Part shown: positions 1-64,000 of the stretch, piece after piece
Layout of the letters: each line of letters begins with the position of its first letter
How positions within the stretch are numbered: the stretch's first letter is position 1
Virus record (IMG/VR): IMGVR_UViG_3300023174_000001
Location: 71,070-135,069 of that record
DNA: 64,000 nt
Direction: 5' to 3' (one strand)
Origin: a virus
Translations under genes and position numbers: made by a program
Notes under the pieces: generated by a model
What the model was told of the DNA's origin: nothing
The model's database searches: none
Seen by the model: the letters and a program-made list of their open reading frames with translations, nothing else

Positions 1-2
1 CA

Positions 3-344
3 GTTGAGCGTGCCCGTCATCGACTTACTCAAGCAACTCCATCCGCCGTTGATGTTCTCGAACAACTTATGGACAACGCTGAGTCCGAACCCGTCAAACT
101 CAAGGCGGCCACCGAAATTCTTGACCGTGCTGGCATTCGTGCTGGTATTGACATCAATACCGATGTCACTATTGATGTCCGCCCCGCAGCATCCATCATC
201 TCCGAACGGTTGGAGCGTTTAGCAAATAACGCCATAGAAGCACAACGGCGTTTACAATCAGCCCAGAGCGAACACGAGACTATAATAGAAGCAGAGGTCG
301 TAGAAGACGACAAGAAAACCGAGACCGATGTCAAACCTGAATAG
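3..344 (+). CDS. 5'-truncated gene, probable terminase small subunit-like protein
   Basis: Frame is open from the window edge (VERARHRLTQATPSAVDVLEQLMDNAESEPVKLKAATEILDRAG). The AVxxL..SE.V+L.AA..ILDRAG pattern is one I recognise from actinophage TerS-like proteins. Confidence 0.5.
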   Translation, partial: VERARHRLTQATPSAVDVLEQLMDNAESEPVKLKAATEILDRAGIRAGIDINTDVTIDVRPAASIISERLERLANNAIEAQRRLQSAQSEHETIIEAEVVEDDKKTETDVKPE

Positions 345-522
345 TATAGTAGAACAACTAACGGCGTTGACGGAGGGGCTTCACGAAGATGTTAAACTAG
401 CGTCGACCAGATTGGAACACATCAGGCTGACGGCGAGGGCCAACGAAGCGGTCAACATTCTTCACGACCTTATGCTATTCCAGGATGCGGAAGGCCAAGA
501 TGCCAACACCGACGGCGAGTGA
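328..522 (+). CDS. Hypothetical small helical protein
   Basis: ORF overlaps both neighbours, consistent with an operon. Confidence 0.6.
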   Translation: MSNLNSIVEQLTALTEGLHEDVKLASTRLEHIRLTARANEAVNILHDLMLFQDAEGQDANTDGE

Positions 523-1264
523 ATTACGCGAACGCTTCATATCTAAAGCATTAGAGTATGTCGGTTATGAGACACTCAACGGCTTGGAGAATGTCTTCGG
601 TCAACGGCTAGGTCTGAACGGCAAGCCATGGAACGGAATGTTTATTGATGTCGTCGCCGCAGAAGCGGGCGTGCGTTTACCTGTAGCACACACGGTGTCG
701 ACGGTAGCACTTGCCCATTACCTGGGTAGGGGTTTTTTCCATGTAAGACCACGGCGAGGAGATATCGTCTTCTTCCAAACATCAACGGCAAGCGAATTCG
801 GTATGCCTCACATTGGTATCGTTCTGGACACTAAACGGCACGCCACTGACGGTATTATACAAACCGTCGAAGCAATGACGGCAAGCGGATTGCCTAAAAA
901 AGCACAAACACCTAACGGTGTCTATGTACGCACCCGTCATCAAACGGAGGTCATTGGATACGCCAGACCAAAATATAAGACGGCTAGCCCTTTGACCCCA
1001 AATGAGAACGCACCAGAAGTAGTGCCCGCTCAGGTCCGAAGTGGGATAAAGCATAAGAGCGTTGTCCATGTGCAGATGGCGTTGTCTAAGGTGACCGGGA
1101 TTACAGGCTTGCCAAGAGGACACTTTGACGCAAAGACCAAACTTGCTTACGCAAAGTTCCAAAGAGACATTGGTTATGTGGGCATCTCTGCGTCTGGAGA
1201 CGCTGACTATAACTCCTTGAAATTACTGGGCGAACTAACGGGCTTCTTCAACGCAAAGCCATAG
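500..1264 (+). CDS. CHAP/amidase-like domain plus C-terminal peptidoglycan-binding domain; catalytic Cys replaced
   Basis: PWNGMFID, PRRGDIVFF, PHIGIV and TVEAMT motifs; C-terminal VVHVQMAL..GHFDAKTKLAYAKFQ..G.AD (PG_binding_1-like). Confidence 0.75.
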   Translation: MPTPTASELRERFISKALEYVGYETLNGLENVFGQRLGLNGKPWNGMFIDVVAAEAGVRLPVAHTVSTVALAHYLGRGFFHVRPRRGDIVFFQTSTASEFGMPHIGIVLDTKRHATDGIIQTVEAMTASGLPKKAQTPNGVYVRTRHQTEVIGYARPKYKTASPLTPNENAPEVVPAQVRSGIKHKSVVHVQMALSKVTGITGLPRGHFDAKTKLAYAKFQRDIGYVGISASGDADYNSLKLLGELTGFFNAKP

Positions 1265-1389
1265 CACAGACCACTGACATTCTGTTGGCGGGAACAAATC
1301 CTTATGCTTTTCCAGGCTCAGCGGCTGAAGGCGGGAAGCCGCGACGGCGGCTGGCATGGAAATAAATCTTAATCGTTATGCGATTCTGC

Positions 1390-1418
1390 TTGACAAATCC
1401 CAAAAATCGCTTTAGGAT
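1390..1418 (+). promoter_or_regulatory. SigA-type promoter; similar ones at ~2551, 7944, 9179, 15537, 15902, 16122, 21281, 23251
   Basis: TTGACA-N17-TAGGAT; the other copies are TTGAC(A/T)-N17/18-TAnnnT upstream of genes. Confidence 0.65.
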
Positions 1419-1677
1419 ATGTTCCATATCCTAAAGTAATTCCAGATATACTTGGCCCGGAACCCCAGTAAACAAGCGGGAGGCGGACCCCGGCCTAAAT
1501 AAAAACATAAGACGGCAAGCCCTTATGCTACACATTTCAAACGGCGAGCGGGTGACTGAACGAAACAAACGGCAAGCGAAAAGACGGCAAGCCTGGGTAC
1601 CCCCTTTTTCCATGCAGATGACGGCTTGCCTTCAACGGGGTATAGAATAAACACATAACGGCAAGCAACGGCAAGCC

Positions 1678-1950
1678 ATGAGCAATAGAAAGATAACGGA
1701 TATGACATTTGACGAGTGGGTAAAGGTAGGGTTCGATAACGGGTGGGTTGGTGCTCCTATATGCGAGACGCATGACGGCTTGCCTACAACAGAGGCTGAA
1801 GACAAAGAGTTTGAAGAGGGTGGAGACCCTTGCATTCATATCCTGCGTCTGTACGACACTGTTGAGCAGAAATTAGAAATTGAAGAGAACCATTCGCCAT
1901 CTGTGTGGCGTGCAACAAACTCTGGACTTGGCGTTTCTGATTTAGGCTAA
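1678..1950 (+). CDS. Hypothetical phage protein
   Basis: Natural-looking ORF with ICETHDG and DPCIH motifs. Confidence 0.75.
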   Translation: MSNRKITDMTFDEWVKVGFDNGWVGAPICETHDGLPTTEAEDKEFEEGGDPCIHILRLYDTVEQKLEIEENHSPSVWRATNSGLGVSDLG

Positions 1951-1980
1951 ATCTTAAAATCACAGGTTTTGTGATGTTTT

Positions 1981-2208
1981 ATGATAAAACCTATGAGACA
2001 CATAGAACTGCACACAATTGAATCCTCTAAGGATGTCGCTACTGCTAACGAGGTTGGCCTGGAAGTGGCCGGGGCGGAAACTTGCGAGGAATGTTTCCAG
2101 CAAGTTGGCGAAAGTCCACTAAGCAAGAAGTTTGTCCCCTTTGTCTTTGCCCTAGATGATGAGGCAGAGTGGGTCGTCTGCTTCGAGTGTGCGTCTCCCA
2201 TCCTCTAG
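1981..2208 (+). CDS. Small putative Zn-binding protein
   Basis: CEEC and CFEC pairs. Confidence 0.65.
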   Translation: MIKPMRHIELHTIESSKDVATANEVGLEVAGAETCEECFQQVGESPLSKKFVPFVFALDDEAEWVVCFECASPIL

Positions 2209-2623
2209 CCCCCATCTAGCAACCAGGTTACCCTTTTTTCCATGCAAGTGGATTCCATGCTGACGCATGGAAAAAGAGGGGACCTGGTTTTTTGCTTCCT
2301 CCCGGCTTCTCATCAGAACTCCTTATGCTTTTCCGGGGGATACCCTGAAGATTTCGCTCACAGCGAACAAGATAATCTTGACATCCGGGAATGAATCTGG
2401 AATGATTGAGTTATAGATAGTATGAACCAAATAGAAACACCAGAAAAAAAGATTTCCAAAACCGGGAATAAATCTGGGAGAAGTTTAGTTCTACTTATTA
2501 CAACTGAATAAAAAGTCAAGGACACGCCAAAAAAAGTTTTTGAAATGAACTTGACAAGTGTAAGACCCTGTGCTTATACTTTCTAATACCAAATACAAAT
2601 GCGTCAATTACTAAGGAGACCAA

Positions 2624-3148
2624 GTGAACGCAAAGACAGAAAAGGACTGTGCTGGCAAGGCACTTTACCTAGAGTTCCGTAAAGAGAACTACACCTACCA
2701 AATGATTGCCACTCCACCTGCGATAGATGTGAATGGCAACTTCATCCCTGCGTGTGCTATGGAGAGAAGACTCTCTTCTTATCACCCACGCAAAAACTGG
2801 AACTTTACCAGCGTTCCTGTGAACGACTCATTCAAGATTGAGCGTGATGCTAGTGGCGATTTCTCACAGATAGATTTAACATCTGCTGGCGAGATTGGTG
2901 CTCTTCACATTCAGCGTTTGTTCGCTCGCACCATTGACTCTCTATTCCACAGAGGTTGGACTTTGTTCAAGACACCTGTGGCAGTAGAAGTAACTTACAA
3001 GGACTTGGCAACAATCAAGTCTGGTAAGACTTCCAATGACCTTATTAGACGCATCGAGCGTTCTCGTAAGCACTTTGGATTCCCAGAAGAACTCTTCGAC
3101 CAACCAGTCGTTGAGCCAACCACTGTCACACTGACACCAGTAGTCTAA
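2624..3148 (+). CDS. Hypothetical protein, first gene of the AAA/vWA cluster
   Basis: GTG start with AAGGAG RBS; promoter upstream. Confidence 0.8.
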   Translation: MNAKTEKDCAGKALYLEFRKENYTYQMIATPPAIDVNGNFIPACAMERRLSSYHPRKNWNFTSVPVNDSFKIERDASGDFSQIDLTSAGEIGALHIQRLFARTIDSLFHRGWTLFKTPVAVEVTYKDLATIKSGKTSNDLIRRIERSRKHFGFPEELFDQPVVEPTTVTLTPVV

Positions 3149-3164
3149 GAATAGGAGACCAATT

Positions 3165-4202
3165 ATGACTACAATCAACCCAACACAAACACCAACCCAG
3201 CAAGCAGTTGCTTGGACACGAGACCAAGTTAGATTGCACCCTAATCTGCCAGAACTACTAAACGCAGTCGTGGGTCAAACTCTAAACTCGGTTTCTGCAT
3301 CTGACCTTAACCTTGTATTTGACGAGACAACTGGTAAAGCAGTTATTCGTAATCGTGATGCAAATCCAGTTAGGAAAATTATGAACGCAGTCGATGCTCT
3401 CGCTGGCGAAAGTTTTTACCTGCGACCAAATGGTCACAAGTATTACACTCGCTCGTGGGGTCAGCACACTGATGTTGAAGTTGTTCGCAACCAAAGAGCC
3501 AGTGAGCGTGGAAAATCAATCCTGCTCTATGGTGCTCCGGGAACTGGCAAGACTGCTATGTTCGAGGGTGCGTTTGGTGACGACCTAATCACAGTTCTTG
3601 GAACTGGCGACACCGAAGTTGGCGACCTAGTTGGTGGCTATGTTCAAACTGTTGCTGGTGGATTCGAGTGGATTGATGGGCCGCTGGTTCAAGCAGCAGA
3701 GCAAGGTAAAGTTTTGCTCATTGACGAGATTGGTCTAATCGACCCTAAGGTCTTGTCTGTTGTTTATGGACTTATGGATGGTCGTAAAGAACTCAAAGTA
3801 ACTGCCAACCCTGAACGAGCAATCGTTAAGGCACAGCCGGGATTCTTTGTGGTTGCTGCGACTAACCCAAATGCTCCGGGAGTAAATCTTTCAGAGGCAC
3901 TTCTATCTCGCTTTGGTATTCAAGCAGAAATGACAACTGACTGGTCGCTTGCTCGTAAGTTAGGCGTTCCAGCACAAGCAGTAACTTGTGCACAGAACCT
4001 GTTCAAAAAGCAACAGTCTGACGAGGTCAACTGGTCTCCACAGATGCGTGAACTTTTGGACTTCCGTGACATCGCAGAAGACTTGGGAACTGAATGGGCT
4101 GTAAGCAATCTAATTGCTCAAGCACCATTCGAGGACAGAGCGATTGTCGCAGATGTATTTACTCGTGTCTTTGGCACAGAGTTCAAGCCAGCCAAAATCT
4201 AG
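3165..4202 (+). CDS. MoxR/CbbQ-type AAA+ ATPase
   Basis: Walker A GAPGTGKT, Walker B LLIDE, sensor-1 ATNP, LSEALLSRF, and the FEWIDGPL insert. Confidence 0.92.
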   Translation: MTTINPTQTPTQQAVAWTRDQVRLHPNLPELLNAVVGQTLNSVSASDLNLVFDETTGKAVIRNRDANPVRKIMNAVDALAGESFYLRPNGHKYYTRSWGQHTDVEVVRNQRASERGKSILLYGAPGTGKTAMFEGAFGDDLITVLGTGDTEVGDLVGGYVQTVAGGFEWIDGPLVQAAEQGKVLLIDEIGLIDPKVLSVVYGLMDGRKELKVTANPERAIVKAQPGFFVVAATNPNAPGVNLSEALLSRFGIQAEMTTDWSLARKLGVPAQAVTCAQNLFKKQQSDEVNWSPQMRELLDFRDIAEDLGTEWAVSNLIAQAPFEDRAIVADVFTRVFGTEFKPAKI

Positions 4203-4356
4203 GTCTCCCAAACAGAGATTTTGGCTAAAGGGGGGGAGTGGGTCGACAAAATCCCCACTCCCTCTACCCCAAAAAAAGTTTTGAAAAATAGGGAATAATA
4301 CTTGACTAATGTCAGTTATAACTTATACAATGTAGTTATTACACGAAAGGACTCAA

Positions 4357-6225
4357 ATGAGCCACTACAAATTAGATACTAAGCCAGTAGGTCGCACGCA
4401 CTATGACTGGCTAGGCGTTGGTGCTAGCGTTGGAAAACTGGTCAACCAGTGGTCGCTACGCAACGACCTAGTTGTTGGTCTGGTCGAAGAGACCACCATT
4501 GGTGCACCTGCTTGTTTCAACCCTGCTAGTGCCGAGATTGAAGTTTGCATCAGCAAAGCATTTGGCAATGGAACTACTGCCAAAGAAGTTGGCGAACTAA
4601 CTCAACGCAAGAACCAACTAAAGCACGCTGTTGCGACTGGTGCGATTTATCACGAGGCACTTCACGCTCGTGTTTCACGCTGGTCATTAGAGCAAGCATC
4701 CAAAGACCTAACTGCGAGAGAGTGGCGTTTCCTAAACTCTATGGAAGAGTCTCGTATCGAGTTCTGGGGTTGCAAGTATGTTCCACAGAACAGAACCCTA
4801 CTTCGTGCTTGTGCGATTGAGATTGTCATTGGCGACTTGGAATCACACATTGAAAATGTTTCTAAGGTTGATGCCGCTGCGAACCTTGCGTTGCTAACTT
4901 TGGCTCGTGTTGATGCTGGCGTTCTAGACGAGAGAGACATTGTTGACTCTGTTCAGAAAATCCTTACCGAAGTTTTGAGCGAAGAAGTTATTTCTAAGTT
5001 GCGTGCTATCTGGAAAGATTTCCAGAACCACCAAGACCACGCTAACGCTCTTCCACTTTACGACCTAACTCGTGAGTTCCTAAAAGTTCTAGACGAGCGT
5101 AAAGAAGAGACTGGCGAAGAAGAGGGTCAAGAACCAGAGGGCGAATGTGGCAAGCCGGGTGGAGAGCCGGGCACTGGAACTGGTAAGGGCGAACCTACAC
5201 CAGAACAGATTAAAGAGTTCAAGGACTTTATCGAAAAGGTCAAGGATGCTATCCAAGACATCAAAGAGCAGGTTCAGATTGCTAACCAGACTGAACTAGA
5301 CGATGAACTCGATGCAGAAGAACGCAAAGAAGAAGTCGAGGCTCGTGAGCAAAAAGCAAACCAGCAGAAAGAAAACAAGAAAGAATCTAAAAAGGTTTTT
5401 GACAACACCTCAACTGATTCTCACATCACCACTGCTGGAACTAAATCACGCTTAGTTGAATCTCGTAATCCAACTGGCGATGAAGTTGCTAGTGCTAATC
5501 GAATTGCTAACGCTCTGCGTAAAGCAAAGTATCGTGAGCGTTCACAGACTCGCATTGGTAGTGTTGTTCCACCGGGTCGCTTGCGTTCTCGTGCTGTCGT
5601 TCAAGGTCAAGCACAAAAGGCTCGTGGTATCTTCACACCAGTCGAGGCTTGGAGAACTACTAAGCGTAAGACCACAGAAGACCCTACGCTGAATGTTGGC
5701 ATTATGGTTGACATCTCTGGCTCTATGCGACCAGCAATGACACCAATGGCTATTACTGCTTGGGTTATGTCAGAGGCTGTTCACAGAGTTCAGGGCAAGT
5801 CAGCAATGGTCTACTATGGTCAGGATGTATTCGCACCACTTAAGCCGGGACAGCGTTTGACTAAGGTCAACACTTTCACAGCACCAGACTCTACCGAAGA
5901 GTTTGATAGAGCGTTCAAGGCTCTAGACGGTGGCTTGGGTATCACTCACGCTGACGGTGCTAAGTTGCTTGTGATTGTTTCTGACGGTCATTACCGACCT
6001 GACCAGAAAGCAAAAGCACGCAAGATGCTGAAAGAGGCTGACCGTAATGGCGTGGCTATTCTGTGGTTGACCTTTGACGGTAAAGTTGCTGAACCGACTG
6101 AACTGTTGAGCGGAACTGCTGGCAAGGTTGTATCACTGGCGAGCAACGAATCACCGACCAGAGCATCACAGGTTATCGGTGAGACCGCAGCCAAAGTTCT
6201 GTCGGCTATCGGTTCAAGGGTCTAA
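4357..6225 (+). CDS. CobT-like vWA protein with N-terminal HExxH metallopeptidase-like domain
   Basis: AIYHEALH...NSMEESRIE; acidic Gly-rich linker; MIDAS DISGS and LLVIVSDG. Confidence 0.88.
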   Translation: MSHYKLDTKPVGRTHYDWLGVGASVGKLVNQWSLRNDLVVGLVEETTIGAPACFNPASAEIEVCISKAFGNGTTAKEVGELTQRKNQLKHAVATGAIYHEALHARVSRWSLEQASKDLTAREWRFLNSMEESRIEFWGCKYVPQNRTLLRACAIEIVIGDLESHIENVSKVDAAANLALLTLARVDAGVLDERDIVDSVQKILTEVLSEEVISKLRAIWKDFQNHQDHANALPLYDLTREFLKVLDERKEETGEEEGQEPEGECGKPGGEPGTGTGKGEPTPEQIKEFKDFIEKVKDAIQDIKEQVQIANQTELDDELDAEERKEEVEAREQKANQQKENKKESKKVFDNTSTDSHITTAGTKSRLVESRNPTGDEVASANRIANALRKAKYRERSQTRIGSVVPPGRLRSRAVVQGQAQKARGIFTPVEAWRTTKRKTTEDPTLNVGIMVDISGSMRPAMTPMAITAWVMSEAVHRVQGKSAMVYYGQDVFAPLKPGQRLTKVNTFTAPDSTEEFDRAFKALDGGLGITHADGAKLLVIVSDGHYRPDQKAKARKMLKEADRNGVAILWLTFDGKVAEPTELLSGTAGKVVSLASNESPTRASQVIGETAAKVLSAIGSRV

Positions 6226-6354
6226 CGGCTCGTGTAGGGGTCGGCTTGCTAAACGGCAAGCCTATCCCTATAATAAATAACGGCAAGCCTAACGGCTCGC
6301 CTAAACGACAAAGAGACGGCAAGCGTAATGGCGTGCCAGATAAGGAGACTCACG

Positions 6355-6768
6355 GTGGGTCAGTATCACATTTTAGTAAACATAGATAAGCAGGAGTGGG
6401 TAGACCCTCACGGCTTAGGTCTAGGCTCAAAGCAATGGGAGAGTCAGGTTGGTTGCGAGGGTTCGCTATCAGACGCTATGTATGTCCTCACAATGACAAG
6501 CCCGGATAGTGGTGGTGGAGATTTACCACGCACAGACATTTCAGGTCGCTGGTGTGGAGATAGGGTTTTGATTGTAGGAGACTACACAGGGGCAGATGCA
6601 GTTCCAGGATTTACTGGGGCTGACGCTATCTACCAACTGGCTACGCAAAGTCCTGATTACAAGAACATAACTGGCGAAGTTCGTGAGGCGTTCTCCAAAA
6701 TCTTCGAGATTGCTTATGTCCAAGAGAACATTGGCAGTCATACATTCTGGAAGAGAACTCTGGTCTAG
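6355..6768 (+). CDS. Conserved hypothetical phage protein (MGQY..N.DK.E / GRW.GDR...GDY type)
   Basis: GTG start after TAAGGAG; recognisable motif set. Confidence 0.75.
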   Translation: MGQYHILVNIDKQEWVDPHGLGLGSKQWESQVGCEGSLSDAMYVLTMTSPDSGGGDLPRTDISGRWCGDRVLIVGDYTGADAVPGFTGADAIYQLATQSPDYKNITGEVREAFSKIFEIAYVQENIGSHTFWKRTLV

Positions 6769-6783
6769 CCTCTAAATAAAATA

Positions 6784-6811
6784 ATCCCCTGCGAGTCAGG
6801 GGATTTTTTAT
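6784..6811 (+). terminator. Rho-independent terminator; similar ones at ~10561, 11706, 12961, 14423, 15192, 16380, 17998, 20738, 23021, 25423
   Basis: ATCCCCTG-loop-CAGGGGAT followed by a T run; GC hairpin plus U tract after most cassettes. Confidence 0.8.
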
Positions 6812-7002
6812 GCTCGAAAAATAGGGTGTCCACTTTTTCCATGCAAGATGGTTTCCATGCTTCGCATGGAAAAACACAAGACCCTAGTGCTTCTTATGCT
6901 TTTTCTTCTCCCTCTGGGCTCATCTTCCTGTTCGCTAGGGGCGAACAAGAAACATTGACAATCAGGAATGAAATGCCATACGCTTAGGTTATAGTTAGAG
7001 TA

Positions 7003-7308
7003 ATGACAAAACGATTGGAGACCAAAATGGAATACTCAACCCTTTTCCCAACAGTAGTTCTAGTTGCTCGCTCTCAGGGCGAGCGTGGGCAGTATGGTGG
7101 CAGAAAGGCATACAAGATTTATGTAAGCAAGTTTTCAGATAATCGCTGGTGCGTGTTTATGTCTTGGGGCAAAGAAGAAATGCCTAACTCTTGGATGGGC
7201 AGTGAAAAGATTTTTGCCACAGAGCAGAGAGCAGTTCAGTTTGCTTGGGACAAGTTCTACGAGAAGATTGACAAAGGCTACACAGAACGAGTTTTTGAAA
7301 CTAATTAA
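7003..7308 (+). CDS. WGR-domain-like protein
   Basis: YKIYV..WCVFMSWGK....EKIFAT...A......EKIDKGY. Confidence 0.7.
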   Translation: MTKRLETKMEYSTLFPTVVLVARSQGERGQYGGRKAYKIYVSKFSDNRWCVFMSWGKEEMPNSWMGSEKIFATEQRAVQFAWDKFYEKIDKGYTERVFETN

Positions 7309-7388
7309 AAATAAACTTGACATTTGGGAATAAATCCTGAATAATCTAGTTATAGTTATTATAGAAGTTCTTTTGAAAGGAGAACAGA

Positions 7389-7622
7389 ATGGCTGAACGA
7401 TTCACCACTCAGGTAATAAAGGTAAGCACAGACGCAGACTACGCTATGTGGATTGCCGAAGATGGCTCTTATGGAATGTCCGACATACTCGTATTTAGAG
7501 AAGAAGACTTGGAAGACGAGCACTGGGAGATTTTCAATGAACTCGGAGACAACGAGAGATTTGAGTTCGTCAAAGCAGTAATAAACAAAGAAGACCTATC
7601 ACAATGGAAAGAGCAGGTATAA
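7389..7622 (+). CDS. Hypothetical acidic protein
   Basis: GAAAGGAG RBS; promoter upstream. Confidence 0.75.
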   Translation: MAERFTTQVIKVSTDADYAMWIAEDGSYGMSDILVFREEDLEDEHWEIFNELGDNERFEFVKAVINKEDLSQWKEQV

Positions 7623-7624
7623 AA

Positions 7625-7924
7625 ATGAACGAAGAGTTCAAGTGCCCTACTTGTAGTGGCTACATCCCTAACAACGATAACATTGGTGCTTACGCTGGTG
7701 CTATCTCTCGCAAAGACAACAAGACTGAAATCTGTTCCGCTTGTGGAATGGATGAGGCTCTTGCTGACTTCAAGCAACATCTCAGAAAAGAATCTGGTAT
7801 CGCTTGGCAGTCAACTGTTTTGGAAGAAATGGTTGAGCACCTAGACGACAACGAGATTTCATTACTCGTCAACGCTCTAAATGACGCAGTTGCCGAAATC
7901 TGTGAGTCATACGACATCAAGTAA
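7625..7924 (+). CDS. Zn-ribbon protein
   Basis: CPTC...GAISRKDNKTEICSACG..EA motif. Confidence 0.75.
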   Translation: MNEEFKCPTCSGYIPNNDNIGAYAGAISRKDNKTEICSACGMDEALADFKQHLRKESGIAWQSTVLEEMVEHLDDNEISLLVNALNDAVAEICESYDIK

Positions 7925-8016
7925 AAACTTAGGCGTGTTGGGCTTGACAAATGTCAGCCCAGCACCCTATACTAAATAAGTAATAATAAAAGTTCTCTTG
8001 AAAGGAGACCTGCCAA

Positions 8017-8424
8017 ATGGCAAACTACTACGAATCAGCACGCACCAACTACTTCTTGGTTAAGGACATTGACGCGTTCAAGAAAGAACTTGAAATGGTC
8101 AAGTCTCTTGAAGTGTGTGTCGAACACAAGAACCTGAAAGATTATGTCTGCTTGCTCGGTGACAGCGAGGGTGGATTTGCTTTCGACTACTATGACGACA
8201 GCCTAGAAGATTACATTGAAATCGACTGGGAGGGTATTTTCAAAAAGCACCTACAAGATGATTCAGTAGCAATCATTATGGGTGCTGGTTCAGAGAAACT
8301 CCGTTACATTCGTGGCTACGCCTATGCGTTCAACAACAAGGGTGAGACCAAGTTCCTCAGCCTAGACGACATCTACGAAATGGCTAAGCCTCTTGGCTCA
8401 GACATTCAGAAAGCAGAATACTAA
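8017..8424 (+). CDS. Conserved hypothetical phage protein
   Basis: MANY...RTNYF.VKD...GSEKLRY motifs; strong RBS. Confidence 0.8.
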   Translation: MANYYESARTNYFLVKDIDAFKKELEMVKSLEVCVEHKNLKDYVCLLGDSEGGFAFDYYDDSLEDYIEIDWEGIFKKHLQDDSVAIIMGAGSEKLRYIRGYAYAFNNKGETKFLSLDDIYEMAKPLGSDIQKAEY

Positions 8425-8425
8425 A

Positions 8426-8755
8426 ATGGAAACTAAAATCACTAAGCACACTTTCTATCCAGATGGAGAGAATGGCAACATCCCTGATGTTGAGTTAGTC
8501 AGCGTTCTAGGAGACGACAGAGACATGAGTGCTCACTTCCTATGGCGTGGCACTAAGCAATGGCTCGCTATGAGCAAGGACAACCCTTATGGCGATAACC
8601 AATGGCTAGTAGTCGAGACTGACTACTCCGAAGAGTTCCAAGAGTGGCTTGACGAAGAGTTGAGTGGCTATGACAGTTTGGAAACTATGTTTGGCACGAT
8701 AGATTTTCTGCCTAACGAGTCCTACCTATTTATTGTAGAAAGAGCAGGTGTCTAA
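8426..8755 (+). CDS. Hypothetical protein
   Basis: Tightly coupled to its neighbours. Confidence 0.7.
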   Translation: METKITKHTFYPDGENGNIPDVELVSVLGDDRDMSAHFLWRGTKQWLAMSKDNPYGDNQWLVVETDYSEEFQEWLDEELSGYDSLETMFGTIDFLPNESYLFIVERAGV

Positions 8756-8979
8756 TGACACAGGTAAGCAAAGCAATCGAGTATCTATCTAAGTTAGACC
8801 CTAACGAAGAAATAGCGTTTACTGGTTATTGGGTGAAGAGTGATGTTGAGGAAAACAACAACATCAAACTTACTGACGAACAGTGGGAGACGATTTGTTG
8901 GAAACACGAAGACAACATTGAAGTCCACATTGACGAAATAGTCGAGTTGGTTTTATCACAGGAGGAAACAAATGAGTAA
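8755..8979 (+). CDS. Hypothetical acidic protein
   Basis: TAATG coupling. Confidence 0.75.
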   Translation: MTQVSKAIEYLSKLDPNEEIAFTGYWVKSDVEENNNIKLTDEQWETICWKHEDNIEVHIDEIVELVLSQEETNE

Positions 8980-9175
8980 GCAAGTTTATTTCGTAGTTTA
9001 TTACGACACCGAAGATAAGCAACTTTACCAAGACACTGGGACTTTATTGGCTCGTTTTGGTGAGGGCTCTATCTGGGACAGCGAAGAAGAAGAGTGGAAT
9101 CATGAAACAGAAATCTCTGTCTTAGCAGAGGCTCAGAACGCAATGGACACTGTAATCAGTAATACAGCAGTCTAA
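8972..9175 (+). CDS. Hypothetical acidic protein
   Basis: AGGAGG RBS; overlap coupling. Confidence 0.75.
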   Translation: MSKQVYFVVYYDTEDKQLYQDTGTLLARFGEGSIWDSEEEEWNHETEISVLAEAQNAMDTVISNTAV

Positions 9176-9277
9176 GCATTGACAGCGAGAGCCACTTACC
9201 CTATACTTGTAGGGTAGGTGGCAATCGCCATTTCAAAAAAGAAGTAAAATGATTTAGAAAAGAAAGTTGGTAACTTT

Positions 9278-9544
9278 ATGAAAAAGTTCACAGTAATCGC
9301 AGAAATAAACTTCGAGGTTTATGACACTGACGAGTTTTCGGCTGAGCGTCAAGGGCGTATTGCCCTAGCACGATTCGTTGGAGACCCTGATGCAAATGGC
9401 TACAAAGACGAATACGCAGACTTGCCTACTCCGTCTATCCATCCAATCAGAGTTAGAGTCGCAGACGAGAATGGAAAGTTCTTGGCTGGCTGGAATCCAG
9501 CAGACTTAGACGAGGCTGAACCGAAAGAAAAAGACGCAGAGTAA
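9278..9544 (+). CDS. Hypothetical protein
   Basis: Downstream of the TTGACA-N17-TATACT promoter at 9179. Confidence 0.7.
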   Translation: MKKFTVIAEINFEVYDTDEFSAERQGRIALARFVGDPDANGYKDEYADLPTPSIHPIRVRVADENGKFLAGWNPADLDEAEPKEKDAE

Positions 9545-9573
9545 TCTGCCCCGAATAGAAAGACAAAAAGACA

Positions 9574-9858
9574 ATGAACCTAGCACAAGCACTCGGTCAC
9601 ACGATTAGAAAAAATCGTCTTGCCAATGGTATGACACTCAGAGACCTGAGCGTAAAGTCAAACACTTCACTTGGCTATCTATCTGAGATTGAAAGAGGAA
9701 CGAAAGAAGTTTCTTCCACAGTCTTGGAGAGTATTGCTAAGGGATTGGGAACACCTCTCTACACGATTGTCTCAGGCTCGGCTTTGGAGATGATGTATTC
9801 ATCTACCGAAATCATTGACGAACCCAGCAGACACATGGAAAACCTAGTAACCCTATAA
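9574..9858 (+). CDS. clgR: XRE-family HTH regulator, ClgR-like
   Basis: TLRDLS....SLGYLSEIERGTKEVSS..L..I...L..PL matches the ClgR recognition-helix region (SLGYLSE[IV]ERG.KE.SS). Confidence 0.75.
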   Translation: MNLAQALGHTIRKNRLANGMTLRDLSVKSNTSLGYLSEIERGTKEVSSTVLESIAKGLGTPLYTIVSGSALEMMYSSTEIIDEPSRHMENLVTL

Positions 9859-9878
9859 AAAGCATAAGAAAGACAAAG

Positions 9879-10016
9879 ATGAATACTTTAATGATGTTGT
9901 CAAACGAATCGACTGTTGATGTGAACCTACTCGCTGAGAGTCAGGAACTATTCGACCTAATCAAAAAGAACACCCCTTACAACGAACTTTTGGAGTGGGT
10001 GAACGAGAACTTCTAG
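9879..10016 (+). CDS. Small hypothetical protein (45 aa, below the ORF-track cutoff)
   Basis: MNTLMMLSNESTVDVNLLAESQELFDLIKKNTPYNELLEWVNENF. Confidence 0.6.
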   Translation: MNTLMMLSNESTVDVNLLAESQELFDLIKKNTPYNELLEWVNENF

Positions 10017-10167
10017 TTCTCTGTGGGCGAACAAAAAAGTTTGGCATTTCGGAATAAAATGTCGTTGTATCGTGTTATAGTTTATGTAGCAAGAAAAACG
10101 AAAGTTCCGATTGCTACCTCAGACCAAAAGGCTCTGGGAAATACATAAAGACGAAGGATGTGGCAAA

Positions 10168-10491
10168 GTGGCAAAAACACTTACCCCAACTGTAAAAGGC
10201 AAGTCAGTCGAACTAGGCTGGTCTGCCGAAGTTAGACAAGCGTTAGAGAAGTATCGTAACGCCCTAGAAGCGAAGAAGGAAGCAGACAAGGCTAAGGCTG
10301 AGGCTGAGGTCATTCTTCGTGAGCAACTCGGTGACGCTGAGTTCGCTACCATTGGTGGCTCAAAGGCATTCAAGATGTCTCAGGTCATTATGGAAAGAGT
10401 GGACAACGCAAAGTTGTTAGCCGAGTTCCCAGCAGTTCACGCAGAAGTTCTGGTTGACGGTTCTTACGAGTTCATCAAGACCGTAAACTAG
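10168..10491 (+). CDS. Coiled-coil protein resembling the C-terminal region of YqaJ-like phage proteins
   Basis: GTG start; AEVILREQLGDAEFATIGG...ERVDNAKLLAEFP. Confidence 0.6.
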   Translation: MAKTLTPTVKGKSVELGWSAEVRQALEKYRNALEAKKEADKAKAEAEVILREQLGDAEFATIGGSKAFKMSQVIMERVDNAKLLAEFPAVHAEVLVDGSYEFIKTVN

Positions 10492-10498
10492 AAACGGC

Positions 10499-10590
10499 TT
10501 GGCTAGCCGTATCACCTGATACCTTAGTGCCTAAGATACACGGCTAGTCAAAACGGCAAGCCCCTTAACCGATAACGGTTAGGGGGTTTT
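10499..10590 (+). ncRNA. Candidate antisense hairpin RNA (3' UTR of 10168-10491) followed by a terminator
   Basis: 12-bp stem 10499-10510/10540-10551; the loop contains ATCACCT-GATA-CCTTAGTGCCTA, the reverse complement of the shared leader TAGGCACTAAGG-AGGTGAT. Confidence 0.5.
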
Positions 10591-11226
10591 GCTTTACCCT
10601 AACGGCTAGCCCTGCACGGATAAGACGGCAAGCACAAACGGCAAGCCCCTATACGCAATGACGGCAAGCCTTATGCGTTCTTATGTAATAAGCCCCCGCA
10701 GAAGCCAACGGGTCGTCTTTTTTACGCTCTATGTATAGACGCACACAAAAACCTGACGGGTCGTGTTTTTAAGAAACAGAAGCAGAGGAGAAGCAGAAGC
10801 CAGATGACTGATGACACATGGGGGAAAAGCATAAGACCTTATGAAATAAAGCCAGATGGAAGCGAAGATGGAAGGGAGATGGAAGCGAAGGGGGAGAAGT
10901 AAAAGCATAAGAAAGCAAAGAACCAAGCAGATGAGATAGAAGACGCAAAAAAATGTGGGTGTAAAGATTTTCCTTGCGAGCCTCAGATTTTTTGTCCATG
11001 CCTCGCATGGAAAAACAAGGGACTTGACTTTTTTTGGATTTTGTTTTTTTTGTTTTCTTTTTTTTATTTTGGATTTGGATTTGGATTTTTATTTCTCTTA
11101 TGTTTTTAATCTTGATTTGTTCCCAGTTATCGTGTTCGCCCTGAGCAAACAAAAAAGATTGGCACTAGGGAATAAAAACCTTGCTTATCGTGTTATCTTA
11201 TGTATAGGCACTAAGGAGGTGATTTT

Positions 11227-11382
11227 ATGAAGTGTAAAGTTTGGTTAGTCGTCAAGTATGACAACTCTATTCCTGCGACCTGCGTGGAGTTTGAGTGGGC
11301 AGATTTGGCTGTTGCGACTGCTTTTGTTCAATGGTTCAACCTGAACAATAGCGACAGACACGCCTCAATAGAGGCAGAGTAG
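11227..11382 (+). CDS. Small hypothetical protein (51 aa)
   Basis: ATG directly after the AAGGAGGTGA RBS; MKCKVWLVVKYDNSIP... Confidence 0.7.
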   Translation: MKCKVWLVVKYDNSIPATCVEFEWADLAVATAFVQWFNLNNSDRHASIEAE

Positions 11383-11457
11383 TCCTGAGACCTGAGCAAG
11401 TCCTAAAAAGGCTCACACACACATTTCCTGGGTCCAGGAAACTACATAGGAGACAAA

Positions 11458-11697
11458 GTGAAAAGAAAACTAGAACTGGAAGTCAAAACTGTTGATACCA
11501 TTTTGGACATTTTAGGTGGATTGCTTCACGCTGGGATGGAGATGGAAAAGTTTTTGGAAAATGAAGGGCAACCTGTTCCTAAAAAACTTAGAAAACAAAA
11601 TGCTAGAACTTTGATGGCTCACATGGAACTGGCAATGGCACTTCGTTCAGTTGAGATTGCTGAACTGGAAGAAGTGTTCGCTCTCGAACAAAACTAA
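11458..11697 (+). CDS. Hypothetical protein
   Basis: GTG start with GGAG RBS; terminator follows. Confidence 0.7.
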   Translation: MKRKLELEVKTVDTILDILGGLLHAGMEMEKFLENEGQPVPKKLRKQNARTLMAHMELAMALRSVEIAELEEVFALEQN

Positions 11698-11980
11698 ATA
11701 AAAAGATTCCACCTCGAAAGAGGTGGGATTTTTTTATCAAAAAAATAGGGTTAGAGGTTTTTCCATGCGTTCCATGAGTCCATGCCTCGCATGGAAAAAG
11801 CGACCACCTGGCTTCGCCCGGCTTCGCCCGGCTTCGCTTGCTTCTTCTGGTTCTTATGCTTTATCTGGCTGATGAGTTCTCCCTCCCTGTTCGCTGTGAG
11901 CAAACAAGAAAGTTTGCTGTATGGGAAGAAAAAGGGACTGTATTGGGTTATTATTTGTATAGGCACTAAGGAGGTGAAAA

Positions 11981-12349
11981 ATGGAAAACTTACAGACAAC
12001 AGAGGTGACGCTTACAAGCGACTGCACTTGCGTTGATGAGGATGGCAACTACATTGAAGAATGTTTTGGTTGCTGGGATGACTCTAAGTATGACTTAGGG
12101 GAGTTAGTATCAACTGTTCAGACTGAAAAAGGCTGGACTCAGGTTGCTGTCGAATACAAGGGAGTTTCATGGCGTAGAGTTTCTGGCGAGTTCTTTATGG
12201 ACTTCGATACCGAAAACTTGATTCGAGCATTCTCCCTCAATGGTGACTTCAGATTGGTATTTACCTATACCAATGGAGAGTTATCACTTGTTCGATACTC
12301 GCATGATGAGCCAACTGGGACTGGCAAGATTATCTTCAAGGCAATCTAG
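11981..12349 (+). CDS. Hypothetical protein with Cys cluster and SHDEPTG motif
   Basis: Strong RBS; CTC...ECFGCW; YSHDEPTG. Confidence 0.8.
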   Translation: MENLQTTEVTLTSDCTCVDEDGNYIEECFGCWDDSKYDLGELVSTVQTEKGWTQVAVEYKGVSWRRVSGEFFMDFDTENLIRAFSLNGDFRLVFTYTNGELSLVRYSHDEPTGTGKIIFKAI

Positions 12350-12471
12350 TCTCCCTAACCTGAGCAAGTTATAAAAAGGCTCAAAAAAACTTTTGGGATT
12401 CGGGAATAAAAACTGAGTTCCTAGTGTTATAGTTATTGTAGTTCGAAAAAAGTTTCTTGAAAGGAGACCCC

Positions 12472-12936
12472 ATGAACAACACCCTAACCCCGGCGAGCGA
12501 GCGTCAAATCTCGTTCCTTAACTCTCTACTTGCTGAGCGTGAGAACACGCTAGTCGTAGAGTTCGCTGGCTTGACTTCTAAGCAAGCCTCAGAGTTCATT
12601 GGGACTCTAATCAACGCCCCTAAGCGTGTTGCTGGTGTTCGTGCCGACTTCCCGGTTTTAGAGGGTATGTATCGCAACAACGCTGGCGTTATCTACAAGG
12701 TTCAGGCTAGCCGAGAGACTGGTCGCCTTTACGCCAAGTTCCTTGATGTTGCTATGCGTAAGTTCGAGTTCGAGGCTGGTGCAATGCGTAACCTCAGTGC
12801 CGAAATGCGTATGAGCGTGGAGGAGGCTAAGGCGTTCGGTGTCGAATACGGTTTCTGCGTAGTCTGTGGAAAGTTCCTTACCGACCCTGTATCTGTTGCT
12901 CAGGGTATCGGCCCGGTCTGTATCACTAAGGTCTAA
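12472..12936 (+). CDS. DUF6011-like Zn-ribbon protein
   Basis: N-terminal PASERQ..FL..L; C-terminal CVVCGKFLTDPVSVAQGIGPVC. Confidence 0.85.
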   Translation: MNNTLTPASERQISFLNSLLAERENTLVVEFAGLTSKQASEFIGTLINAPKRVAGVRADFPVLEGMYRNNAGVIYKVQASRETGRLYAKFLDVAMRKFEFEAGAMRNLSAEMRMSVEEAKAFGVEYGFCVVCGKFLTDPVSVAQGIGPVCITKV

Positions 12937-14278
12937 GCCGATACGGTTCACCCCCTAGAAAGCCCTTGCTGGAAACGGCAAGGGTTTTTTAGTATCTGGC
13001 ACGGCTGGCTTGCTGAACACGGCTGGCAAGACTAACGGCTGGCTTGTAGAGACGGCTAGGGTTTGACGGCTGGCAAGGGTAAAGGCTTGCTAAAAGCCAA
13101 CGGCTAGCCTTTTTGACGGCTTGCTCTAACGGCTAGCCCCTTAAATGACTAACGGCTCGCCTTTATGACGGCAAGCGTGTAAATAATCAACGGCAAGCCT
13201 TATAAGAGTTAAAAAGCCAACGGTGAGCCTTTTTTGGACTGGTATGTAGGTAAGCGTGAAAAAAGCCAACGGTAAGCCTTTTTAATAAAATAATAAAAAG
13301 TCGCAAGAGGACTTGCGAAAAAGCATAAGAAATGCAAAAAAGCATAAAAAGGCGAAGAAATGCGAAAAAAGAGGCGAAGAAGCGAAGGCGAAGAAAATAA
13401 ATAAAAGCAAAAAGAGGCGAAGGCGAGGAAAAATAAAAGCATAAGACACATAGAAAAAATGGATACCTGCAAAAAAAAACTGATGCCTCAGCGAAAAAAC
13501 CTGATGCCTCAAAAAAAGATTCATGGGAAATGAAAGTTTCACTCTGGCGAAAGAAGTTTCAGGCTGGCTGAGGCTGGAAAAGTGCGTCTAGATAGGCTCT
13601 GGGAAGCCTATTCAGGCGTGAAAGCGTGAAAAGTGGGGGAAGGTGCGTAGTTTCAGGAAAAAGCGAAGGGGAGGGAGTCGAAAAGAGGGTGAGGGGTTTT
13701 TCCATGCAAGTTTTTAGTCCATGCTTCGCATGGAAAACTAGATGACCGGGCTTGCTTCCAGGTAAGCCTCCCATCCAGGATTTCCAGGGCCTGGAGGAAG
13801 AAAAAGCATAAGGATAAAGAAAAAAGCGAAGGAAGCGGCTCATCTCATGTGAAAAAGAAATGAAAAAGAAAGAAGAAAGAAAGAAAAAGCAAAAAGTATA
13901 GAAGAACTGATGAGTAAAGTCAAGCGAGTCGAAAAAAGTTTTCCATCTTGCATGGAAAATAAAGCCGCGTGCTTCACTTTGCGGCACAAGGAAGTTGAGT
14001 GGATTCATGTATCCTCAGGTCGAGGAAGAAAAAGTATAGATAATGTTTTATGTTTGTCAAGTCGATTTGTAAAAAAGTTGATGAGTCCCATGCAACTCTG
14101 CTTCTGGAAAATAGGGTAGCCGCATTTTCCATGTGCCGCAGTTTGCTTTTTCACTTGACTTTTCCTGCTTCTTGTGTTTTTTCTTATTATAACTTTTTGA
14201 TAACAGCGTCTTCAGTCGGGAATAAATGTTGGGCTTCATGGGTTATCTATCATGTAGGCACTAAGGGAGGTGATTAGT

Positions 14279-14407
14279 ATGGTCAAGTTCTATTTTATTT
14301 TTGATGGCTTCGGTTATCCACTTTGCGAGAAGCACTCAGGAGGGTTGCTTCTTGGGGTGGATACTCACCTGAGTTGTCATGCTTGCGACAAACTCGATAA
14401 GGAGTAG
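14279..14407 (+). CDS. Small Cys/His protein (42 aa)
   Basis: ATG after the shared leader; LCEKH...SCHAC. Confidence 0.6.
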   Translation: MVKFYFIFDGFGYPLCEKHSGGLLLGVDTHLSCHACDKLDKE

Positions 14408-14666
14408 TCGTCAGCGAAGTTGCTCCCCTGATTAAGTTCAGGGGGGCAATTTTTTTTGCATGGGCAGGAAAAAAGTTGCCGTGCGTGCATGGAAACTCTT
14501 GCCGCCTGGCTTGATGCCGATACATGATGAATCGCAATGGGATTTGTGTGCCGAAGATTTTTTTTTGGAACGCCGTTTATTTTCTTTTTCTTTTTTTCTG
14601 CAACACGGGAATAATTTGTCACCTGTGAGTGTTATTATATATGTAGGCACTAAGGAGGTGATTGAT

Positions 14667-14864
14667 ATGGCAAAAACTTACAAGATTGGACTTGTGTTTT
14701 CTTTCGAACCTGAGGGAGAACACGCCGACATCTTCGAGGGCATGGACAAGACCGAGGAACAACTCATCGTGTTAATGAAGAACCTCGTGTGTGAGGACAT
14801 CGATAGATATGTGAAATACAACGAAGTCTTCGAAGGTCTTTCAGTAGAAATTATAGAAGAGTAA
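14667..14864 (+). CDS. Hypothetical protein
   Basis: True start follows the shared leader (the ORF track extends it spuriously to 14460). Confidence 0.75.
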   Translation: MAKTYKIGLVFSFEPEGEHADIFEGMDKTEEQLIVLMKNLVCEDIDRYVKYNEVFEGLSVEIIEE

Positions 14865-14942
14865 TCTTCGCCGAACCCTCTGGGAATAATTTGTCAGGGG
14901 GTTCGGTTAATATCTTTATAGGCACTAAGGGAGGTGAGAACT

Positions 14943-15167
14943 ATGGAACTAACAGAACTAGAAGCATTAGCAGTAAAGTCTATCTACACCGATTACCACG
15001 CTGGAGCAACTAACGCCGATGAAGCGTTGCACGCTTTAGAACAACTAATCAATGGCGGGCTAACACCTTGCGACAAGTGTGGCGACAAGATACAGACAGA
15101 TATCCACGCCGAAGAACTCGGTATGTGCGTTGATTGCTCTAACGAGTATTTCAGTCATGAAGAGTAG
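14943..15167 (+). CDS. Zn-finger-like hypothetical protein
   Basis: CDKC...EELGMCVDC; shared leader. Confidence 0.75.
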   Translation: MELTELEALAVKSIYTDYHAGATNADEALHALEQLINGGLTPCDKCGDKIQTDIHAEELGMCVDCSNEYFSHEE

Positions 15168-15371
15168 GAACTAACGCCGACTCATCTCAAGACCCTCGAA
15201 CAGAAATGTTCGGGGGTTTTGTTTTACGCCGAGAGGCTGAGCCGCTTCCATCACGCATGGAATAAGCGGCTACCCCGGTTCGCCTCCGTGCGAGGAAAAA
15301 TACTTACGCCGATTGGGAATAAAAGTGAGGCGATTGTGGTTTATATTAATGAAGGAAGATTGGAGAAAGAA

Positions 15372-15554
15372 ATGTTTGTAGAGAAAAAAGGTGATGCTGA
15401 ACTAGCAGAACTATTTGCTTTGGGACTTATCGCCGAACCAGAAGATAATGGAACGCTTGTGTTAGTGCCGTGTGCCGACCCTGTTATGTGTGAGATACAC
15501 GGAACTTATTGGATTGAGAAAAGAATAAAAAAAGTCTTGACACCGACCAAGTAA
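15372..15554 (+). CDS. Hypothetical protein
   Basis: GGAG RBS after an ECF promoter. Confidence 0.55.
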   Translation: MFVEKKGDAELAELFALGLIAEPEDNGTLVLVPCADPVMCEIHGTYWIEKRIKKVLTPTK

Positions 15555-15594
15555 AGTTGTATAGTAGTAGTATGTCAATGAAAGGACACCGATA

Positions 15595-15813
15595 ATGAAC
15601 CAAGATAAACTAATCGCCGTTTGTGAAAAACTCTATGACAAGCGTGGTGCTAGTGCTATTTACGACTACATCAACGCTAATCACCGAGAACTAGATTGGT
15701 ATTTTTGCCAGCCTTGCGACACCGATACACCAGCAACTAACCAACTAAAATGCTTAGTTTGTGGAAGTGCCGTGCTTCTAGGGTATCAAGATAAGTTCGC
15801 CGAGTTCATGTAA
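15595..15813 (+). CDS. Zn-finger-like hypothetical protein
   Basis: CQPC...CLVCG; promoter and RBS. Confidence 0.75.
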   Translation: MNQDKLIAVCEKLYDKRGASAIYDYINANHRELDWYFCQPCDTDTPATNQLKCLVCGSAVLLGYQDKFAEFM

Positions 15814-15958
15814 TCCAAATCGAACCAAGACCTCGTGCTGAAAAGTGCGAGGTTTGGTTTTTAGCAATCCAGGTGCACGGAAAAACAGAACACCCAGGCA
15901 CTTGACAAAAAGAGTTTCATCAATAACAATAGAAACAACAACACCGAAAGGAAACAAA

Positions 15959-16090
15959 ATGAACTACGAGTTCTTATTTACAATGTGGGAGTGTATTGGT
16001 TGCCGTCTGCTTTACAACGACGAGCAAGACAAATGCACCAACTGCAAAAACAAGTGCGAGCCAATTAAAATCAAAGGCGTAAGGGCATAA
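15959..16090 (+). CDS. Small Zn-ribbon protein
   Basis: CIGC..CTNC; GAAAGGA RBS. Confidence 0.6.
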   Translation: MNYEFLFTMWECIGCRLLYNDEQDKCTNCKNKCEPIKIKGVRA

Positions 16091-16184
16091 ACTCCGTTAT
16101 CAAAAAGTTATACGGAAATGCTTGACAATGCCGTTCATTACAATAAACTAGAAGTGTAGTGAAACAACTAACAAGGAGATAAAA

Positions 16185-16364
16185 ATGAAGATTCTTATTG
16201 GATTACTAGGTATCTGGTGCTTTTGGAACGCTTTGCGTATTACCGACCAACTCGGTCATGTAATGGTTTTTGGTGGCGACCAAAGTGTTCTTTGGGCTGG
16301 ATTAGTTTTATTCTTATCTGGAACTTTTGGCTGTGTTATTGCCATCTGTGCTGAAAAGAAGTAG
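16185..16364 (+). CDS. Small membrane protein (59 aa)
   Basis: AAGGAG RBS; two hydrophobic segments. Confidence 0.65.
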   Translation: MKILIGLLGIWCFWNALRITDQLGHVMVFGGDQSVLWAGLVLFLSGTFGCVIAICAEKK

Positions 16365-16536
16365 CCAACACCGAAAAGTCCCCTCATCTCAGGTGGGGGG
16401 ATTTTTTCTGCCCATGCCATTTTGGTAGGCGGCAGGTTTTTCCATGCTCCCGTGTTGGATTTTTTTTTTCGGATACGGGAATAATTTCTCCATCATCGTG
16501 GTTGTCTTATGTATGAGCAAAGAAAGGAGAAATCCA

Positions 16537-16668
16537 ATGGACACCGACAAGAACAAAACTTGGGAAGAGTGGCTAAATACGCCTGGGAACGCTAAGAAGT
16601 TTCTAGAGTGGGTATTTGACCCTAAAGTAGATGCCGAACTAGAAGCCCTTGCAAAAGAAACCAACTAA
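16537..16668 (+). CDS. Small hypothetical protein
   Basis: GAAAGGAG RBS after an ECF promoter. Confidence 0.6.
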   Translation: MDTDKNKTWEEWLNTPGNAKKFLEWVFDPKVDAELEALAKETN

Positions 16669-16681
16669 GGAAAGAGAAACT

Positions 16682-16843
16682 GTGAGAACTAAACTAACTC
16701 AGGAAAGAATCACCGAACTGGACAAACTTGACCGAATTAGAACTTACGACTTGCTATACCGAGCGATGTCTGTGGGGCTAATTCCGTTTCAGCCGAACCT
16801 TAGGCTAAAGCGTATGGTCAGAGTAAAGAAGTCTGGCAACTAA
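16682..16843 (+). CDS. Small basic hypothetical protein
   Basis: GTG start; fills the gap between genes. Confidence 0.5.
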   Translation: MRTKLTQERITELDKLDRIRTYDLLYRAMSVGLIPFQPNLRLKRMVRVKKSGN

Positions 16844-16946
16844 AAACACCGAAAACATTTTTTACCAAATGGGAATAAAATGTCGGACTAATGTGTTATT
16901 ATCAGTATGTGAGTAATCACAAAGACAAAAAGACAAAGGAGATAAA

Positions 16947-17144
16947 GTGGCTTCATCAGCAACTTACACCGTTACACTAACGACTAACTCTACGAGTTAC
17001 ATTACAACTATCACCACTCCGTCTAGCGACGAAGAAACTATTTACGAGTTGGCGATAGAACGCATCAAAGAAGAAGATGGCTTTGATTTATCTGGACACC
17101 GATTAGTTGATACAACTTACGAAGTATTGGAAGTGTGGGACTAA
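16947..17144 (+). CDS. Hypothetical protein
   Basis: AAAGGAG RBS with GTG start. Confidence 0.7.
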   Translation: MASSATYTVTLTTNSTSYITTITTPSSDEETIYELAIERIKEEDGFDLSGHRLVDTTYEVLEVWD

Positions 17145-17146
17145 TA

Positions 17147-17425
17147 ATGAGTGCTACCGATTACAACGACCTAAGCAGACACATTGGACACAAGGTGGAA
17201 GTAGTTACTTACGCCGATACTAATGTCGCCATTGAGTGCGAAGAGTGTAGTGAAGTGCTACTGGACTTTGATAAAGAAGTTGAGTGCGAGAACCACACTT
17301 GGACTTTACAAATGAATCTTCCGAACATACCAATTCGCAACTACTGCGAAGAGTGTGGTGCGATAGGAGAAGCCGACCCCGATGATGTAGCAGAACAAAT
17401 CCGACTATTAGGAGAGAACGAATAA
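17147..17425 (+). CDS. Zn-binding hypothetical protein
   Basis: HIGHKVEVVTY...NVAIECEECSEVL motif. Confidence 0.75.
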   Translation: MSATDYNDLSRHIGHKVEVVTYADTNVAIECEECSEVLLDFDKEVECENHTWTLQMNLPNIPIRNYCEECGAIGEADPDDVAEQIRLLGENE

Positions 17426-17604
17426 TGATGAATAACACCGAACTACTTAATTATCTACAAGACAAGGTAGGTGAATTGTTTGAGAACATCAGACATGACG
17501 ACACCTATGGCGATTTCAGAGATGGTGCTAAAGATTACCTAATCCAAATCACAGACATAATCGCAGAACTACAAAGGGAGAACCTAAATGAATCAGGAAA
17601 CTAA
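17425..17604 (+). CDS. Small hypothetical protein (59 aa)
   Basis: TAATG-coupled; MMNNTELLNYLQDKVGELFENIRH... Confidence 0.6.
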   Translation: MMNNTELLNYLQDKVGELFENIRHDDTYGDFRDGAKDYLIQITDIIAELQRENLNESGN

Positions 17605-17980
17605 AATCAACACCGATAAGTTATCCCCTGAGTTTTATGTGTGGGAGAACGACTACGAAGAAGTCTGGGCTACTGAGAGTAATCCTTTCTTCGTAATCCG
17701 TAATGGCGAGATGCGAATCATCGTCAAGAGTGCCGATGAATCACAAGAGATAATCAGATACACCGATGCTCTGGAGAAGTTTGGCATCACTACCGATAAA
17801 GAACTAGAAGAGTGGTCTGGGAAGAGTGAAGAACTATTCTCAGTTGGTATGAATCCTTGGTTTGAGATTTGGTCTGTGAAAGACACCGAGTTTTACTCAG
17901 AGCCATACTTTGACCTGAAAGAAGCCATCGCACAAGCCGAAGTAATGCTTGCCGAGTATCCAACTGGCATCGTAGATTAG
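17588..17980 (+). CDS. Hypothetical phage protein
   Basis: GEMRI...IIRYTD.L...GI.TD..L...NPWFE motifs. Confidence 0.8.
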   Translation: MNQETKINTDKLSPEFYVWENDYEEVWATESNPFFVIRNGEMRIIVKSADESQEIIRYTDALEKFGITTDKELEEWSGKSEELFSVGMNPWFEIWSVKDTEFYSEPYFDLKEAIAQAEVMLAEYPTGIVD

Positions 17981-18102
17981 TCAGAACTAAAAAGGAAAGC
18001 CCATGCTGAAGAGCATGGGTTTTCTTATGTTATTCCGAAACACCTGGGTATCCACTTTTTCCGTGTGCCGTGATGGTTGCCTTCATCTGCTAAGTTGTTC
18101 TC

Positions 18103-18369
18103 ATGTCAGTATTTCATCAAGCGACCCCCGTAAAACTCGTAAATGCAGATGAAGAACGCATTTCCTTCATCTATTTCTTATCTGGTGGGGAATACGACAG
18201 TAAGTTTGTGCTGGTTTCTTCCGTTATTACACCGAATTATGAAGAAACAGCAGTATTCATCTGCAACGACTCAACTGGCGAAGAAGCAGAGTGGGAGAAC
18301 ACATTGGCAAAAATCTATCATGTGGATACAGAAGAAGTGCTAAACAAGATGGGATACACAACAAAGTAG
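18103..18369 (+). CDS. Hypothetical protein
   Basis: Natural composition; possibly leaderless. Confidence 0.65.
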   Translation: MSVFHQATPVKLVNADEERISFIYFLSGGEYDSKFVLVSSVITPNYEETAVFICNDSTGEEAEWENTLAKIYHVDTEEVLNKMGYTTK

Positions 18370-18436
18370 CCGCTTGACATGGAAAATAATAAGACTTATT
18401 ATTAGCCGCAAAGAAGAAATGACGAAAGGAACTCAG

Positions 18437-18937
18437 ATGGGCACAAATGTTCATGGTCTGAAGCCAAAGCACTCCGTAGGCGAGCAGTTTGGTAGAAATG
18501 TTTGGGGCTGGACTCCGTTGATGGGCTACATCTCAGCACAGCACAAGAAGTTTGAGAAGTTGTTTGAGAAAAACCGACTCACAGAACTGCAAGCCAACAA
18601 AATTGCCGATGCATTATTTGACGACATCGCATCTGGCAAGGCCGAAGCATACGCCGATAAGTTTATGAATAAAATCGCTACCCTCCCTGAAGTCCCATGT
18701 GAATTTTGCGAGGCCACAGGCATCAGAAAAGATGCCGTAGGCATGGAAAAGGGTATGACCCACCTAGTGCTAGACCCCCGCCTCGCTCAACAACTTGGAA
18801 GACAGCGTGGGTGGTGCAATGGATGCTTTGGTTATGGGATGAAGAAGAGTTCCGACAGTGCTTACTATCTAGAACTTACGGATGTAGTGGAATTCGCCGA
18901 GTTCTTACGCAACTGTGGTGGAGCAAAAATATCTTAA
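18437..18937 (+). CDS. RNVWGW-motif protein with CxxCxxxG Zn finger (paralog A)
   Basis: FGRNVWGW, CEFCEATG, CNGCFGYG, EFAEFLRNCGG. Confidence 0.8.
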   Translation: MGTNVHGLKPKHSVGEQFGRNVWGWTPLMGYISAQHKKFEKLFEKNRLTELQANKIADALFDDIASGKAEAYADKFMNKIATLPEVPCEFCEATGIRKDAVGMEKGMTHLVLDPRLAQQLGRQRGWCNGCFGYGMKKSSDSAYYLELTDVVEFAEFLRNCGGAKIS

Positions 18938-19023
18938 AAAATCTTTTGCGACACGCTTGACAAATGTCAGATGTGTTGTGTAGATTATCTATGTATCCAC
19001 TCGACAACGAAAGGCAGATACAA

Positions 19024-19224
19024 ATGTACGAAGACTACGAAGACGAAAAACAGTATGTTAGAGAACTTTACTGGGAGTCAAAAGGTTTGGGCGGTTACGA
19101 CAGAGTTACCGTAGAGCCGATTGTTTTAGCAGGAGAAGAAATCTCTTGCCCTAAGTGCAACAGGATAAGAGACAAAGCAATAATCGAACAACACTTGCCT
19201 AAGTGCAGTGGGACTGGAGAATAA
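19024..19224 (+). CDS. Small Zn-finger protein
   Basis: CPKC...HLPKC. Confidence 0.6.
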   Translation: MYEDYEDEKQYVRELYWESKGLGGYDRVTVEPIVLAGEEISCPKCNRIRDKAIIEQHLPKCSGTGE

Positions 19225-19226
19225 AA

Positions 19227-19742
19227 ATGGGTATGGATGTTTATGGCACTAAGCCGAAGAACGAAACTGGAGAATACTTCCGCCGTAATGTTTGGGGCTG
19301 GAGAGGTCTTTGGGACTACTGCTTAGATACTTTTGAGATTGCTAACAAAGTAGAAGATGGGCACTCTAATAGTGGAGATGGTCTAAACGCCGAGAACAGC
19401 AGACAACTTGCTGAGCAGATGAAAGCAGACATAGCAAGTGGTGCCGCTCAGGACTACATCACAGCACGCAATCACAAACTGGCTAGTTTAGAGAGACTCG
19501 CTTGCGATACATGTGCTGGCACTGGTATTCGTACCGATGATGTTGGTGTCTTCCACGATATGCCGACAAGAGAGTTGTCTCCAGAGATGGCATCACTAAC
19601 TGGTCGCACACACGGATTCTGTAATGCTTGCTCTGGTGAGGGTAAGACAGACGACTGGGAAACTAACTATCAGTTCGACCTAGAAGACATTAAAGAGTTT
19701 GCCGAGTTCGTTGAGAACTCTGGTGGATTTAGGATTTGCTAA
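19227..19742 (+). CDS. RNVWGW-motif protein with Zn finger (paralog B)
   Basis: MGMDVYG..P....GEYFRRNVWGWR; CDTCAGTG; CNACSGEG; EFAEFVENSGGFRIC. Confidence 0.85.
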   Translation: MGMDVYGTKPKNETGEYFRRNVWGWRGLWDYCLDTFEIANKVEDGHSNSGDGLNAENSRQLAEQMKADIASGAAQDYITARNHKLASLERLACDTCAGTGIRTDDVGVFHDMPTRELSPEMASLTGRTHGFCNACSGEGKTDDWETNYQFDLEDIKEFAEFVENSGGFRIC

Positions 19743-19757
19743 AAGATGGAGAATAAA

Positions 19758-20006
19758 ATGAAAGCAAAGACAAAAACAGAAACAAAAATGAATACCGTTG
19801 CTTGGGATTGGTTTATCGCAAGATATACCAAGATGGGCTACAAATCACTCAACCAGTTTGCTATCGCAACTGGACTACAAAAGAGTAGCCTAAGTCGCTA
19901 CTTTCATCGCCAACGCCAGATGCCGTCAGGCATGATGGCAACACTTTGCCGAGAACTCAAAGTAACTCCTAACGAGTTGATGCGAGCCCTTGGGGAGTGG
20001 CAATAA
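19758..20006 (+). CDS. XRE-family HTH DNA-binding protein
   Basis: SLNQFAIATGLQKSSLSRYF...P......LC..L.VTP.EL. Confidence 0.8.
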   Translation: MKAKTKTETKMNTVAWDWFIARYTKMGYKSLNQFAIATGLQKSSLSRYFHRQRQMPSGMMATLCRELKVTPNELMRALGEWQ

Positions 20007-20170
20007 GACCCCGCTATAAGTAGCAAACACCTGAGGTATGTGTCTAAAATGCCTCTTTTTCTCCATAAACACCGATTTATGGGGTAAAATAGACCTCACA
20101 ACTGAATATAGTGTCACTTCGACAATAAACGACCCCAGTGCTAACTAACAAGGAAAGGTAAGGTCGCTAA

Positions 20171-20731
20171 ATGAAAAAGTATGTATTAAGTGCCAGCATA
20201 GTTTTAACTCTCGCTGGTTGTACTGCATCTGCCTCAATAGCAGATATGCAAACAGCATTAGTAACACCTATTAGTGCCGTAAAAGAAAAACAAACAGCAT
20301 CTAAAGAAGTATCAGTTACTCACTCTCTAATCAAAGAGGCTAAGAGTAGGCGTAATACCGTTAGGATGCAAAAACTAATAAAGTATCTGAAGACCCGTGT
20401 AAATAGGACTTCCTATGTGTTTTCAGGTTCCAGTCCCCGTGGGTGGGACTGCTCAGGTATGGTTCGATGGACTTACGAGCAATTTGGTTTAGAAATACCA
20501 CACTCCGCTAATAAGCAAGCACACATAGGACAAAGAGTGTCTAAACCAAAACAGGGAGATATCGTTGTATTCGCATACAAAGGCTCCACCTCTTTCTACC
20601 ACTCCGCCATCTATATTGGAAATGGCAAAATTATCAACGCACATTACGAGGCTGACTCCACGATTATTCAGCCACTTACCGACTACAAAAGTAGTCAGAT
20701 AAGGTTCGTAAGGTTAGTGCCCACCATGTAA
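20171..20731 (+). CDS. Secreted/lipoprotein NlpC/P60 cell-wall peptidase
   Basis: Signal peptide with LAGC; YVFSGSSPRGWDCSG, GDIVVF, HSAIYIG. Confidence 0.9.
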   Translation: MKKYVLSASIVLTLAGCTASASIADMQTALVTPISAVKEKQTASKEVSVTHSLIKEAKSRRNTVRMQKLIKYLKTRVNRTSYVFSGSSPRGWDCSGMVRWTYEQFGLEIPHSANKQAHIGQRVSKPKQGDIVVFAYKGSTSFYHSAIYIGNGKIINAHYEADSTIIQPLTDYKSSQIRFVRLVPTM

Positions 20732-20870
20732 AGGAACTCCCCGTCAGAAATGGCGGGGATTTTCTTTTACCGATAGACCTGGGTGGCAGGTTTTTCCTTT
20801 CAGGAATGTGCTTGACAACGGGAATATTTTGCTATAACTTATAGTTATTACACATGACGAAAGGCTTCAA

Positions 20871-21083
20871 ATGAAGACAATGTTTATTTCTATCCCTGTT
20901 GGGGCTCTACTTGTGATGCTAGCGTTTAGCATCAAGGCTGGGCTAATCAATCTAACTGCCGTTCAGGTGGCTGGAATGCTAGGTGGTATTGCTCTCCTAA
21001 TTGGTGGTGCTGTTGGCATCGTTGATGTTTGGCAGAACAGACCTGCTCAGTTCCGCCGTATGAGGAAAGGTCGTAGAGGCTAA
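20871..21083 (+). CDS. Small membrane protein
   Basis: Two hydrophobic helices and a basic tail. Confidence 0.7.
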   Translation: MKTMFISIPVGALLVMLAFSIKAGLINLTAVQVAGMLGGIALLIGGAVGIVDVWQNRPAQFRRMRKGRRG

Positions 21084-21274
21084 TGCGTATCAGACTTATA
21101 TCAACTACCGACCCTTACACCGACCTAAAGGCTGGAGACGAGGGAGAAGTTATCTCTACTAAGCAGAGCAATTGGCTTGGCTTTATTGACTACAGACTAG
21201 AAGTTCAGTGGGACAATGGCTCAACTCTGGCTCTCTATGAATCTCAGGATAAGTGGGAAGTAATCTCAGAGTAG
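21083..21274 (+). CDS. DUF4314-like SH3-fold protein
   Basis: RIRLI...DPY..L..GDEG.V.....VQWDNGSTLAL....D.W. Confidence 0.75.
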   Translation: MRIRLISTTDPYTDLKAGDEGEVISTKQSNWLGFIDYRLEVQWDNGSTLALYESQDKWEVISE

Positions 21275-21339
21275 AGATGCTTGACAATGATACCGATTGA
21301 CTGTATCCTTATAGCAACACAAACGACAGAAAGACCCTA

Positions 21340-22164
21340 ATGACAACACCAGTAATTATTGACACCGAGATAGCAGAAGTTATGAAGGCTATCGACACAA
21401 AGCGTAGTCGCATCTATCTACTGAATGAGCGTATTGCTTACAACAAAAAGCACGCTTGGCTATCAAGAGATACAGAGACTAAAGAAATAGAGCGAGACAA
21501 ACTCGATAAAGAGGTTGCCGAACTCGTAGAGAAACTTAGAACCTTAGAAAGTTTCTACACTGGCTGGTCTCGTGCGTTTTTAGTGCGGAATAGTAATGGA
21601 CACATTCACAGGAGTCGTGAGTGCGGTACTTGCTTTGACACAACTCAGTATGTTTGGCTTACCGATATGTCTGGTCGTGATGAACTAGAGATTGCGTTCC
21701 TTGCTGGTGAAAAGGCTTGTACTGTTTGCTACTCTCACGCCCCGTCTTCTTACTTTCTTCGTGAGAGCGGATTAGAAGACCCAGAAGTTACTGAGGCTCG
21801 TTTGGCTCGTCAGGCTCGTAAGGCAGAGATTGAGGCCAAGCGTCTGAAGACTGGCATCTGGAATCCAGATGGCACACCGCTAGTGGTGCTTGAATACGCA
21901 TTTAGTAGATACAAGACTGAGGTCAAGGCAGAAAGAACTGCTCAGTCAATTGCGGTCAATATGCTAGTTGGTATTCAAAGTATGGGTCGCTCACCTGAAG
22001 AGATTGAGCGTAGCAAAGATGCTATTGAAACTATCTTGATTGCCTTGGCTCACAAGCGAGGCACTTCAGTTGAGGAACAGCGTTCTCTAATTCAGACTAA
22101 AGCCGATGCTATGATAAAAAAGAACAAGCGTGATTATCCAGATGTGAATTGGTCTTCAAGATAA
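21340..22164 (+). CDS. Conserved hypothetical protein with Cys/His motif
   Basis: GWSRAFLV..SNGHIH...CGTC....WL...SG...ACTVCY. Confidence 0.8.
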   Translation: MTTPVIIDTEIAEVMKAIDTKRSRIYLLNERIAYNKKHAWLSRDTETKEIERDKLDKEVAELVEKLRTLESFYTGWSRAFLVRNSNGHIHRSRECGTCFDTTQYVWLTDMSGRDELEIAFLAGEKACTVCYSHAPSSYFLRESGLEDPEVTEARLARQARKAEIEAKRLKTGIWNPDGTPLVVLEYAFSRYKTEVKAERTAQSIAVNMLVGIQSMGRSPEEIERSKDAIETILIALAHKRGTSVEEQRSLIQTKADAMIKKNKRDYPDVNWSSR

Positions 22165-22185
22165 GCATCTAGGTTTGGGCTATAA

Positions 22186-22542
22186 TTGGATTACTTACAG
22201 CAAAGGATTATGATGGCAGAAGAAAAAGCATCTCCTACACCAAATAACTTCACTCAAATGAGTGCCGAAGATATGCACGCTCTCATCGAGAAAGAGGGCA
22301 AGAACTTTGTCACTCAGACTGAAGAGGGAGATATACCGCTAAATGACTACCTAGCATCAGAGGGGTTTGACCTTACTCGGTTGATGAACCTATTCTTTGC
22401 TTTTGAGTACTTTGAGCGTAGCAACCCTAGTCAAAAGAATTACGATGGCAGATATGGCTTGTTGTATGAAATTGTATATACTGAACTGGGTAAGTTGCTT
22501 GGCAATGACCTATACGGACCTGAGTATGTAATAGGTCTATAA
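22186..22542 (+). CDS. Hypothetical protein (start possibly ~22210)
   Basis: ORF fills the intergenic gap. Confidence 0.65.
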   Translation: MDYLQQRIMMAEEKASPTPNNFTQMSAEDMHALIEKEGKNFVTQTEEGDIPLNDYLASEGFDLTRLMNLFFAFEYFERSNPSQKNYDGRYGLLYEIVYTELGKLLGNDLYGPEYVIGL

Positions 22543-22574
22543 ACTAGACACAAACAAAGAAAGACAAAAAGACG

Positions 22575-22760
22575 ATGATACACAGGCTACTAAAATCCAT
22601 AAGCGGTATTGGTTTCAGACTTGGCCACTGGGCACAGTGGCAGTCAATGAAATTCCCTAGCAAGAAATACCGAAAGAGATACTTGACAAATGTCCTAGGC
22701 TATGCCTATGATTATCTTGTTGGAAAAATCCAACAACTAAAAGCCGAAAGGAAAAAGTAA
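22575..22760 (+). CDS. Small basic hypothetical protein
   Basis: Leader AGAAAGACAAAAAGAC shared with the 9574 gene; coupled to the next gene. Confidence 0.5.
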   Translation: MIHRLLKSISGIGFRLGHWAQWQSMKFPSKKYRKRYLTNVLGYAYDYLVGKIQQLKAERKK

Positions 22761-22999
22761 TGTCAGAAAAACTAATTGGGTTTACCGATGATGAAATCGC
22801 ATTTGCTGTATCAGTACTAAAGTACACAGGAACTAAACTTAAGGAACAGCACGATGCTAGCCACTCAGGTGTAGACCAGTTGCTAATCAACAGTTGGGCT
22901 ATCTCGACAAGCGAACTGCTATCTAAGTTTGAGGTACTGCTACCAACACCAGAGCCTTCAATCGCCGATGAAGACATTCCAGAGCGACCAGAGGCATAA
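22760..22999 (+). CDS. Hypothetical protein
   Basis: GAAAGGA RBS; terminator follows. Confidence 0.7.
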   Translation: MSEKLIGFTDDEIAFAVSVLKYTGTKLKEQHDASHSGVDQLLINSWAISTSELLSKFEVLLPTPEPSIADEDIPERPEA

Positions 23000-23092
23000 T
23001 TTATGCTCTTAGATAGAAAAGCCCCCCTAGCAGTCGCTAAGGGGGTTTTTCTCTGCTATGATTGACATTTGTCAAGTCAATCGAGGTGAATT

Positions 23093-23239
23093 ATGGAACT
23101 ATTTATTGCTCTAGCAACAATTTTTATATTTGTTTGTCTAACTGGGCTATCTATACTCTTCATAGCATTTTGGTTAGTAAATTCTGTTCTCGGAAGTAAA
23201 GAATCTCGGATAGATTACGGATTAGACGAAGAAGATTAG
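23093..23239 (+). CDS. Small single-pass membrane protein (48 aa)
   Basis: GAGGTG RBS; hydrophobic N-half and acidic tail. Confidence 0.6.
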   Translation: MELFIALATIFIFVCLTGLSILFIAFWLVNSVLGSKESRIDYGLDEED

Positions 23240-23312
23240 TAAAGACCCCCTTGACTTATTTATCAACATTTGATAGCATAAGGATATGGAAACAATGACG
23301 AAAGGACAGAAT

Positions 23313-24281
23313 ATGTCTAAAAAACTAACTGTCGCATATAGCGACGACTACCTAAATTGGAAACTAGGTTCAGGTGATGGCAATCACCCTACAAAGCCTA
23401 TCCGAGCAAAGATTGCTACCGACCATCTGGTTGAGGAACTTGGTGCGGACAATGTAGAAATCATTGAGCCTGAGTTCAGAGATGGAGACAGAGCCAAGAT
23501 TGAATCTATCCACGACCCCGTTTATGTGTCTCAGGTAATTGATGATGGAATATCTTTTGACTGGACTGAACAGAGGCCAGAGATGGGGCACACCGCTGCT
23601 CAGATGTTCTCAGGTACAGTACGCCTAGTCGAGAAGATGCTGGCTGGTGAAACTCAGGTTGGTTTCAATCCTCAAGGTGCTAAGCATCACGCACAAGAGG
23701 GTTGGAGCGAAGGCTTCTGTGTATTCAATGACCACGCTTGGGCTGCCAAAGAGTTCGTAAAGAATGGGCTCAAGGTTGTGTATATCGACTGGGATGTGAA
23801 TGCTGGAGATGGTGTTCAGAATTTGCTTGCGGACACTGACATTCCAACTTTCAGTATCCACGGACACGGAATCTATCCAACTCACTCAGACACTTGGCTC
23901 AAAGAAGCAGGTACAAGTGATAACTATGTTTACCAAAATGATGAGCAACACTGGTACAACTACTGCTTACAGCGAGACCAAGGCGACGAGGCTTTCAAGT
24001 GGGCTATTGATGAGATTGCCAAGAAGGTTGCCGAGTACAAGCCTGATGTCATTCTGCTAGCAACTGGAGCAGATGGGCACGAAGGCGAACACTGGGGCCT
24101 AAAGTACACATATGATGGCTACCACTATGCCGCTGGAGTGATTGCTGACCTAGCAAACAAGTATTCGGATGGTCGTGTACTCATTGGTGGTGCGGGTGGG
24201 TATCAACCATTCACACATACACCGAGAGTATGGGCCAATGTGGTCAAAGATATCTATCAGCAGACTCAGAAATCTGAGTAG
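23313..24281 (+). CDS. Histone deacetylase/AcuC-family Zn-dependent deacylase
   Basis: HP..P.R, IHDPVYV, GAKHHA, GFCVFND, YIDWDVNAGDGVQ, SIHG, GADGH, GAGGY. Confidence 0.92.
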   Translation: MSKKLTVAYSDDYLNWKLGSGDGNHPTKPIRAKIATDHLVEELGADNVEIIEPEFRDGDRAKIESIHDPVYVSQVIDDGISFDWTEQRPEMGHTAAQMFSGTVRLVEKMLAGETQVGFNPQGAKHHAQEGWSEGFCVFNDHAWAAKEFVKNGLKVVYIDWDVNAGDGVQNLLADTDIPTFSIHGHGIYPTHSDTWLKEAGTSDNYVYQNDEQHWYNYCLQRDQGDEAFKWAIDEIAKKVAEYKPDVILLATGADGHEGEHWGLKYTYDGYHYAAGVIADLANKYSDGRVLIGGAGGYQPFTHTPRVWANVVKDIYQQTQKSE

Positions 24282-24372
24282 ATGCTAGGATTGCGATGCG
24301 GGGAGATGTAAATCTCCTCCTGCATCGTGATTTGCACGAAAAACAGGGGTGACCCAGGTCAAGGAGTAGTAA

Positions 24373-24543
24373 ATGTTTGAATTTTGGAGCATCGTAGTGC
24401 TCGTAGTAGGTCTTCCACTGATTGCATGGCTCGCTTGGGTCGTTGACCACAAGAATGACTTCTTCGATAACGAGGATGAAGATGAAATTAAGCCACTTTT
24501 GGGTGTAGTAGCACCTAAAACTAAAGAAAAAGAGGAAAAATAA
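24373..24543 (+). CDS. Small membrane protein (56 aa)
   Basis: AAGGAG RBS; N-terminal TM segment. Confidence 0.6.
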   Translation: MFEFWSIVVLVVGLPLIAWLAWVVDHKNDFFDNEDEDEIKPLLGVVAPKTKEKEEK

Positions 24544-24713
24544 TGCCAAATTGGTGGATTATCGTAAGAGATATCGTTTGGGCTTCAGTTCTTGCTATTT
24601 TAGCCGTGATTTTGACTGTTTTGGTCGCTCTTTTTGCTCCAAGTAGCCTCGGACTCATCTGCGGACTTGGATTTTCAGCAATTGCGTTGTCAATTCTGGC
24701 TTTACGAGACTAA
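24543..24713 (+). CDS. Small two-TM membrane protein (56 aa)
   Basis: TAATG-coupled; hydrophobic. Confidence 0.65.
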   Translation: MPNWWIIVRDIVWASVLAILAVILTVLVALFAPSSLGLICGLGFSAIALSILALRD

Positions 24714-24867
24714 TTTAGCCTGGGTTGCCATTTTTTCATTGTAAATGATAAGAAATGGCAATTCCACCAGTAGCAAACACTACTTGCGTAGTTTTGCATA
24801 CCGATATAGCCTTTTATTAGGGACAATCGCCCACTTGGGGCCAAATAATAGAAAGAAAAATGACACA

Positions 24868-25416
24868 ATGAGTAAAATCAAAAAAGCAAACCAGAGTTTG
24901 CCACCCAATATAAAGTGGATGCTGGAAGATTCAATGAGTTCTGCGGATAGAGATAATCTAATTCGTTCACTGAACTTGATTGGTTGGACACAGAGTAGCA
25001 TTGCTCGCTCGCTAGATATAACCAGAGAGCGTGTTCGTCAGATATGCGTATCACCGATGGACTCGTCTGCTAGGACAGAGTTCAGACTGCCACTACCACC
25101 ACAGCACATAGTAAAAGAGAAGCGTGAGTTCATTGAGCCTAACCCAGAGATACTGGCTCGCTTGCTTGAACTACAGCCACTAGCACAGCAGGTTCGCTCT
25201 AATGCTATGCGGTTTAGAGCAGAGGCAGAAGAGTACAGTGCTCTAGTCGCTAAACTACACAATGAAGATGGAGTTACGCTATACCGATTGGCTCTTCGCC
25301 TAGGAGTAACTCACTCAGCATTGAGATTTAGATTGGCTCGCTATGGATACAAGACATCAGACAAAGGTGCTAGCAAAGTCTATACACCAATCAAATCCAA
25401 TAACCGAATTCGCTAA
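24868..25416 (+). CDS. Double-HTH DNA-binding protein (paralog of 28852-29376)
   Basis: GWTQSSIARSLDITRERVRQI and GVTLYRLALRLGVTHSALRFRL. Confidence 0.8.
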   Translation: MSKIKKANQSLPPNIKWMLEDSMSSADRDNLIRSLNLIGWTQSSIARSLDITRERVRQICVSPMDSSARTEFRLPLPPQHIVKEKREFIEPNPEILARLLELQPLAQQVRSNAMRFRAEAEEYSALVAKLHNEDGVTLYRLALRLGVTHSALRFRLARYGYKTSDKGASKVYTPIKSNNRIR

Positions 25417-25467
25417 TAGAGAAACCCACAGCAAATGTTGTGGGTTTTTCTATGTTTGTGATACATT

Positions 25468-25743
25468 ATGAGTATGAGTAATTTAGACAAAGTGACACAG
25501 AAAATGTACGAGAAGTACCACAGCCAACTGCCTTGGGAAACTCTCACCACCGAGCAGAAGTGTGCTTCGATGGCAACATCAATAACTAAAGTATTAGCCG
25601 ACCTTATGGAAGTGCGAGACTCTGGGGTACCAACACCAGCCCCAGTCGGAGGGATGAATACAGCAAAGATAGATGCTCTTGTTATGCTATCTGCCGATGT
25701 AGCCTTGCGTGGTCTTGAGTGTATGTTGAGGGACAGGGTATAA
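25468..25743 (+). CDS. Hypothetical protein
   Basis: ORF between a terminator and the tandem repeat. Confidence 0.6.
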   Translation: MSMSNLDKVTQKMYEKYHSQLPWETLTTEQKCASMATSITKVLADLMEVRDSGVPTPAPVGGMNTAKIDALVMLSADVALRGLECMLRDRV

Positions 25744-25752
25744 CCTGAGCCG

Positions 25753-25876
25753 TTTTGACTTGGCACTTTTAAAAATTGCCTTTCAAATTTAACCTGCTGC
25801 GATTTTTTGACTTGGCACTTTTAAAAATTGCCTTTCAAATTTAACCTGCTGCGATTTTTGACTTGGCACTTTTAAA
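25753..25876 (+). repeat. ~52-bp tandem direct repeat (two full copies and a partial third)
   Basis: TTTTGACTTGGCACTTTTAAAAATTGCCTTTCAAATTTAACCTGCTGCGAT starts at 25753 and 25805; partial copy at 25856. Confidence 0.9.
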
Positions 25877-25954
25877 TAGCAGCCATTTTTTACCTCGTGC
25901 TTTCATGCATCTTTTACCCAGGTTGCCAGTTTTTCCTTGTATTACAATGAAGAC

Positions 25955-27343
25955 ATGGCTAAATCTATTATGGAACAGTTGGCTGAACTACCAGAAGCCG
26001 AGCGTGCTCTAGCACTTGCTGGCATGGACCCAGAGACTTTGCTTTGGGACTGGTCAGTTTGGGGCAGACCTGAACAGCAAGCACCTGAAGGTGATTGGAA
26101 TATCTGGATGTATCTCGCTGGCCGTGGTGCTGGTAAGACTAGGAGTGCTGCCGAGTGGGTAAGAGAGCAAGCCAAGCACACTAACACGGGTCAAAGGCGT
26201 TTCGCTCTTGTTGCTCGTACTGCCGCAGATGTGCGAGATGTAATCGTTGAAGGTGAGAGTGGGATTATCAATGTGTCTCCTCCTAGCGAGAGGCCATTGT
26301 ATGAGCCATCAAAGAGAAGACTAACTTGGCCTAATGGCAACACTGCCACCTGCTTCACAGCAGATGAGCCTGACTCACTTCGTGGTCCTCAGTTCACTCA
26401 CGCTTGGGGAGATGAGGTCGCTGCTTGGAGGCAGACACCCGATGCTGCTGGTATGACAGCCTTTGACAACCTTCGTGTTGGTACTCGTCTAGGACAACAG
26501 CCAAAGATTATGATTACCACTACACCTAAGCGTGTGCCGTTGCTCTACAAACTTATTGAAGAGGCAAAGGGTGGTCGTGTAGTAATCAGTCGTGGTTCTA
26601 CAATGGATAACTCAGGCAACTTGTCTAGTGCTTATCTAGATGCTATTACTGGAGTGTACGCTGGTACTCGCCTTGCTCAACAGGAACTTTATGGCGAGAT
26701 GCTTGACAGCGTTGAAGGTGCTCTATGGACAGATGAGTTGATTGAACTAAACAGGCAGAATGCTCTTCCATTGAATACACCACTTCGTTGTATTGGTGTT
26801 GACCCATCAGTAGCAGAGAACCCTAGAGATGAATGTGGGATTGTTGTAGTCGCATCCACTGGCGAGAGAGATTTATATAAGCGTCAGGCTTGGGTACTTG
26901 AAGATGCTTCAGTACATGGCTCGCCTGAAGTGTGGGCTAACCGAGTAGTTGCTATGGCTCGTAAGTGGGGATGTCCAGTTATTGCTGAAGTAAACCAAGG
27001 TGGTGCTTTAGTTCGTAATGCTATCAATGCTATTGACCCTAACATCAAAGTATTAGAAGTACACAGCAAGTACGGTAAGCAACTTAGAGCAGAGCCAGTA
27101 GTGCTTGGGTATGAACAGGGTCGTGTACATCACATCGGGTTCTTAGCCGAACTTGAATCACAGATGCTTAGTTGGATTCCAGGTGAAGGTAAATCTCCAG
27201 ACAGAGTAGATGCTTTAGTCCACGCTCTTACGGCTCTTATGATTAAGCCACCTGCTGGATTTGTTGGTGGCAAACTAACTGCCAAATCAATGGCTAGTCG
27301 TAGAATGCCAGATGCTAGAAGTAGTTTGTTTAGATTGAGATAA
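25955..27343 (+). CDS. terL: Terminase large subunit
   Basis: Walker A AGRGAGKT, LRGPQF, Walker B AWGDE, TTTPK; nuclease GVDP, EVNQGG, SPDRVDA. Confidence 0.95.
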   Translation: MAKSIMEQLAELPEAERALALAGMDPETLLWDWSVWGRPEQQAPEGDWNIWMYLAGRGAGKTRSAAEWVREQAKHTNTGQRRFALVARTAADVRDVIVEGESGIINVSPPSERPLYEPSKRRLTWPNGNTATCFTADEPDSLRGPQFTHAWGDEVAAWRQTPDAAGMTAFDNLRVGTRLGQQPKIMITTTPKRVPLLYKLIEEAKGGRVVISRGSTMDNSGNLSSAYLDAITGVYAGTRLAQQELYGEMLDSVEGALWTDELIELNRQNALPLNTPLRCIGVDPSVAENPRDECGIVVVASTGERDLYKRQAWVLEDASVHGSPEVWANRVVAMARKWGCPVIAEVNQGGALVRNAINAIDPNIKVLEVHSKYGKQLRAEPVVLGYEQGRVHHIGFLAELESQMLSWIPGEGKSPDRVDALVHALTALMIKPPAGFVGGKLTAKSMASRRMPDARSSLFRLR

Positions 27344-27344
27344 A

Positions 27345-27380
27345 AGAAATCCCCCTACCAATTGATAGGGGGTTCTTTTT
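27345..27380. terminator. Bidirectional terminator between convergent terL and the phosphatase gene
   Basis: AAAAGAAA-TCCCCCTA..TAGGGGGT-TCTTTTT. Confidence 0.75.
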
Positions 27381-27385
27381 GTATC

Positions 27386-27973
27386 TTAGTTTCTCCACTT
27401 CCAGAGTGCTACCTTGTCTTCGTTGAGACCAAGTAGATAATCTACAAAGTGTTTATTACATAAGACTGCTTCTGAACGCTTCTCACGCATTACGGTGATT
27501 GCTTGTTCAGGTGAGTAGCCTTCACGGATGAGCACAAGTGCCATCACAATACCACTGCGATTGAGACCTGCTTGGCATCTGATTAGCACACGCTTACCAG
27601 ACTTCCAATCCTTGTGAGCCATCTTTACTATATCTTCTAGTTCAGTCTCTGGGTTGAAGTCTCCCATAGCACTGTCATAGAAACCTAGTCGTACTTCTTT
27701 GACAAACCAATCAACAGGTTCAGCATCTGCGTAGAGAGTGAATACAGAATCAAAGTGCTTTGGTGTTATCTTAGTGCCGATGGTAGTCGCTTGGTCAAAC
27801 CATTCTTGGTCAGCCCATCTATCTAGAGTCCCACCTTGCCATAGGTTAGGTACGGTCTCAGTCCATAGTTGATGTGGCAACACTGGATATACGGGTCGTC
27901 TTAGTTCTTCTAGACTTTGAGCAGTTATGTCCAAGCGTTCATTGACATTTGTTATTTTCTTAGGTAATGTCAT
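27386..27973 (-). CDS. Dual-specificity / tyrosine phosphatase
   Basis: VLIRCQAGLNRSG (CX5R); PNLWQGG; EQAI...R.KR. Confidence 0.9.
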   Translation of the reverse strand: MTLPKKITNVNERLDITAQSLEELRRPVYPVLPHQLWTETVPNLWQGGTLDRWADQEWFDQATTIGTKITPKHFDSVFTLYADAEPVDWFVKEVRLGFYDSAMGDFNPETELEDIVKMAHKDWKSGKRVLIRCQAGLNRSGIVMALVLIREGYSPEQAITVMREKRSEAVLCNKHFVDYLLGLNEDKVALWKWRN

Positions 27974-28506
27974 AAGTTATCAATCCTTTCGTCTTTATGT
28001 ATTGATATATCTATTATCAGTCATCTGTACCTATTTGTCAAGCCCTACTTGACTTGCGGTTAGGTGGTTAGGTGTCCTACTACTAATACTACCACTTACA
28101 TATCATTCTGTCAAGTTCAGCACACATATGCGGGCACGGCCATATACGCCGATGCCTGGCTTCAAAGAGACGAGTGCTTTTTTGCCTAGGTGGTTAGATT
28201 TTCCTTGTAAATAATTATTAGATGGCCTGAAGCCCTGTCAGTTGCTACTTCTTATGCGATAGTCGTATGTGATGAGGCTTCTGGCCTCAACTTCAGTCGG
28301 GATACTTGATGCGGTCAGCCCACATAACACATACCTATACATCATTGACCTATCCAACACAACAACTATGTCCGTAGTTAGAGTGTGGGCAGTTGGCACT
28401 TCTTGCTCATCTTTGCTGACACCAGCAGAGAAATGGGCTCTCGCCCACCCTTACTTGACCATGATGGGCAGTAAAGCCCCCCTTGACTGCCTAGGTAGGC
28501 GGCTCA

Positions 28507-28627
28507 ATAAGTGTTTGATAAGTCATCATGGGCCTACATAGGTGTCAAATAAGTATAAACAAGTGCTCACATATGTCAAATAAGTCTTTGATAAGTCTAA
28601 ATAAGTCTAAATAAGCCTAAAATAAGT
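28507..28627 (+). repeat. Helically phased ATAAGT array
   Basis: Exact or 1-mismatch hexamers at 28507, 28518, 28538, 28549, 28559, 28571, 28580, 28591, 28601, 28611, 28622. Confidence 0.85.
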
Positions 28628-28851
28628 GCCTGGAGGCCGCTAAATCGGCACTTTTTTCGGTATTTTTTGGCACTTTTTTAGGAAACAAATTTGAATGACT
28701 CGAAAAACAAGCGTAGCCATCTCGCACGCCAAAGGCAAATATCGGTAATGTATCTTTTTTCTCCGTCAGTAATAAGTTTTTATCGCATAAGGGCCACTCC
28801 CGGAATTTTCAAAAAAATCGTTCCTAGTACAGATGCTAAAATAAATACATT

Positions 28852-29376
28852 ATGAGTGATGACAGAGAATATGCCCGTGAACGCCCTCTCCCCCAAGACG
28901 AGGTTGATTTACTCACCACTGTTGGTAAGAAAGAACGCTACTATCGAGCCAAGCAACTCTTTGATGCTGGCTGGACACTTCAATCGATAGGTAATGCGTT
29001 TGACCCTGTACAGAAACGCTCGACGGTTCAATATTGGACAACACAAGCAAACCCTAAGTTTGATACTAACAAGAGAGTGCCATCTCCTTGGGGCGGTTTC
29101 GTCGACGCTCCTATGCCCAAACCAATCAGAGGTTATCAACTAAAGAACCCTAAATCTCCCGGCATCCCTAAGGAGACCCAAGAGCGTCTACGCTATCTAG
29201 CCCCCCTTGCTCGTTATTATAGAAGTGGTATGTCGTCGACATCCCTAAATGGATTAGCCAACTCGGAGATGAACGAGATAGTTCAAGACCTATACAATAA
29301 GAATGTCAAGATTGCTGAGATTGCGAAGGCAGCGGGCGTGACCAGCAGAGCAATTGCTCGCAGATTAGGAAAATAG
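28852..29376 (+). CDS. Double-HTH DNA-binding protein
   Basis: AGWTLQSIG....RSTVQYW and VKIAEIAKAAGVTSRAIARRL. Confidence 0.8.
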   Translation: MSDDREYARERPLPQDEVDLLTTVGKKERYYRAKQLFDAGWTLQSIGNAFDPVQKRSTVQYWTTQANPKFDTNKRVPSPWGGFVDAPMPKPIRGYQLKNPKSPGIPKETQERLRYLAPLARYYRSGMSSTSLNGLANSEMNEIVQDLYNKNVKIAEIAKAAGVTSRAIARRLGK

Positions 29377-29378
29377 CA

Positions 29379-29756
29379 ATGAAAATTATTCACGATGTTT
29401 TTCCAGCCCACTTGAGCGTTGCTCCATCCGACTATTCAGACGATGAGTTCTCAATAAGGTCTAAGGGAAATCCCGAAGGCGTTTTCTACAAAGACATAAC
29501 CCGTGTTGTTCTTGTTGAAGATGACATCGGTCTCACGATTTGGGTTGCTCAAGACTCCCCTACTGGCCCACAAATTATCTTTCAAGAGCGTTTAGCAATT
29601 TTACACAAGGCAGACAAGCCAGAACAAGACTCTCACGCTAGGACCGTCAGCGGAAAGATACTAGCGTTTTCAAAAGACAATAACTGCGGATGTGGCTCTA
29701 GGCTCAAGAGTTGGAACCCGTACCGAACACTTCACTCAATAAAGGACCAGTTTTGA
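29379..29756 (+). CDS. Conserved hypothetical head-operon protein
   Basis: C-terminal NCGCGSRLKSWNP motif. Confidence 0.8.
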   Translation: MKIIHDVFPAHLSVAPSDYSDDEFSIRSKGNPEGVFYKDITRVVLVEDDIGLTIWVAQDSPTGPQIIFQERLAILHKADKPEQDSHARTVSGKILAFSKDNNCGCGSRLKSWNPYRTLHSIKDQF

Positions 29757-30043
29757 ACATAGACCCACTTACTTTCATAATCTTATGTCTAGCAACTTTT
29801 AGAATTACTAGATTCATAGTTTCAGACTACATTTTTGAGTGGTTGAGAAACAGAATTTGGAAAAGATTTCCGCCGTCGACCACTTTTGGTTATCTGTTCA
29901 CTTGTACTTGGTGTACAAGCATTTGGATTTCATTGGGTATCGTAATTTGCTATACAATAGTTCCTATGGCAACAACCATAGTTGCACTTCCGTTTGCATT
30001 ATCGGCAGTTGCCTCCCTAATTTCCAAGCGTCTAGACGACTAA
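29753..30043 (+). CDS. DUF1360-like membrane protein
   Basis: LATFRITRFI..D.IFE.LR...GYLFTCTWC.SIW; TTG start overlaps the upstream TGA. Confidence 0.8.
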   Translation: MNIDPLTFIILCLATFRITRFIVSDYIFEWLRNRIWKRFPPSTTFGYLFTCTWCTSIWISLGIVICYTIVPMATTIVALPFALSAVASLISKRLDD

Positions 30044-30059
30044 CAGTAGGAGAATAACT

Positions 30060-31880
30060 TTGGGCGTTTTCAGGCGTGATAAGTCAGCAACACAGAATGC
30101 TCCAACAAGAGGTATTCGTGCGTCTGCTCCAATCACTAACAATCTACCTGCCAACTCTGTCTTCCTAAAGCCAGTTCCTAACGCTGCTTCTTCCGTTGCT
30201 TACAATGCCCCAAGAGCGTTGACTGCTGCCGCCACTCAGTTGAAGATTGGCGACAGAAGTGAAGCCGAACAATTCAAAAACAGAAGGGCAGCAGCCTCTT
30301 CAGCGTGGCAACAAGAAGCGTGGGAATACTACGACGCTATCGGTGAAGTAAAGTATGCGTTCAACTTAGTTGCGTCTGTTGTCTCTCGTATCCGTCTTTA
30401 CCCAGCAGTAGTTTCTAATCCTGCCGAATCACCTAGCCCGATTAGGAATGTCGAAGCATTTGACCAGCGTTTAGTTGCCGCAGCAGAGCGTGCTCTACAA
30501 CGCCTTGATTCAGCGTACGGAGGTCAGGCTGGACTTCTAAGAGACGCAGCCCTAAACCTACAAGTAACAGGTGAGTGCTACCTAAGCCAAATTCCTATGC
30601 GACCATCAGACGGAACTCCAGAGTCTTGGGACATTCGTTCCGTTGACGAAATCTCAGTAGATAGTCGTGGAAACATTGTTATTGCCCCTAGACGAGAACT
30701 CAAGACTATGGGTGGCGGTTCTCAGAAGGGCGTTTACCTTTTGCCTAAGGGTGCGTTCATTGGTCGCATTTGGAAAGCACACCCACGCTACTCAGAAGAA
30801 GCAGATTCTTCAATGCGTGGAATTCTAGACCTTTGCTCTGAACTACTTCTTCTAAACAGAACTTTCCGTGCGACAGCCCGCTCCCGTCTAAACGCTGGTG
30901 CTCTTTACTTGCCAGACGGTCTTTCAGTTGCTGCTAACCCAGACCCAGACTTCCCATACACAGACGCGGATGGTATCTACGACGCTCCTACTCCAGAGGA
31001 GTTGGAAGACGAGTTTGAAGACCAGTTGATGGATGCTATGACAACTCCTATCAAGGATGAAGATTCAGCATCTGCCGTTGTTCCACTTATTATTCGTGGT
31101 CCAGCAGAACTCGGCGACAAAATTAAGCAGTTCAAGTTCGAGCGTTCATTTGACCCTATGCTTGCTGCTCGTGCTGACCGTGTGCTTGAGAGAATTATGC
31201 AGGGTCTAGATGTCCCTAAGGATATCGTTTCTGGTCTAGCAAATGTGAAGTACTCGAACGCACTTCAGATTGACGAGTCGCTATACAAGGCACACATTGA
31301 GCCTCTTATGCTTTTGATTGCTGATGCTTTGACCGTCGTCTATCTACGCCCTTACCTACTTGCTAACGGGTTCACCGAACCAGAAGTAGACCGCATTGTT
31401 GTTTGGTACGACCCATCACAGGTTGCTACCCGTAATGACCGTGCGGCAGACGCTGATATGGGATTTGAGAAGATGGCAGTTTCATTTGAGACTTGGCGTA
31501 GAGCACACGGTTTCTCTGAAGCAGAAGCACCAAGCCCTACTGAAGTTGCCTTGCGTCTACTTGTTGAAAAGGGAATGATTACTCCAGAACTAACGGAAGC
31601 AATGCTTGGCGTTGTTGCCCCAGATGTTATGGAGAAAATCCGTGGAGCAGCACAGGCAGCACAGCCAACTCCAGCAGTTCCAGGTCTAGACCAAATGCTT
31701 CAAGGTGGCGAGCCACCAGCAGAAGGGGAACAAGCAGCACCCCCAGCCGAAGCCCCGCCTGGACTAGCAGAGCCTACCGCGACTCCTGAAGCACCAGCCG
31801 AAGCACCTGCTGAAGAAGTACCAGCACCAATTGTTCCAGCAGATGCCACTCCACCCGACCTAGCCGAACCTACTCAGTAA
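30060..31880 (+). CDS. Portal protein
   Basis: WQQEAWEYYDAIGE, SRIRLY, RIWKAHPR....ADS, SRLNAG.L..P, SASAVVP; position after terL. Confidence 0.88.
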   Translation: MGVFRRDKSATQNAPTRGIRASAPITNNLPANSVFLKPVPNAASSVAYNAPRALTAAATQLKIGDRSEAEQFKNRRAAASSAWQQEAWEYYDAIGEVKYAFNLVASVVSRIRLYPAVVSNPAESPSPIRNVEAFDQRLVAAAERALQRLDSAYGGQAGLLRDAALNLQVTGECYLSQIPMRPSDGTPESWDIRSVDEISVDSRGNIVIAPRRELKTMGGGSQKGVYLLPKGAFIGRIWKAHPRYSEEADSSMRGILDLCSELLLLNRTFRATARSRLNAGALYLPDGLSVAANPDPDFPYTDADGIYDAPTPEELEDEFEDQLMDAMTTPIKDEDSASAVVPLIIRGPAELGDKIKQFKFERSFDPMLAARADRVLERIMQGLDVPKDIVSGLANVKYSNALQIDESLYKAHIEPLMLLIADALTVVYLRPYLLANGFTEPEVDRIVVWYDPSQVATRNDRAADADMGFEKMAVSFETWRRAHGFSEAEAPSPTEVALRLLVEKGMITPELTEAMLGVVAPDVMEKIRGAAQAAQPTPAVPGLDQMLQGGEPPAEGEQAAPPAEAPPGLAEPTATPEAPAEAPAEEVPAPIVPADATPPDLAEPTQ

Positions 31881-31889
31881 GAAAGAAAA

Positions 31890-32363
31890 ATGCATCAGAA
31901 ACTAGCAGAAAAGTTAGCGGTATGTTTAGGAGACACCGTTACCTATAAATTTATTGCTCACGGTTATCACTGGAATGTAAAAGGACCTGAGTTCACTCAG
32001 TTCCACGATTTCTTCCAAGAACTTTACGAGGATGCGGACTCAGCAATTGACCCGCTTGCCGAAAACATTCGCAAACTTGGGTATGACTCTCCGTTCACAT
32101 TAGAAGATTTTTCTTCATTGACCTGCGTACATGTAAATCCAGTTTCTGGAGACCCGATGAAGATGGCTGAAAATCTTTACACAATCAATAAGCACCTGAA
32201 AGACTGTCTTACTGAAGCCTTTGACATTGCTAATGCTTGTAATGAGCAGGGAATTGCTAACTTCCTAGCAGAGCGTATTGATATGCACGGTAAGTGGATT
32301 TGGCAGATTGGGACCACTATTGGTGCTGACGCAACAGTTATCACAAGAATCGAGATTAAGTAA
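31890..32363 (+). CDS. dps: Dps / ferritin-like DNA protection protein
   Basis: HGYHWNVKG..F...HDFFQELY......D..AE.IR; ERI..H.K..W. Confidence 0.92.
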   Translation: MHQKLAEKLAVCLGDTVTYKFIAHGYHWNVKGPEFTQFHDFFQELYEDADSAIDPLAENIRKLGYDSPFTLEDFSSLTCVHVNPVSGDPMKMAENLYTINKHLKDCLTEAFDIANACNEQGIANFLAERIDMHGKWIWQIGTTIGADATVITRIEIK

Positions 32364-35300
32364 TGAGCGAATACGAAGATTTTGAGCCAATCAATGAGAT
32401 AAATAAAATCATCCAAAGTGAGGACATTCAAGCACTTCCTTCTATTTACGAGAAGAAAGAGAAAACAAATGTTGTCACCGAGGGAACTGCTCTAGTAGCA
32501 TCAGCAAATAAGAAAACTCTACCTAACCGTAGAGTTGGAAGATTTGAAATGCTTGAAGTTCTAGAGAGAAGTCTCAGCAGGACAGTTTTAAACTTCAACA
32601 ACCCATCTCAAAGAGCGTTTACCGCAATGAGAGAATTATCAGACTTTGTGAATATGGCAACTACTGGAGCAACTCCAAAGATTGCTGACGCACATAGAGA
32701 CCTACTTCCAGTAGGACACCCACTATCAACCAAGAAACACAACTTTTCTCAAGAAGAGTTGGCTTACGCTCGTGCTGAGTGGATGTCGGCAGACCCTAGA
32801 ATTGCCGAAGAGTTCCGCCCAATGGTCGCTACTGCTTTTGTTACACCAGCAGATAGCGTAGAGCGTGAGTATCTAATAGCAAAGTTGGAAGCAACAGACG
32901 CTACCCTAGTACCAAGGGATGTCATCCTCGGCCTAACGGCTGGCGGAGACCCCTATGGCGGGGGGAACTCTTTTTTAGCCCGTTCGACGCGTGCTAGGGC
33001 ACAGCGTCGAGACAGAAAAGGTCGATTTGCTTGGATGGGCGGAGGAGCCAAAGTATGGCTCGGCGAATTATTCAACGCTGTATCCTCGCTTTTTAGATTT
33101 GCTGGCTATAACTCTAAAACTGACTCGTTTGACCTAGAAGGTATCCCTGGCAGTCCTTACTTCGGGAAGATTGTTAGCGTACCTGCTTCCAAGGTAGAGG
33201 CAGTAAAAGCAATTCTTCCTGAAATTCCTGGACTTGCCCTGCCTAAATCAAAGAGCGTTTCTAAAAACCTTATTGTTGACCCAGCATCTTTAGTTGTAAA
33301 GGATGCTCCAACTGGTTGGACAAAAGTTTCTAGCGAGAACGGCGTTGACACTTTCCGTTCTGCTGATGGCTGGGTAGCAACTCGCTACCCTAACCTTGCT
33401 TCAGCACCTAATGAGCCAAGCATTACTAGAGTTCGCGGTGTCAATGATGACAAGAGTATAAATCCAGACCTTCCTGTTTACCACATTGCTAAAGGTTCTA
33501 GCGACGGTCTAATTACAGATAAGCCATTTGCCATAACTCAAGGTTGGGGAGACGCTCAGGCGTTGATTGCTCGCTATGACAAAAAGATTACTTCTAGTGG
33601 AAAGCGAAAAAAGGCTAGCAAGTCAGCCCAGCAAAAGTTTATAAAGGGCTGGACAAAAGGCGAGGGTGGCTACATTCCAGGTAAATGGAATGCTTACACT
33701 GGAACATCAGATACAGCAGGTGGAAAAGATTTCTACACAGACCCAAGCGGAAGATATGTTGCCGTAAAATTAGCAACCAAACAAGAAGATATACAAGACT
33801 GGATGCCAGACAGAGAAGGCATTATAAAAAGAAGCGACGAGCGTACAAGAAAGCAAGTACTGGAGAGTGGGCTACCAATTCACACCTTTGACGGTGCTAA
33901 AGATTGGGATGGAAATGTCGACAACCTATACAGACTTGAAAGAGTAAAGAGCGACGGTAGGAGAGAACTACTAGGTTTCTATCAAGACCTAGAGGATATC
34001 GAGAGAGATACAGAAATCCCACTTACCGAAGATAAATCTCAAGATTTCTACGAGAGCGTTATTGCCGATACTATCCAAAATGGTGGAAACACAATTGACT
34101 TTGTTGATGGAAGTTGGCCAGAGGATGGTTATATCGTTGCTCACGAGGCAGACATTCCACAAAAGGGCGGGACTCTAGCCAAGAGAGAAGAGTTAGTTAC
34201 CCCAGAAGATTTTGCTGACCCAATTGAAGGTCCAAAAAAACTTCGTGCTTTTGTACTAAAAAACCAAGACAAACTTTCTCAGCAAGGTTTCTACCTAGGT
34301 ACTTGGCTAGACACCGTTGATGTAACAGATGAAAACGGAAAAGTTGTAGACCAGCGTGAGATGGTATTCCTAGATGTTAGCGAATACGAGCCTAACTTTG
34401 ATAAGGCGTTTGATAAAGCCGAAGCCAGAAGCGAACTTGCTTACTATGGCGTATCTGAGGGTAGAAGTTTCTATGTAAAGGATGAAAAGCATAGGCGAGA
34501 AGTAGTCCGCAAAACTCCAGTCTTCGATGAAGCAGAAGAAAAAAGAGTTAGAGCAGAAGCCGACAAGATTATCAAAGAAGAAGGTAAGTGGTTTTCTGAT
34601 AACAACCTAGAACTACAGAGAACTAGAGTTGCCTTCTGGAAGGGTAGTGGCGATGACGCAATTCCTAATCCTGAACTACAAAAAGATTACCCAGAAATAT
34701 ATAGAAGACTAACTCGCAGATTTGAAGCCGAAAAATCGAGAGGGTCTGTATTTAGAGAATACATTCGTTCTGTCTTCCAAATGTCTGACGGTATGGACCC
34801 AGGTGGTAGAAACGATGGTCTATCTGGTGAATTGCTAAGAACTAGAGATAACTATGTCGGAAACGACAGAAAAACTTTAGAAATGAACAAAGCCCTGCGT
34901 GATGGCGGGGATGTTACTTCCAAAGTACAGAAGATAGATGCTCTAGTAAACAAATCTAAGTTGAAAGACGACACTCAGTTCTTTAGAGGTGCTTGGCTTG
35001 ACCCAGAACTTGTAAAAGATATGGAAGTCGGAGATATGTTCTTTGACAGAGCATTCCAGTCTATGGGCCTAGAAGAAGACACTGCTTCAAGTTATTTGGA
35101 TTTTAGAGAAGAAGTTGCTCCAGGTAAATCTAGGGTCATATTTAGATTACTCTTGCCAAAGGGTATGAACGCTATCCATGTTGGCGATGATGAAGTTATT
35201 GGTAGACGCAACACCAAAATGCGTATAATTAGAAAATCAAAACTAGACGGTACAACCTACTTTGATGTAGATGTTGAGCCTCAAACGAAAGAAGAAATAG

Positions 35301-38300
35301 ATGCCAGAATCCAAGGGCGAGTCGCAAAACCTGAAGAATCTAAAGATGGTGCAAGTTCCAGCAAACTTCCAGCAAATGACGGAGGAGGAACAGATGGCTT
35401 GGGCGACGGAGGCACACTCCCAATTAATTACGGCCCTAAACCAGCAGGACAAAGGCAAAACAACAGAGAGTTAGAGTCATTTGACCCTAACGACCCAGTA
35501 CCAGCAGCACCAAGAAACGCTGGTGGTATGACAACAGGTACTTGGTGGGCTTGGGAGAAGGGTCCTGACGGTCAGCAATACATTGACTATATGAGGCAAG
35601 TGGCTTGTCGTTTGACCGGGTTGCCAGTGCCAGAAACTCAATTTGATAAAGGTAGAGGCCTACACTTTATGCTAAGCAGGGGTTGGGGTGCTCCTAATGA
35701 AAAAAGCATTGCTGGTATGGTCAATGCAATTGCTGATGGTCCAGCACAGCCTACTTTATTCCGTGGATTAGGAATAAGCGATGTTGAAGGTGACGCTTCT
35801 TTGCTAGGCAAGCAAGTGGGCGACACTATAGATATGCCTTTGGCATCTTTTACTCGTTCTGCTGGTGTAGCGACTTGGTACGCCAATGACAGGTCCAGAA
35901 CTTCTGGCACACCAGTGATAATCAAAGTACAGCAGGGTGCTAATGGTGTATCTCTATCAGCAAAAAGTTCTTACTATCCTATGGACTACGAGACTGTAGT
36001 AAATGGAAAATTTGAAGTAGTAAGTACTGAAGATGTAACTATGCCTTTCTGGGATAGAAGTTATGTTACTTTTCACAGTGGCAATACCCAAGCCGGGGAG
36101 CCTGTCGATTTAGACCCAGTTATTGCTAGGAGAGAATTTGACATTCCACCTGAGGTTCTAGTTAAAGTTAGAGAAGCACTAAAAGCAAACCCTGATGCCG
36201 ATTTGTCGGAATTTGGCTCAGACACAATAAGATTTACTAATGACCGTAGGCAATATGACCGCCAACTGTCAGTTTCGGTGTGGAAACTTTCAGAGCCTAA
36301 AACTTTTAAAGTATTAGAACTAAAGCAAGTAGAGCCACTTAGAATCAAAACTAATAACTCCGATGGTACCGAGCAGTCAGACTCCACTTTACTTATGGGG
36401 CCAATTTCTCAAAATCCAGCCCCAACTCTTTCACTGAACAACTCCCCTAAACTTATGGGCGAAAGACCAGAGCAAGCCACAAGAATAGCCGACCCAGAAG
36501 AAGCAATCTGGGATAGGGCACTGATTGACATTGGAATAAGAGATGAGGTCATAGACGAGACCATAAGAACTCAAGATAATTTAGAAAATGTCACAAGACA
36601 GGCGTTGAAAGACCATGTTTCCTTAGAAATAAGGAAAAAACTAAAGGGTGTCAGCGACAAAGAGTTTGTAGAGTTGATGACGCAGGGGTTAGCCAATAAC
36701 CTAACGGTAGAAGATTTTGGTTTTGAAGGCACTAGAAATATTGATTTTATTGGGGTAGTAGATATAGATGGAAACAGTAATAGAACTCGTGGTCTATATA
36801 CCAGCATCGGTAGATTAATAAGTTCAAGTGGAGGCGTGCCTCGTAATTTTCCAAAAGATTTGGCTGACCGTCTAAAGACTGGAAAAATTACACGCAAAGA
36901 TGCTGAAGAAGTTGTAAGGCTACTAAACGAGTTCAGAGCAACTCCACCTTTTGTTGATAATGGAAAATTACACATTCCAAGTGTTGACGACAAAGATTTT
37001 ATGGAATACCTGAGATATAGAACTGTCTCTAATTTAATTTCAATGTGGGCTGTAAGTTCTAACGGAACTAATCCTTTATCTCTTGCTATTCAGTCAGTAG
37101 CCGAAAAAGAATTTGGCGTAAAAGGTATGGCGGAATGGGATATGCCTATTGGAGTTGCTAATGAAGTTAAAGATATTGCCAAAAAGAACGAAAACATACT
37201 TAGAAAATTCTTAAGGGCTCAGTATGACCTCACTCAAGAATATTTTCAAAAAAAGGGAATATCAAAAATAACTCTCTATCGTGGAATAAAAGAGTTTATG
37301 AGACACGATATCAAAGATGCCACCTTCCCTTCAGAAAATGGATTTATGGCCTCAATAAAACTTAGACCACTTTCTGCTTGGTCTACCAGCATGGGAATTG
37401 CTAATAGATTTAGAAACATTCAAAGTGGAAAAATGTTCCGTAAAGAGTTTGATGTGAAAGATATATTCTCTCTACCAAGCACTGGCGTTGGATGTTTTCC
37501 TGAAAAAGAAATTGTAGTACTAGGTGGACTAACTAAAGATGTGGATATATCTGGTGAATACAAGGTTGACCAGCCTAGAGCAGTGTTCCCTTCTCCAGAG
37601 CCAAGACCAATAACATACAAAGAAGACCAGCCACAAATACAAGTAAACAATGCTCCAATTGACCTAAGCAGAATTCCGCCAGATGATGGCGGGGAAGAGC
37701 CAGAACTAGACATCTTTGACCTAGAAGGTGTAAACCCATTCTACGCAGACCCTGCTTTCCACAAACAACAAGTTGCTAGAAATATAGCGGACTCGGATGA
37801 AATGGTGGAAGTCAGCGACTTCGATATGGTTGAACTATCTGGTTGGTTCAACTTATTCTCCACTGACGAATTGGAGTGGGGCGATGATGGAAAAAGAGCA
37901 GTTGGCTCTATTCGACTACTTGCTTTGGATAACGGCGAATGGTCTGGCGATTATGATTTTTCTGACCTCCTCTCTAGTGTTGAAGAAAACATTAAGTTTG
38001 GCGGAGTCGAGCCATTTAAAAAGGGCAGTGTTCTTGAACGCGTTGTAAACGGGTATATAAACGGAGAAGACCCGTCAATTTCAAAAGAAGAACTGGCTAA
38101 ATTCTTTGAAGAATACAACGAACACTTTGATGTAGATTACGCCGACTCTTACCTAGTTCCAGACATTGAAAATCAGCAATTTATGAACCTTCTTAGAGAA
38201 GAAATTGCTTCAAACTTAATCCATGTTTGGGCAGAGACTTCAAATGGCGACCACCCAATGTCTCACGCCATTCAAGAAATTGCCGCCGACATTTTGGACA

Positions 38301-40834
38301 TAAAAGAGCCAGCAGAGTGGGATGAAGGTAATAAAACACAAGATGAAAAAGATACTTTATTCAATTCTATTTTAGACATTAGAGAAAACTACGGAGAGGC
38401 TTTAGAGGCATTTGTCAAAGCCCAGTATCGAATTACTCAAGAGTGGTTTGAAGAGCGTGGGATAAAACAACTTAGAGTTTATCGTGGCGTAAAAAAGCCT
38501 ATCGGGGCGGATGAGAAGAGTGGGATAGTAAAACTTAGACCGCTATCCGCTTGGTCTCAAAGACTGGACACTTCTTTGGATTTTACAGGTGGCACAATTA
38601 ATCCTAATGGGACAGTTTTTAGGTCAATAGTCGATGTAAAAGATATTTTCTCTACTCCTTTTACTGGGTTTGGTTGCTTAGAAGAAGAAGAAATTGTACT
38701 TCTTGGTGGCAAAAAACAAGTTGACGCAAAACCAGTAAAGGATGTTTGGGGCGGTTTTTGGAAAGACGAGCCACAAGTTGTCATAAACAACGCCCCTATC
38801 CCAAACCTTGGGCCAAAAAAGGGTAAAGGCGGTCTGTCTAAAGAAATCGAAAGAAGACAGAAGCGGGTACAGCAACAACAAGAAGAATATGCTAAACGCC
38901 TAGAAGAGCAAGAAAAAGCCAAAGAAAATATCAAGGGTCAGGTTGAAGCAGATAGAGAAGAGTTACAGCAACAAATTCCTCAAATTGCTCAGTCGCTACC
39001 GCCTATGGTAGAGGATTTATTTGACCCAAATAACCCTATGAATATTTTAGATGCTAAAGACATAACTCAAGACATTTTTGGACTTCCTGGCAGTCCAGAC
39101 ATTAGAGAACCTTACTCGGTTTCGGTTTTGGAGCCAAACCAAGTTTGGAAAGATTTAGTAAAAAATCTAGAAAATCTAGGTTTATCAAATGCTAAAGATA
39201 TTGAAAGTGAAGTAAATGACAAATTTAATTCACAGATATTAGACATAAAAAGAAAAAGAAAAAATGCTTCTGAATCAAAAGAAAAATTAGAAAAATCTTT
39301 AGTGAGGGTGGAAAGAAGTATAAAGGCTCTTGAAGACGAGATGATAATAAATAATTTTGGACTCAATCGGCCTTCGACTGACCCTGCTACTGCACAATTT
39401 TTAGCCCTTATCTCTAGAATTAAATCCGATTTTGATAGTTGGGCTAACCAATATTATCACTTAAGAGCGGGTGGCCCCGCCGATATTGCTAGTTCTCCAC
39501 TATATGATTTGGCAACTATGCTACATAAAGGCGAATGGTCAAGAATTGTGACAGGTGCTAATTCTCAACTAAATGAAATTGGAAAATTACAGGACAGCAG
39601 AGAGAGACAAAAAGGATTTGACAGAGTATTTGCAAAGGTTGTATTAGGCACCTACTTAGTTCCAAACATGGACTACGAGCAGAATCTTAAAAAAATACAT
39701 GAGGAAAAGTATGTAGAAGTTATGTTAGGTAGAAAAGTACCTAAGAGCGTAGTAGATTCTGCTATTTTTGGTCTAAACAACGATTGGATGGAGTGGTATA
39801 AAGACGCGAGCAAACTAAGAAAAGCCACTGACGATTTCTCTAAAAAGGTTTCTGAAGTTATAAAAGAGAAATTAAAGGAACTTGGAATTGAATTTGAACA
39901 TGATGTGTCTATATCAGCAAACAACATAAATTACATCGGCACTGGCAAAGTTAATATATTAAAACTGGCAGAAGGTAAGCCAAAGAGCGAGTGGTGGGAG
40001 GCTGATGGAAATGTCGGTACGCATCTAAAAAATGCTTCCTCGTACGCCTCTATTTTAACAGAGGCTTTACAAGCATTCCCTAGGCCAATTGCCGTAGTCC
40101 TACAAAAATTTATAGTGGAGCATCCAGAAATAATATTCTTTGGTAGCCGTAGAGGTGCTTGGGGTACCACCCCTAAAGACACAGATATAAAAGAAATAAA
40201 AAATGTTGACCCTAAAGATAAGCATATGTTCCTACAACTAGACGGTAGTACTAGGGAAGAGTCCGTGATTACCGCATCTCACGAACTAACCCATATGCTG
40301 ATAACTCAAATTCTTCCTGAAATGCAACCAGTTGAGTGGGCAGTGTTGTCGTCGCTTATTAATCAGACAGATGCAAATGGTAAAATAAGCCACGACTTAA
40401 TTGGAGCAAACGGTGGGGACATTTTGATAGGCGGGGAGTTGACATCTCTTTATCCTAACGATGCTAGGGCCCTAATGACGGCTGAGCCATCTGGCTACAC
40501 TCCAAAAGTGGCAACTCCATACTCCACTAAGTATCAAAATTACGCAGGATTAGGGGCAAAAAGAGGCAGTGTAGTTGGCTTAAATCCATACGGACACGGA
40601 GAGTTACTATCTACATTGACGGAATCTATGTTTAATGGCTCTAATCAGGTGTTTTACGGGCAAGATGGAGTATCTCCTGGCGACAAAGTGCGTATAGGAT
40701 ATAATGCAGATGGAACAGTAAAATACTTTACAATACCAGAATCGCCAATTTTTAATACTGGAGCACTTCCGCTTGGACTTGCGATAGCATTGTTAATGAA
40801 CCAATTAGCGAAAGATAAGTTAGAGGTAATATAA
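32363..40834 (+). CDS. Giant polyvalent protein (2823 aa): four ADP-ribosyltransferase-like domains and a C-terminal zincin
   Basis: R-S-E motif sets FFRG/FQSM/DDEV, LFRG/LASFT/DYET, LYRG/LSAWST/EKEI and VYRG/LSAWS/EEEI; HELTH...GELLS; N-terminal RDRKGRF. Confidence 0.8.
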   Translation: MSEYEDFEPINEINKIIQSEDIQALPSIYEKKEKTNVVTEGTALVASANKKTLPNRRVGRFEMLEVLERSLSRTVLNFNNPSQRAFTAMRELSDFVNMATTGATPKIADAHRDLLPVGHPLSTKKHNFSQEELAYARAEWMSADPRIAEEFRPMVATAFVTPADSVEREYLIAKLEATDATLVPRDVILGLTAGGDPYGGGNSFLARSTRARAQRRDRKGRFAWMGGGAKVWLGELFNAVSSLFRFAGYNSKTDSFDLEGIPGSPYFGKIVSVPASKVEAVKAILPEIPGLALPKSKSVSKNLIVDPASLVVKDAPTGWTKVSSENGVDTFRSADGWVATRYPNLASAPNEPSITRVRGVNDDKSINPDLPVYHIAKGSSDGLITDKPFAITQGWGDAQALIARYDKKITSSGKRKKASKSAQQKFIKGWTKGEGGYIPGKWNAYTGTSDTAGGKDFYTDPSGRYVAVKLATKQEDIQDWMPDREGIIKRSDERTRKQVLESGLPIHTFDGAKDWDGNVDNLYRLERVKSDGRRELLGFYQDLEDIERDTEIPLTEDKSQDFYESVIADTIQNGGNTIDFVDGSWPEDGYIVAHEADIPQKGGTLAKREELVTPEDFADPIEGPKKLRAFVLKNQDKLSQQGFYLGTWLDTVDVTDENGKVVDQREMVFLDVSEYEPNFDKAFDKAEARSELAYYGVSEGRSFYVKDEKHRREVVRKTPVFDEAEEKRVRAEADKIIKEEGKWFSDNNLELQRTRVAFWKGSGDDAIPNPELQKDYPEIYRRLTRRFEAEKSRGSVFREYIRSVFQMSDGMDPGGRNDGLSGELLRTRDNYVGNDRKTLEMNKALRDGGDVTSKVQKIDALVNKSKLKDDTQFFRGAWLDPELVKDMEVGDMFFDRAFQSMGLEEDTASSYLDFREEVAPGKSRVIFRLLLPKGMNAIHVGDDEVIGRRNTKMRIIRKSKLDGTTYFDVDVEPQTKEEIDARIQGRVAKPEESKDGASSSKLPANDGGGTDGLGDGGTLPINYGPKPAGQRQNNRELESFDPNDPVPAAPRNAGGMTTGTWWAWEKGPDGQQYIDYMRQVACRLTGLPVPETQFDKGRGLHFMLSRGWGAPNEKSIAGMVNAIADGPAQPTLFRGLGISDVEGDASLLGKQVGDTIDMPLASFTRSAGVATWYANDRSRTSGTPVIIKVQQGANGVSLSAKSSYYPMDYETVVNGKFEVVSTEDVTMPFWDRSYVTFHSGNTQAGEPVDLDPVIARREFDIPPEVLVKVREALKANPDADLSEFGSDTIRFTNDRRQYDRQLSVSVWKLSEPKTFKVLELKQVEPLRIKTNNSDGTEQSDSTLLMGPISQNPAPTLSLNNSPKLMGERPEQATRIADPEEAIWDRALIDIGIRDEVIDETIRTQDNLENVTRQALKDHVSLEIRKKLKGVSDKEFVELMTQGLANNLTVEDFGFEGTRNIDFIGVVDIDGNSNRTRGLYTSIGRLISSSGGVPRNFPKDLADRLKTGKITRKDAEEVVRLLNEFRATPPFVDNGKLHIPSVDDKDFMEYLRYRTVSNLISMWAVSSNGTNPLSLAIQSVAEKEFGVKGMAEWDMPIGVANEVKDIAKKNENILRKFLRAQYDLTQEYFQKKGISKITLYRGIKEFMRHDIKDATFPSENGFMASIKLRPLSAWSTSMGIANRFRNIQSGKMFRKEFDVKDIFSLPSTGVGCFPEKEIVVLGGLTKDVDISGEYKVDQPRAVFPSPEPRPITYKEDQPQIQVNNAPIDLSRIPPDDGGEEPELDIFDLEGVNPFYADPAFHKQQVARNIADSDEMVEVSDFDMVELSGWFNLFSTDELEWGDDGKRAVGSIRLLALDNGEWSGDYDFSDLLSSVEENIKFGGVEPFKKGSVLERVVNGYINGEDPSISKEELAKFFEEYNEHFDVDYADSYLVPDIENQQFMNLLREEIASNLIHVWAETSNGDHPMSHAIQEIAADILDIKEPAEWDEGNKTQDEKDTLFNSILDIRENYGEALEAFVKAQYRITQEWFEERGIKQLRVYRGVKKPIGADEKSGIVKLRPLSAWSQRLDTSLDFTGGTINPNGTVFRSIVDVKDIFSTPFTGFGCLEEEEIVLLGGKKQVDAKPVKDVWGGFWKDEPQVVINNAPIPNLGPKKGKGGLSKEIERRQKRVQQQQEEYAKRLEEQEKAKENIKGQVEADREELQQQIPQIAQSLPPMVEDLFDPNNPMNILDAKDITQDIFGLPGSPDIREPYSVSVLEPNQVWKDLVKNLENLGLSNAKDIESEVNDKFNSQILDIKRKRKNASESKEKLEKSLVRVERSIKALEDEMIINNFGLNRPSTDPATAQFLALISRIKSDFDSWANQYYHLRAGGPADIASSPLYDLATMLHKGEWSRIVTGANSQLNEIGKLQDSRERQKGFDRVFAKVVLGTYLVPNMDYEQNLKKIHEEKYVEVMLGRKVPKSVVDSAIFGLNNDWMEWYKDASKLRKATDDFSKKVSEVIKEKLKELGIEFEHDVSISANNINYIGTGKVNILKLAEGKPKSEWWEADGNVGTHLKNASSYASILTEALQAFPRPIAVVLQKFIVEHPEIIFFGSRRGAWGTTPKDTDIKEIKNVDPKDKHMFLQLDGSTREESVITASHELTHMLITQILPEMQPVEWAVLSSLINQTDANGKISHDLIGANGGDILIGGELTSLYPNDARALMTAEPSGYTPKVATPYSTKYQNYAGLGAKRGSVVGLNPYGHGELLSTLTESMFNGSNQVFYGQDGVSPGDKVRIGYNADGTVKYFTIPESPIFNTGALPLGLAIALLMNQLAKDKLEVI
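35301..35474 (+). CDS. Nested overlapping small gene (+1 frame, 57 aa), candidate ART partner/immunity protein
   Basis: MPESKGESQNLKNLKMVQVPANFQQMTEEEQMAWATEAHSQLITALNQQDKGKTTES, directly after ART domain 1, where the main frame is a G/D/S-rich linker. Confidence 0.5.
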   Translation: MPESKGESQNLKNLKMVQVPANFQQMTEEEQMAWATEAHSQLITALNQQDKGKTTES

Positions 40835-41064
40835 TGTCAGAAAATGATAAAGAAGAAGTAATTTGGTCCGAGACCGACAATGACAATGCCGATTGGATAA
40901 AGTCTTCCAGTTGGGATTTGCCAACCGATGTAGATGAGTTCCTGAGGTCACTAGGAAATTTGTCTATTGAACACTTTATGACCCTGCCAGCGTCTAAGGC
41001 TATGCCAGCCGAACTAATCAACAAACTTATTGAGTACGGGCACTTAAAACCAAAAGGCTTATAA
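40834..41064 (+). CDS. Small acidic protein, candidate effector partner
   Basis: TAATG-coupled to the giant gene; DNADWIK...WDLP. Confidence 0.75.
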   Translation: MSENDKEEVIWSETDNDNADWIKSSSWDLPTDVDEFLRSLGNLSIEHFMTLPASKAMPAELINKLIEYGHLKPKGL

Positions 41065-41065
41065 A

Positions 41066-41374
41066 ATGAAAATCACATTTCCAGATGGAAGTTTTCTAGA
41101 GTATTACTATTCTGTAGATATAAGTACTAAGTATCTAGACGATGAAAATTCTATAGCCCACCGTGCTTGGCTTGACTGGAGAATTTTACTTATGGGCAAA
41201 GAGCAAAAAACCTATAAGTTTAAAAAATTTCTAGGGTCAATGGACATAAAGGCAGATGACCCGCTTTTCTTTAGAATGTTTATTGAGGATAACTTCCCGC
41301 TTGCCAAATTTAATGGCGACTTAGTTCAAGAAATTCCAGAAGAATATAGGCCTTTAGGATTTATTGTAGAATAG
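41066..41374 (+). CDS. Hypothetical protein, candidate effector partner
   Basis: Starts 1 nt after the previous stop. Confidence 0.7.
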   Translation: MKITFPDGSFLEYYYSVDISTKYLDDENSIAHRAWLDWRILLMGKEQKTYKFKKFLGSMDIKADDPLFFRMFIEDNFPLAKFNGDLVQEIPEEYRPLGFIVE

Positions 41375-41464
41375 GACTACCTAATAAATAGGCTAATAGA
41401 CGCACTGCTATAATTTTTTTATACAATAGCGGTTCCTTTTGAAGTCAGTCCAGGAGAATTTTTA

Positions 41465-44400
41465 ATGACCTACGCCTTTGGCATTTACTTTGAAGATGAT
41501 GACAACCTCGGACTGGTAGCGGCTGGTAATCGCTGGAATTCTGGCGGAAACTCTACTTTAGCCCGTCGTCTCCGTGTGGCTATGCAACGCCGTGACCGTT
41601 ATGGTCGCTGGGCTGAAATGGGTGGAGGAATCTCCTTCAAAGGTAGGTTCGGCAACACTGGAAGAGTCATGGATGCCGTTGGTCGTTATGTCGGCCCCGC
41701 TGAGCGTGAAGGCTATATGCGTGTCTATGTCACCAGCGGAAGAGGTCTTCAAACTGGTGTCTATGAAGTGCCATCAAAAGTTGCCACTGTAGCAAAGGCT
41801 CTTCTAAGTGAAGAAGCCCTAAAAGATGTCGGCGTAAACCTAGATGTCAATGGAAACCAAGTTGGCGATGTTTTAGATAGAGATATTGAATTCTTCGCTG
41901 GAATGTTCAAGGGCAAGCCAACCGATTTTGAATTGGATATGGCTCGTGGCAAGGTTAGCCCGAAAGAGAAAAATACAATTGTAAAGGCTCGTCTAAAGGC
42001 TCCAGCCCACAAGTCATACAACATTGTTGATAAGAACGGCGTTCGTATTGACAAAGATGAAGAGCCTACTAAGCCAGATGTAAAGAAGCCAAGCAAAAAG
42101 GCTAAGCCAGCCGAAGTCTTCCCGCTACCAGACTTAGATAAAGATATAGCGGAAGAGAACCCTAAGAAATGGGCAACGCTATCTGAAGAAGAACGAGCAG
42201 CAAAACTTAAAAAAGAGCGTAGTCGTCGTGACTTTTATGTAGGTGCTAATGGCAAGCGTATTCCAGATAATAAACTAACTGACGCAGATAAAACTCCAGA
42301 GAACCGCCGTATCCGTGACTTAAAGAACCACCGTGTTCTTGACGGCAATGGTCGTCTTATAGAGTTCATTCCAGAGTATAAGCCAGAAGCAAACCCAGTG
42401 CCACAGGGCGAATTCCACCCAGTGGAAGACCCAGATGAAGGCTTTTGGAACGCCAACCAAGTAAAGCCGGGGGAAGTTCAAAAGAACCTGACTACTCCTG
42501 AAGAAGTTTACGAAGCACTATATAACGGTGGATTTGTTGAAGTACCAATAGAACTAGCACTAGCAGCGGGTGATATTGCTTATGCTGATTTGCCATTCAT
42601 AGGTAGAGACGAAAACCCTCTATTCCAGTCAAATCCTAATGACCCTAGATTTAGAGAAATTGCTAATATCCTCTCTTCTCTACCTCCAGCACAGGAAAAC
42701 AGACTAAAGCGTGCCATAAACCTAGCCCTCATGAGTGAAGAAAAAATTGATGCTCTAAAGGCTTATCTAGAAGAAAATGTTGGAGAGGCTACTGGTTTAT
42801 CCCCAGAAGCGTTTGCTGAACTGCACAAAAAATTCCGTAACCTAGGTGTCGACCTCACCAACATGCGTATCCAAGGTGTAGATGCTTTCAGCAACGATAA
42901 CCTCGGTGCTGAGCGTATTAATATGCCTCAACTTGACGCAGACGACCAAGCGGATTTCTTGGCATACTGCGACAGACTTGGTATCAACTACAAAGAAGCA
43001 ATGGCTAGACCGCAAGAACTGCACCCTATCCAAGCAGAAATGGACTTTGGGGATGTCATAAAGATTAAGAAATCTTGGCTGGACCCTGAACTTCGCAAGA
43101 GGTTTGGTATGGATGACCAGTACCTATTTGTTACTAGAGACGGTTATGTTCTAGACGGACATCACAGATGGTCATCTGCTCTTCTTGCTGAGATGGAGAG
43201 CGGTAAGCCAATCAACCTAAAGGTAATGGTTCTAGATATGGACCACGAAGATGCCTTGAAGTTTGTGAACGAGTACAACGACCATGTTGGTATCACTCGT
43301 CAAATGGTTGGCGGAAATAAGGTCGCTGACCCTAGACCTGAGGCCCCTAAAGCCGAACTACCTACAGGTCCATCTGTTGTTTCTGATGATGGCGGAATTG
43401 TTCCAAATTATGGCCCAGAAGGACCAACGCCACCTGATGGCGGGGACAATGTAGTAACTCCTAGTGGAGAAAACTTTAATAACTGGCTCGATAGAGAACT
43501 TGCCAATGTTGGCGACAGGATTATTCCAGAATTTAGCGGAAAACTAACTAACGATACCCCTAACCCAGAGAGCAGAACCAGCCCTTTCCCTGGCTCTCGC
43601 ACCGTGGTAACTAATCTTTTGGCATATAGAGACTCACTGATGTCTGCACTGAAAGAAAGTGCACTTGACGGAAACACTGAAAAATTCAAGTTTCAATTTG
43701 AAATTGCTAAAAGAGTTACAAAACTCTTAAATAAGATACACGAAAATTTTTCTAACGACAAAAAATATGGTGCCGATACCGAACTAGAACTTAGTACTAG
43801 CAATCCTGAAGAAAAACTAAAAGCAATTAGAGTTCTTCCAGAAACTATGAAGACCGAAATTGATAATAGAGGAATTAAGAGAATAAAGTCATTTAGTGCC
43901 GTAATTATTGCTAAAAACGGAAAACCTTTCTTACTAAAGTGGTCTACGCATTCTTCACAGGCTTACAGTATTAAGCCAGATGGAAGCATTAACTCTACTA
44001 ATGACGGCGGTGGAACAACTTTTGCAGAAATCCAAGACTATAACAGTGTAGTTGATGGAAAACCAGTAGCAACGATTGCCCATGTGGGTGGAGCATTTAC
44101 CGAAGATAGCCACCATGCTCTAGGCTTTGGTGGTGCCCACATTATGCTATCCCGCTGGGTTATGCATATGTTTAATGGTGGAAAACTTCAGCACAGTTCA
44201 AACTTGAGTGCTAGAGGAAACGCATACTCAAAGATGGTCTCTAGAGACATGCGTTGGAACAATAGAGCACAGGCGGACAAAGCAGTTCAAGTAAATTGTC
44301 CAAATGCGGATATTTTTAAAGTCCTCACAGACATGGGATTGGTTGACGGGGAATATATTCCAGCAACACCTGGTGCTAAGCAGAATGATAATACTCCTGG

Positions 44401-47400
44401 TGGACATGGAAGTTCCAGTGGTGGAAGAGGTTGGCTAAAGAGACTAACATTCACAAATAATCAAGGTTGGTCTGACAATGCTTCTGTTTTAAGAAGTTTT
44501 AGCATAAACGGCATTGTTTCAGATTTAGAGCAAAGATTTAATGCCAAGACCGATGAAGAGAAACAGGCAGCACTAGATGCTATGCCACCTATTTTTAGAG
44601 ATTTCTTTGCTGGAGATAAGTCTAGAAATATTGAATTCCGTTTCGAGGATTTTGATGTTCAGTATAATTTGCTTGCTACTGCTTATAGCGATGGAATGAA
44701 GCAGCAGGAAGCCGTAGATTTCTTAAACACATTAATTGATGGATTGCCTCAACTTGACGCTGCCTTTGGGTTAAACAGAGCACATACAGACTCAATTCAA
44801 AAATTAAAGCGTCTAAGAGACGCTATAGCGGCTCGTCAATGGGACCAAGCCAACAATAACTACAACAGACCTAAGCCTTTCAATACAAACAGCATTCGTG
44901 CTATTCAATCCCCATTTGCTGGACACTTCAAGTTCAATGAATGGCAACTTCCTAGAGATGTAAATAGGATTATGAATGACCTGCCGTTTGACCCAAGACC
45001 AAGAAGCAACGGAGAACATGCTGACTGGACAGAAGACCCTCAACGACTACAAGAGTTGTACGGACCTGAAACTCTTCTCGCTTCTCTTAGAGACTCTATT
45101 CTCAGGAATAAAGGTAAAATTGCCAATCTTCCAGCACTATCTACTGGTGCTGATGGTGTAAACAATGTAAATCCAACTGCTGTCTACAAAGCATTGGAAA
45201 ACCACGGATACGATACTGAACTTATCCTTGCTGGAATTTACGATGAACTAAATGGCAACACCGCTAACACAGATGCTTTGACTGCAAAAAGAAGTGAACT
45301 TGGAAACCTACAAGGCATCATTGAGCAGTTGGCAAGAGAAGTTGGACAATTAGACGAGCCAGTAGAATTTTCTAGCATTGGTGGAGACTATGACCCAGCA
45401 AGCCGTATTCTTCAATCAGACATTGTAAAGCGTGGAGATGTCGGAGAAGTTCCTACATCACTTCAACTAAAACCGCTTGCCTTAGACAATGAATCTTACG
45501 ATTATGTAAACGCTAACGGCGGTAGAAGTCAAGTAATGCGAAATGCATCCTATGTTCCGCAAATACCTCTTTCTAAATTTTACATTGATGGGGTAGCAGA
45601 TAATCCAAAGATTATTGCTAGAAACTTTAACCCAACTGGTCTAAGGAACGCTCTAATTGACGCTGTTTCAAACAACAGAAACTCAGTCAAACTAAGATTC
45701 CCTAATGGAAATGAACTAATTGTTGAAAACGCTGCTATTAGAGATGCTCTACAACTTCAGGGTTATGACATCAACAGAGTTTTGTCAGAACAGACAACCA
45801 TAAGACCAGCAATAAAACAGATTTCTAGTATTCAAGATAGAGATGATGTTGACGGCAATGGCACTAGAGTTACTGATTTTGGTATTGGAACAGACATAGC
45901 AAATGGTCCTGGATTTAGACAAAAGAGAAATGATGGAACAGGCGAGTTTGATTTCTCATTAGTAGATTTAACTAATCCAGCAAGAAATACAGTCGCTCAA
46001 ATAGCAAAAATAAAGAAAAATGCAGACGGTAAATTTGAAGTTTGGGTGGCAAAAAGGGCAGATGGAAAAACTGACGAGTTTACTGGAGAGCCTAACGGTG
46101 TATATGAAAATGTACAAAATGCTCTTTTTGATGTAAAAAACCACATTCAAAAAGAACTAAATATTAATGCCAACACAAACCTTCTAGGAACCGCTTCAAA
46201 ACCTGTTGCTAGTCCTGACTATTCTATTGTCGGCGGTCAAGATGACGAGTCTCAAATTACCGTCGGAGATATGGTCCTAACTAAGCCAGACGGGGCTGAA
46301 TCTTTTGTAGTTTACACAAACGGAGACAGTGCAAGAGGATTTAGAAGAATACCTGGCTCTGAAGATGGTGTCAGTACTGGAACGGTATACACTCAGACCG
46401 TTCAATCAACTGGAGACATATATTCAGAATCATTCAAGCATGTCTCTAAAGATGTAGATGGCCAACTCAAAGAAAAGCAAGTATTTGCTATTACAAAGAT
46501 TGGCGATAAGTTCCAACTAACCACCAACAGGTTTGGTAGTGACAACTTAAGTCCAGATAGGACAGAGACTCTAATTTTTGGTAGTTATGATGATGCCAAA
46601 GATTTTGCAGTTAGAGGACTAATTAACGGCAAAATTGGTTTTCAAACTGACCAAGTTAAAAACTTCCCTAACCTAACAACAACTAGAGAAGTAACTAAGC
46701 CATCAGCAGATTTGCCAAATCAACAGATTACTCAGGATGCTGCCTCTATTCAGATAGTTACACCTGCAACTATGACTAGCGGAGTAGTTGGAGAACTGAA
46801 AGTAACTGTCCAAAAAGGTGCCCACCCTGCTTGGAGAAATGGTGTTGTAAACACCCCTTATGTTTTTGCTGAGTTTAGTTTCTCTCCACCAGCATCACAA
46901 GGCGGAGAGCCAGCATACATAACTGGTAAAATTATTAGAACTGGTCGCTCAGAGTGGCAAGTAAAGATGACTGGAAACAGTCCTAGTTTTAATGAAAATG
47001 GTCAATATATTAGCGGTTCTCTCAGGGAGGGCACCAATTACGAATCTACTAAGCAAGATGCCCTAGACAGACTAAAAAAGAAACTTGATGCTGCTTTTGG
47101 TATAGAAGAATCCCAAAGAGACCGAGGAGAGTCTGTTCTACCTAGAATTAGACTTGTTGATAAGGCCGTTGAACTTGAGCCTAAACCAGAACCTCCTGCC
47201 TCGGATGACCCTAGTCTGCTTGCAGATGGTGTCTTTGATGAATTCTTGGCAGTTAGAAACACTCCTCTTGATATTCCAGACGCTACAAGTCGTGGGTACA
47301 TGGGTCTGGGGATGTCTGACTCTGCGAGATTTGAAACTCCAGATGGTAAAAACTACAAGGTCAAAGATGAGGGCAGTAGAAAAGCAGCATCCGAGTCATT

Positions 47401-50400
47401 AAACCACGCTCTACATTTGGCCTTGGGAATTCCAGCAACTCCCGCTAGAACTGGAAAAGCACCTGGCACAAGAAACCAAGTCAACCTAATTGACCCGTTC
47501 GAACCAGACATTGTTCCAGGTCGAGTAAATGGTAATATGAATGGTCAAGAACTATTTACTAATGCCGAGTTCAACAAGCCAGAAAACCAGCAAGCAATTG
47601 CCGACATACAAGAGGGTCTAATAATTGACTACTGGCTTGGAAATGTTGACTTTGTACTAAATTCAGGAAACTCTTTTGTCGCCGTGAGAGATGGCGTAAG
47701 AAGAGGTGTTCGTTGCGATGTTGGTGGAGGAATGTTCTCCGCAATTGGACAACAGGTAATTAATGACTGGACTGACCCAAACGAAGCGGTAAGAGAGTTT
47801 AAGCACTATAACAACGATTTCATGGGCAATAATGATACAGTCGCTGGCTCAACCACCGATGGGCACATGAGACGAGGCCTCACTAAAGAAAAGTATGTTG
47901 AGATGGGCAGAAGAACCCTTCTCCGCCTAACAGACGATAAAATCGACAGATTAGTTGATGCCCACATCACCGACCCTACCGATAACGCTAGAGCAAAACA
48001 GGCTCTAAAGGCTAGACGCGTAGCAATGCTTAATTATCTAGGCATTGACCCTAATGAGGCACCACCAACAGGTGGACAGCCTAGGCCGACATACGCAATT
48101 TTACCGAATGCTCAGTTGGCCAGAGACGGCTATGAGTTTGTCGGAATCAATGTTGAAGGTAAAAAAATTGTAAGAACTAGGGGAGCCGTTCTATCCGACG
48201 GAGTCTTTGTTGCCCCGATTGAGAATATTCCAGAAGCAGTCAGAGAAAACATAATTAATGGAATTTTTGTTCCAGAAAATCTACCTTTCCACGCCATAGA
48301 TAGAAATGACCAAAGTAAATCTATCGTCATTGACGGTGCTGGATTGGTTAGACCTGCTTCATCTATTGCTGCTGGATACACATCTCTAATTATTAGAAAG
48401 AAACTTCCTAACGGGCAGTACGGATATTTGATTGCTAGACCTGGCAACACTGAACTAACTAAACCACATGGTAAGGCAAACGCAAATAAGTTTGGTCCAA
48501 TCATTCATGAAAACACACCTGGCCAACCTCCAAAAAATGCAAAAGATATTGTAAATGAGATTTTTGGAACAGGCAATGCTGGAATTGGCGACAGAGTTAT
48601 TGCTGAAAAAGAGATTCTTTTAGATATTCCTGGTTTACTTGGGAAGCAAAGAGTTTTAGTTGCCGATATTGATGACTTTGACTTCTCTGCTACTAGAGAT
48701 TTTGCAATGGCTAATGGTCAAATTGGGCCATCAAAATTTGCAACAGGTGCGAACTTTATAAAAGGATACCCACACACTCCTATTCTTTCTCAGGCTCCTG
48801 GCGATGGCGATAGAATTGCAAACAAACTTAGAGAGTGGGAACAAAACTGGCATTCTACTGCTAGCAATGTTCCTACTGAATCAGACAACAGAAGCGGTGG
48901 AGACGACGGAAGCGGTCCATCAAATCCTGGCGGTGGCGATGGCGGAGGTGGAACTAGCGGACCTCCTCCATCTGGCTCGTCAGATGATTGGAAGACTCAC
49001 TCTAGAATTTCTTTGGTATCTAGAAGACCTGGATTCCCAGAAACAATAACACGACTCAACATTTTTAGTAGAGCAGACGGTGCTCTTGCTGTAGATGATG
49101 TGAGTTCAGGAAACACAATTGGCCATATCAAGCCACTTGAGCACGGCCACTGGGTAGCAACATTTATGCCTGGCCTTATCGGAGATAATAATAACGGTAA
49201 TGCTGCTAAGGCGTTCTTTGCAAATAAAAAAGATGCTGAGAACTGGCTAACTAAAAAAATCTATGACCTAAGTTATGCTGACCCTAGAGGTGGAGAAAGA
49301 ATTGCCACCACGGTTGGCGTTTCAGGAGATAGGTCTTATGACGAAAATGCTCCTCAACCTCCTTTTGTTGTAGAAAGAGGATTCCTAAACCCAACCACTC
49401 CTGCTCAAACTCGTTTGGCTAAGAGACTTGTCAAGGGTAAGAAGGCAACTCCTGAAGAAAGGGCTATGTACAAAGCCATTCTTTCTCAGAAAAACCCTAC
49501 CGTTGGCGATGTTGGTTGGATAATTGGTCAACTTAGAGATAGAGAAGATAGGGATTCAGCAGAACTAGCAGCATCAAAGCAAGCACAAAACGATGCTGTA
49601 AATGCTGGCAATCCTATTAGAGAGTCTTCTTTGGATAACGGCGGAGATGGCTCTAACAGAGAGCACACTGTTCTCGCTAAAAACCTACAAGTTGGTCAAA
49701 GAATTCTTGGCAATATCAATGCTGATGTTGTATTCACCGTTCCAGGTGAAAACGACACTATCAATATTGGTGTAGTTGGAGATGACGGAAAACTTAAGGT
49801 TTACAAGGTCAATAAAAATAGAAATCTTACTTGTATTTTTGGAAGACAGCCACAAGTTGCCCCAGCACAGCAAGCAACTCCGCATCCAGCCGTCGCTGCT
49901 CGTGCAAATAGAAGCAGACTAATTCAAGAAGCAATTAGAACAGCGTATCCAAATTCTCACGCTCTTCCTAACGGCGACTTAGTTATTGGTCAAAGAGACC
50001 ACCGTCAAGCCGATGGTAGAGTATTCCGCTACGAAGCAGTGGTCCACAAACTGAAGTCAGATGAGTTTGTTGGTTATGTGAGAAGACAACTTCTAGATGC
50101 TAACGGAAACCCTACTGGAACTGGCGAGGCTGCTTACCTAACTAAGCCAGCCCACTCTCCAAGAGCATTGAAGAACAGATTGTCAGGTAGAGTTATTCCT
50201 GCTCTTATGGCAAACAACCCAGCAAACGGGTTCAACCAGCCAAATGGTGACCGTCAGAACGAAGCAATTGACCCAGCAACTGGATTGCCACTACCAGAGA
50301 GCCTAGTATCTCAAACACGATTTGTTGGCAATACTGGAATTGAAAGCACTGGACACCCTGCCAAAGACGCTCTTATTGAGTATGTTCAAACACTTGTTGC

Positions 50401-53400
50401 TAGAGGAGTTTCTGCTCCAGAGATTATTAACCAAGTAGTTGGGCCTAACCAGCGTCTATTCTCTCGTCAGCAGATGGATGACATTATCGAGCGTCTTGAG
50501 GCTAACCGTCTATATCCTGGTGTGAATGTTATTCCTTATGTATCTAAGGACAACAAGACCATTGTTCGTGTTGGAGACCGTGTAACTCACTATGACGCAT
50601 TCGGTCAGCCAAAACTGATGGCTAACGGTCAACCTAGAACTGGTACTGTAACTGAACGCAGACCATACACGCTAAACATGAAACCAAATGGTGAGTATGA
50701 ATACACCGACCAAGTTTATGTACAGTGGGATGACACACCAAGACCGCATCAGGCTGCTCCACGCCGTTTAGAAGTAAACAGAAGAGCAGATGGAAGTGAC
50801 CCAGTTCCAGCGGTACAAAATGCCAACGAAGAAGGCACACCTCCTTACATTGAAACCATGCCATTACAACCAAAGCGTGTTGTCCCTAGACCAGTTGCCC
50901 GCAGACCAGTAGCACCCCCTCCTGCTGACTCACAAGACATTGCAAATATTGGAAATGTAAGAATCCTAGTAGTTCCTAACGGACCTACATATAGTGTTGA
51001 CCGTGGAGATGAGTACACTCAGTTCCAAGATGTAACCGACGCTGGAAACTACTCTGGTATTTATGTAATAAAGGTTAGCAACGGCGGTAAATGGCTTGTG
51101 AAAGAGAGAGATGGAGTCGATGTACAAGTTCTAGCCGAGTTTGATGACAGAAATCAAGCCGAAGCACACGCTATGGACCTCATCAATCAAAATGGTGGAA
51201 GGCAGACTCAGGAGAGGCTAGAGACTAGGGCCGATGCTCCTATCGCTGAAAGAGGGACACTTATCAATGCCAACAATGTTGGTGAATTTGAAAGAGTAGT
51301 AGACCCTAGCGGAATGGGTCACACTATTCTGCGTGGTGCCAATATGACTAGGTTTGACAAAGACCAAGGCGATGGAATACCTAATGCTATTTATGTCCAG
51401 CAAAGAGACGATGGCAAGTGGCATGTCATCCAACAAATGCCAGACGGAAATGGTGGATACGACACTAGAAGTGTTGCTATCAACGATGACAGAAATTTGA
51501 TGGAAGCAGTTGCTACAAATATCGTTGCTGGCAATACTACTGCCGAAGCCTACATGCAAATGTGGGGAAATCCAAACCAGCCAAACGCTCCAGAAAACAA
51601 CGATAGTGCCATCACCCCATTGATAGAGCGATTCAACGCTAATAGAATGCCATTTGGTTTCTCTCTTGTTAGAGGTGCTGATTTAGGTGGAGAATTTGGT
51701 ACCAACATAATGCTTAAGGATACTCAAGCGGATGCTGCTGGTCTAAACTCCATAAAAGGTCGTATCACTCAAAACGAAAACGGTAATTATGTAGTTCAAA
51801 AGTGGGGCGGTAACGGCGGATTTGTAGGCAGAGAAGAATATCCAGGTATTATGACTGCTCTAGAAGTTCTTAGTATGCACGCTCTGTCTGTAAGACTTGA
51901 AAGAGATGGAAATAACTCTCCAGAATCTAGTAAGCCTTCGTCTAGCCCATCTTCTCCTAATGGCGGAGATGGCGGTGGAGTTCCACCTACCAACCCACCT
52001 GCTGGTGGAGATGGCGGAGCATCAGATGGTCCGGGACTAGACTTGAATATGGGTAGATGGAGACAAGGCCAGCCACCTCAGGGAGTCGGCCGCGTTGACG
52101 GTGTAGTTCCAAAGGTAAACACATTCTGGGATGATGACCAGCCACCTACTCGGTACGATGTTGTCAGAGATGAAAACCGTACCAAGTTTATTGGTCGTGC
52201 TGGAGACAACCCTGGTGCAGAAGCGTTTGTTTATGTTGAAAAAACTCCGCTCGGCAACTGGAGAATGGTTGACCCTAGAGAAAGAGGCGATGCTAGATAC
52301 AGTGCCGAGTATGGTGACCGTAATGTCGCAGAAGCAATTGCTATCAACAAGATGGCTGGTCGTGAAGACCTAAACCAAGAAGTTCTTGGTCAGCCTGACT
52401 CGAATGTTGCTCCTGCTCCTCAGACGCTACCTAACGGTATAGTCGAAAGTCGTAGCGAATCTATGACTCTATATGTTAACCGAGATGGTAATCTCAATGA
52501 AATTCAGGTAGTCGCTCTTGGTGGCGGAAAGGCTTGGCAAGTAAATAGAAATGTGCCTGGCCAAGCCACAGAAGGATTGTCATACCACGGGACCCGTGAG
52601 GATGCTGAAAGAGAGGCTAGAGAAAGAATTGCTCAAGAAAATGCTCCTGCCAACAATGCTCCAGCGGGACCTGCTGCCACAGACAGCGAATCCCCTACTA
52701 GCGGAAAATCTGACTCTGGACTGAGACTTGGCGAGTTCCGTGCTCCAGACGGAATGATTGAAGAGATGAATGCCGACGGAACCTACTCTACCGATTTCCG
52801 CATTGGCGACAAAACTTTCCAAAGAGTTAGAACTCCAAGTAGTGCTTCTTATTACTACAACGGTTTTGAAATTGCTACTACTGAAAAGAATTCAGATGGA
52901 ACTTTCAATGTAAAAACCATTTGGGCAAAAGATGCTAGCGATTTTGTAGTAGCAAGAGATGAAGAAAATGCATTACTAAATGCTCAGTCTCAAATTTGGG
53001 CAGCAACTCAAGACGGCAGAGTTAGCAAAATAGATGGTGACCAAGGCCCTAGCGATGGTGGCAACCCACCTGCTGGACCTTCGGGTGGAGATGATGGTAA
53101 CGGTGGTAACGGCGGAAACGGTGGAACCCCACCTACCAATAATCCGCCAGCGGGACCTGCTCCAGCAGCACCTACTCCAAGCCAGCCAAGCAGACAGCCT
53201 CGCACAAGAAAGCCTGTTGTAAATGAAGTTCAACCTGGCGATAGATATGTTAGATACAACTCAAGGCGTAACGATAAGCCTGGAGGCGAAAGAACTCACT
53301 GGGATATCTACGATAAAAGAACTGGCAAGGTAATTGCTAGGGCAACTGAAAAAGAAGTAGCGGATGACATTGCTGCTGGAGTTAGGGACAAGAATGGAAA

Positions 53401-54148
53401 CCCTATAAACTTTGACACTCCATCTGGCGGTCAAAGTGGCAATGCTCCAGCAACTCCACAAGCAAATGCCCCAACTGCTGGTCAGCCTACTGGAACTAGA
53501 ACTAACCTTGGCGATGGGATATTCTCAGTTCACAATGAAAATGAGGAATACGGTATTGCGATTAGAGGTGCTGACGGTAAGTGGTCAGCAAGAGTCCACG
53601 AAAACGCTGTGGATGCCATAAGCAACAATAACCCAATCTCTACTGGAACTTATGACACCCCAGAAGAAGCCGAAGCCGCTATTCGTAAAGCAATCGCTGA
53701 GCGTCAAGCCCAGCGTAAAGCAGCCAACACTCTTCAGTGGCAGTCTGGTTCAGACGGCAAGCAGTACTTGGGTCTAGACGGAGTTGCTGGAGTAGATGCT
53801 GAAAACTCACCTGTTTATGGCGTAAGCCCTAGTCCTTTCGGGGGTTGGGTAATGGCTCGCTGGGACTCAAAGGCTGCTAAAGATGCTGGAGCACCACCAA
53901 ACTCAATCGTGGCTCAGCCAGATGAAGAGGCTGCCAAGAATGATGCCCTTCAGCAAATAAATGATTTCTTGCGTAATTTGACTGGACAAAACCCACCATT
54001 AGTAAATGATGAAAATCCAACCACTCCAACTAATAGAGCGGAGCAATTGCCACCCGGTACCACGATACAGGACCAAGTTGATGCTGGGTTAACTACCCCG
54101 TTCAACCCAAATGCTGATTTGCCGGGAAGCAACCCCCCAAAAGCATAA
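41465..54148 (+). CDS. Giant polyvalent protein (4227 aa): ParB-like, GNAT-like, kinase-like and degenerate Nudix-like domains plus repeats
   Basis: RINMPQ..LHPIQ..GYVLDGHHRW (~42900-43300); GGAFTEDSHHALGFG..LQHSSNLSARG (~44060-44240); YKVK..ASESL..DYWLGNVD..GN..CDVGG (~47300-48040); AGGAG RBS. Confidence 0.8.
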   Translation: MTYAFGIYFEDDDNLGLVAAGNRWNSGGNSTLARRLRVAMQRRDRYGRWAEMGGGISFKGRFGNTGRVMDAVGRYVGPAEREGYMRVYVTSGRGLQTGVYEVPSKVATVAKALLSEEALKDVGVNLDVNGNQVGDVLDRDIEFFAGMFKGKPTDFELDMARGKVSPKEKNTIVKARLKAPAHKSYNIVDKNGVRIDKDEEPTKPDVKKPSKKAKPAEVFPLPDLDKDIAEENPKKWATLSEEERAAKLKKERSRRDFYVGANGKRIPDNKLTDADKTPENRRIRDLKNHRVLDGNGRLIEFIPEYKPEANPVPQGEFHPVEDPDEGFWNANQVKPGEVQKNLTTPEEVYEALYNGGFVEVPIELALAAGDIAYADLPFIGRDENPLFQSNPNDPRFREIANILSSLPPAQENRLKRAINLALMSEEKIDALKAYLEENVGEATGLSPEAFAELHKKFRNLGVDLTNMRIQGVDAFSNDNLGAERINMPQLDADDQADFLAYCDRLGINYKEAMARPQELHPIQAEMDFGDVIKIKKSWLDPELRKRFGMDDQYLFVTRDGYVLDGHHRWSSALLAEMESGKPINLKVMVLDMDHEDALKFVNEYNDHVGITRQMVGGNKVADPRPEAPKAELPTGPSVVSDDGGIVPNYGPEGPTPPDGGDNVVTPSGENFNNWLDRELANVGDRIIPEFSGKLTNDTPNPESRTSPFPGSRTVVTNLLAYRDSLMSALKESALDGNTEKFKFQFEIAKRVTKLLNKIHENFSNDKKYGADTELELSTSNPEEKLKAIRVLPETMKTEIDNRGIKRIKSFSAVIIAKNGKPFLLKWSTHSSQAYSIKPDGSINSTNDGGGTTFAEIQDYNSVVDGKPVATIAHVGGAFTEDSHHALGFGGAHIMLSRWVMHMFNGGKLQHSSNLSARGNAYSKMVSRDMRWNNRAQADKAVQVNCPNADIFKVLTDMGLVDGEYIPATPGAKQNDNTPGGHGSSSGGRGWLKRLTFTNNQGWSDNASVLRSFSINGIVSDLEQRFNAKTDEEKQAALDAMPPIFRDFFAGDKSRNIEFRFEDFDVQYNLLATAYSDGMKQQEAVDFLNTLIDGLPQLDAAFGLNRAHTDSIQKLKRLRDAIAARQWDQANNNYNRPKPFNTNSIRAIQSPFAGHFKFNEWQLPRDVNRIMNDLPFDPRPRSNGEHADWTEDPQRLQELYGPETLLASLRDSILRNKGKIANLPALSTGADGVNNVNPTAVYKALENHGYDTELILAGIYDELNGNTANTDALTAKRSELGNLQGIIEQLAREVGQLDEPVEFSSIGGDYDPASRILQSDIVKRGDVGEVPTSLQLKPLALDNESYDYVNANGGRSQVMRNASYVPQIPLSKFYIDGVADNPKIIARNFNPTGLRNALIDAVSNNRNSVKLRFPNGNELIVENAAIRDALQLQGYDINRVLSEQTTIRPAIKQISSIQDRDDVDGNGTRVTDFGIGTDIANGPGFRQKRNDGTGEFDFSLVDLTNPARNTVAQIAKIKKNADGKFEVWVAKRADGKTDEFTGEPNGVYENVQNALFDVKNHIQKELNINANTNLLGTASKPVASPDYSIVGGQDDESQITVGDMVLTKPDGAESFVVYTNGDSARGFRRIPGSEDGVSTGTVYTQTVQSTGDIYSESFKHVSKDVDGQLKEKQVFAITKIGDKFQLTTNRFGSDNLSPDRTETLIFGSYDDAKDFAVRGLINGKIGFQTDQVKNFPNLTTTREVTKPSADLPNQQITQDAASIQIVTPATMTSGVVGELKVTVQKGAHPAWRNGVVNTPYVFAEFSFSPPASQGGEPAYITGKIIRTGRSEWQVKMTGNSPSFNENGQYISGSLREGTNYESTKQDALDRLKKKLDAAFGIEESQRDRGESVLPRIRLVDKAVELEPKPEPPASDDPSLLADGVFDEFLAVRNTPLDIPDATSRGYMGLGMSDSARFETPDGKNYKVKDEGSRKAASESLNHALHLALGIPATPARTGKAPGTRNQVNLIDPFEPDIVPGRVNGNMNGQELFTNAEFNKPENQQAIADIQEGLIIDYWLGNVDFVLNSGNSFVAVRDGVRRGVRCDVGGGMFSAIGQQVINDWTDPNEAVREFKHYNNDFMGNNDTVAGSTTDGHMRRGLTKEKYVEMGRRTLLRLTDDKIDRLVDAHITDPTDNARAKQALKARRVAMLNYLGIDPNEAPPTGGQPRPTYAILPNAQLARDGYEFVGINVEGKKIVRTRGAVLSDGVFVAPIENIPEAVRENIINGIFVPENLPFHAIDRNDQSKSIVIDGAGLVRPASSIAAGYTSLIIRKKLPNGQYGYLIARPGNTELTKPHGKANANKFGPIIHENTPGQPPKNAKDIVNEIFGTGNAGIGDRVIAEKEILLDIPGLLGKQRVLVADIDDFDFSATRDFAMANGQIGPSKFATGANFIKGYPHTPILSQAPGDGDRIANKLREWEQNWHSTASNVPTESDNRSGGDDGSGPSNPGGGDGGGGTSGPPPSGSSDDWKTHSRISLVSRRPGFPETITRLNIFSRADGALAVDDVSSGNTIGHIKPLEHGHWVATFMPGLIGDNNNGNAAKAFFANKKDAENWLTKKIYDLSYADPRGGERIATTVGVSGDRSYDENAPQPPFVVERGFLNPTTPAQTRLAKRLVKGKKATPEERAMYKAILSQKNPTVGDVGWIIGQLRDREDRDSAELAASKQAQNDAVNAGNPIRESSLDNGGDGSNREHTVLAKNLQVGQRILGNINADVVFTVPGENDTINIGVVGDDGKLKVYKVNKNRNLTCIFGRQPQVAPAQQATPHPAVAARANRSRLIQEAIRTAYPNSHALPNGDLVIGQRDHRQADGRVFRYEAVVHKLKSDEFVGYVRRQLLDANGNPTGTGEAAYLTKPAHSPRALKNRLSGRVIPALMANNPANGFNQPNGDRQNEAIDPATGLPLPESLVSQTRFVGNTGIESTGHPAKDALIEYVQTLVARGVSAPEIINQVVGPNQRLFSRQQMDDIIERLEANRLYPGVNVIPYVSKDNKTIVRVGDRVTHYDAFGQPKLMANGQPRTGTVTERRPYTLNMKPNGEYEYTDQVYVQWDDTPRPHQAAPRRLEVNRRADGSDPVPAVQNANEEGTPPYIETMPLQPKRVVPRPVARRPVAPPPADSQDIANIGNVRILVVPNGPTYSVDRGDEYTQFQDVTDAGNYSGIYVIKVSNGGKWLVKERDGVDVQVLAEFDDRNQAEAHAMDLINQNGGRQTQERLETRADAPIAERGTLINANNVGEFERVVDPSGMGHTILRGANMTRFDKDQGDGIPNAIYVQQRDDGKWHVIQQMPDGNGGYDTRSVAINDDRNLMEAVATNIVAGNTTAEAYMQMWGNPNQPNAPENNDSAITPLIERFNANRMPFGFSLVRGADLGGEFGTNIMLKDTQADAAGLNSIKGRITQNENGNYVVQKWGGNGGFVGREEYPGIMTALEVLSMHALSVRLERDGNNSPESSKPSSSPSSPNGGDGGGVPPTNPPAGGDGGASDGPGLDLNMGRWRQGQPPQGVGRVDGVVPKVNTFWDDDQPPTRYDVVRDENRTKFIGRAGDNPGAEAFVYVEKTPLGNWRMVDPRERGDARYSAEYGDRNVAEAIAINKMAGREDLNQEVLGQPDSNVAPAPQTLPNGIVESRSESMTLYVNRDGNLNEIQVVALGGGKAWQVNRNVPGQATEGLSYHGTREDAEREARERIAQENAPANNAPAGPAATDSESPTSGKSDSGLRLGEFRAPDGMIEEMNADGTYSTDFRIGDKTFQRVRTPSSASYYYNGFEIATTEKNSDGTFNVKTIWAKDASDFVVARDEENALLNAQSQIWAATQDGRVSKIDGDQGPSDGGNPPAGPSGGDDGNGGNGGNGGTPPTNNPPAGPAPAAPTPSQPSRQPRTRKPVVNEVQPGDRYVRYNSRRNDKPGGERTHWDIYDKRTGKVIARATEKEVADDIAAGVRDKNGNPINFDTPSGGQSGNAPATPQANAPTAGQPTGTRTNLGDGIFSVHNENEEYGIAIRGADGKWSARVHENAVDAISNNNPISTGTYDTPEEAEAAIRKAIAERQAQRKAANTLQWQSGSDGKQYLGLDGVAGVDAENSPVYGVSPSPFGGWVMARWDSKAAKDAGAPPNSIVAQPDEEAAKNDALQQINDFLRNLTGQNPPLVNDENPTTPTNRAEQLPPGTTIQDQVDAGLTTPFNPNADLPGSNPPKA

Positions 54149-55284
54149 GCCCTAGCGGTGGTGGTCTAGGGATAAACTACTCTCCAATAGGGCTAAGCGA
54201 TGAAAGAAATAATAGGTTAGTTGCACAAGCCAACGGTCTAGATTTCAATCAATTAAGGGCTTTAATTGCCTCTGCTGCGATAGATTCAAATACTCCGCCC
54301 GGAGAAAGACGCAGGTTCCCTGACCCGTCTTTAGACCACGACAACGCAAAATTAAAAAGATTAGCGATTGACCAAGCAATTGCTGACGGTCTACCAGTAG
54401 AAGAAGCATTTGAGTATGGTTCGGCAGTTGCCAAGAGAGCACTAAATTATGCTAGAAGACTTGCCAGCCTCGCTAATTTTGAAAAAAGACTTAATGCCGA
54501 GCGGGAAAACAATCCAGAGGGCGGGCAACTGTCTATACGCCAAAGGGCTGGAGAAGGATTAATTAAACATACCCTTCAAAATGGCCAAGTTGCCGTAGGT
54601 CTACAAACTAGAGCCCTGCTTAGCATAATAAATGGCGATGGTCAGTACCGAACTCTTTTTGAGTCAACTGGTGTTGTGAACCCTGGTGTTATGGTTATGC
54701 CCATGGCAAGAGCCAAAAATGAATTAATTAATTTTGGTATCCCTGTTGACGCTGACCCAACTACTAGACCAGCGTTTGGCTACCTAATTTCTGATGGATT
54801 TGAAAATGAAGATTGGTTTAAGGCACTCAGTCCAAAAGAGCAAGAAAAATATAAAGCACTTGTTTCTATAGATGCTATTGGTAGGGTCGGTCAACCGTCT
54901 GCCCGTGGTCTTGGTTCGGTTGCTTTCGGAGACGCTAGAATTGTATTAAAGAGAAGTGTAATGGATAGAACCACCTACGCAGTAGATGGCACTTTTACCA
55001 CAGGAACTTTCCCTAGACCAGTGAATGCTGAGGCAACTAGGGAATCTATGGCTTTGGCAGGAGCATACGGTAGAGACCAAGGTATGACTAGGGGAATGGG
55101 CGAGGGACTCATAAATGAAATCAACGGTTCTATAGACCCTAGTCTTGCCTTCATAGAGGCCCAAGTTCACGGAAGATTCACCTTAGATGATGTAGAAGCC
55201 ATCTACACTTCAGCCGAAAAAGCACCAGAAATTGAATCAGCCCTAAGAGCAAAGGGTCTTGGAATAGAAGTTAGGGTTATCTAA
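54118..55284 (+). CDS. -1-frame extension of the 4227-aa protein carrying a DUF3626-like domain
   Basis: Frame open 54118-55284, with no ATG/GTG/TTG before 54676. DGQYRTLFESTG lies upstream of that GTG; RPAFGYL, FGDARIVLK, RTTY and IEAQVHG..L.DV follow. Confidence 0.75.
   Translation, partial: FAGKQPPKSISPSGGGLGINYSPIGLSDERNNRLVAQANGLDFNQLRALIASAAIDSNTPPGERRRFPDPSLDHDNAKLKRLAIDQAIADGLPVEEAFEYGSAVAKRALNYARRLASLANFEKRLNAERENNPEGGQLSIRQRAGEGLIKHTLQNGQVAVGLQTRALLSIINGDGQYRTLFESTGVVNPGVMVMPMARAKNELINFGIPVDADPTTRPAFGYLISDGFENEDWFKALSPKEQEKYKALVSIDAIGRVGQPSARGLGSVAFGDARIVLKRSVMDRTTYAVDGTFTTGTFPRPVNAEATRESMALAGAYGRDQGMTRGMGEGLINEINGSIDPSLAFIEAQVHGRFTLDDVEAIYTSAEKAPEIESALRAKGLGIEVRVI
54136..54171 (+). 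other. Candidate programmed -1 ribosomal frameshift signal
   Basis: In-frame X XXY YYZ heptamer C CCA AAA (54136-54142), 7-nt spacer, hairpin CCCTAG(54150-55)/CTAGGG(54166-71). Confidence 0.75.
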
Positions 55285-55285
55285 T

Positions 55286-55501
55286 ATGAAAAAAGATGAT
55301 GTGCTATTAGTTTCCGATTACGGAGATGAGATTAGATTCTTGGAAGAAAAAGAAGGACAAGTCCTTGGCTACTATGTGGATGGTGTCAGTGGAGAAAAGT
55401 CGGAGCCTATGTTAGTAGAACAAATCATAATGCTTGCTGGAGATGGAAATGTTGGCTGGAAATACGCTAAATCCAGTGAAATTCCAAACACACTAACTTA
55501 A
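55286..55501 (+). CDS. Small acidic protein, candidate partner of the DUF3626 module
   Basis: Starts 1 nt after the 55284 stop. Confidence 0.7.
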   Translation: MKKDDVLLVSDYGDEIRFLEEKEGQVLGYYVDGVSGEKSEPMLVEQIIMLAGDGNVGWKYAKSSEIPNTLT

Positions 55502-55548
55502 TAATAAGATAAACTTTATTGTAGAAGTATCTATTGGAGATATAAAAT

Positions 55549-56235
55549 ATGTCGCAAAATCCTGAGTTTACGCTCAACTCAGACACGCTTGGAGTTGTCT
55601 ATAAAGACACTGGCGTTCTTGAGGGGTATGAATCTGCGGAAGCCGAAAGCGTTAGTGAGACTCACGCTATTGTCGGGGCTTACTATGAGCCAACTGGAGA
55701 CTACAAAGGTTTGTATTTTGTATTACCTGAGGGCGAACTAAAGTACTTTGACATTGAAGCAGTGAAACTGGGAAATCAGACTAGCGGTGCTTATATAACT
55801 TTTGAAGCAGATAACAAGTTTTGGCTAATTAGGGATTTAGAAGAAACTGATGGTACTTGGGTCTCTAAATACAAGATGGAACTGCCAGTAGAGGTACTGA
55901 AGCAACTTATAGTTGGGCGGTCTAAACCAGCCCTAACTAAATATCTTGGCGTAAATATTCCAGACACTATTCCAGAATTTGAAAGTTTGACTGCTTACTT
56001 CTCTGACAAATCTCCTAGTGTTTTTGCTTTGAATTACATGTCTTCTCAAGGTATCTACACTCGTCTAGATTACGAATGGGAAAAAAGCGAAGTATCTTTT
56101 GACTATTACGAAGATATGGCAGTCGCTGAAATAGAAGCAAGTAAAGCAAGTGAATTGCTAGAAAAATTTGATGACGCAGACGGGATTTTTCCAGTAAAGG
56201 ATATTCTAAAAACTTATGAAGTTGGTGGTAAATAA
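55549..56235 (+). CDS. Acidic hypothetical head-operon protein
   Basis: GGAG RBS; TAATG-coupled to the protease gene. Confidence 0.75.
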   Translation: MSQNPEFTLNSDTLGVVYKDTGVLEGYESAEAESVSETHAIVGAYYEPTGDYKGLYFVLPEGELKYFDIEAVKLGNQTSGAYITFEADNKFWLIRDLEETDGTWVSKYKMELPVEVLKQLIVGRSKPALTKYLGVNIPDTIPEFESLTAYFSDKSPSVFALNYMSSQGIYTRLDYEWEKSEVSFDYYEDMAVAEIEASKASELLEKFDDADGIFPVKDILKTYEVGGK

Positions 56236-59200
56236 TGCAGTCAAAACTTTTAGGTATAGACCAAGATGGCGTTGCTTACTACGGTAATTTCGAAAAATAC
56301 ATTGCTATCAATACAAATTTCAATGTTGTAGTTGAGCACGGCAAAACTGAAGATATTGCGGAAAAAGTAAAATCTTTAGGTGCCCCAGTTCCTTTACCAA
56401 TTGAAACTATAGAACTTGCCATCAATGCTTTATCTGCTACAAAAGAAAATTTTGAAACTCTATTGGCATCTGCTCGTTTATACACTATACCAGCGGGTGT
56501 TAAGGCAGAAGCAAAAAAGGCTCTTGAGTGGCATAAAGAGCATCACCGTGGTGGGACTCCTGTTGGTATGAATACTGCTCGTACCCTTGCTCGTGGTGGA
56601 CAGATTGGTATAGAGAAAGTTCGCCACATCGCAAAGTACTTCCCCCGTCACGAAGTAGATAAAAGGGGTAAAGGCTGGGAGCCAGGCGAAGACAACTTCC
56701 CAAGCAACGGAAGAATTGCCTGGGCACTTTGGGGTGGCGATGCTGCTTGGCGTTGGGCTAAAGCAATTGTTGAGCGTGAGAATGCTAAGGCTCTAAGAGC
56801 AGACGCTGGATACTCAGAGATTGTATCTGCTGATTTATCTCCAATTGAAGATGCTTTCAAAATGAATGACAGCATTGCTCCAGATTTTATGGCTCGTGTC
56901 CGCCTTGATGGTTCTGGAATTGACCGTATTTACAAAATTGATTTAGACGGTCAAGTGTATGCGTGGGATGATGGAACTTGGGATGATTTAGGTAACGCAG
57001 AAAACGGCGACATTTGGACTTATGACAAGGCTTTAGATGACCCTTATGATTTGGTTGAAAAGACTCATATCCAAATTGACCCTGAGTCAGCAATTATTAT
57101 TTGTGCTCGTCTAAACACAGAGCCTTTCAGAAATATTTCTATTGATGAAATTGATGAAGAAGAGGCTCGTATGGCAGCAGATGCTGCTGGCGAAGAAGAC
57201 TGGGACTTCATTGACGATGTAATCACCGCTGCTGGTGAAGGCATTGGGGCAACAAGTAAAGATGGAAACTACACCCCCCAAGAGCGTTCACAAAATGCTT
57301 CTAAGCAGGTAAGAGATGGTGGCGGAAGATTTGCTACTCAGGGTAAGAATGTTTCAGTAAAGGGTCAAGGTAATGGAATTATTACTAATGTTGACCAAAA
57401 CTCAGGCAATGTAACTGTAAAAATGGAAAATGGCCAGTCTGTGGTTGTTTCCGCTAAAGACACTAAACAAACAGAAGGTGAAGATATTTCTTCTCCTGTA
57501 GGTCCTTACAATAATGCTGACTTACAAGGTCCATTAGATGTTTCTGGAATTCTAGGCGAGCCACGCACTCCGCAGAATATGCCAAAGGCAACTCTTCCAG
57601 AAACTTATCCACCAATTAAAAAAGAAGACCTACACAAACTTCTCGCTGATTTCCCTGCTTGGGTTAGAGAACAGCGTGCTCAGTACAACGGAAATGCAAA
57701 ACAATCAAATCCAAATTTTGCTAATGAAACTGAATTTGACAACTCGGCTAAAGATTCTGAAAAAGAAATAGAAGATAAAACTAAGGCTGAAGATGATAAA
57801 CCTACTGGCAAGAAGATGGGTCGCCCACCTAAGCCAAAGGTAGACCCTAACTCGTATCACCCGTTGCTTCGTCAATGGGAGAGAAGCATAAATCCTGAGA
57901 CTCCAGATGTATCAGACGGAGACCTTGACGATAATTGGGCCAGACCAATTATGGCTGCTGGGGATAAAGCAAAGGGTTCGGATGTTCAGCCAGTGTATTT
58001 GGCTATCGTTTCTCCAGACGACCCTCGTGCTGTACTTGAGTGTGTATCTGTAGTACCAGCAAGTGCTACATCTAACCAGCCTATGACTTATGTTCGTAGA
58101 AACAAGAAGTGGGAGAGAGACCCTAAGTTCCTAGAAGACCTAAAGTCTGCCACTCCACCACCTGTTGTCCCACTAAAGCCAGAAGTATTGAATGATGTAC
58201 TTATTCAAATTGACGGTCTAACTGCCAGCATTGGCTTTAGTACTGACTTAGAACTTATGGTTCTTTTTGGTCCAAGAGTAGAAATTATTGAACAATTCAG
58301 TAATTTAGAAACACTTTACGCTGCTGGTGGTTTGGACCGAAACAGGGGCAAGGCAGAAAAACTTCGTAAATACTGGACAGTTGGCCGTGGTGGTCGTCGC
58401 AAGATTCGTTGGAACACTGGAGGAGATTGGACACGCTGTGTTCGTTATCTATCTAAGTACCTAGGTCCTCGTGCCAAGGGCTACTGTGCTTTACGCCACA
58501 AGGAAGTTACTGGTCTATGGACTGGCGATAAAGAACACATGCAGCGTTATGGTGGTAGGCGTGACAAGGGAAGAAACTTCTTTAGCAACGATGTAATAAA
58601 CTCCACTGAAAAAATTGCTGAAATTTCATATCTAACTGCTCAAAGAAATGACCTATCTAACAAGATGGCTTTGATAGCGTCTTCAATTCCTAGGCTTGTG
58701 CAGTCTATGCCACCTAAGAAATTAGTAGATGGTGAAAAATTCTTTATTCCTTTAGTAATCCCAGAGCAGGTTGAATCTGGAGATGGTAGAAAATTCAAAA
58801 GGGATGCTATCACTTGGCGTGAATTACCACTTCCACTTATGTGGCAGATGAAAACTAGCAGTGGGCACGATGGCTCTGTAGTAGTTGGTCGCATTGACCA
58901 TATTGAAAGAGTTGATGGTGGAGTTGGAAATTGCCACGGCGTATTTGATACTAGCCCACACGCTTTAGAAGTAGTTCGACTAATCAAAAACGGTTTTATT
59001 CGTGGTACTTCCGCAGATATGGATAAGTTTGAGGCTACTGAAGAAAAGCCTGAAACCGAAAACGCAGAACTAGAAAAACCAAGTATTGATAAAAAAGAGG
59101 TTGGCAAGGACAAACTTGTAATTAGTAAAGGTCGAATTATGGCTGTTACTATCGTGCCAAAACCAGCATTCCAAGAATGCAAGATTTTCCTAACGGAAGA

Positions 59201-61097
59201 ACCAGAAAACAATAACAATCCACAACAGGAGGAACCCGTGATTAACGACGGAATCTATGTGGATGATGCGGATGAATTCGATGCTATTAGCCTTATCGCT
59301 TGCGGTATGGTAGCAGGAGCAATCCCTATCAATCCACCAAGCGATTGGTTCAAAAAACCAGTCTTAAACGGCCCAACCCCCCTCACCGTAACAGATGATG
59401 GTCAGGTTTACGGGCACATTGCTTCTTGGGAGACTGACCACATTGGTCTTTCTAGAGGTACTAAACCACCACGCAGTAGAAGCAACTATGCGTACTTCCA
59501 CACTGGAGTATGTAAGACTGCCGAAGGTAGCGATGTCTCAGTGGGTCAGTTGACTCTTGCTGGTGGACACGCTTCTCTAGAGGCAAGTGCTTCTGAAGCA
59601 GTAAAGCACTACGACGACACAGCGTCGGCAGTAGCAGATGTTCACGCTGGAGAAGACCAGTACGGAATTTATGTTGCTGGTGCTTTGAGACCAGGAACTA
59701 CACCAGAGCAAGTTAGAGCACTTCGTGCTTCCGCTCCATCAGGTGACTGGCGACCAATCCGCGGGTCGCTTGAACTTGTGGCGGTATGTCAGGTAAATGT
59801 TCCCGGCTTCCCAGTTGCTCGTGCTCGTGTTGCTTCAGGTGCTGTTATGGCTCTAGTTGCTGCTGGTGCGGCAACACTAGCCAAGATGAAGTCTGACCCA
59901 GTAACCGAACTCACTGCTCGCCTAAAGAAGTTGGAGACTTACGCAGTTTCTGACAAACTTGAAAAAGTTGAGGCTATCAAGGCTAAATTTGCTGAATTCA
60001 AGGCTCAGCCAGTGGCGGAAGTAGTAGAAGAAGTAGACCTAGTTGCTAGGGCTCAAGAACTTTCTGCTAAATTCCAAACACTAACTGCCAGTGCTGAAGA
60101 GGATGTATTTGCTTACATTCCTATGATTGAGCGTCAGAAGTTGGCTAAGTCTGGTAAGGCTCTTCCAAGTGGCTCTTTCCCTATCCGTAATGCCGAAGAT
60201 TTGCAGAACGCTATCAAGGCTTTTGGTAGAGCAAAAGAATCCGAGAGAGCAGATGTAAAGCGTCATATTATCAAGCGTGCTCGTGCCCTTGGTAAGTATG
60301 ATTTAGTGCCAGATGATTGGAAAAAATTCTCTTCTAAGGCCGTAACTGCTAGTGCTGAAGAACTAAAGGCAAGACTCGCTTCTGCGGAGGAACGCCTGGG
60401 AAAAGCACAAGCGACTGAGTTTGCTGAAGCACCTATGCCTGTGGCACCTGAGGTTCCGTCTGGAGTCTCTGCCGTACCACAGCAAGTTGCTTACGACCCA
60501 GCAAGCCCAGTCGCACCTACTCAGCCAGCAGCACCAGCCACAGTCCCATCTAACGATGTTGAGAGCGGTTTATTGAATCCAGAAACTGGAAGATATACTC
60601 CGCAAACTCAGCCTCGTGATGAAAATGGAAAGTTCCGTCAGGTTCTTGCTCGTTTAAAGCAAGACCTAGGAACCGCTGGTCTACAAAGTGTTCTAGAAGA
60701 AGCAAAAACAGTGGACAAACTACACTCTCTAGGTAGTTATGTAGAGGCCGCAAATGCTAGCGTCAATCTCCAAGATATCCTTGGCAGACTTGACTCTGGA
60801 GCCTTGAACAACAAAGCCCTAGAAAATGTACGCTCGTCTGCTAAAGAACTTGGCACGGTAATTGCAAACCTACCATTAGGTTTCAACGACCAAGCCGAAA
60901 AGGTTAGATATTCTGACCTGCCCCCAGCCCTAAGAGACCTTATGGATAATATGGTCGCTAAGGTTGAGGCAAAAATTGGTAAGGAAGATGCCGACATCGC
61001 CACCGAGAAAATTAGACAATTCAAGAATGGCTCAGATGTTTTCAATCAAAGCAACATTTCGTCAGAAATGTCAAAGTTGCTCCGCTTGCTTACCTAA
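56235..61097 (+). CDS. Multidomain capsid maturation protease / scaffold polyprotein
   Basis: Protease core ESGDGR..LPLPLMWQ..GHDG..VVGRID..GTSAD..VPKPAFQE (~58740-59180). Accessory domains RIAWALWGGD, KIRW..GDWTRC, GHIASW..SGDWR, and a DUF6582-like GSFPI....L.NAI...GR....HI..RA. Confidence 0.82.
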   Translation: MQSKLLGIDQDGVAYYGNFEKYIAINTNFNVVVEHGKTEDIAEKVKSLGAPVPLPIETIELAINALSATKENFETLLASARLYTIPAGVKAEAKKALEWHKEHHRGGTPVGMNTARTLARGGQIGIEKVRHIAKYFPRHEVDKRGKGWEPGEDNFPSNGRIAWALWGGDAAWRWAKAIVERENAKALRADAGYSEIVSADLSPIEDAFKMNDSIAPDFMARVRLDGSGIDRIYKIDLDGQVYAWDDGTWDDLGNAENGDIWTYDKALDDPYDLVEKTHIQIDPESAIIICARLNTEPFRNISIDEIDEEEARMAADAAGEEDWDFIDDVITAAGEGIGATSKDGNYTPQERSQNASKQVRDGGGRFATQGKNVSVKGQGNGIITNVDQNSGNVTVKMENGQSVVVSAKDTKQTEGEDISSPVGPYNNADLQGPLDVSGILGEPRTPQNMPKATLPETYPPIKKEDLHKLLADFPAWVREQRAQYNGNAKQSNPNFANETEFDNSAKDSEKEIEDKTKAEDDKPTGKKMGRPPKPKVDPNSYHPLLRQWERSINPETPDVSDGDLDDNWARPIMAAGDKAKGSDVQPVYLAIVSPDDPRAVLECVSVVPASATSNQPMTYVRRNKKWERDPKFLEDLKSATPPPVVPLKPEVLNDVLIQIDGLTASIGFSTDLELMVLFGPRVEIIEQFSNLETLYAAGGLDRNRGKAEKLRKYWTVGRGGRRKIRWNTGGDWTRCVRYLSKYLGPRAKGYCALRHKEVTGLWTGDKEHMQRYGGRRDKGRNFFSNDVINSTEKIAEISYLTAQRNDLSNKMALIASSIPRLVQSMPPKKLVDGEKFFIPLVIPEQVESGDGRKFKRDAITWRELPLPLMWQMKTSSGHDGSVVVGRIDHIERVDGGVGNCHGVFDTSPHALEVVRLIKNGFIRGTSADMDKFEATEEKPETENAELEKPSIDKKEVGKDKLVISKGRIMAVTIVPKPAFQECKIFLTEEPENNNNPQQEEPVINDGIYVDDADEFDAISLIACGMVAGAIPINPPSDWFKKPVLNGPTPLTVTDDGQVYGHIASWETDHIGLSRGTKPPRSRSNYAYFHTGVCKTAEGSDVSVGQLTLAGGHASLEASASEAVKHYDDTASAVADVHAGEDQYGIYVAGALRPGTTPEQVRALRASAPSGDWRPIRGSLELVAVCQVNVPGFPVARARVASGAVMALVAAGAATLAKMKSDPVTELTARLKKLETYAVSDKLEKVEAIKAKFAEFKAQPVAEVVEEVDLVARAQELSAKFQTLTASAEEDVFAYIPMIERQKLAKSGKALPSGSFPIRNAEDLQNAIKAFGRAKESERADVKRHIIKRARALGKYDLVPDDWKKFSSKAVTASAEELKARLASAEERLGKAQATEFAEAPMPVAPEVPSGVSAVPQQVAYDPASPVAPTQPAAPATVPSNDVESGLLNPETGRYTPQTQPRDENGKFRQVLARLKQDLGTAGLQSVLEEAKTVDKLHSLGSYVEAANASVNLQDILGRLDSGALNNKALENVRSSAKELGTVIANLPLGFNDQAEKVRYSDLPPALRDLMDNMVAKVEAKIGKEDADIATEKIRQFKNGSDVFNQSNISSEMSKLLRLLT

Positions 61098-61245
61098 AAC
61101 TAAATAATAACCAATAGAAATCTATTGTAAAATAAATGTTAGGTGGAGTGCCTTCACGCCATATTTATGTGTGCGTCTAGTCCCTTTGCTTAAACCAAGC
61201 AATTAGGTGAAATACACCTAATACAACTGTCCTTAAGGAGGAACA

Positions 61246-63264
61246 GTGGACCAAATTAAGTCGCAGGTAGATAGCCTGTCTGAACTTAGTGACGAGCAAG
61301 TCTCGGAACTTCAGGCCGCTATCGTAAGCGAATTTGAGAAGGTCGAGTCTCAGGACATTTCTCCAGAAACAGTTGACGCTATGTCATCCCTCGCCGATAT
61401 GTTGGACACCGTACGCGGTGATATCCAGCGTAGAGAATTGCAAGCAGAAGAACTCGCTTCACGAGCATCTGAAGCAGCAATGCGTGTCAAGGGTGAGGGT
61501 GAAGGCGATGTGGCTCCGGGTGAAGGCAACGATGTTGCTCCTATGGAAGAAGTAATTCCAACCGACGAGCCTGTTGCACCTGCTGAGGAAGAGCCAAAGC
61601 CAGAAGGCGAAATGGGCGAAATGCCTGTTTCACCTGAGGAAGAGGAAGCCCCAGTAGTACCTGCCGAAGAAGAAGAAGAAGACAAGCCTGTAGGCGAGTA
61701 CTCGACTGAAAATTCTGCCGATGCGTCAATTAGTACTGAAGAGACTCTAGAGTTCTCAACCGAGGCTACCCCAGAGGTAGTTGAACCAACCGAAGGTGGC
61801 GAAATCGCTACTGAGGAAACACCAAACATCGAAACTCCAACAGTGGAAGAAGTTCCACAGGAAGAACAGGTTACTGTGACCGCATCAGCAGAAGAGGGCT
61901 TCCAAGCCCCGGCTGACCGCCAGCCAGTTATCCAGGTAAAAGAGACAGCACAGGTAGCAATCACTGCTGGTGCTGACATCCCTGGTTACACTGCGGGAAG
62001 CACAATTGACAGCATTTCAGAAGTTGCTGTCGCAATGGAGAAGAGAATTCACTCTCTTCGCCGTGTAAATGGTGGAGATGGAGAGCAGCACATCGTTGCT
62101 TCATTCTCAACCATCTACCCAGAAGAGAGAACTCTCTCAACTGACGCAGAGTCAAACAAGGCAAAGATTGATGCCGTTGTTGGTCAGCAAGCACTTACTG
62201 CTTCTGGTGGACACGCAGCACCATTCGAGGTCAAGTACGACATCTTCGGACTAGGTTCAACCACTGACCGCCCGGTTCGTGATTTGCTTCCTAAGTTCCA
62301 GGCTGACCGTGGTGGTGTTCGTTTTGTAACTCCTCCAACACTAATTAGCCTTACAAACGCAAACGCAAACGCTGCCTCAGTTTATGGCTACGCAAACGCT
62401 GTTGGTCTGTGGAACGAAACTACTGCTACTCCAAGCGTTGCTTCATGGCAGAACAACCTAAGTGACTCTACTGGAACAGTAAAGGACTACTTAACCGTAA
62501 CAGCCGCTGCTGAGCAGGTTGCTCAGACTGACGCTGTAACTCTACAGTTGCAGTTCGGTAACCTAATGACCCGTGCTTACCCAGAACTAATTGCTCGTCA
62601 CAACGAGTTGGCTCTAGTTCAGCACGCTCGCGAGGCAGAACTGGTCCTAATCAACAAGATTAGCGGTTTCAGCAAGGCTGTAAACGCACACGCTGCTACC
62701 TCTGAGGCCGCAAACCTTATTGGTGTTGGTCGTGACTTCTTGGTACAGGTTCGTAAGGCATCTGTTGCTTACCGTAGCCGTCACCGTCTATCTCCAGAGA
62801 CTCGCCTAAAGGCGATTATCCCTGCGTGGATTTACGATGCAATGGCTGCTGACTTGACACTAAACATGCCAGGTGATGGCAACCTAGGTGTTGGAGCATC
62901 AGAAATCAAGGGTTACCTATCTGGAAGCAATGTAGACCTAGTGGCATCACTAGACCTTGGCTCATTCGGTGCACAGCCTGGTGCTACCGCTAAGTTGCTT
63001 GAGTTCCCAGACACATTTGACTGGTACCTATTCGCAGAGGGTTCATTCCTCTTCCTAGATGGTGGAACTCTTGACCTTGGTATTATCCGTGACTCTTCAC
63101 TGGTAAGCACCAACGACTACAAGATGTTCATCGAAACCTTCGAAGGTGTTGCCTTCGTTGGTGTTGAATCTCTAAAGATTACAACTGCAATTAGCGTCAA
63201 CGGTGTGGCTGCGGCTCTACGCGACACCACTGGTGGTGCAACCGCTGCTGCTATCGAAGAGTAA
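61246..63264 (+). CDS. Major capsid (hexamer-type) protein with acidic N-terminal scaffold region
   Basis: TAAGGAGG RBS with GTG start; ALTASGG..AP...YD, RPVRD.LP.F..DRGG, FLFLDGGTLDLGIIRDS.L..TNDY..F.ETFEG. Confidence 0.9.
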   Translation: MDQIKSQVDSLSELSDEQVSELQAAIVSEFEKVESQDISPETVDAMSSLADMLDTVRGDIQRRELQAEELASRASEAAMRVKGEGEGDVAPGEGNDVAPMEEVIPTDEPVAPAEEEPKPEGEMGEMPVSPEEEEAPVVPAEEEEEDKPVGEYSTENSADASISTEETLEFSTEATPEVVEPTEGGEIATEETPNIETPTVEEVPQEEQVTVTASAEEGFQAPADRQPVIQVKETAQVAITAGADIPGYTAGSTIDSISEVAVAMEKRIHSLRRVNGGDGEQHIVASFSTIYPEERTLSTDAESNKAKIDAVVGQQALTASGGHAAPFEVKYDIFGLGSTTDRPVRDLLPKFQADRGGVRFVTPPTLISLTNANANAASVYGYANAVGLWNETTATPSVASWQNNLSDSTGTVKDYLTVTAAAEQVAQTDAVTLQLQFGNLMTRAYPELIARHNELALVQHAREAELVLINKISGFSKAVNAHAATSEAANLIGVGRDFLVQVRKASVAYRSRHRLSPETRLKAIIPAWIYDAMAADLTLNMPGDGNLGVGASEIKGYLSGSNVDLVASLDLGSFGAQPGATAKLLEFPDTFDWYLFAEGSFLFLDGGTLDLGIIRDSSLVSTNDYKMFIETFEGVAFVGVESLKITTAISVNGVAAALRDTTGGATAAAIEE

Positions 63265-63365
63265 AAACTCTTTTAGCAAAAGCAAATCCGTTGTGTGCGG
63301 GGTGGGTCTTTCGAGGCCCACCCCAAACACCACAAAAAAACTTTTATAAACCCTAAGGATTTTAA

Positions 63366-64000
63366 ATGGCTTTCCCAAAGAATGGCGTTGTAGAGGCACC
63401 TAAGATTGTGCCCTCCGCTTTTGGTCTACTTGTCGTAGTCAAGCCTGAAAACTCGACTGACGAAGACCGCTGGATTCGTGGTTTTTCTCAAGAATATGAA
63501 ACCGAACTTTACTCAGCAAAAAACTGGGATGACACTGACACTACCAGTTCTGTAGTTGTAACTGAAGGCGTTCCTAATTATTTTATTAAAATTGACCCAT
63601 TCTTTATTGAAGTAGAAGAAGTTCGCTCAACTCTAGGATTTTTAGGTCTTGACCGTATTGCACGCTTAAAGCGTCAAGTCGAGGGCATTACTCAAGATGC
63701 TATGGAAAAAGAACTTTGGGATGGGGATATCCGAATTGGTCAGAGCCACCCTAATCGGGCTCTAGTCTCTTCTGGAGTTACCGTACTTGATGGTACTGGA
63801 CTTTCATCAAAGCGTGCTTTGGCAATTCTAGAACACGGTATTGGTGTGGCATCAGAATCTGGAGAGCAAGGAGTCATTCACGCTACTAGAGATACAGTCG
63901 CTATCCTCTCAAGCAACAATCAAATGCTTTTCCACAGCAAAAACTTTGACCACCTACAAACTTTTGGTGGCACTCCACTGGTAGTAGGTTCTGGCTACAC
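63366..64000 (+). CDS. 3'-truncated capsid-associated protein (pentamer-type capsid protein by position and motifs)
   Basis: MAFPKNGVVEAPKIVPSAFGLL...RWIRG...PF.IEV...E.ELW.G...ALA.LE...GVIHA..T.GGTPLVVGSGY; runs off the window. Confidence 0.65.
   Translation, partial: MAFPKNGVVEAPKIVPSAFGLLVVVKPENSTDEDRWIRGFSQEYETELYSAKNWDDTDTTSSVVVTEGVPNYFIKIDPFFIEVEEVRSTLGFLGLDRIARLKRQVEGITQDAMEKELWDGDIRIGQSHPNRALVSSGVTVLDGTGLSSKRALAILEHGIGVASESGEQGVIHATRDTVAILSSNNQMLFHSKNFDHLQTFGGTPLVVGSGY

Follow-up and report, generated by a model that had tools for sequence, protein, structure and literature searches.

ClgR is a known activator that works from upstream of the clpP1P2 promoter, and its operator core is CGC-N5-GCG (PMC3613350). 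The consensus published for the C. glutamicum type of operator is WNNWMGCYNNNRGCGWWS (PMC2905415); the Streptomyces site reads GTTCGC-5N-GCG, and in Streptomyces ClgR a C-terminal Ala-Ala is a degradation signal (PMC9775585). ClgR of C. glutamicum, M. tuberculosis/smegmatis and S. lividans (3f51, 3f52, 5woq) has a five-helix XRE fold, which the phage protein described here has in common with it. For SigH, the consensus promoter is GGGAATA-16 nt-YGTT, with GGAAT-N18-19-GTT forming an exclusively SigH-specific class; GGAATAA is the -35 element of trxB1, which is used as a typical strong SigH-specific promoter (PMC3489674, PMC10012870).

Host-derived transcription factors of the WhiB and Lsr2 types occur in actinobacteriophages (PMC8612146), and the words ClgR, XRE and sigma are absent from the main text of that survey. 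No phage regulon consisting of a ClgR-like regulator and its operators was found described in the literature searched. The DNA targets of host-type phage regulators are rarely readable from sequence. Restriction-modification C proteins are small XRE dimers that act on palindromic boxes beside a promoter.

The locus presented here lies in a stretch of 64,000 nt (the window), positions 71,070-135,069 of the 135,069-bp record IMGVR_UViG_3300023174_000001. Judged by its sequence, the source is a large freshwater phage infecting actinobacteria. Its portal protein is 69.5% identical to that of Actinomycetia phage DSL-LC01 and the remaining matches are to phages of Mycobacterium, Gordonia and Microbacterium, which bears out the actinobacterial host proposed in the preliminary description. 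As with the WhiB and Lsr2 regulators, an actinobacterial phage encodes a member of an actinobacterial-cell-type family; unlike for them, both the operators and the promoter class are recognisable in the sequence of the phage. The locus resembles ClgR systems in its operator type, (GTT)CGC-N5-GCG(AAC), located 5' of a promoter. It differs in its phage-borne gene, in having five near-symmetric operators within 10 kb, and in its putative targets, which are genes of unknown function and not clp/lon.

Five boxes and their promoters

The features are as follows (positions in the window).

2352..2368, + strand: box 1, TTTCGCTCACAGCGAAC; reads TTTCGC...GCGAAC and, with the preceding A, is a perfect C. 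glutamicum ClgR consensus
2388..2412, + strand: promoter 1, GGAAT-N17-GTT, -35 octamer GGGAATGA; SigH-type pattern
6783..6805, + strand: terminator-like hairpin with T run; ends the preceding transcription unit shortly 5' of box 2
6930..6946, + strand: box 2, GTTCGCTAGGGGCGAAC; perfect palindrome arms, perfect ClgR consensus on both strands
6965..6990, + strand: promoter 2, AGGAATGA-N-GTTAT; SigH-type pattern
9179..9207, + strand: sigma-70-like site, TTGACA-17-TATACT; 11/12 matches, a consensus match only
9574..9858, + strand: ClgR-like XRE helix-turn-helix protein, 94 aa; open frame, C-terminus NLVTL
10016..10032, + strand: box 3, GTTCTCTGTGGGCGAAC; reads GTTCTC...GCGAAC, directly 3' of the stop of ORF 9879-10016
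10051..10076, + strand: promoter 3, CGGAATAA-N-GTTAT; 5' of ORF 10111-10491
11134..11150, + strand: box 4, GTTCGCCCTGAGCAAAC; literal-pattern match
11169..11194, + strand: promoter 4, GGGAATAA-N-GTTAT; 5' of ORF 11227-11382
11889..11905, + strand: box 5, GTTCGCTGTGAGCAAAC; literal-pattern match
11924..11949, + strand: promoter 5, GGGAAGAA-N-GTTAT; 5' of ORF 11981-12349

The preliminary description reported five GTTCGC-N5-GCRAAC palindromes. Five sites are indeed present and end where it placed them, while the literal pattern is found in only three (6930, 11134 and 11889; 0.00 expected from 100 shuffles), and not in boxes 1 and 3. When TTCGC-N5-GCRAAC is searched with up to one mismatch, 11 strand-matches are obtained against 1.42 expected, a number reached by none of 100 shuffles; they comprise the five boxes on both strands and one extra match at 11912. 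When at most two mismatches are allowed, GTTCGC-N5-GCGAAC matches nothing but the five boxes (10 strand-matches) in all 135,069 bp of the genome. The ClgR consensus is matched without mismatch by boxes 1 and 2 and with one mismatch by boxes 3-5, in agreement with the ClgR type first assigned to them, and on this fit to the published operator the boxes are predicted binding sites.

All five boxes have the same orientation, and each lies within an intergenic gap, 5' of a + strand gene. Comparison of the window with four related phages, whose regulators are 52-88% identical, shows pairwise identities of 95% and 98% in the half-sites, 64% in the spacer and 52% and 61% in the flanks. The exclusivity of the boxes in the genome, their constant orientation and distance, and the conservation of the half-sites show that they are not due to chance. 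A second palindrome, GAGAAC-N5-GTTCTC at 10005-10021, uses the left arm of box 3 and is kept in the relatives.

The promoter GTT starts at 2410, 6988, 10074, 11192 and 11947, in each case 42 nt past the end of the box. Box 1 departs from the other four in its -35/-10 spacer (17 nt instead of 18) and in its gap to GGAA (19 nt instead of 18), so that only the box-to-GTT distance is constant in the window. The invariance originally claimed for this distance holds in the window (5/5) but not beyond it: among 17 orthologous sites in relatives the distance is 42 nt in nine, 43 nt in three and 37, 53 and 54 nt once each, with no recognisable promoter found at the other two. Because the distance varies in the relatives and is 57-58 nt in most hosts (see below), a strict face-of-helix rule does not apply.

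GGAAT and GTT at a spacing of 17-19 nt are present at all five boxed promoters (N17 at box 1, N18 elsewhere). Where 0.21 matches to the strict pattern GGGAAK-N18-GTTA would be expected in the window, there are nine, every one on the + strand, and about 16 SigH-type promoters fall within 18.5 kb of the phage. Like the promoters of SigH (Corynebacterium, Mycobacterium) and SigR (Streptomyces), they feature a -35 element of the GGGAATA type, a 16-nt gap to YGTT and a T at -31 (PMC3489674, PMC10012870); the earlier assignment of these predicted promoters to the SigR/SigH type thus agrees with the published consensus in both motif and spacing. They differ from the cellular promoters in being phage-borne and so densely grouped, and in a -10 part that runs GTTAT(A), not GTTGAA. 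Promoters 4 and 5 share the leader GTATAGGCACTAAGGAGGTG.

Downstream of promoter 1 come another promoter without a box (2465), a sigma-70-like site (2551) and genes at 2624-3148, 3165-4202 (AAA_5 ATPase) and 4357-6225. Promoter 2 stands at the head of some ten ORFs (7003-10016, + strand), the ClgR-like gene among them, and no + strand terminator-like site was found within this run. The sigma-70-like site at 9179..9207 stands 5' of ORF 9278-9544 and of the ClgR-like gene, and the regulator may be transcribed from it independently of a box. When 18 ORFs around the locus were scanned with Pfam and PHROG, the AAA_5 ATPase, a RecE-like fragment and phrog_2945 (unknown function) were identified, together with WGR and DUF956 matches too weak to reach the Pfam cut-offs; neither restriction nor methylase domains appeared among the ORFs scanned. 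Most genes downstream of the boxes have no family match, and none of the boxes in the window is followed by clp or lon.

The ClgR-like protein and its viral relatives

The modelled structure of the 94-residue protein consists of five helices and a disordered tail (residues 82-94). ClgR is its nearest relative by several measures. In NCBIfam the ClgR equivalog family (NF041677) scores 63.9 bits and the next family 43.6; the two best PDB sequence matches are ClgR entries 3f51 and 5woq (48.2 and 47 bits, next 32.3); and the 11 best Foldseek rows are all ClgR chains (TMq 0.72-0.82). C proteins such as C.Esp1396I come next in both structure and sequence, their sequence scores lying 15-16 bits below those of ClgR. 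The best PHROG match scores 36.4 bits, and the matching families are annotated 'transcriptional regulator/repressor'. The motif LGYLSE.ERG.KE.SS, common to ClgR, is invariant across the viral family, and the residues that align with the ClgR helix-turn-helix are almost the same as in ClgR.

The curated ClgR cut-off of 170 bits is not reached. Viral relatives score 68.7-78.6 bits with NF041677, and low-GC freshwater cellular orthologues of Planktophila, Aquiluna and Microbacterium themselves score only 101.7-114.1. The 80 best cellular relatives are all actinobacterial. In a tree of 97 columns, made by a quick search and containing three very long outgroup branches, 80 cellular ClgR and two viral proteins form one clade (SH-aLRT 90), and the protein from the window is not part of it but belongs to a weakly resolved grade formed by viral proteins. 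Identity as a ClgR orthologue was rejected on the score of 63.9 against 170 bits and on this position. The protein described at first as a ClgR homologue is therefore retained as such in the sense that no family in NCBIfam, PDB, PHROGs or Foldseek is nearer to it than ClgR, which stands ahead of generic XRE families in profile and structure scores, but not as an orthologue; from its sequence it is best described as a divergent viral relative of ClgR. Because it falls below the ClgR cut-off and outside the cellular clade, the specificity of its DNA recognition may have drifted, a point against the operator reading.

The protein ends in NLVTL, without the C-terminal Ala-Ala, as had been noted; this tail is found in 1 of 57 viral relatives and in 36 of 80 cellular ClgR. 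Prediction of the complex gave a homodimer score of 0.50, against 0.00 for the best of three controls, a mark that 20 of 30 proteins with structures solved as pairs of one chain attain, as does 1 of 23 with single-chain structures. Contact agreement between runs was at least 91% and partner pLDDT at least 79. Since ClgR structures are solved, the result may only reflect likeness to them. The predicted dimer, a further point in common with ClgR, fits a palindromic site.

The viral ClgR-like family comprises 67 IMG/VR loci, mostly on low-GC contigs. Of 50,697 cultured phage records, nine have any match to the protein and none reaches 60% identity. Gene and boxes are found together in the related phages G006, G007, L006 and L120-L122, and are absent together from DSL-LC01, which has no homologue of the protein at E<=1e-3 and no boxes at up to one mismatch. 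Among more distant phages that encode a ClgR-like protein, TCGC-N5-GCGA cores number 33, where four controls have 11-31; this lack of enrichment counts against the operator reading.

The clpP1P2 promoter of likely hosts

In 'Ca. Nanopelagicales' (acI), all 30 genomes examined have xxxxGC-N5-GCGAAC followed by GGGAAG-N18-GTTA upstream of clpP1P2. This two-part layout at clpP1P2 is a new observation, and as regards layout it upholds the proposed tie to the host stress circuit. Order and orientation of the two elements are those of the phage, a box ending in GCGAAC and then the promoter. The host site differs in the degenerate left arm of its box, the phage boxes being more symmetric, and in the distance to GTT, which is mostly 57-58 nt and 43 nt in one genome. 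It also stands alone, as against the five of the phage: matches to the composite pattern in the host were not above control, and the only one identified was the clpP1P2 site. The full palindrome was not enriched in five candidate host genomes, a further point against the operator reading.

A sigH-rshA-like pair with GGAAT-N18-GTT upstream is present in two of the three candidate actinobacterial genomes having a zf-HC2 match; no such pair was found in two incomplete Planktophila genomes. SigH-type patterns are far denser in the phage, with nine strict matches in 17 kb compared to 2-11 raw matches per host genome of 1.2-2.2 Mb.

Proposed activation and its alternatives

We infer, with slightly better than even confidence, that the ClgR-like protein binds the five operators as a dimer and activates the five SigH/SigR-type promoters through a SigH-like sigma factor of the host. 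The dimer, centred near -62, would aid initiation by RNA polymerase. The promoters would be read by a host SigH-like ECF sigma, which is proposed because the phage has no recognisable sigma factor of its own. Since the regulator gene lies inside the box 2 unit and directly 5' of box 3, the protein would reinforce its own synthesis once made; its first synthesis may start from the sigma-70-like site at 9179. The phage layout would be a copy of the host clpP1P2 promoter, and host ClgR could probably use the phage boxes as well, given how little the recognition helix differs from that of cellular ClgR.

If the fifth base of GGAAT is placed at -31 (numbering of PMC10012870), box 2 extends from -70 to -54, clear of the -35 element; this position and the ClgR precedent favour activation. 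So may the poorer -35 octamers of the boxed promoters: the perfect octamer GGGAATAA occurs at one of five boxed promoters and at seven of ten unboxed pattern matches, a simple count over few promoters, of which those in relatives are orthologous and not independent. Ten or eleven promoters of the same SigH type carry no box; this, the variable box-to-GTT distance in relatives and a conserved TTGACA-like hexamer between box and -35 weigh against the activation proposed.

It is rather improbable that the boxes are instead operators of a ClgR-like repressor, which would silence the five units once an early burst is over, or would stop transcription arriving from the unit upstream. Small phage XRE proteins are mostly repressors, the PHROG families matched by this one carry regulator/repressor annotations, and the next-best structural relatives are restriction-modification controller proteins, which both activate and repress. 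Read-through would arrive at box 2, after the terminator-like hairpin, and at box 3, after the stop codon. However, the boxes end 18-19 nt 5' of the -35 and overlap neither promoter element, there is one box per promoter with no tandem operators, and the known ClgR proteins activate from upstream sites (PMC3613350, PMC2905415). The weaker -35 octamers also speak against repression. A CI/Cro-type lysogeny switch was rejected: its operators overlap promoter elements, are usually tandem and lie between divergent genes, whereas here single boxes lie 5' of the -35 and all genes are on one strand.

Another reading, which we regard as quite improbable, replaces host SigH by a divergent phage sigma, or by a factor redirecting the housekeeping holoenzyme, that reads the GGAAT-N18-GTTAT promoters, with the box protein as co-activator of a phage-run middle class. 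In its favour, the promoter array, like the boxes, was not found in DSL-LC01 (70 kb read for the array), so the promoter type is clade-specific; the -10 part GTTATAGT also holds a TANNNT hexamer, and one ORF has a short Sigma70_r4 match. In six-frame searches of all 135 kb, Sigma70_r2 and Sigma70_r4_2 had no match at E<=1, and TIGR02937 (13.7 bits) and Sigma70_r4 (25 bits) matched one 223-aa ORF (24745-25416) over 21-33 positions only, the latter as a 21-residue helix-turn-helix at residues 80-100, with no region 2. Since nothing beyond this 21-residue match was obtained, a regulon of a phage-encoded sigma factor was rejected. Also against this reading, motif and spacing equal the SigH consensus (PMC3489674, PMC10012870), and a like promoter type precedes host clpP1P2.

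That the boxes serve host ClgR alone, the five units firing during the host proteotoxic response, we consider distinctly improbable. The phage protein would then have another task, which might lie at host clp promoters or at the palindrome overlapping box 3. The agreement of the boxes with the cellular consensus, the shared layout at host clpP1P2, the place of the viral protein outside the cellular clade and the conservation of that second palindrome are all consistent with it. Against it stand the joint presence or absence of boxes and gene among the phages compared, the near identity of the helix-turn-helix segment to ClgR, and the greater symmetry of the phage boxes.

It is very improbable that the modules are copies of a duplicated 65-nt segment with no regulatory role and a distance owed to shared descent, for although the five 131-nt box-promoter regions align without gaps (67% mean column identity), conservation sits in the half-sites and promoter elements and not module-wide, the boxes keep their syntenic positions in phages with flanks only ~50-60% identical, and every site is intergenic and before a + strand gene.

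The activation reading can be taken further, to a takeover of the host SigH-ClgR circuit, which we think unlikely. A tail-less, stabilised ClgR mimic would activate the five units and host clpP1P2, or the boxes would titrate host ClgR, and the ~16 promoters, outnumbering those of the streamlined host, would capture the stress sigma. On this reading the phage protein, having no C-terminal Ala-Ala tail, would probably be Clp-resistant. If the takeover were true, infection would reset how one of the most abundant freshwater bacteria runs Clp proteolysis and responds to stress.

The finding of a ClgR box and a SigH-type promoter at host clpP1P2 may be useful on its own. The regulator, its operators, the class of promoter and the similar promoter of the host are all readable here, and the locus offers a concrete, testable wiring diagram. 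If activation by the phage protein is correct, the virus builds part of its timing programme from a protein-quality-control switch of its host, and one may ask whether Clp proteolysis of acI-type freshwater actinobacteria changes on infection.

Palindromes and SigH-type promoters

The preliminary description reported five GTTCGC-N5-GCRAAC palindromes, here boxes 1 to 5. The five sites exist, but the pattern as written matches only three of them; all five are matched after relaxation by one base, with 1.42 matches expected. GTTCGC-N5-GCGAAC with up to two mismatches is found at the five boxes and at no other place in the whole genome. The features of the region are as follows (window coordinates).

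2368, 6946, 10032, 11150, 11905: ends of boxes 1 to 5, each upstream of a predicted promoter
9574-9858 (+): ORF encoding a 94-aa XRE-type helix-turn-helix protein, the ClgR-like regulator
9179: sigma-70-like site upstream of the regulator gene, consensus match 11/12
2378-2383, 6956-6961, 7317-7322, 10042-10047, 11160-11165, 20811-20816: TTGACA-like hexamers (TTGACA, TTGGCA)
11199-11218, 11954-11973, with further copies near 14250, 14640 and 14915: common leader GTATAGGCACTAAGGAGGTG

The 131-nt regions of the five boxes align without gaps, and all have the same order: after the box comes A-rich sequence that includes a TTGACA-like hexamer, then GGAAT and, 17-18 nt on, GTTAT. The GTT lies 42 nt past the box end in five of five cases, as had been described; among the 15 promoter-bearing sites of related phages, 12 have a distance of 42 or 43 and the others 37, 53 or 54, so that the invariance holds for the window but not for the relatives. 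At box 1 the -35 element is one base farther from the box and one base nearer the GTT, and the constant distance is therefore that from box to GTT only. The association of palindromes with promoters is confirmed.

The boxes closely resemble the operator of ClgR, which is given as WNNWMGCYNNNRGCGWWS for C. glutamicum and also precedes clpP1P2 and clpC1 in M. tuberculosis (PMC2905415, in part), with a core of CGC-N5-GCG (excerpt of PMC3613350); the Streptomyces operator is GTTCGC-5N-GCG (passages of the review PMC9775585). Boxes 1 and 2 match the 18-mer consensus without mismatch, and boxes 3-5 have one mismatch each. Across five phages, 20 of 21 boxes have T directly behind the first CGC, and all 21 have a purine directly ahead of the second GC, which is exactly what the ClgR consensus requires. 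The C. glutamicum consensus is matched perfectly a third time (AATAAGCCCAAGGCGAAC) at whole-genome 52448-52465, 18.6 kb before the window; this match precedes a small basic ORF, with no GGAAT-N18-GTT after it. Within 10005-10032 a perfect 6-N5-6 palindrome, GAGAAC-TTCTA-GTTCTC, overlaps box 3: the right arm of the former is the left arm of the latter, so that three half-sites follow one another at 11-nt intervals. The relatives L005, L010, L120 and L122 conserve this stretch, in which ORF 9879-10016 also has its 3' end.

The strict promoter pattern GGGAAK-N18-GTTA is matched nine times in the window where 0.21 matches are expected, and every match is on the + strand. Unboxed promoters of this type lie between 2465 and 20821; boxed and unboxed together number about sixteen. 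The perfect -35 octamer GGGAATAA is present in one of the five boxed promoters, while ten unboxed pattern matches comprise seven perfect octamers, one with a single mismatch and two apparent chance matches. A trend to poorer octamers in boxed promoters recurs in the relatives, whose sites are orthologous. Sigma-70-like sites (TTGACA-17/18-TATACT, 11/12 matches) are scattered among the SigH-type promoters, and as a class are no commoner than in shuffled sequence. In many promoters, boxed and unboxed, a TTGACA-like hexamer stands 3-4 nt before GGAAT, and relatives conserve that position even when the box lies at another distance (L120, L122). The hexamer was rejected as a shared sigma-70 -35 element, a plausible -10 at 17-18 nt being found in only two of the five boxed promoters (the second by eye); as a normal sigma-70 -35 it is also too distant from GTTAT(AGT). 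The common leader GTATAGGCACTAAGGAGGTG follows the promoters of boxes 4 and 5 and three promoters that lack a box.

A 223-aa ORF lies at 24745-25416 (+), some 500 nt ahead of the gene for the large terminase. Its residues 80-100 match Sigma70_r4 (26 bits, slightly above the cut-off), HTH_23 and HTH_3, and region 2 is lacking. A DNA-binding protein, or one like the small terminase, is a likelier identity than a sigma factor.

The ClgR-like protein and its viral family

The regulator had been described as a ClgR homologue. ClgR is its top NCBIfam family (63.9 bits, E 1.3e-17; runner-up 43.6), but it is no orthologue: the score is far under the 170-bit cut-off, and the protein falls outside the cellular clade. 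The cellular ClgR proteins of Planktophila, Aquiluna and Microbacterium, at 102-114 bits, miss that cut-off too. The two top PDB sequences are C. glutamicum ClgR and a 5woq chain named ClgR (M. smegmatis according to the entry title), and the next matches are restriction-modification controller proteins at 32 bits; PHROG phage-repressor families reach at most 36 bits. These scores favour ClgR rather than generic XRE repressors. The AlphaFold model (pLDDT 85.9) has five helices and a disordered tail at 82-94, and a Foldseek search with it returns ClgR chains in all of rows 1-11. A two-copy model scores 0.50 against 0.00 and so passes the dimer test, a result that may reflect only likeness to solved ClgR structures.

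A search of IMG/VR with the regulator alone found seven loci, and a search with an alignment of 17 family members found 67 (L005-L011, L120-L179), encoding proteins of 76-127 aa mostly on contigs of 41-51% GC, some of them 125-154 kb long. Among 50,697 deposited phage records, no relative above 50% identity was found. A tree was built from 57 viral and 80 cellular proteins with three outgroups (97 columns, rooted on three very long outgroup branches). All cellular proteins and two viral ones form a single clade (SH-aLRT 90), with the regulator outside it among viral lineages; given the few columns and long outgroup branches, no direction of transfer is read from the tree.

In Streptomyces ClgR, ClpP-dependent degradation probably acts through recognition of the two C-terminal alanines, whose replacement by aspartate raised the protein level (both from sections of the review PMC9775585). 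The phage regulator ends in NLVTL, without Ala-Ala, as had been noted. Terminal AA is found in 36 of 80 cellular ClgR proteins, cut from genome loci, and in one of 57 viral relatives, that one on a contig of 70% GC. The difference between cellular and viral tails is real, and may make the phage protein stable.

Boxes with at most one mismatch are present at 12 of the 67 loci, namely ten near-clade loci (regulator 48-100% identical) and L131 and L134. At 57 more distant loci, TCGC-N5-GCGA near the ClgR-like genes shows no general enrichment (33 sites against 11, 27, 21 and 31 in four controls). Three of these viral loci, L150, L152 and L153, carry suggestive tandem palindromes ahead of TTGACA, about 3.5 kb downstream of the ClgR-like gene; they read GCTCGCTTA(T/G)GGCGAGC in two or three tandem copies, 6 nt apart, running into the TTGACA. 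These copies may be the operator array of another ClgR-like clade.

Genome, habitat and probable host

The window is the final 64 kb of a 135,069-bp record that has direct terminal repeats and is rated complete. The portal protein shares 69.5% identity with that of the Actinomycetia phage DSL-LC01 and matches 876 further records, most from phages of Mycobacterium (496), Gordonia (198) and Microbacterium (131). The phage is therefore one of actinobacteria, with an unusually low GC content (38-49% in the window). Megablast of window 2000-12000 against the 50,697 phage records gave no match. Twenty of 24 listed sequencing runs, from 13 studies, contain part of the stretch (three rows are possibly its source), and the runs with 0.46-0.87 of its words are lake, freshwater, aquatic or pond metagenomes of several studies. 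Two RNA libraries yielded contigs over the regulator gene, at 9749-9975 (two differences) and 9570-9992 (about 92%), and over other parts; starts and strand are not readable and DNA carry-over is possible, so nothing is inferred from these contigs or from uncovered parts.

Most genes downstream of the boxes match no family in Pfam and PHROG scans. The unit downstream of box 1 encodes an AAA_5 ATPase (3165-4202) and then a 622-aa protein (4357-6225), whose DSL-LC01 counterpart is annotated 'cobalamin biosynthesis protein' (a CobS/CobT-like pair with the AAA_5 ATPase). Unusual cargo beside the packaging genes comprises a histone-deacetylase-domain protein at 23286-24281 (+) (Pfam E 1.6e-45) and a dual-specificity phosphatase domain protein at 27386-27973 (-) (E 1.9e-10).

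All of the 80 cellular proteins most closely related to the viral family come from actinobacteria, and 68 of these clgR genes have GGAA-N17-19-GTT within 350 nt upstream, a purely descriptive count. A box ending in GCGAAC stands before the first clpP gene in four candidate host genomes. We drew 31 genomes from the order of a Planktophila genome, 30 of which had a clpP1 locus to read (L111, L185-L213). In all 30 of these Nanopelagicales loci, xxxxGC-N5-GCGAAC is followed by GGGAAG-N18-GTT, and the sequence after the box, GGGAAGCATTT...TTGTTA(A/G)GGTC, is a SigH-type promoter. The gap from box to GGAA is 33 nt in 22 genomes, 34 in five, and 19, 24 and 28 in one each; in the 19-nt genome (clpP locus 43% GC) the GTT lies 43 nt past the box end, compared with 42 in the phage. 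The host boxes have an invariant right arm and a loose left arm, whereas the phage boxes are more symmetric.

Because box and promoter are laid out in this way at the host clpP1P2, the phage modules resemble that promoter, and GC content, habitat and this parallel together make Nanopelagicales the likely host. Across host genomes the strict promoter pattern has 2-11 matches each, a modest excess in total (159 against 94 in the reversed control, summed by hand). In five candidate host genomes the full palindrome with at most one mismatch shows no enrichment over the reversed control (21 forward matches compared with 32 control-forward, summed by hand), and in five Nanopelagicales genomes the loose composite GCGAAC, 15-36 nt, GGAA-N18-20-GTT is not enriched either. 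The symmetric box of the phage cannot find host ClgR regulons.

A proposed model of regulation by the ClgR-like protein

With the fifth base of GGAAT taken as -31 (numbering from part of PMC10012870), box 2 occupies -70 to -54, with its centre at -62. The elements bound by polymerase are outside this span. Positions near -62 are where many activators sit. ClgR of M. tuberculosis is itself an activator from upstream of the clpP1P2 promoter, where changing CGC to AAA cut promoter activity 3.4-fold (portion of PMC3613350). The position of box 2, this precedent and the poorer -35 octamers of boxed promoters led us to adopt an activation reading. On balance, we lean towards a dimer of the phage ClgR-like protein that would activate the five SigH-type promoters, which would be read by host polymerase with a host SigH-like sigma factor.

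A less likely rival to activation is that the ClgR-like protein represses from the boxes.

Less probably too, the boxes may be used by host ClgR only; the clpP1P2 parallel speaks for this, and the joint distribution of regulator gene and boxes against it. In the near clade the boxes lie at the same places relative to genes, one of them immediately after the regulator gene. DSL-LC01 has gene order in common with the window phage, but has no regulator homologue, no box at up to one mismatch and no such promoter array across the 70 kb that were read. The regulator gene, the boxes and the promoter type are thus present or absent as a set, which is a single contrast and not many.

The promoters might instead be read by an unseen phage factor. 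In C. glutamicum, a class with T at -31 is read by SigH only, the strong promoter of trxB1 (-35 GGAATAA) being an example (both in the consulted part of PMC10012870), and by its T at -31 the phage pattern belongs to this SigH-only class.

That the boxes lack function is set against pairwise identities, in five genomes, of 0.95 and 0.98 for half-sites, 0.64 for the spacer and 0.52 and 0.61 for the flanks, which indicate selection on the half-sites.

ClgR, its operator and SigH promoters are individually known, and phages are already known to carry the host-type regulators WhiB and Lsr2 (PMC8612146), in a survey whose main text does not contain the word ClgR. Our literature search on ClgR and phages, SigH and actinobacteriophages, and freshwater actinophages, made partly by title, found no phage that encodes a ClgR-like regulator and carries operators for it ahead of SigH-type promoters. 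Box 2 heads the unit that contains the regulator gene, which under the activation reading would be subject to positive feedback.

What the first reader, a model, noticed from the sequence alone, without database searches (positions are those of the whole stretch)
10499..10590. Hairpin RNA whose loop is antisense to the leader/Shine-Dalgarno shared by five genes
Seen: five genes start with TAGGCACTAAGG(G)AGGTGA (11205, 11960, 14255, 14644, 14919). The only inverted copy I found lies in the loop of a 12-bp stem, between the 10491 stop and its terminator. There, CCTTAGTGCCTA (10522-10533) is a perfect 12-nt complement, and ATCACCT (10511-10517) pairs with AGGTGA(T) across a short bulge. That transcript is itself under a ClgR-box/ECF promoter. 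Inference: a 3'-UTR-derived trans-acting RNA that silences (or times) a set of otherwise unrelated, possibly toxic, small genes tagged by a common leader, in the manner of a one-to-many RNA antitoxin.
Basis: partly seen in the sequence, partly recalled or inferred. Interest (0 to 1): 0.82.

Follow-up and report, generated by a model that had tools for sequence, protein, structure and literature searches.

The report
Phage RNA hairpin mirroring gene leaders
An uncultured freshwater phage of actinobacteria ends one early message with an RNA hairpin whose loop mirrors the short leader in front of five small early genes; related phages have changed loop and leader together, so it is probably a phage-made RNA that switches off translation of those genes.

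Summary
TAGGCACTAAGG occurs exactly five times on the + strand and once inverted in the whole 135-kb phage record. Each + copy lies 8 nt after a GGGAATAA-N16-GTTA(T/A) promoter and runs into the Shine-Dalgarno sequence. The inverted copy sits in a hairpin (10501-10549) between the stop codon of a conserved 107-aa gene and an intrinsic terminator.

New evidence:
- The 49-nt hairpin is 48-49/49 identical in four relative contigs whose neighbouring gene is 87-95% identical.
- Its wobble pairs work only on the + strand.
- Two more distant lineages carry different loops at this place, each complementary to a leader of that phage: 11 nt in L035, 12 nt in G003.
- Orthologues of the tagged genes in those lineages lack the tag.
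- Metatranscriptome contigs join the gene to the hairpin.

Best reading, about 0.6: a 3'-UTR-borne trans-acting antisense RNA that blocks translation of the leader-tagged genes. No discrete RNA, strand or repression is shown. The "toxic genes / RNA antitoxin" part has no support.

This scan's unchecked AI notes report similar anti-leader hairpins in other phages. A parallel in Cluster K mycobacteriophages (SAS motif) was noticed.

The parts
10016..10078 (+). Palindrome GTTCTC-N5-GCGAAC (10016-10032) and promoter-like CGGAATAA-N16-GTTA (10050-10078) upstream of the hairpin-bearing transcript
   Evidence: Motif level only. The same promoter class precedes the five targets.
10168..10491 (+). Conserved 107-aa gene (GTG start) whose mRNA carries the hairpin in its 3' UTR
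   Evidence: 16 homologues, most of them 107 aa, aligned in A2. Weak PHROG match to a RecE-like exonuclease family, E 1.1e-7.
10501..10549 (+). Anti-leader hairpin: 5' arm 10501-10513, loop 10514-10534, 3' arm 10535-10549 with a 2-nt bulge at 10540-10541
   Evidence: Folds. 13-pair helix, 93.8% of cells paired in 5 distinct sequences, wobble pairs only on the + strand. 48-49 of 49 nt identical in relatives.
10511..10517 (+). AUCACCU, complementary to the AGGUGAU Shine-Dalgarno part of the leaders
10522..10533 (+). CCUUAGUGCCUA, exact complement of the 12-nt leader tag
10561..10595 (+). Intrinsic terminator: 11-bp G+C-rich stem, loop AUAA, then GUUUUGCUUU
   Evidence: An equivalent terminator follows the hairpins in the relatives. 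Not listed by the scan.
11168..11382 (+). Target 1: promoter 11168-11196, leader 11205-11222, gene 11227-11382 (51 aa)
   Evidence: Net pairing energy -8.5 kcal/mol.
11923..12349 (+). Target 2: promoter 11923-11951, leader 11960-11977, gene 11981-12349 (122 aa)
   Evidence: RNA contigs cover the gene from 11978, 11984 and 12013. The G003 orthologue lacks the tag.
14218..14407 (+). Target 3: promoter 14218-14246, leader 14255-14273 (extra G), gene 14279-14407 (42 aa)
   Evidence: Net pairing energy -13.3 kcal/mol.
14607..14864 (+). Target 4: promoter 14607-14635, leader 14644-14661, gene 14667-14864 (65 aa)
   Evidence: The L035 orthologue (92% aa) has neither this promoter nor the tag.
14882..15167 (+). 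Target 5: promoter 14882-14910, leader 14919-14937 (extra G), gene 14943-15167 (74 aa)
   Evidence: The G003 orthologue has the promoter but not the tag.

Best explanation
The last ~100 nt (about 10495-10595) of the mRNA of a conserved 107-aa early gene fold into a stem-loop followed by an intrinsic terminator. The top of the stem and the loop read 5'-AUCACCU-GAUA-CCUUAGUGCCUA-3'. This is complementary (7 + 12 bp around a 4-nt bulge) to essentially the whole 5' UTR, UAGGCACUAAGG(G)AGGUGAU, of five small genes, each transcribed from its own GGGAATAA-N16-GTTA(T/A) promoter. I propose that this RNA, either as the 3' UTR of the full message or as a fragment processed from it, pairs in trans with those five leaders. 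Pairing would cover the Shine-Dalgarno sequence and the 5' end, block ribosome loading and probably expose the duplex to RNase. Regulator and targets use the same promoter class, so the likely outcome is delayed damping or shut-off of the tagged genes. Shown: the complementarity, the fold, its conservation, the strand bias of the wobble pairs, matched loop/leader differences between lineages, and presence of the hairpin in RNA-library contigs joined to the upstream gene. Inferred: transcription start near the TAG of the tag, action in trans, repression as the sign of the effect, and any processing.
For: (1) Six copies only in 135 kb, five + and one -. The inverted copy also carries the SD complement.
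(2) It lies between a stop codon and a terminator on the strand that carries all 13 promoters of this class found in the genome. The fold has z -6.65.
(3) Conservation: the hairpin is 49/49, 48/49, 49/49 and 49/49 identical in L027, L028, L039 and L038, while the adjacent gene is 94.8, 88.3, 87.3 and 87.3% identical. The single change is C to U opposite G.
(4) Helix across 5 distinct sequences of 4 lineages: 13 pairs, 93.8% of 65 cells paired against 28-40% when slid, 3 pairs with changes on both sides, and 8 G.U/U.G cells that would be A.C on the other strand.
(5) Matched differences. In L035 the orthologous hairpin's loop complement TAGGCAATGGG equals the leader of the orthologue of target 1. 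That 11-mer occurs once forward and once reverse in each of the 36-kb and 25-kb records G001 and G002, whose 3' UTR sequences are identical. In the complete 135-kb sister genome G003, the hairpin-1 loop is complementary over 12 nt to the SD region of one gene. AAGGAAGTGA occurs once forward and once reverse, and this is the best duplex site genome-wide apart from the loop's own complement (-25.8 against next -22.2). The hairpin-2 loop pairs 12 bp, one of them G.U, with the orthologue of target 2.
(6) Cognate specificity in cofolding. Window hairpin with window leaders: -16.0 and -11.9. With the 5 foreign leaders: 0 to -2.1. L035 with its own: -5.1, others 0. G003 hairpin 1 with its own: -12.6.
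(7) With the full 98-nt RNA, net pairing is -7.3 to -13.3 kcal/mol for the 5 targets, 0 to -1.2 for 8 of 8 other transcripts of the same promoter class, and mean -0.6 (min -4.8) for 100 shuffled loops.
(8) Orthologues of targets 2, 3, 4 and 5 in G003 or L035 lack the tag, so tag and anti-tag co-occur by lineage.
(9) Contigs from three metatranscriptome runs of three studies cover the upstream gene into the hairpin (X17 to 10513, X18 to 10541, X20 to 10568 and on into the terminator).
(10) In the most distant relative, L037, the same position scores 38.8 bits against Rfam 6C RNA (gathering score 47, E 0.047). That sRNA family binds ribosome-binding sites through C-rich loops (PMC6486639, abstract and passages).
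Against: No discrete small RNA, 5' or 3' end, strand or abundance is shown. The laid runs are contigs, which cannot show these, and RNA libraries may hold DNA.
The minimum-energy fold locks part of the anti-leader in two 5-bp mini-hairpins.
Loop-only duplex energies with the five leaders (-24.0, -23.6) are no better than the best chance sites in the genome (-25.0 and -24.8 on the - strand, -23.0 on +). The case therefore rests on exact repetition and position, not on energy.
Lineage L036 has the hairpin, but I found no target in its 34-kb fragment: only 7 nt with the first downstream leader and 0.0 kcal/mol in cofolding. L040 is too short to test. L196 has the gene and the terminator but no hairpin.
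The G003 hairpin-2 loop is a generic anti-SD and also 'binds' foreign leaders.
11-nt complementarity between some start region and some other place is common by chance in this genome. The L035 and G003 matches count only because the loop was fixed beforehand.
Matched change of an inverted and a direct copy would also arise for co-evolving protein-binding sites or by gene conversion.
Regulator and targets share one promoter class, so the timing logic is conjecture.
Confidence: 0.6

Rival explanations
1. The 12-mer is a DNA operator for a phage or host protein. It lies at +1 of five promoters, and the sixth, inverted copy is simply another binding site. The flanking stem arms are inverted copies of the dispersed ACGGC(A/T)AGCC repeat, itself a protein site.
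For: The tag lies at a fixed 8 nt from the -10-like element. The core TAG-GCA-CTA is partly palindromic and is extended to CTTAG-GCA-CTAAG in the inverted copy. The stem arms belong to a repeat family with 24 exact copies, 22 of them in window 600-13200. Sites for one protein would also change together between lineages. A helix-turn-helix gene lies nearby at 9574-9858.
Against: The inverted copy also keeps the 7-nt SD complement and a 4-nt spacer. All are invariant in relatives, which a 12-bp operator does not need. It always lies inside a hairpin whose stem extends beyond the repeat unit with lineage-specific complementary bases and has wobble pairs valid on one strand only. In G003 the loop/leader match tolerates a G.U pair, which is a mismatch at the DNA level. 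The 'site' would have to change from TAGGCACTAAGG to GAAAGGAAGTGA between sister phages.
Confidence: 0.12
2. The hairpin is only a cis element of the upstream message (3'-end stabiliser, terminator helper or attenuator). Its likeness to the leaders is inherited from an inverted duplication of a promoter-leader module and has no regulatory effect in trans.
For: Hairpins built from the same repeat family stand at several operon ends. The whole 735-bp intergenic region is well conserved. Lineages L036 and L196 do without a recognisable target or without the hairpin.
Against: A relic would decay. Instead 48-49 of 49 nt are kept where the neighbouring gene has diverged 5-13%. Two other lineages show different loops that again match their own leaders. 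The tag has spread to five genes whose orthologues elsewhere lack it.
Confidence: 0.13
3. The element is a phage copy of a 6C-like host-directed sRNA whose real targets are host mRNAs. Pairing with phage leaders is secondary, or serves to titrate the RNA.
For: The L037 element scores 38.8 bits on Rfam 6C. Loops in L035, L036, L040 and L037 are C-rich. 6C binds many G-rich ribosome-binding sites (PMC6486639).
Against: The window's own loop is not C-rich and gives no Rfam match at E <= 1. Its 12 + 7 nt match five phage leaders exactly. The host is unknown, so no host target could be sought.
Confidence: 0.08
4. The inverted pair (10511-10533 and 11205-11223) are crossover sites of an invertible promoter segment or other site-specific recombination.
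For: The inverted repeats flank a ~680-bp segment that holds the promoter of target 1, with the right repeat between promoter and start codon. The L035 pair flanks the homologous segment.
Against: All assemblies seen have one orientation: the window, L027, L028 and L039 and L035/L034. No strand-changing joint appears in the laid contigs. Four more direct copies would cause deletions. In G003 the pair is 4.6 kb apart and spans genes. I did not search for a recombinase.
Confidence: 0.03

Closest known systems
[quoted passage not shown]
   Same: Phage-encoded. Transcribed upstream of and in the same direction as its targets. Loop sequences complementary to ribosome-binding regions. Acts, or would act, on the phage's own genes.
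   Different: c4 acts on sites within its own operon and belongs to lysogenic immunity. Here there are five separate transcription units scattered over 3.7 kb, the element lies in the 3' UTR of a protein gene, and there is no Rfam match of any kind. The c4 paper itself was not held.
6C sRNA of actinobacteria (Rfam RF01066; PMC6486639, abstract and passages read)
   Same: Actinobacterial setting. Hairpin loops pair with ribosome-binding sites of several mRNAs. That paper reports chaperone-independent loop-to-RBS pairing. A distant relative's element at the same position nearly matches the family.
   Different: The window's loop is not C-rich. It pairs with a private 12-nt tag plus the SD rather than a G-run. 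It gives no match to the model, is phage-borne and is 3'-UTR-embedded.
Start-associated sequences (SAS) of Cluster K mycobacteriophages (PMC3203893, passages read; PMC11373665 and PMC12699233, passages read)
   Same: A short asymmetric motif fused to the ribosome-binding site of a subset of non-structural genes of unrelated families, in one orientation, with a single copy in the opposite orientation. Function unknown; the 2011 authors left open an RNA or protein partner.
   Different: Different sequence and phage group. SAS has 11-19 copies and is not tied to a promoter at a fixed distance. No antisense RNA has been proposed for SAS in the passages I read. My look at the reverse copy is preliminary.
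3'-UTR-derived base-pairing sRNAs of bacteria (CpxQ, SroC type) and icaR 3'UTR-5'UTR pairing in Staphylococcus
   Same: The seed lies between a stop codon and an intrinsic terminator and is complementary to translation-initiation regions.
   Different: Those are cellular and have diverse targets with short seeds. Here the targets carry an identical, apparently dedicated tag. Processing and chaperone need are unknown.

Membership tests
Rfam 6C RNA (RF01066) | Match to the covariance model at or above the gathering score (47 bits) | tested here: not met
   No Rfam match at E <= 1 over window 9000-16000 except two unrelated weak hits at 11656-11747. The relative L037 reaches 38.8 bits, below threshold.
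Rfam 6C RNA (RF01066) | Hairpins with C-rich loops (runs of C) | tested here: not met
   The window loop ACCUGAUACCUUAGUGCCUAA and the terminator loop AUAA have no C-run. The loops of L035, L036, L040 and L037 do.
   All 4227 Rfam families were scanned and no such hit appeared.
3'-UTR-borne trans-acting sRNA (functional class) | Lies between the stop codon of a gene and an intrinsic terminator on the coding strand | tested here: met
   Stop at 10489-10491, hairpin 10501-10549, terminator 10561-10595. The same layout occurs in relatives.
3'-UTR-borne trans-acting sRNA (functional class) | Seed complementary to target translation-initiation regions, conserved or co-varying | tested here: met
   12 + 7 nt to five leaders. 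Matched differences in L035 and G003.
3'-UTR-borne trans-acting sRNA (functional class) | Exists as RNA; a stable species with defined ends | tested here: inconclusive
   RNA-library contigs cover the gene plus the hairpin, but contigs give no ends, strand or level, and DNA carry-over is possible.
3'-UTR-borne trans-acting sRNA (functional class) | Regulates the targets in trans | not testable with these tools
   Needs reporters or infection experiments.
Type I toxin-antitoxin (RNA antitoxin) | Target encodes a small hydrophobic, membrane-active toxic peptide | tested here: not met
   The five products (51, 122, 42, 65, 74 aa) are acidic and/or Cys-rich and show no long hydrophobic stretch (sequences, read by eye). 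No Pfam hit reaches its cut-off and there is no PHROG family. Toxicity itself was not tested.
Cluster K start-associated sequence (SAS) | Consensus GGGATAGGAGCCC with <=2 deviations, 3-7 bp before start codons | tested here: not met
   The tag here is TAGGCACTAAGG. The likeness is one of arrangement only.

The most novel reading that the evidence does not exclude
Private leader tags plus a matching 'anti-tag' hairpin RNA may be a general, undescribed way in which lytic and temperate phages switch a chosen set of their own genes off after transcription. If so, the start-associated sequences of Cluster K mycobacteriophages, unexplained since 2011, would be the same device. In Anaya the single reverse-oriented SAS-like site lies in the 11-nt loop of a conserved, co-varying + strand hairpin. 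It sits in the intergenic region where, in Adephagia, late transcription is reported to start (PMC11373665, passage), so the late message would silence SAS-tagged early genes.
Probability: 0.3. Interest if true: 0.88.

Novelty: new variant of a known kind. Interest (0 to 1): 0.74.

Why it matters
Base-pairing RNAs that regulate a phage's own genes are known mainly from the immunity regions of a few temperate phages. A 3'-UTR hairpin that addresses five scattered transcription units through a dedicated tag would be a compact post-transcriptional regulon. It would show how newly acquired genes can be brought under control simply by receiving the tag: orthologues in sister phages lack it.

The natural loop/leader variants (window, L035, G003) form a ready-made set of compensatory mutants for reporter tests.

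The arrangement of many forward tags and one reverse copy in a hairpin loop also occurs with the SAS motif of Cluster K mycobacteriophages. Those phages are cultivable and can be engineered, so an open question of long standing becomes directly testable there. My full-text searches and the passages read found no description of such an anti-tag RNA. This scan's own unchecked notes report look-alikes in other phage groups.

Tried and rejected
Named relatives at the DNA level. Megablast and blastn of 9500-15500 and 9500-12500 against 50,697 phage records gave no match. By portal protein the nearest named phage is Actinomycetia phage DSL-LC01 (69.5%), followed by Microbacterium phages. The first 50 kb of DSL-LC01 hold neither the promoter class nor the tag, so it could not serve for covariation.

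Collection scans.
- The 15-mer scan of IMG/VR gave 17 stretches, of which only two contigs are relatives; the rest look like chance, including a paralogue pair in L009.
- The first protein scan found the same two contigs.
Of 118 new loci, only the already known L036 contig holds the hairpin.
- The L035 leader scan found only the two known contigs.
- TTTAACGGCTAGCCC gave one new lineage, L196, which lacks the hairpin.

Function of the genes. There is no Pfam hit above cut-off and no PHROG family for the five proteins or for the leftward ORFs at 13282-14008. The weak sub-threshold hits for the 74-aa protein (DUF1451, Ntox27, DUF7685) were not pursued.

Sigma factor. Sigma70_r2 and r4_2 are not found in the phage record.

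Energy as a criterion. Loop-only duplex energies do not separate the leaders from chance sites, and a genome-wide 11-mer screen of 130 start regions is swamped by chance hits. Both were dropped as arguments.

Reads. No cover over 10570-11977 in the three RNA runs, and RNA contigs of target 2 start at 11978, 11984 and 12013. I draw nothing from the gap. DNA run X12 covers 9500-10613 with 64 other letters, none listed within the hairpin, but 138 further differences in all runs together were not shown, so I do not count this as proof.

Papers. One search was too loose and useless. PMC312442 is not held.

Slips. Searches (wrong frame, corrected; term format; end coordinate, corrected; report sent without the confidence field, corrected and sent again).
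Full report
WHAT THE WINDOW IS. The window is the last 64 kb of a 135,069-bp virus record with direct terminal repeats. By portal protein its nearest named relatives are Actinomycetia phage DSL-LC01 from lake water (69.5%) and large Microbacterium and Arthrobacter phages. Runs holding the stretch are labelled lake, pond, aquatic and other freshwater metagenomes, two of them simply 'metagenome'. No DNA-level match exists among 50,697 deposited phages.

THE OBSERVATION. TAGGCACTAAGG is present exactly at 11205, 11960, 14255, 14644 and 14919 on the + strand and at 10522-10533 on the - strand. The whole record has only these six at <=1 mismatch, and the backwards control gives none.

Each lies exactly 8 nt after the GTTA(T/A) of a GGGAATAA-N16-GTTA promoter-like motif and runs on into (G)AGGTGA and an ATG. 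That promoter class has 8 strict matches against 0.05 expected. With one mismatch allowed it has 13, all on the + strand and all in window 2387-20820, and none elsewhere in the genome. The 8 promoters without the tag share only a TAG or TGTAG-like motif at the same distance, which is probably the start-site region. The tag proper is therefore about GCACTAAGG plus the Shine-Dalgarno sequence, and it would be the very 5' end of the five messages (inference).

On the - strand the inverted copy reads TAGGCACTAAGG-TATC-AGGTGAT, which is the entire leader with a 4-nt insertion.

THE HAIRPIN. The region 10489-10596 folds at -49.5 kcal/mol against -27.4 +/- 3.3 for shuffles (z -6.65). The fold is a stem-loop (10501-10549) followed by a G+C-rich hairpin and a U-run that I read as an intrinsic terminator; the simple scan did not list it. 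The stem arms are inverted copies of a dispersed repeat, ACGGC(A/T)AGCC. That repeat has 24 exact copies, 22 of them in window 600-13200, clustered after several genes. This raised the rival that the 'hairpin' is just two protein sites.

Two points argue against that rival.
- The stem continues beyond the repeat unit with complementary bases that differ by lineage: GTATC/GATAC, GTATCCG/CGGATAC, GTATCG/CGATAC and GTCT/AGAC.
- On an alignment of the five distinct versions, 13 pairs are 93.8% paired (28-40% when slid by 1-3 columns). Three pairs change on both sides, and eight cells are G.U or U.G, which would be A.C on the opposite strand. Five sequences are few, and the shuffle control (8 of 500) is only suggestive.

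CONSERVATION. The upstream ORF is really a 107-aa gene with 16 homologues in the protein collection. Four contigs of the window's own lineage (two IMG/VR, two metagenome) keep the 49-nt hairpin at 49/49, 48/49, 49/49 and 49/49, while the gene next to it is 94.8, 88.3, 87.3 and 87.3% identical. Insertions occur just before the hairpin and in the terminator loop. The single substitution turns a C-G pair into U-G. The spacer and the SD complement are as invariant as the 12-mer.

More distant homologues of the gene were fetched with their flanks.

- L035/L034 (59% aa). The orthologous hairpin has a different loop. Its complement, TAGGCAATGGG, is the leader of the orthologue of target 1, again 8 nt after a promoter of the same class. 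That 11-mer occurs once forward and once reverse in each of the two records, whose 3' UTR sequences are identical.
- G003, a complete 135,336-bp sister genome (63% aa). Two hairpins follow the gene. Loop 1 is complementary over 12 nt to the ribosome-binding region of one gene 4.6 kb downstream. AAGGAAGTGA occurs once forward and once reverse in the genome, and this is the best duplex site on either strand apart from the loop's own complement. Loop 2 pairs 12 bp, one of them G.U, with the leader of the orthologue of target 2, although loop 2 is close to a generic anti-SD.
- Cofolding gives cognate preference. Window hairpin: -16.0 and -11.9 with its own leaders, 0 to -2.1 with five foreign ones. 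L035: -5.1 with its own, 0 with others. G003 hairpin 1: -12.6 with its own.
- Orthologues of targets 2, 3 and 5 in G003 and of target 4 in L035 lack the tag. Tag and anti-tag therefore appear together in the window's lineage.

Results that do not fit.
- L036 (52% aa) has the hairpin, but I found no partner in its 34-kb fragment.
- L040 is too short to test.
- L196 has the gene, the repeats and the terminator but no hairpin.
- Chance 11-mer complementarity to some start region is common genome-wide, so the matches above count only because the loop was fixed in advance and the partner sits at the orthologous leader.

ENERGETICS. With the full 98-nt RNA, net pairing after paying for unfolding is -7.3 to -13.3 kcal/mol for the five targets. 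It is 0 to -1.2 for all eight other transcripts of the promoter class, and -0.6 +/- 0.6 (min -4.8) for 100 shuffled loops. Loop-only duplex energies (-24) do not stand out from the best chance sites.

EXPRESSION. Contigs of three metatranscriptome runs from three studies, all from relatives 85-99% alike, run from the 107-aa gene into the hairpin: X17 to 10513, X18 to 10541, X20 to 10568 and on into a terminator of the L027 type. They also cover target 2, and X20 covers part of target 5. Contigs give no strand, ends or level, and DNA may be present in such libraries. This shows at most that the hairpin is co-transcribed with the gene.

WHAT IT IS NOT. No Rfam family matches. The five proteins have no Pfam hit above cut-off and no PHROG family, and they do not resemble small hydrophobic toxins, so the 'toxic genes / antitoxin' idea is unsupported. 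No sigma factor gene is recognisable in the phage, so the promoter class is presumably read by a host factor (inference).

MECHANISM PROPOSED. The element is a 3'-UTR-borne antisense RNA that pairs with the whole short 5' UTR of five tagged messages and occludes the Shine-Dalgarno sequence. Probability is about 0.6. The rivals are a DNA operator (0.12), a cis-only element with inherited likeness (0.13), a host-directed 6C-like sRNA (0.08) and an invertible switch (0.03).

COMPARISON WITH WHAT IS KNOWN.
- Functionally it is closest to P1/P7 c4 RNA (title seen; mechanism recalled).
- It also resembles actinobacterial 6C sRNA, whose C-rich loops bind ribosome-binding sites of several mRNAs without a chaperone (PMC6486639). 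The most distant relative's element at this position nearly reaches the 6C model (38.8 of 47 bits), but the window's does not match at all.
[quoted passage not shown] The function was still called unknown in 2024 and 2025 (PMC11373665 and PMC12699233).

THE CLUSTER K PARALLEL. In Anaya that reverse site lies, on the gene-sense strand, in the 11-nt loop CCUCCUAUCCC of a hairpin in the gp96-gp97 spacer. The region is found in 135 phage records. In 7 aligned phages the consensus fold has 45 pairs, 8 of them with compensatory changes, and many + strand G.U pairs. Five of the 7 keep the anti-SAS loop.

Amohnition has an altered loop, yet all 17 of its forward SAS sites (<=2 deviations) keep the core GGGATAGGAG and 12 match the consensus exactly. 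SirPhilip's loop differs. There is therefore no covariation in these two. The Adephagia paper states that late transcription appears to start between genes 92 and 93, which is the spacer holding this hairpin. This is a lead, not a result.

EARLIER NOTES OF THIS SCAN. Unchecked AI notes describe anti-leader hairpins in crAss-like, soil and lake phages and in an archaeal virus. I tested none of them, and they did not change my scores. Notes on this window about the promoter class and the palindromes were partly checked here.

VERDICT. This is a new variant of a known kind (trans-acting antisense RNA), of good interest because natural compensatory variants exist and because of the possible link to SAS.

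Noticed in passing
L055:34850-34906 (Mycobacterium phage Anaya JF704106, record about 59849-59905): The single reverse-oriented SAS-like site of this Cluster K phage lies in the 11-nt loop CCUCCUAUCCC of a conserved + strand hairpin in the gp96-gp97 spacer. Five of 7 aligned Cluster K phages keep this loop. Amohnition and SirPhilip do not, although Amohnition's 17 forward SAS sites all keep the core GGGATAGGAG (12 match the consensus exactly). In Adephagia the same spacer is where late transcription is reported to start.
   Followed up: partly
window 617-992, 1511-1668, 6252-6316, 10510-10661, 13099-13268: The dispersed repeat ACGGC(A/T)AGC(C) has 24 exact copies in the genome. 22 are in window 600-13200, almost all on the + strand, clustered after genes and often forming hairpins with its inverted form GGCTTGCC. 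Relatives, including L196, carry large arrays of it. Function unknown.
   Followed up: partly
window 10492-11226: A 735-bp gene-free region conserved in relatives. It holds a repeat array, then purine-rich AGATGGAAG-type repeats, then a T-rich stretch with GGATTT repeats, then a palindrome and a promoter. It looks like an origin or another cis-acting site.
   Followed up: no
window 1605, 2235, 6834, 11757, 13696, 16436 and 10995-11010: Recurrent motif (G)TTTTTCCATGC and its inverse GCATGGAAAAAC in several intergenic regions, seen as a by-product of the 11-mer screen. It is also visible in relatives.
   Followed up: no
L037:531-607: The 3' UTR of the most distant homologue of the 107-aa gene scores 38.8 bits (gathering score 47, E 0.047) over the full Rfam 6C model: two hairpins with C-rich loops in a phage contig.
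   Followed up: no
window 13282-14060, - strand: The only leftward unit in this region. It has a near-consensus TTGACA-16-TATACT promoter (14060-14033), ORFs of 149 and 86 aa without any family, and a terminator-like site at 13318-13301. It lies between tagged genes 2 and 3.
   Followed up: partly
window 11978-11984: RNA-library contigs of two studies covering target 2 begin at 11978 and 11984, just after the leader (11960-11977); a third begins at 12013. No DNA run covers the place, so nothing can be concluded.
   Followed up: no
L009:6239-6253 and 6758-6772: An unrelated 58-kb viral contig has the same 15-mer TAGGCACTAAGGAGG before the start codons of two tandem paralogues. This is probably chance plus duplication.
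   Followed up: no
L039:3560-3829: In a close relative the second tagged gene (begins MDNKIF) is a different gene from the window's second tagged gene. The tag with its promoter can therefore sit in front of different genes in different relatives.
   Followed up: no

Follow-up and report, generated by a model that had tools for sequence, protein, structure and literature searches.

The DNA analysed here, a stretch of 64,000 nucleotides (the window), belongs to an uncultured freshwater phage of 135 kb and carries a giant gene for a multi-module protein of 2823 aa (Table 1). A portal gene (30060-31880, phrog_776) and then a gene for a 157-aa protein directly precede it. The relatives of the giant protein are mosaic and range from 1991 to 3229 aa, a weak DRAT match is located at its aa 1619-1686, and this multi-effector protein is probably delivered with the virion. 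An ORF that opens with the ATG at 35301 and closes with the TAG at 35472-35474 lies wholly within the giant gene, on the same strand and in the +1 frame. The initial annotation had described a 57-codon ORF at this ATG, and our reading of the window returned the same ORF with an identical peptide. In the main frame, the bases of the nested ORF encode DARIQGRVAKPEESKDGASSSKLPANDGGGTDGLGDGGTLPINYGPKPAGQRQNNRELE.

Table 1 Features of the giant gene and of the nested ORF in the window
Feature	Coordinates	Strand	Remarks
Giant gene, 2823-aa multi-module ORF	32363..40834	+	several ART-type modules joined by linkers
ART1 module, main frame, aa 780-979	34700..35299	+	R-S-E type ART fold
Purine-rich stretch GAAAGAAGAAA and +1 stop TAG (35298-35300)	35287..35300	+	directly 5' of the nested ATG
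Putative nested gene, 57 codons and TAG	35301..35474	+	+1 frame of the 2823-aa ORF; peptide MPESKGESQNLKNLKMVQVPANFQQMTEEEQMAWATEAHSQLITALNQQDKGKTTES
Core with purifying selection in the +1 frame	35345..35440	+	peptide residues ~16-47: strand-like LVKVP, PxNF turn, long helix
Main-frame motif LPINYGP	35417..35437	+	overlaps peptide residues SQLITAL
Polar variable tail of the nested peptide and stop	35441..35474	+	at a module junction

ADP-ribosyltransferases (ARTs) of the R-S-E type possess a catalytic Arg, a Ser in the STS region and the Glu of an ExE turn. The first ART domain named in the initial annotation proved to be real: the profile of aa 780-1060 matched the Vis ART 4xzj with E=9e-4, and a Foldseek search with the ART1 model also gave Vis 4xzj as the best match (E=1.3e-9), with C3, VIP2 and Certhrax found as well and 139 matches at E<=0.001. 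The catalytic residues R96 (FFRG), S121 (FQS) and E165 were invariant in 11 sequences and aligned with the matching Vis positions (alignment A1), and the residue two before E165 was variable (D/N/G/S). The AlphaFold2 model of the 281-aa segment contained strands and helices up to residue 204, followed by pLDDT values below 50 for residues 207-281. The last ART1 helix (QTKEEIDA) ends at the start of the nested ORF, so the earlier placement of this ORF right after the ART domain holds, and the main-frame linker over the same bases, formerly characterised as low in complexity, is predicted to be disordered (pLDDT <50). A similar main-frame linker is present in all 11 homologous proteins. The tail at 35441-35474 coincides with a module junction, the site where the downstream modules of the relatives diverge. 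LPINYGP is one of five motifs of the form [LIV]x[ILVP]N[YN][GSA]P (regular-expression search) located at module junctions (35417, 36428, 37637, 38777 and 43397), and its overlap with SQLITAL may place a constraint on both frames.

The product of the nested ORF (about 55 aa) would consist of a polar N-tail, the conserved motif (L/V)xVPxNFxxMTEEEQMAWAxxA and one long helix, which was predicted at residues 28-52, with pLDDT of 90-93 at residues 21-40. No copy of the peptide was found elsewhere in the phage or in its other linkers, and a nested homologue was likewise absent from the four remaining junctions in the two giant ORFs. A faint resemblance to it, in frame, within the 4227-aa ORF (42074-42232, E 0.04-0.1) was put down to chance.

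In a single genome, the length of the nested ORF alone is not above chance. When the giant gene was resampled synonymously 300 times, 60% of the resamples contained a sense alternative-frame ORF opening with ATG and having at least 57 codons. The gene itself also contains junk-looking alternative-frame ORFs of 83 and 68 codons, and the main-frame residues D/N-A/V make the nested ATG half-expected. Given the main-frame protein, the probability of an open +1 frame over the span was 0.17 in the window and 0.03-0.22 per sequence. The reciprocal probability, that of an open main frame given the +1 peptide, was only 0.0017 by synonymous resampling, which argues that dual coding is maintained. Two alternative-frame ORFs of the same gene that are longer than the nested one served as controls and were broken in every relative examined: the ORF at 33685-33891 in 5/5 relatives, and the ORF at 37797-38048 in the one distinct relative having that region (1/1).

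Related DNA was obtained as ten IMG/VR contigs, six of which are identical across the 1.7 kb compared, leaving five distinct relatives. The scan of viral contigs with a single protein gave no relative, and these ten contigs came from the alignment-based scan; a DNA pattern for MTEEEQM[AV]W and the scan with alignment A3 returned the same ten only. DNA and protein searches of GenBank phages with the region, the peptide and the homologue P0021 gave no match. The nested ORF is intact in all five distinct relatives, with the preceding stop and ATG, the frame and the stop at the same place all kept, and the ATG lies immediately 3' of the +1 stop in all six sequences (window and relatives). Both reading frames are thus kept open, and the stops that would have interrupted the +1 frame in relatives, had the ORF been spurious as the initial annotation allowed, are absent from each of them.

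The distribution of variable sites over codon positions differed sharply between the nested ORF and its surroundings. Over 200 ungapped codons of the upstream ART1, variable sites at main-frame positions 1/2/3 numbered 126/102/177, as against 23/11/10 over the 31 codons of the core; the Fisher test for position 3 gave p=8.7e-11, to be read with the reservation that the five relatives are mosaic and mutually related, so that site tests are not fully independent. Among the 127 sliding windows that span 1034 codons, just six varied less at position 3 than at position 1, and all six cover 35288-35500. Nei-Gojobori means for the core were pN 0.264 and pS 0.126 in the main frame, and pN 0.136 and pS 0.538 in the +1 frame. 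The overlap-aware dN/dS, the frame-specific check that the initial annotation had suggested, was 0.28 for the +1 frame and 1.27 for the main frame in the core (35345-35440), compared to 0.80 and 0.43, respectively, in the upstream ART1. Main-frame N/D and T/A changes correspond to synonymous E/Q codon changes in the +1 frame. Selection in the core therefore acts on the amino acids of the +1 frame, and the main frame behaves there as an unconstrained disordered spacer. The earlier assertion that the +1 ORF had stayed translatable is upheld to the extent that it is protein-coding under purifying selection and intact in all the distinct relatives. In the first 15 codons, both ratios were about 1 in the six sequences, without purifying selection in either frame, so support for the start point comes from elsewhere: the conserved ATG, three population variants and the likeness to a free-standing family.

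Population variants were collected from contigs of four freshwater metagenome runs, some of which may share lineages with the IMG/VR loci; the following figures cover the 40 listed of 97 variant places. Within the nested ORF, 8/10 variants were located at main-frame position 1 and 0/10 at position 3; outside it, 24/30 were at position 3 (Fisher p=9e-6). All ten inside variants were non-synonymous in the main frame, and seven were synonymous in the +1 frame. Of the three variants that bear on the start point, two are silent in the +1 frame.

Homologues, the absence of which would have spoken against a gene according to the initial annotation, were found by profile searching. The profile of the six nested peptides, run against 1.84 billion representatives, gave proteins of 52, 54 and 50 aa at E 1.6e-4 to 2.8e-4, and the enlarged profile gave 27 proteins within E<=0.1, of which 24 reached E<=1.1e-9, mostly of 50 aa (range 50-73). 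Alignment of the nested peptides with this family by hhalign resulted in 98.5% probability over 38 aligned columns. The family (P0021, P0026-P0046, also P0019 and P0020) has the consensus MNDDRPKKSFLKVPENYxQLSEEERKQWAAEAxAAIVKSLKERDSKPKQ; it resembles the nested peptide in length, in the polar N-tail and in the succession of hydrophobic-x-(V/L)PxN(F/Y), (M/L)(T/S)EE, W and a helix, at 24-35% identity to the peptide of the window. Its members are called as separate genes on other metagenome contigs, whereas the nested ORF lies inside a giant one; some are carried by contigs of up to 23 kb, with a further cluster member on a 47-kb contig, and, going by these gene calls, they would be free-standing genes. 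Since the Met-initial polar N-tail and the total length of the nested peptide match these genes of ~50 codons, the nested ORF agrees with a complete gene that has a start of its own.

The family has no name and no Pfam family, and no match above threshold came from querying Pfam, PHROGs, PADLOC and PDB sequences with the peptide and its homologues. We discounted the UIM-like matches (E 0.27-0.3; RAP80_UIM 0.014, below the cut-off) as a resemblance between short acidic helices; a word-index protein search, in which the six nested peptides served as queries, yielded just one weak UIM-like match (E=0.19). The PASTA-repeat and TPR-repeat proteins that the profile also matched (P0015, P0018) were set aside as well, their likeness being at the motif level, with only the strand-helix start 'VPxF..M[TS]E.E...W' in common. 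In the ESM Atlas, there was no usable match for P0001, and P0040 matched only unnamed clusters below 0.8. Scans of metagenome contigs with A1 and P0020, of genome contigs with A3 and A4, and of viral contigs with P0020 and A4 were empty.

Taken as a whole, these data make it likely that a small gene in its own right, with a separate start, occupies 35301-35474, nested in the +1 frame in the linker after the first ART module, and that its protein is translated. Given the separate ~50-aa homologues, it seems more plausible that the polyprotein took in a small gene that already existed than that the gene originated within the linker. Such a gene would have been read across in another frame when neighbouring effector genes fused, and the linker would accordingly be a 'shadow' of the small gene. 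To translate it, ribosomes would start internally on the giant gene's mRNA, at the conserved ATG 35301, so that the product is made together with the polyprotein. A purine-rich AAGGAG (L004-L009) or AAGGAA (L002, L011) is located 7 nt 5' of the ATG in three of the six distinct sequences; in the window, L003 and L010, only GAAAGAAGAAA, a weak Shine-Dalgarno-like site, precedes it. Other genes of the window have AGGAG-type sites. A scan of 34600-35800 for promoters and terminators remained at shuffle level.

It is very improbable, and disfavoured by us, that there is no gene at all and that the ORF is a chance product of a G/D/S/P-rich linker with few +1 stops, conserved through nucleotide-level constraint (a recombination junction or an RNA element) or recent homogenisation. 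Such a reading would suit the unexceptional length in one genome, the probability of 0.03-0.22 per sequence for an open +1 frame and the location of the linker at a recombination junction, where some relatives are closer to each other than in the flanking domains. But homogenisation or an RNA or DNA element would reduce divergence at every codon position; what is seen instead is variation moved to main-frame position 1 with four-fold sites frozen, and main-frame N/D and T/A changes that leave E/Q unaltered in the +1 frame. The predicted RNA fold (z=+0.73) and the existence of independent homologues also speak against it.

Selection in the +1 frame would be expected equally if a programmed +1 frameshift occurred just after 35300, with termination at 35474, in which case selection would act on the +1 sequence for its role as a C-terminal tail and not as a separate gene, and the product would be a short isoform comprising the N-terminal region and ART1 and ending in the conserved helix. 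Frameshifts are frequent in structural genes of tailed phages, the unconstrained first 15 codons could lie downstream of a shift site, and the Shine-Dalgarno-like site of the window is weak. At the same time, when the alignment was inspected by eye, neither a homopolymer nor a conserved slippery motif was apparent in the interval from the +1 stop at 35298-35300 to the core, the codons before the core vary among relatives (GGG CGA versus GGA CTC), frame 0 has no stop there, and the same fold value indicates an RNA that is not unusually stable. The ATG directly after the stop in every sequence, homologues that are complete proteins of ~50 aa with a Met start and a similar short polar tail, and the lack of any ART-peptide fusion among the eight matches of an all-length profile search (0/8) likewise point away from a frameshift, which we regard as improbable.

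The role of a nested gene is a separate matter. The initial annotation suggested immunity, i.e., that the nested protein is the cognate neutraliser of ART1 retained within a multi-toxin ORF; we find this idea somewhat weakened and consider it rather doubtful. The nested ORF does begin right where the ART1 fold ends and stands behind ART1 in 10/10 contigs, with the similar main-frame linker in 11 homologous proteins, and a shared mRNA would couple its synthesis with that of the toxin modules. In polymorphic-toxin genes, including phage MuF-toxin fusions, immunity genes normally come next, as outlined in PMC5576092. Against this stands the lack of co-variation with the ART1 subtype: between the window and L010, ART1 is 51% identical at the amino acid level, the junction 100% and the peptide 91%, so the nested gene travels with the linker and not with the subtype of ART1. 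In L027, a second ART1-like module (ending DVEPKTKEEI) is followed by a linker with a +1 frame full of stops; the remaining four junctions of the two giant ORFs bear no nested homologue, and there was no match to any known immunity, antitoxin or defence family. ARTs packaged in the virion, such as T4 Alt, need not come with an immunity protein. Complex prediction for ART1 (residues 1-205 of A1) with A2 gave a score of 0.00 versus the mark of 0.32, which counts neither way.

Our working guess for the small gene is a helical binding protein that, inside the producing cell, would act on or with the polyprotein or with the effectors it carries, chaperoning or neutralising them; we give roughly the same likelihood to an independent factor directed at the host. 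It is possible, though we would not expect it, that a partner gene swallowed into the linker and expressed from the same mRNA neutralises or chaperones the toxic modules until packaging and so constitutes an embedded antidote; if this is true, linkers of other giant conflict proteins might hide similar genes. Should the product act on the toxin modules of the polyprotein, a multi-toxin gene would be seen to retain its antidote in a new way. Because gene callers do not permit genes nested on the same strand, such a gene is invisible in all annotations of these phages. With few metagenomic relatives, a simple codon-position test was enough to distinguish a hidden gene that is real from two chance ORFs of greater length. 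Moreover, another gene can leave a 'low-complexity linker' in a giant effector protein as its by-product, which bears on domain architectures, processing-site predictions and the fusion of effector genes.

Small complete genes located out of frame on the same strand inside a larger phage gene are known from lambda, where Rz1 (o-spanin) lies wholly inside Rz (i-spanin) in the +1 frame, and from phiX174, where B, K and E lie inside A, C and D. The nested gene resembles them in this arrangement and in that both frames are open and one mRNA presumably yields both products. It differs in that the surrounding gene encodes a 2823-aa multi-effector protein, the two frames overlap in a disordered linker between domains, constraint on amino acids is confined to the small gene, and homologues are called as free-standing genes. 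Rz and Rz1 form a complex, whereas no functional link is known between the nested peptide and the giant protein, and, unlike Rz1, the peptide has no lipoprotein signal. The giant portal-adjacent protein with several ART/effector modules shuffled among relatives is, on the other hand, like the phage polyvalent proteins (Iyer et al. 2017, PMC5512222) and the MuF-toxin fusions as presented in PMC5576092. The terms 'overlapping', 'frameshift' and 'linker' have no occurrences in the main text of PMC5512222, so a nested gene in a polyvalent protein is not described in that text, and our literature searches, supplementary files aside, did not turn up such a gene for any phage polyvalent or multi-ART protein. 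For MuF toxins, the immunity gene is placed downstream (PMC5576092), and the nested gene here lies inside. One listed route to overlaps is that two adjacent genes in different frames lose the stop separating them (PMC2268670); an unfused intermediate of this sort was not encountered here. With the origin of the overlap read here from the separate homologues and the dN/dS values, this route, as set out there and in a review (PMC8227390), would fit the present locus, with an older small gene and a younger, disordered and weakly constrained frame across it.

The giant 2823-aa ORF lies in the window, which makes up the right-hand 64 kb of a virus record (135,069 bp, direct terminal repeats). This DNA was also found in lake and freshwater metagenome runs (at least 20 holders listed, from 10 studies), and the product of the giant ORF has mosaic relatives of 1991–3229 aa in metagenomes. 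The nested ORF had been given its correct coordinates, frame, length and peptide in the initial annotation, and both neighboring elements described there were confirmed on re-reading. The module just upstream, ART1, aligned by profile with the ART toxin Vis (4xzj; E = 9e-4), including the R, S and catalytic E residues, which are invariant across 11 sequences, and its predicted model matched toxins of the Vis, C3 and VIP2 types, with E down to 1.3e-9. The main frame across the nested ORF is a low-complexity linker, G/D/S/P-rich and with AlphaFold2 pLDDT below 50.

Features of the window, in gene order
Feature	Position	Remark
Terminase	25937–27343	First in listed gene order
Portal	30060–31880	After terminase
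157-aa gene		Between portal and 2823-aa ORF
2823-aa ORF	32363–40834	After 157-aa gene; hosts nested ORF
Control ORF	33685–33891	68 codons, +2 frame
ART1	34700–35299	ADP-ribosyltransferase-fold module
Nested ORF	35301 (ATG) to 35472–35474 (TAG)	57 codons, +1 frame
Core of nested ORF	35345–35440	
Main-frame motif [LIV]x[ILVP]N[YN][GSA]P (regex)	35417, 36428, 37637, 38777; 43397	First four in 2823-aa ORF, last in 4227-aa ORF
Control ORF	37797–38048	83 codons, +1 frame
ORFs of 4227 aa and 1620 aa		After 2823-aa ORF
Major head protein	61246–63264	After 4227-aa and 1620-aa ORFs

Considered alone, in one genome, the nested ORF is unremarkable, because an alternative-frame ATG-initiated ORF of at least 57 codons appeared in 60% of 300 synonymous resamples of the giant gene, and because +1 stops require T at main-frame codon position 2, so that the hydrophobic-poor linker readily stays open (probability over the span 0.17 in the window and 0.03–0.22 in relatives). 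The real gene itself holds two longer alternative-frame ORFs with junk-like translations, the controls in the table.

An alignment-based IMG/VR scan gave 10 related contigs, of which six do not differ from one another in the 1.7 kb used for comparison (locus positions 2501–4200), leaving five distinct relatives with 61–71% nucleotide identity to the window in ART1. All five carry, in the +1 frame, a stop, an ATG and then a 55–56-codon ORF with the same end point, so the interruption by stops that the initial annotation had named as evidence against a gene was seen in none of them; the control ORFs were full of stops (the 68-codon ORF in 5/5 relatives, the 83-codon ORF in 1/1 distinct relative). 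The peptides share 20 invariant residues, including V19, P20, N22, F23, M26–M32, W34, A35, A38, L42 and L46.

Since main-frame position 3 is +1 position 2 and main-frame position 1 is the +1 wobble position, the two frames make opposite predictions. The frame-specific dN/dS proposed in the initial annotation placed purifying selection in the core on the +1 frame.

Site variability and selection in the two frames
Measure	Upstream ART1	Core 35345–35440
Variable columns at main-frame positions 1/2/3	126/102/177 of 200	23/11/10 of 31
Nei-Gojobori, main frame	pN 0.290, pS 0.648	pN 0.264, pS 0.126
Nei-Gojobori, +1 frame	pN 0.375, pS 0.344	pN 0.136, pS 0.538
Overlap-aware dN/dS, main frame	0.43	1.27
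Overlap-aware dN/dS, +1 frame	0.80	0.28

Position 3 was less variable in the core than in upstream ART1 (Fisher p = 8.7e-11) and, within the core, less variable than position 1 (p = 0.002), and among 127 sliding 25-codon windows, from the giant-ORF start as far as the linker, position 3 was less variable than position 1 in only six, all covering 35288–35500. In the alignment, the four-fold and two-fold sites of Gly and Asp codons are frozen (GAC GGA GGA GGA xCA GAT GGC), and where the main frame swaps N/D or T/A, the +1 frame merely exchanges synonymous E/Q codons. The ends of the nested ORF (first 15 and last 11 codons) are near neutral in both frames.

Population variants were taken from contigs of four metagenome runs (four studies) mapped on 34700–35700, with 40 of 97 variant places listed. 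Among these 40, 8 of the 10 inside the nested ORF lay at main-frame position 1 and none at position 3, all 10 altering the main-frame residue and 7 being silent in +1, against 24 of 30 at position 3 outside it (Fisher p = 9e-6); this support is only partly independent, since some contigs may share lineages with the IMG/VR loci. Three of the 10 inside variants listed fall in the first 15 codons, two of them silent in +1, which hints that +1 translation may already be running there. The main frame stayed open in just 0.17% of synonymous resamples of the +1 peptide, and it continues for 1455 to more than 2000 codons in all relatives. The overlap is thus true dual coding: the main frame has to be there as a connector, whereas in the +1 frame it is the sequence that is needed. 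Judged from these substitution patterns, the +1 frame is very probably translated and selected, by whichever route.

The linker is also a junction. The LPINYGP at 35417, within the overlap, recurs in motif form at four other module junctions, and just 3′ of the motif different downstream modules are exchanged among relatives; it is a candidate processing or recombination junction. The second ART-like module of the window (approximately aa 1040–1390; region 35475–36440) is an insertion versus several relatives (P0006, L002, L003, L004 and L010 compared), in which the linker joins directly the "ERPEQATR..DP..AIW" segment found at approximately 36440 in the window; because the L003 linker abuts this segment, its nested-peptide tail matches the window +1 frame at 36438–36485. 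The end of ART1 (35270–35299; VEPQTKEEIDAR) shows 80–100% amino-acid identity versus 51–68% for the rest of ART1 (L002–L011) and is partly frozen at synonymous sites; it may contain the start context and ribosome-binding site for the nested gene, serve a function in the main frame, or do both. Homogenisation at a recombination junction, rather than a gene, could be invoked for the conservation, and a junction effect is real, L010 being 100% identical to the window across 35270–35299 and 88% over the nested ORF versus 61% in ART1, but the codon-position inversion goes beyond what homogenisation could produce. An RNA element was not supported (fold z = +0.73).

The homologue search suggested in the initial annotation did turn up relatives of the nested peptide, called as separate genes. 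When the six nested peptides were run as a profile against 1.84 billion representatives, eight proteins scored E ≤ 0.001, among them some 52, 54 and 50 aa long and one of 140 aa in which the motif occurs twice; the enlarged profile listed 27 proteins at E ≤ 0.1, 24 of them at E ≤ 1.1e-9, mostly of 50 aa (range 50–73) and drawn from JGI, ENA, Logan and NCBI. This family of approximately 50-aa proteins, for which no name or Pfam family was found, has some members on contigs of up to 23 kb and a further cluster member on a 47-kb contig, and equals the nested peptide in layout and length (hhalign, 98.5%). In IMG/VR, DNA-pattern and profile scans found the motif only nested in the 2823-aa-type giant gene. 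The existence of the family argues that the small gene would be older than the overlap and the nested copy a complete gene. The helix motif VPxxxxM[TS][DE]EE..W.. also occurs in two copies in P0017 (the 140-aa protein, Lys/Pro-rich) and in at least five repeats (PDFASMSEDEQMRWLESLAARQGADPAELI) in P0018, a TPR protein of 1696 aa, so that it is possibly a short module for binding that is found widely.

A real nested gene with its own start is the likely reading, and internal initiation is favored above all because of these homologues, but also because the ATG directly follows the stop in 6/6 sequences, AAGGAG/AAGGAA stands 7 nt 5′ of it in three of the six distinct sequences, and no shift-prone codons are conserved between the stop and the core. 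Other genes of the phage have AGGAG-type ribosome-binding sites. The weak site in the window itself and the lack of constraint on the first 15 codons among distant relatives would suit a +1 frameshift appending a helical tail to ART1, which we regard as quite improbable.

In the predicted model of the peptide, a polar N-tail precedes two helices, one a short turn helix (21–25) and the other long (28–52), with a mean pLDDT of 72.5 and 90–93 in the core. The initial annotation was borne out as to a nested frame kept open under +1 purifying selection, but not as to an immunity role. Immunity to ART1 would fit a gene that begins where ART1 ends and shares its mRNA; it is nevertheless unlikely, since the peptide tracks the linker and not the ART1 subtype, and the nested ORF is absent at the other module junctions. 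Moreover, the giant gene of the IMG/VR relative L027 encodes a further ART1-like module, a diverged one (approximately 8975–9800, ending DVEPKTKEEI), followed by a different linker with a +1 frame full of stops and no second nested gene. That the nested gene is an embedded antidote is a bold and rather improbable alternative; a broader role with the polyprotein and an unrelated host-directed role appear about equally probable.

Stop loss between neighboring genes is a route to overlaps listed in PMC2268670. The words "overlapping", "frameshift" and "linker" do not occur in the main text of the polyvalent-protein paper (Iyer et al. 2017, PMC5512222). No description of a gene nested in a phage polyvalent or multi-ART protein was found in the literature searched. 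Out-of-frame embedded genes are classical in phages, as in Rz1 within Rz and in phiX174, and the putative nested gene resembles them in being a phage gene embedded out of frame; what is new is where it lies, in a linker within a giant multi-ART protein of the polyvalent type, and how clearly the two frames differ in constraint.
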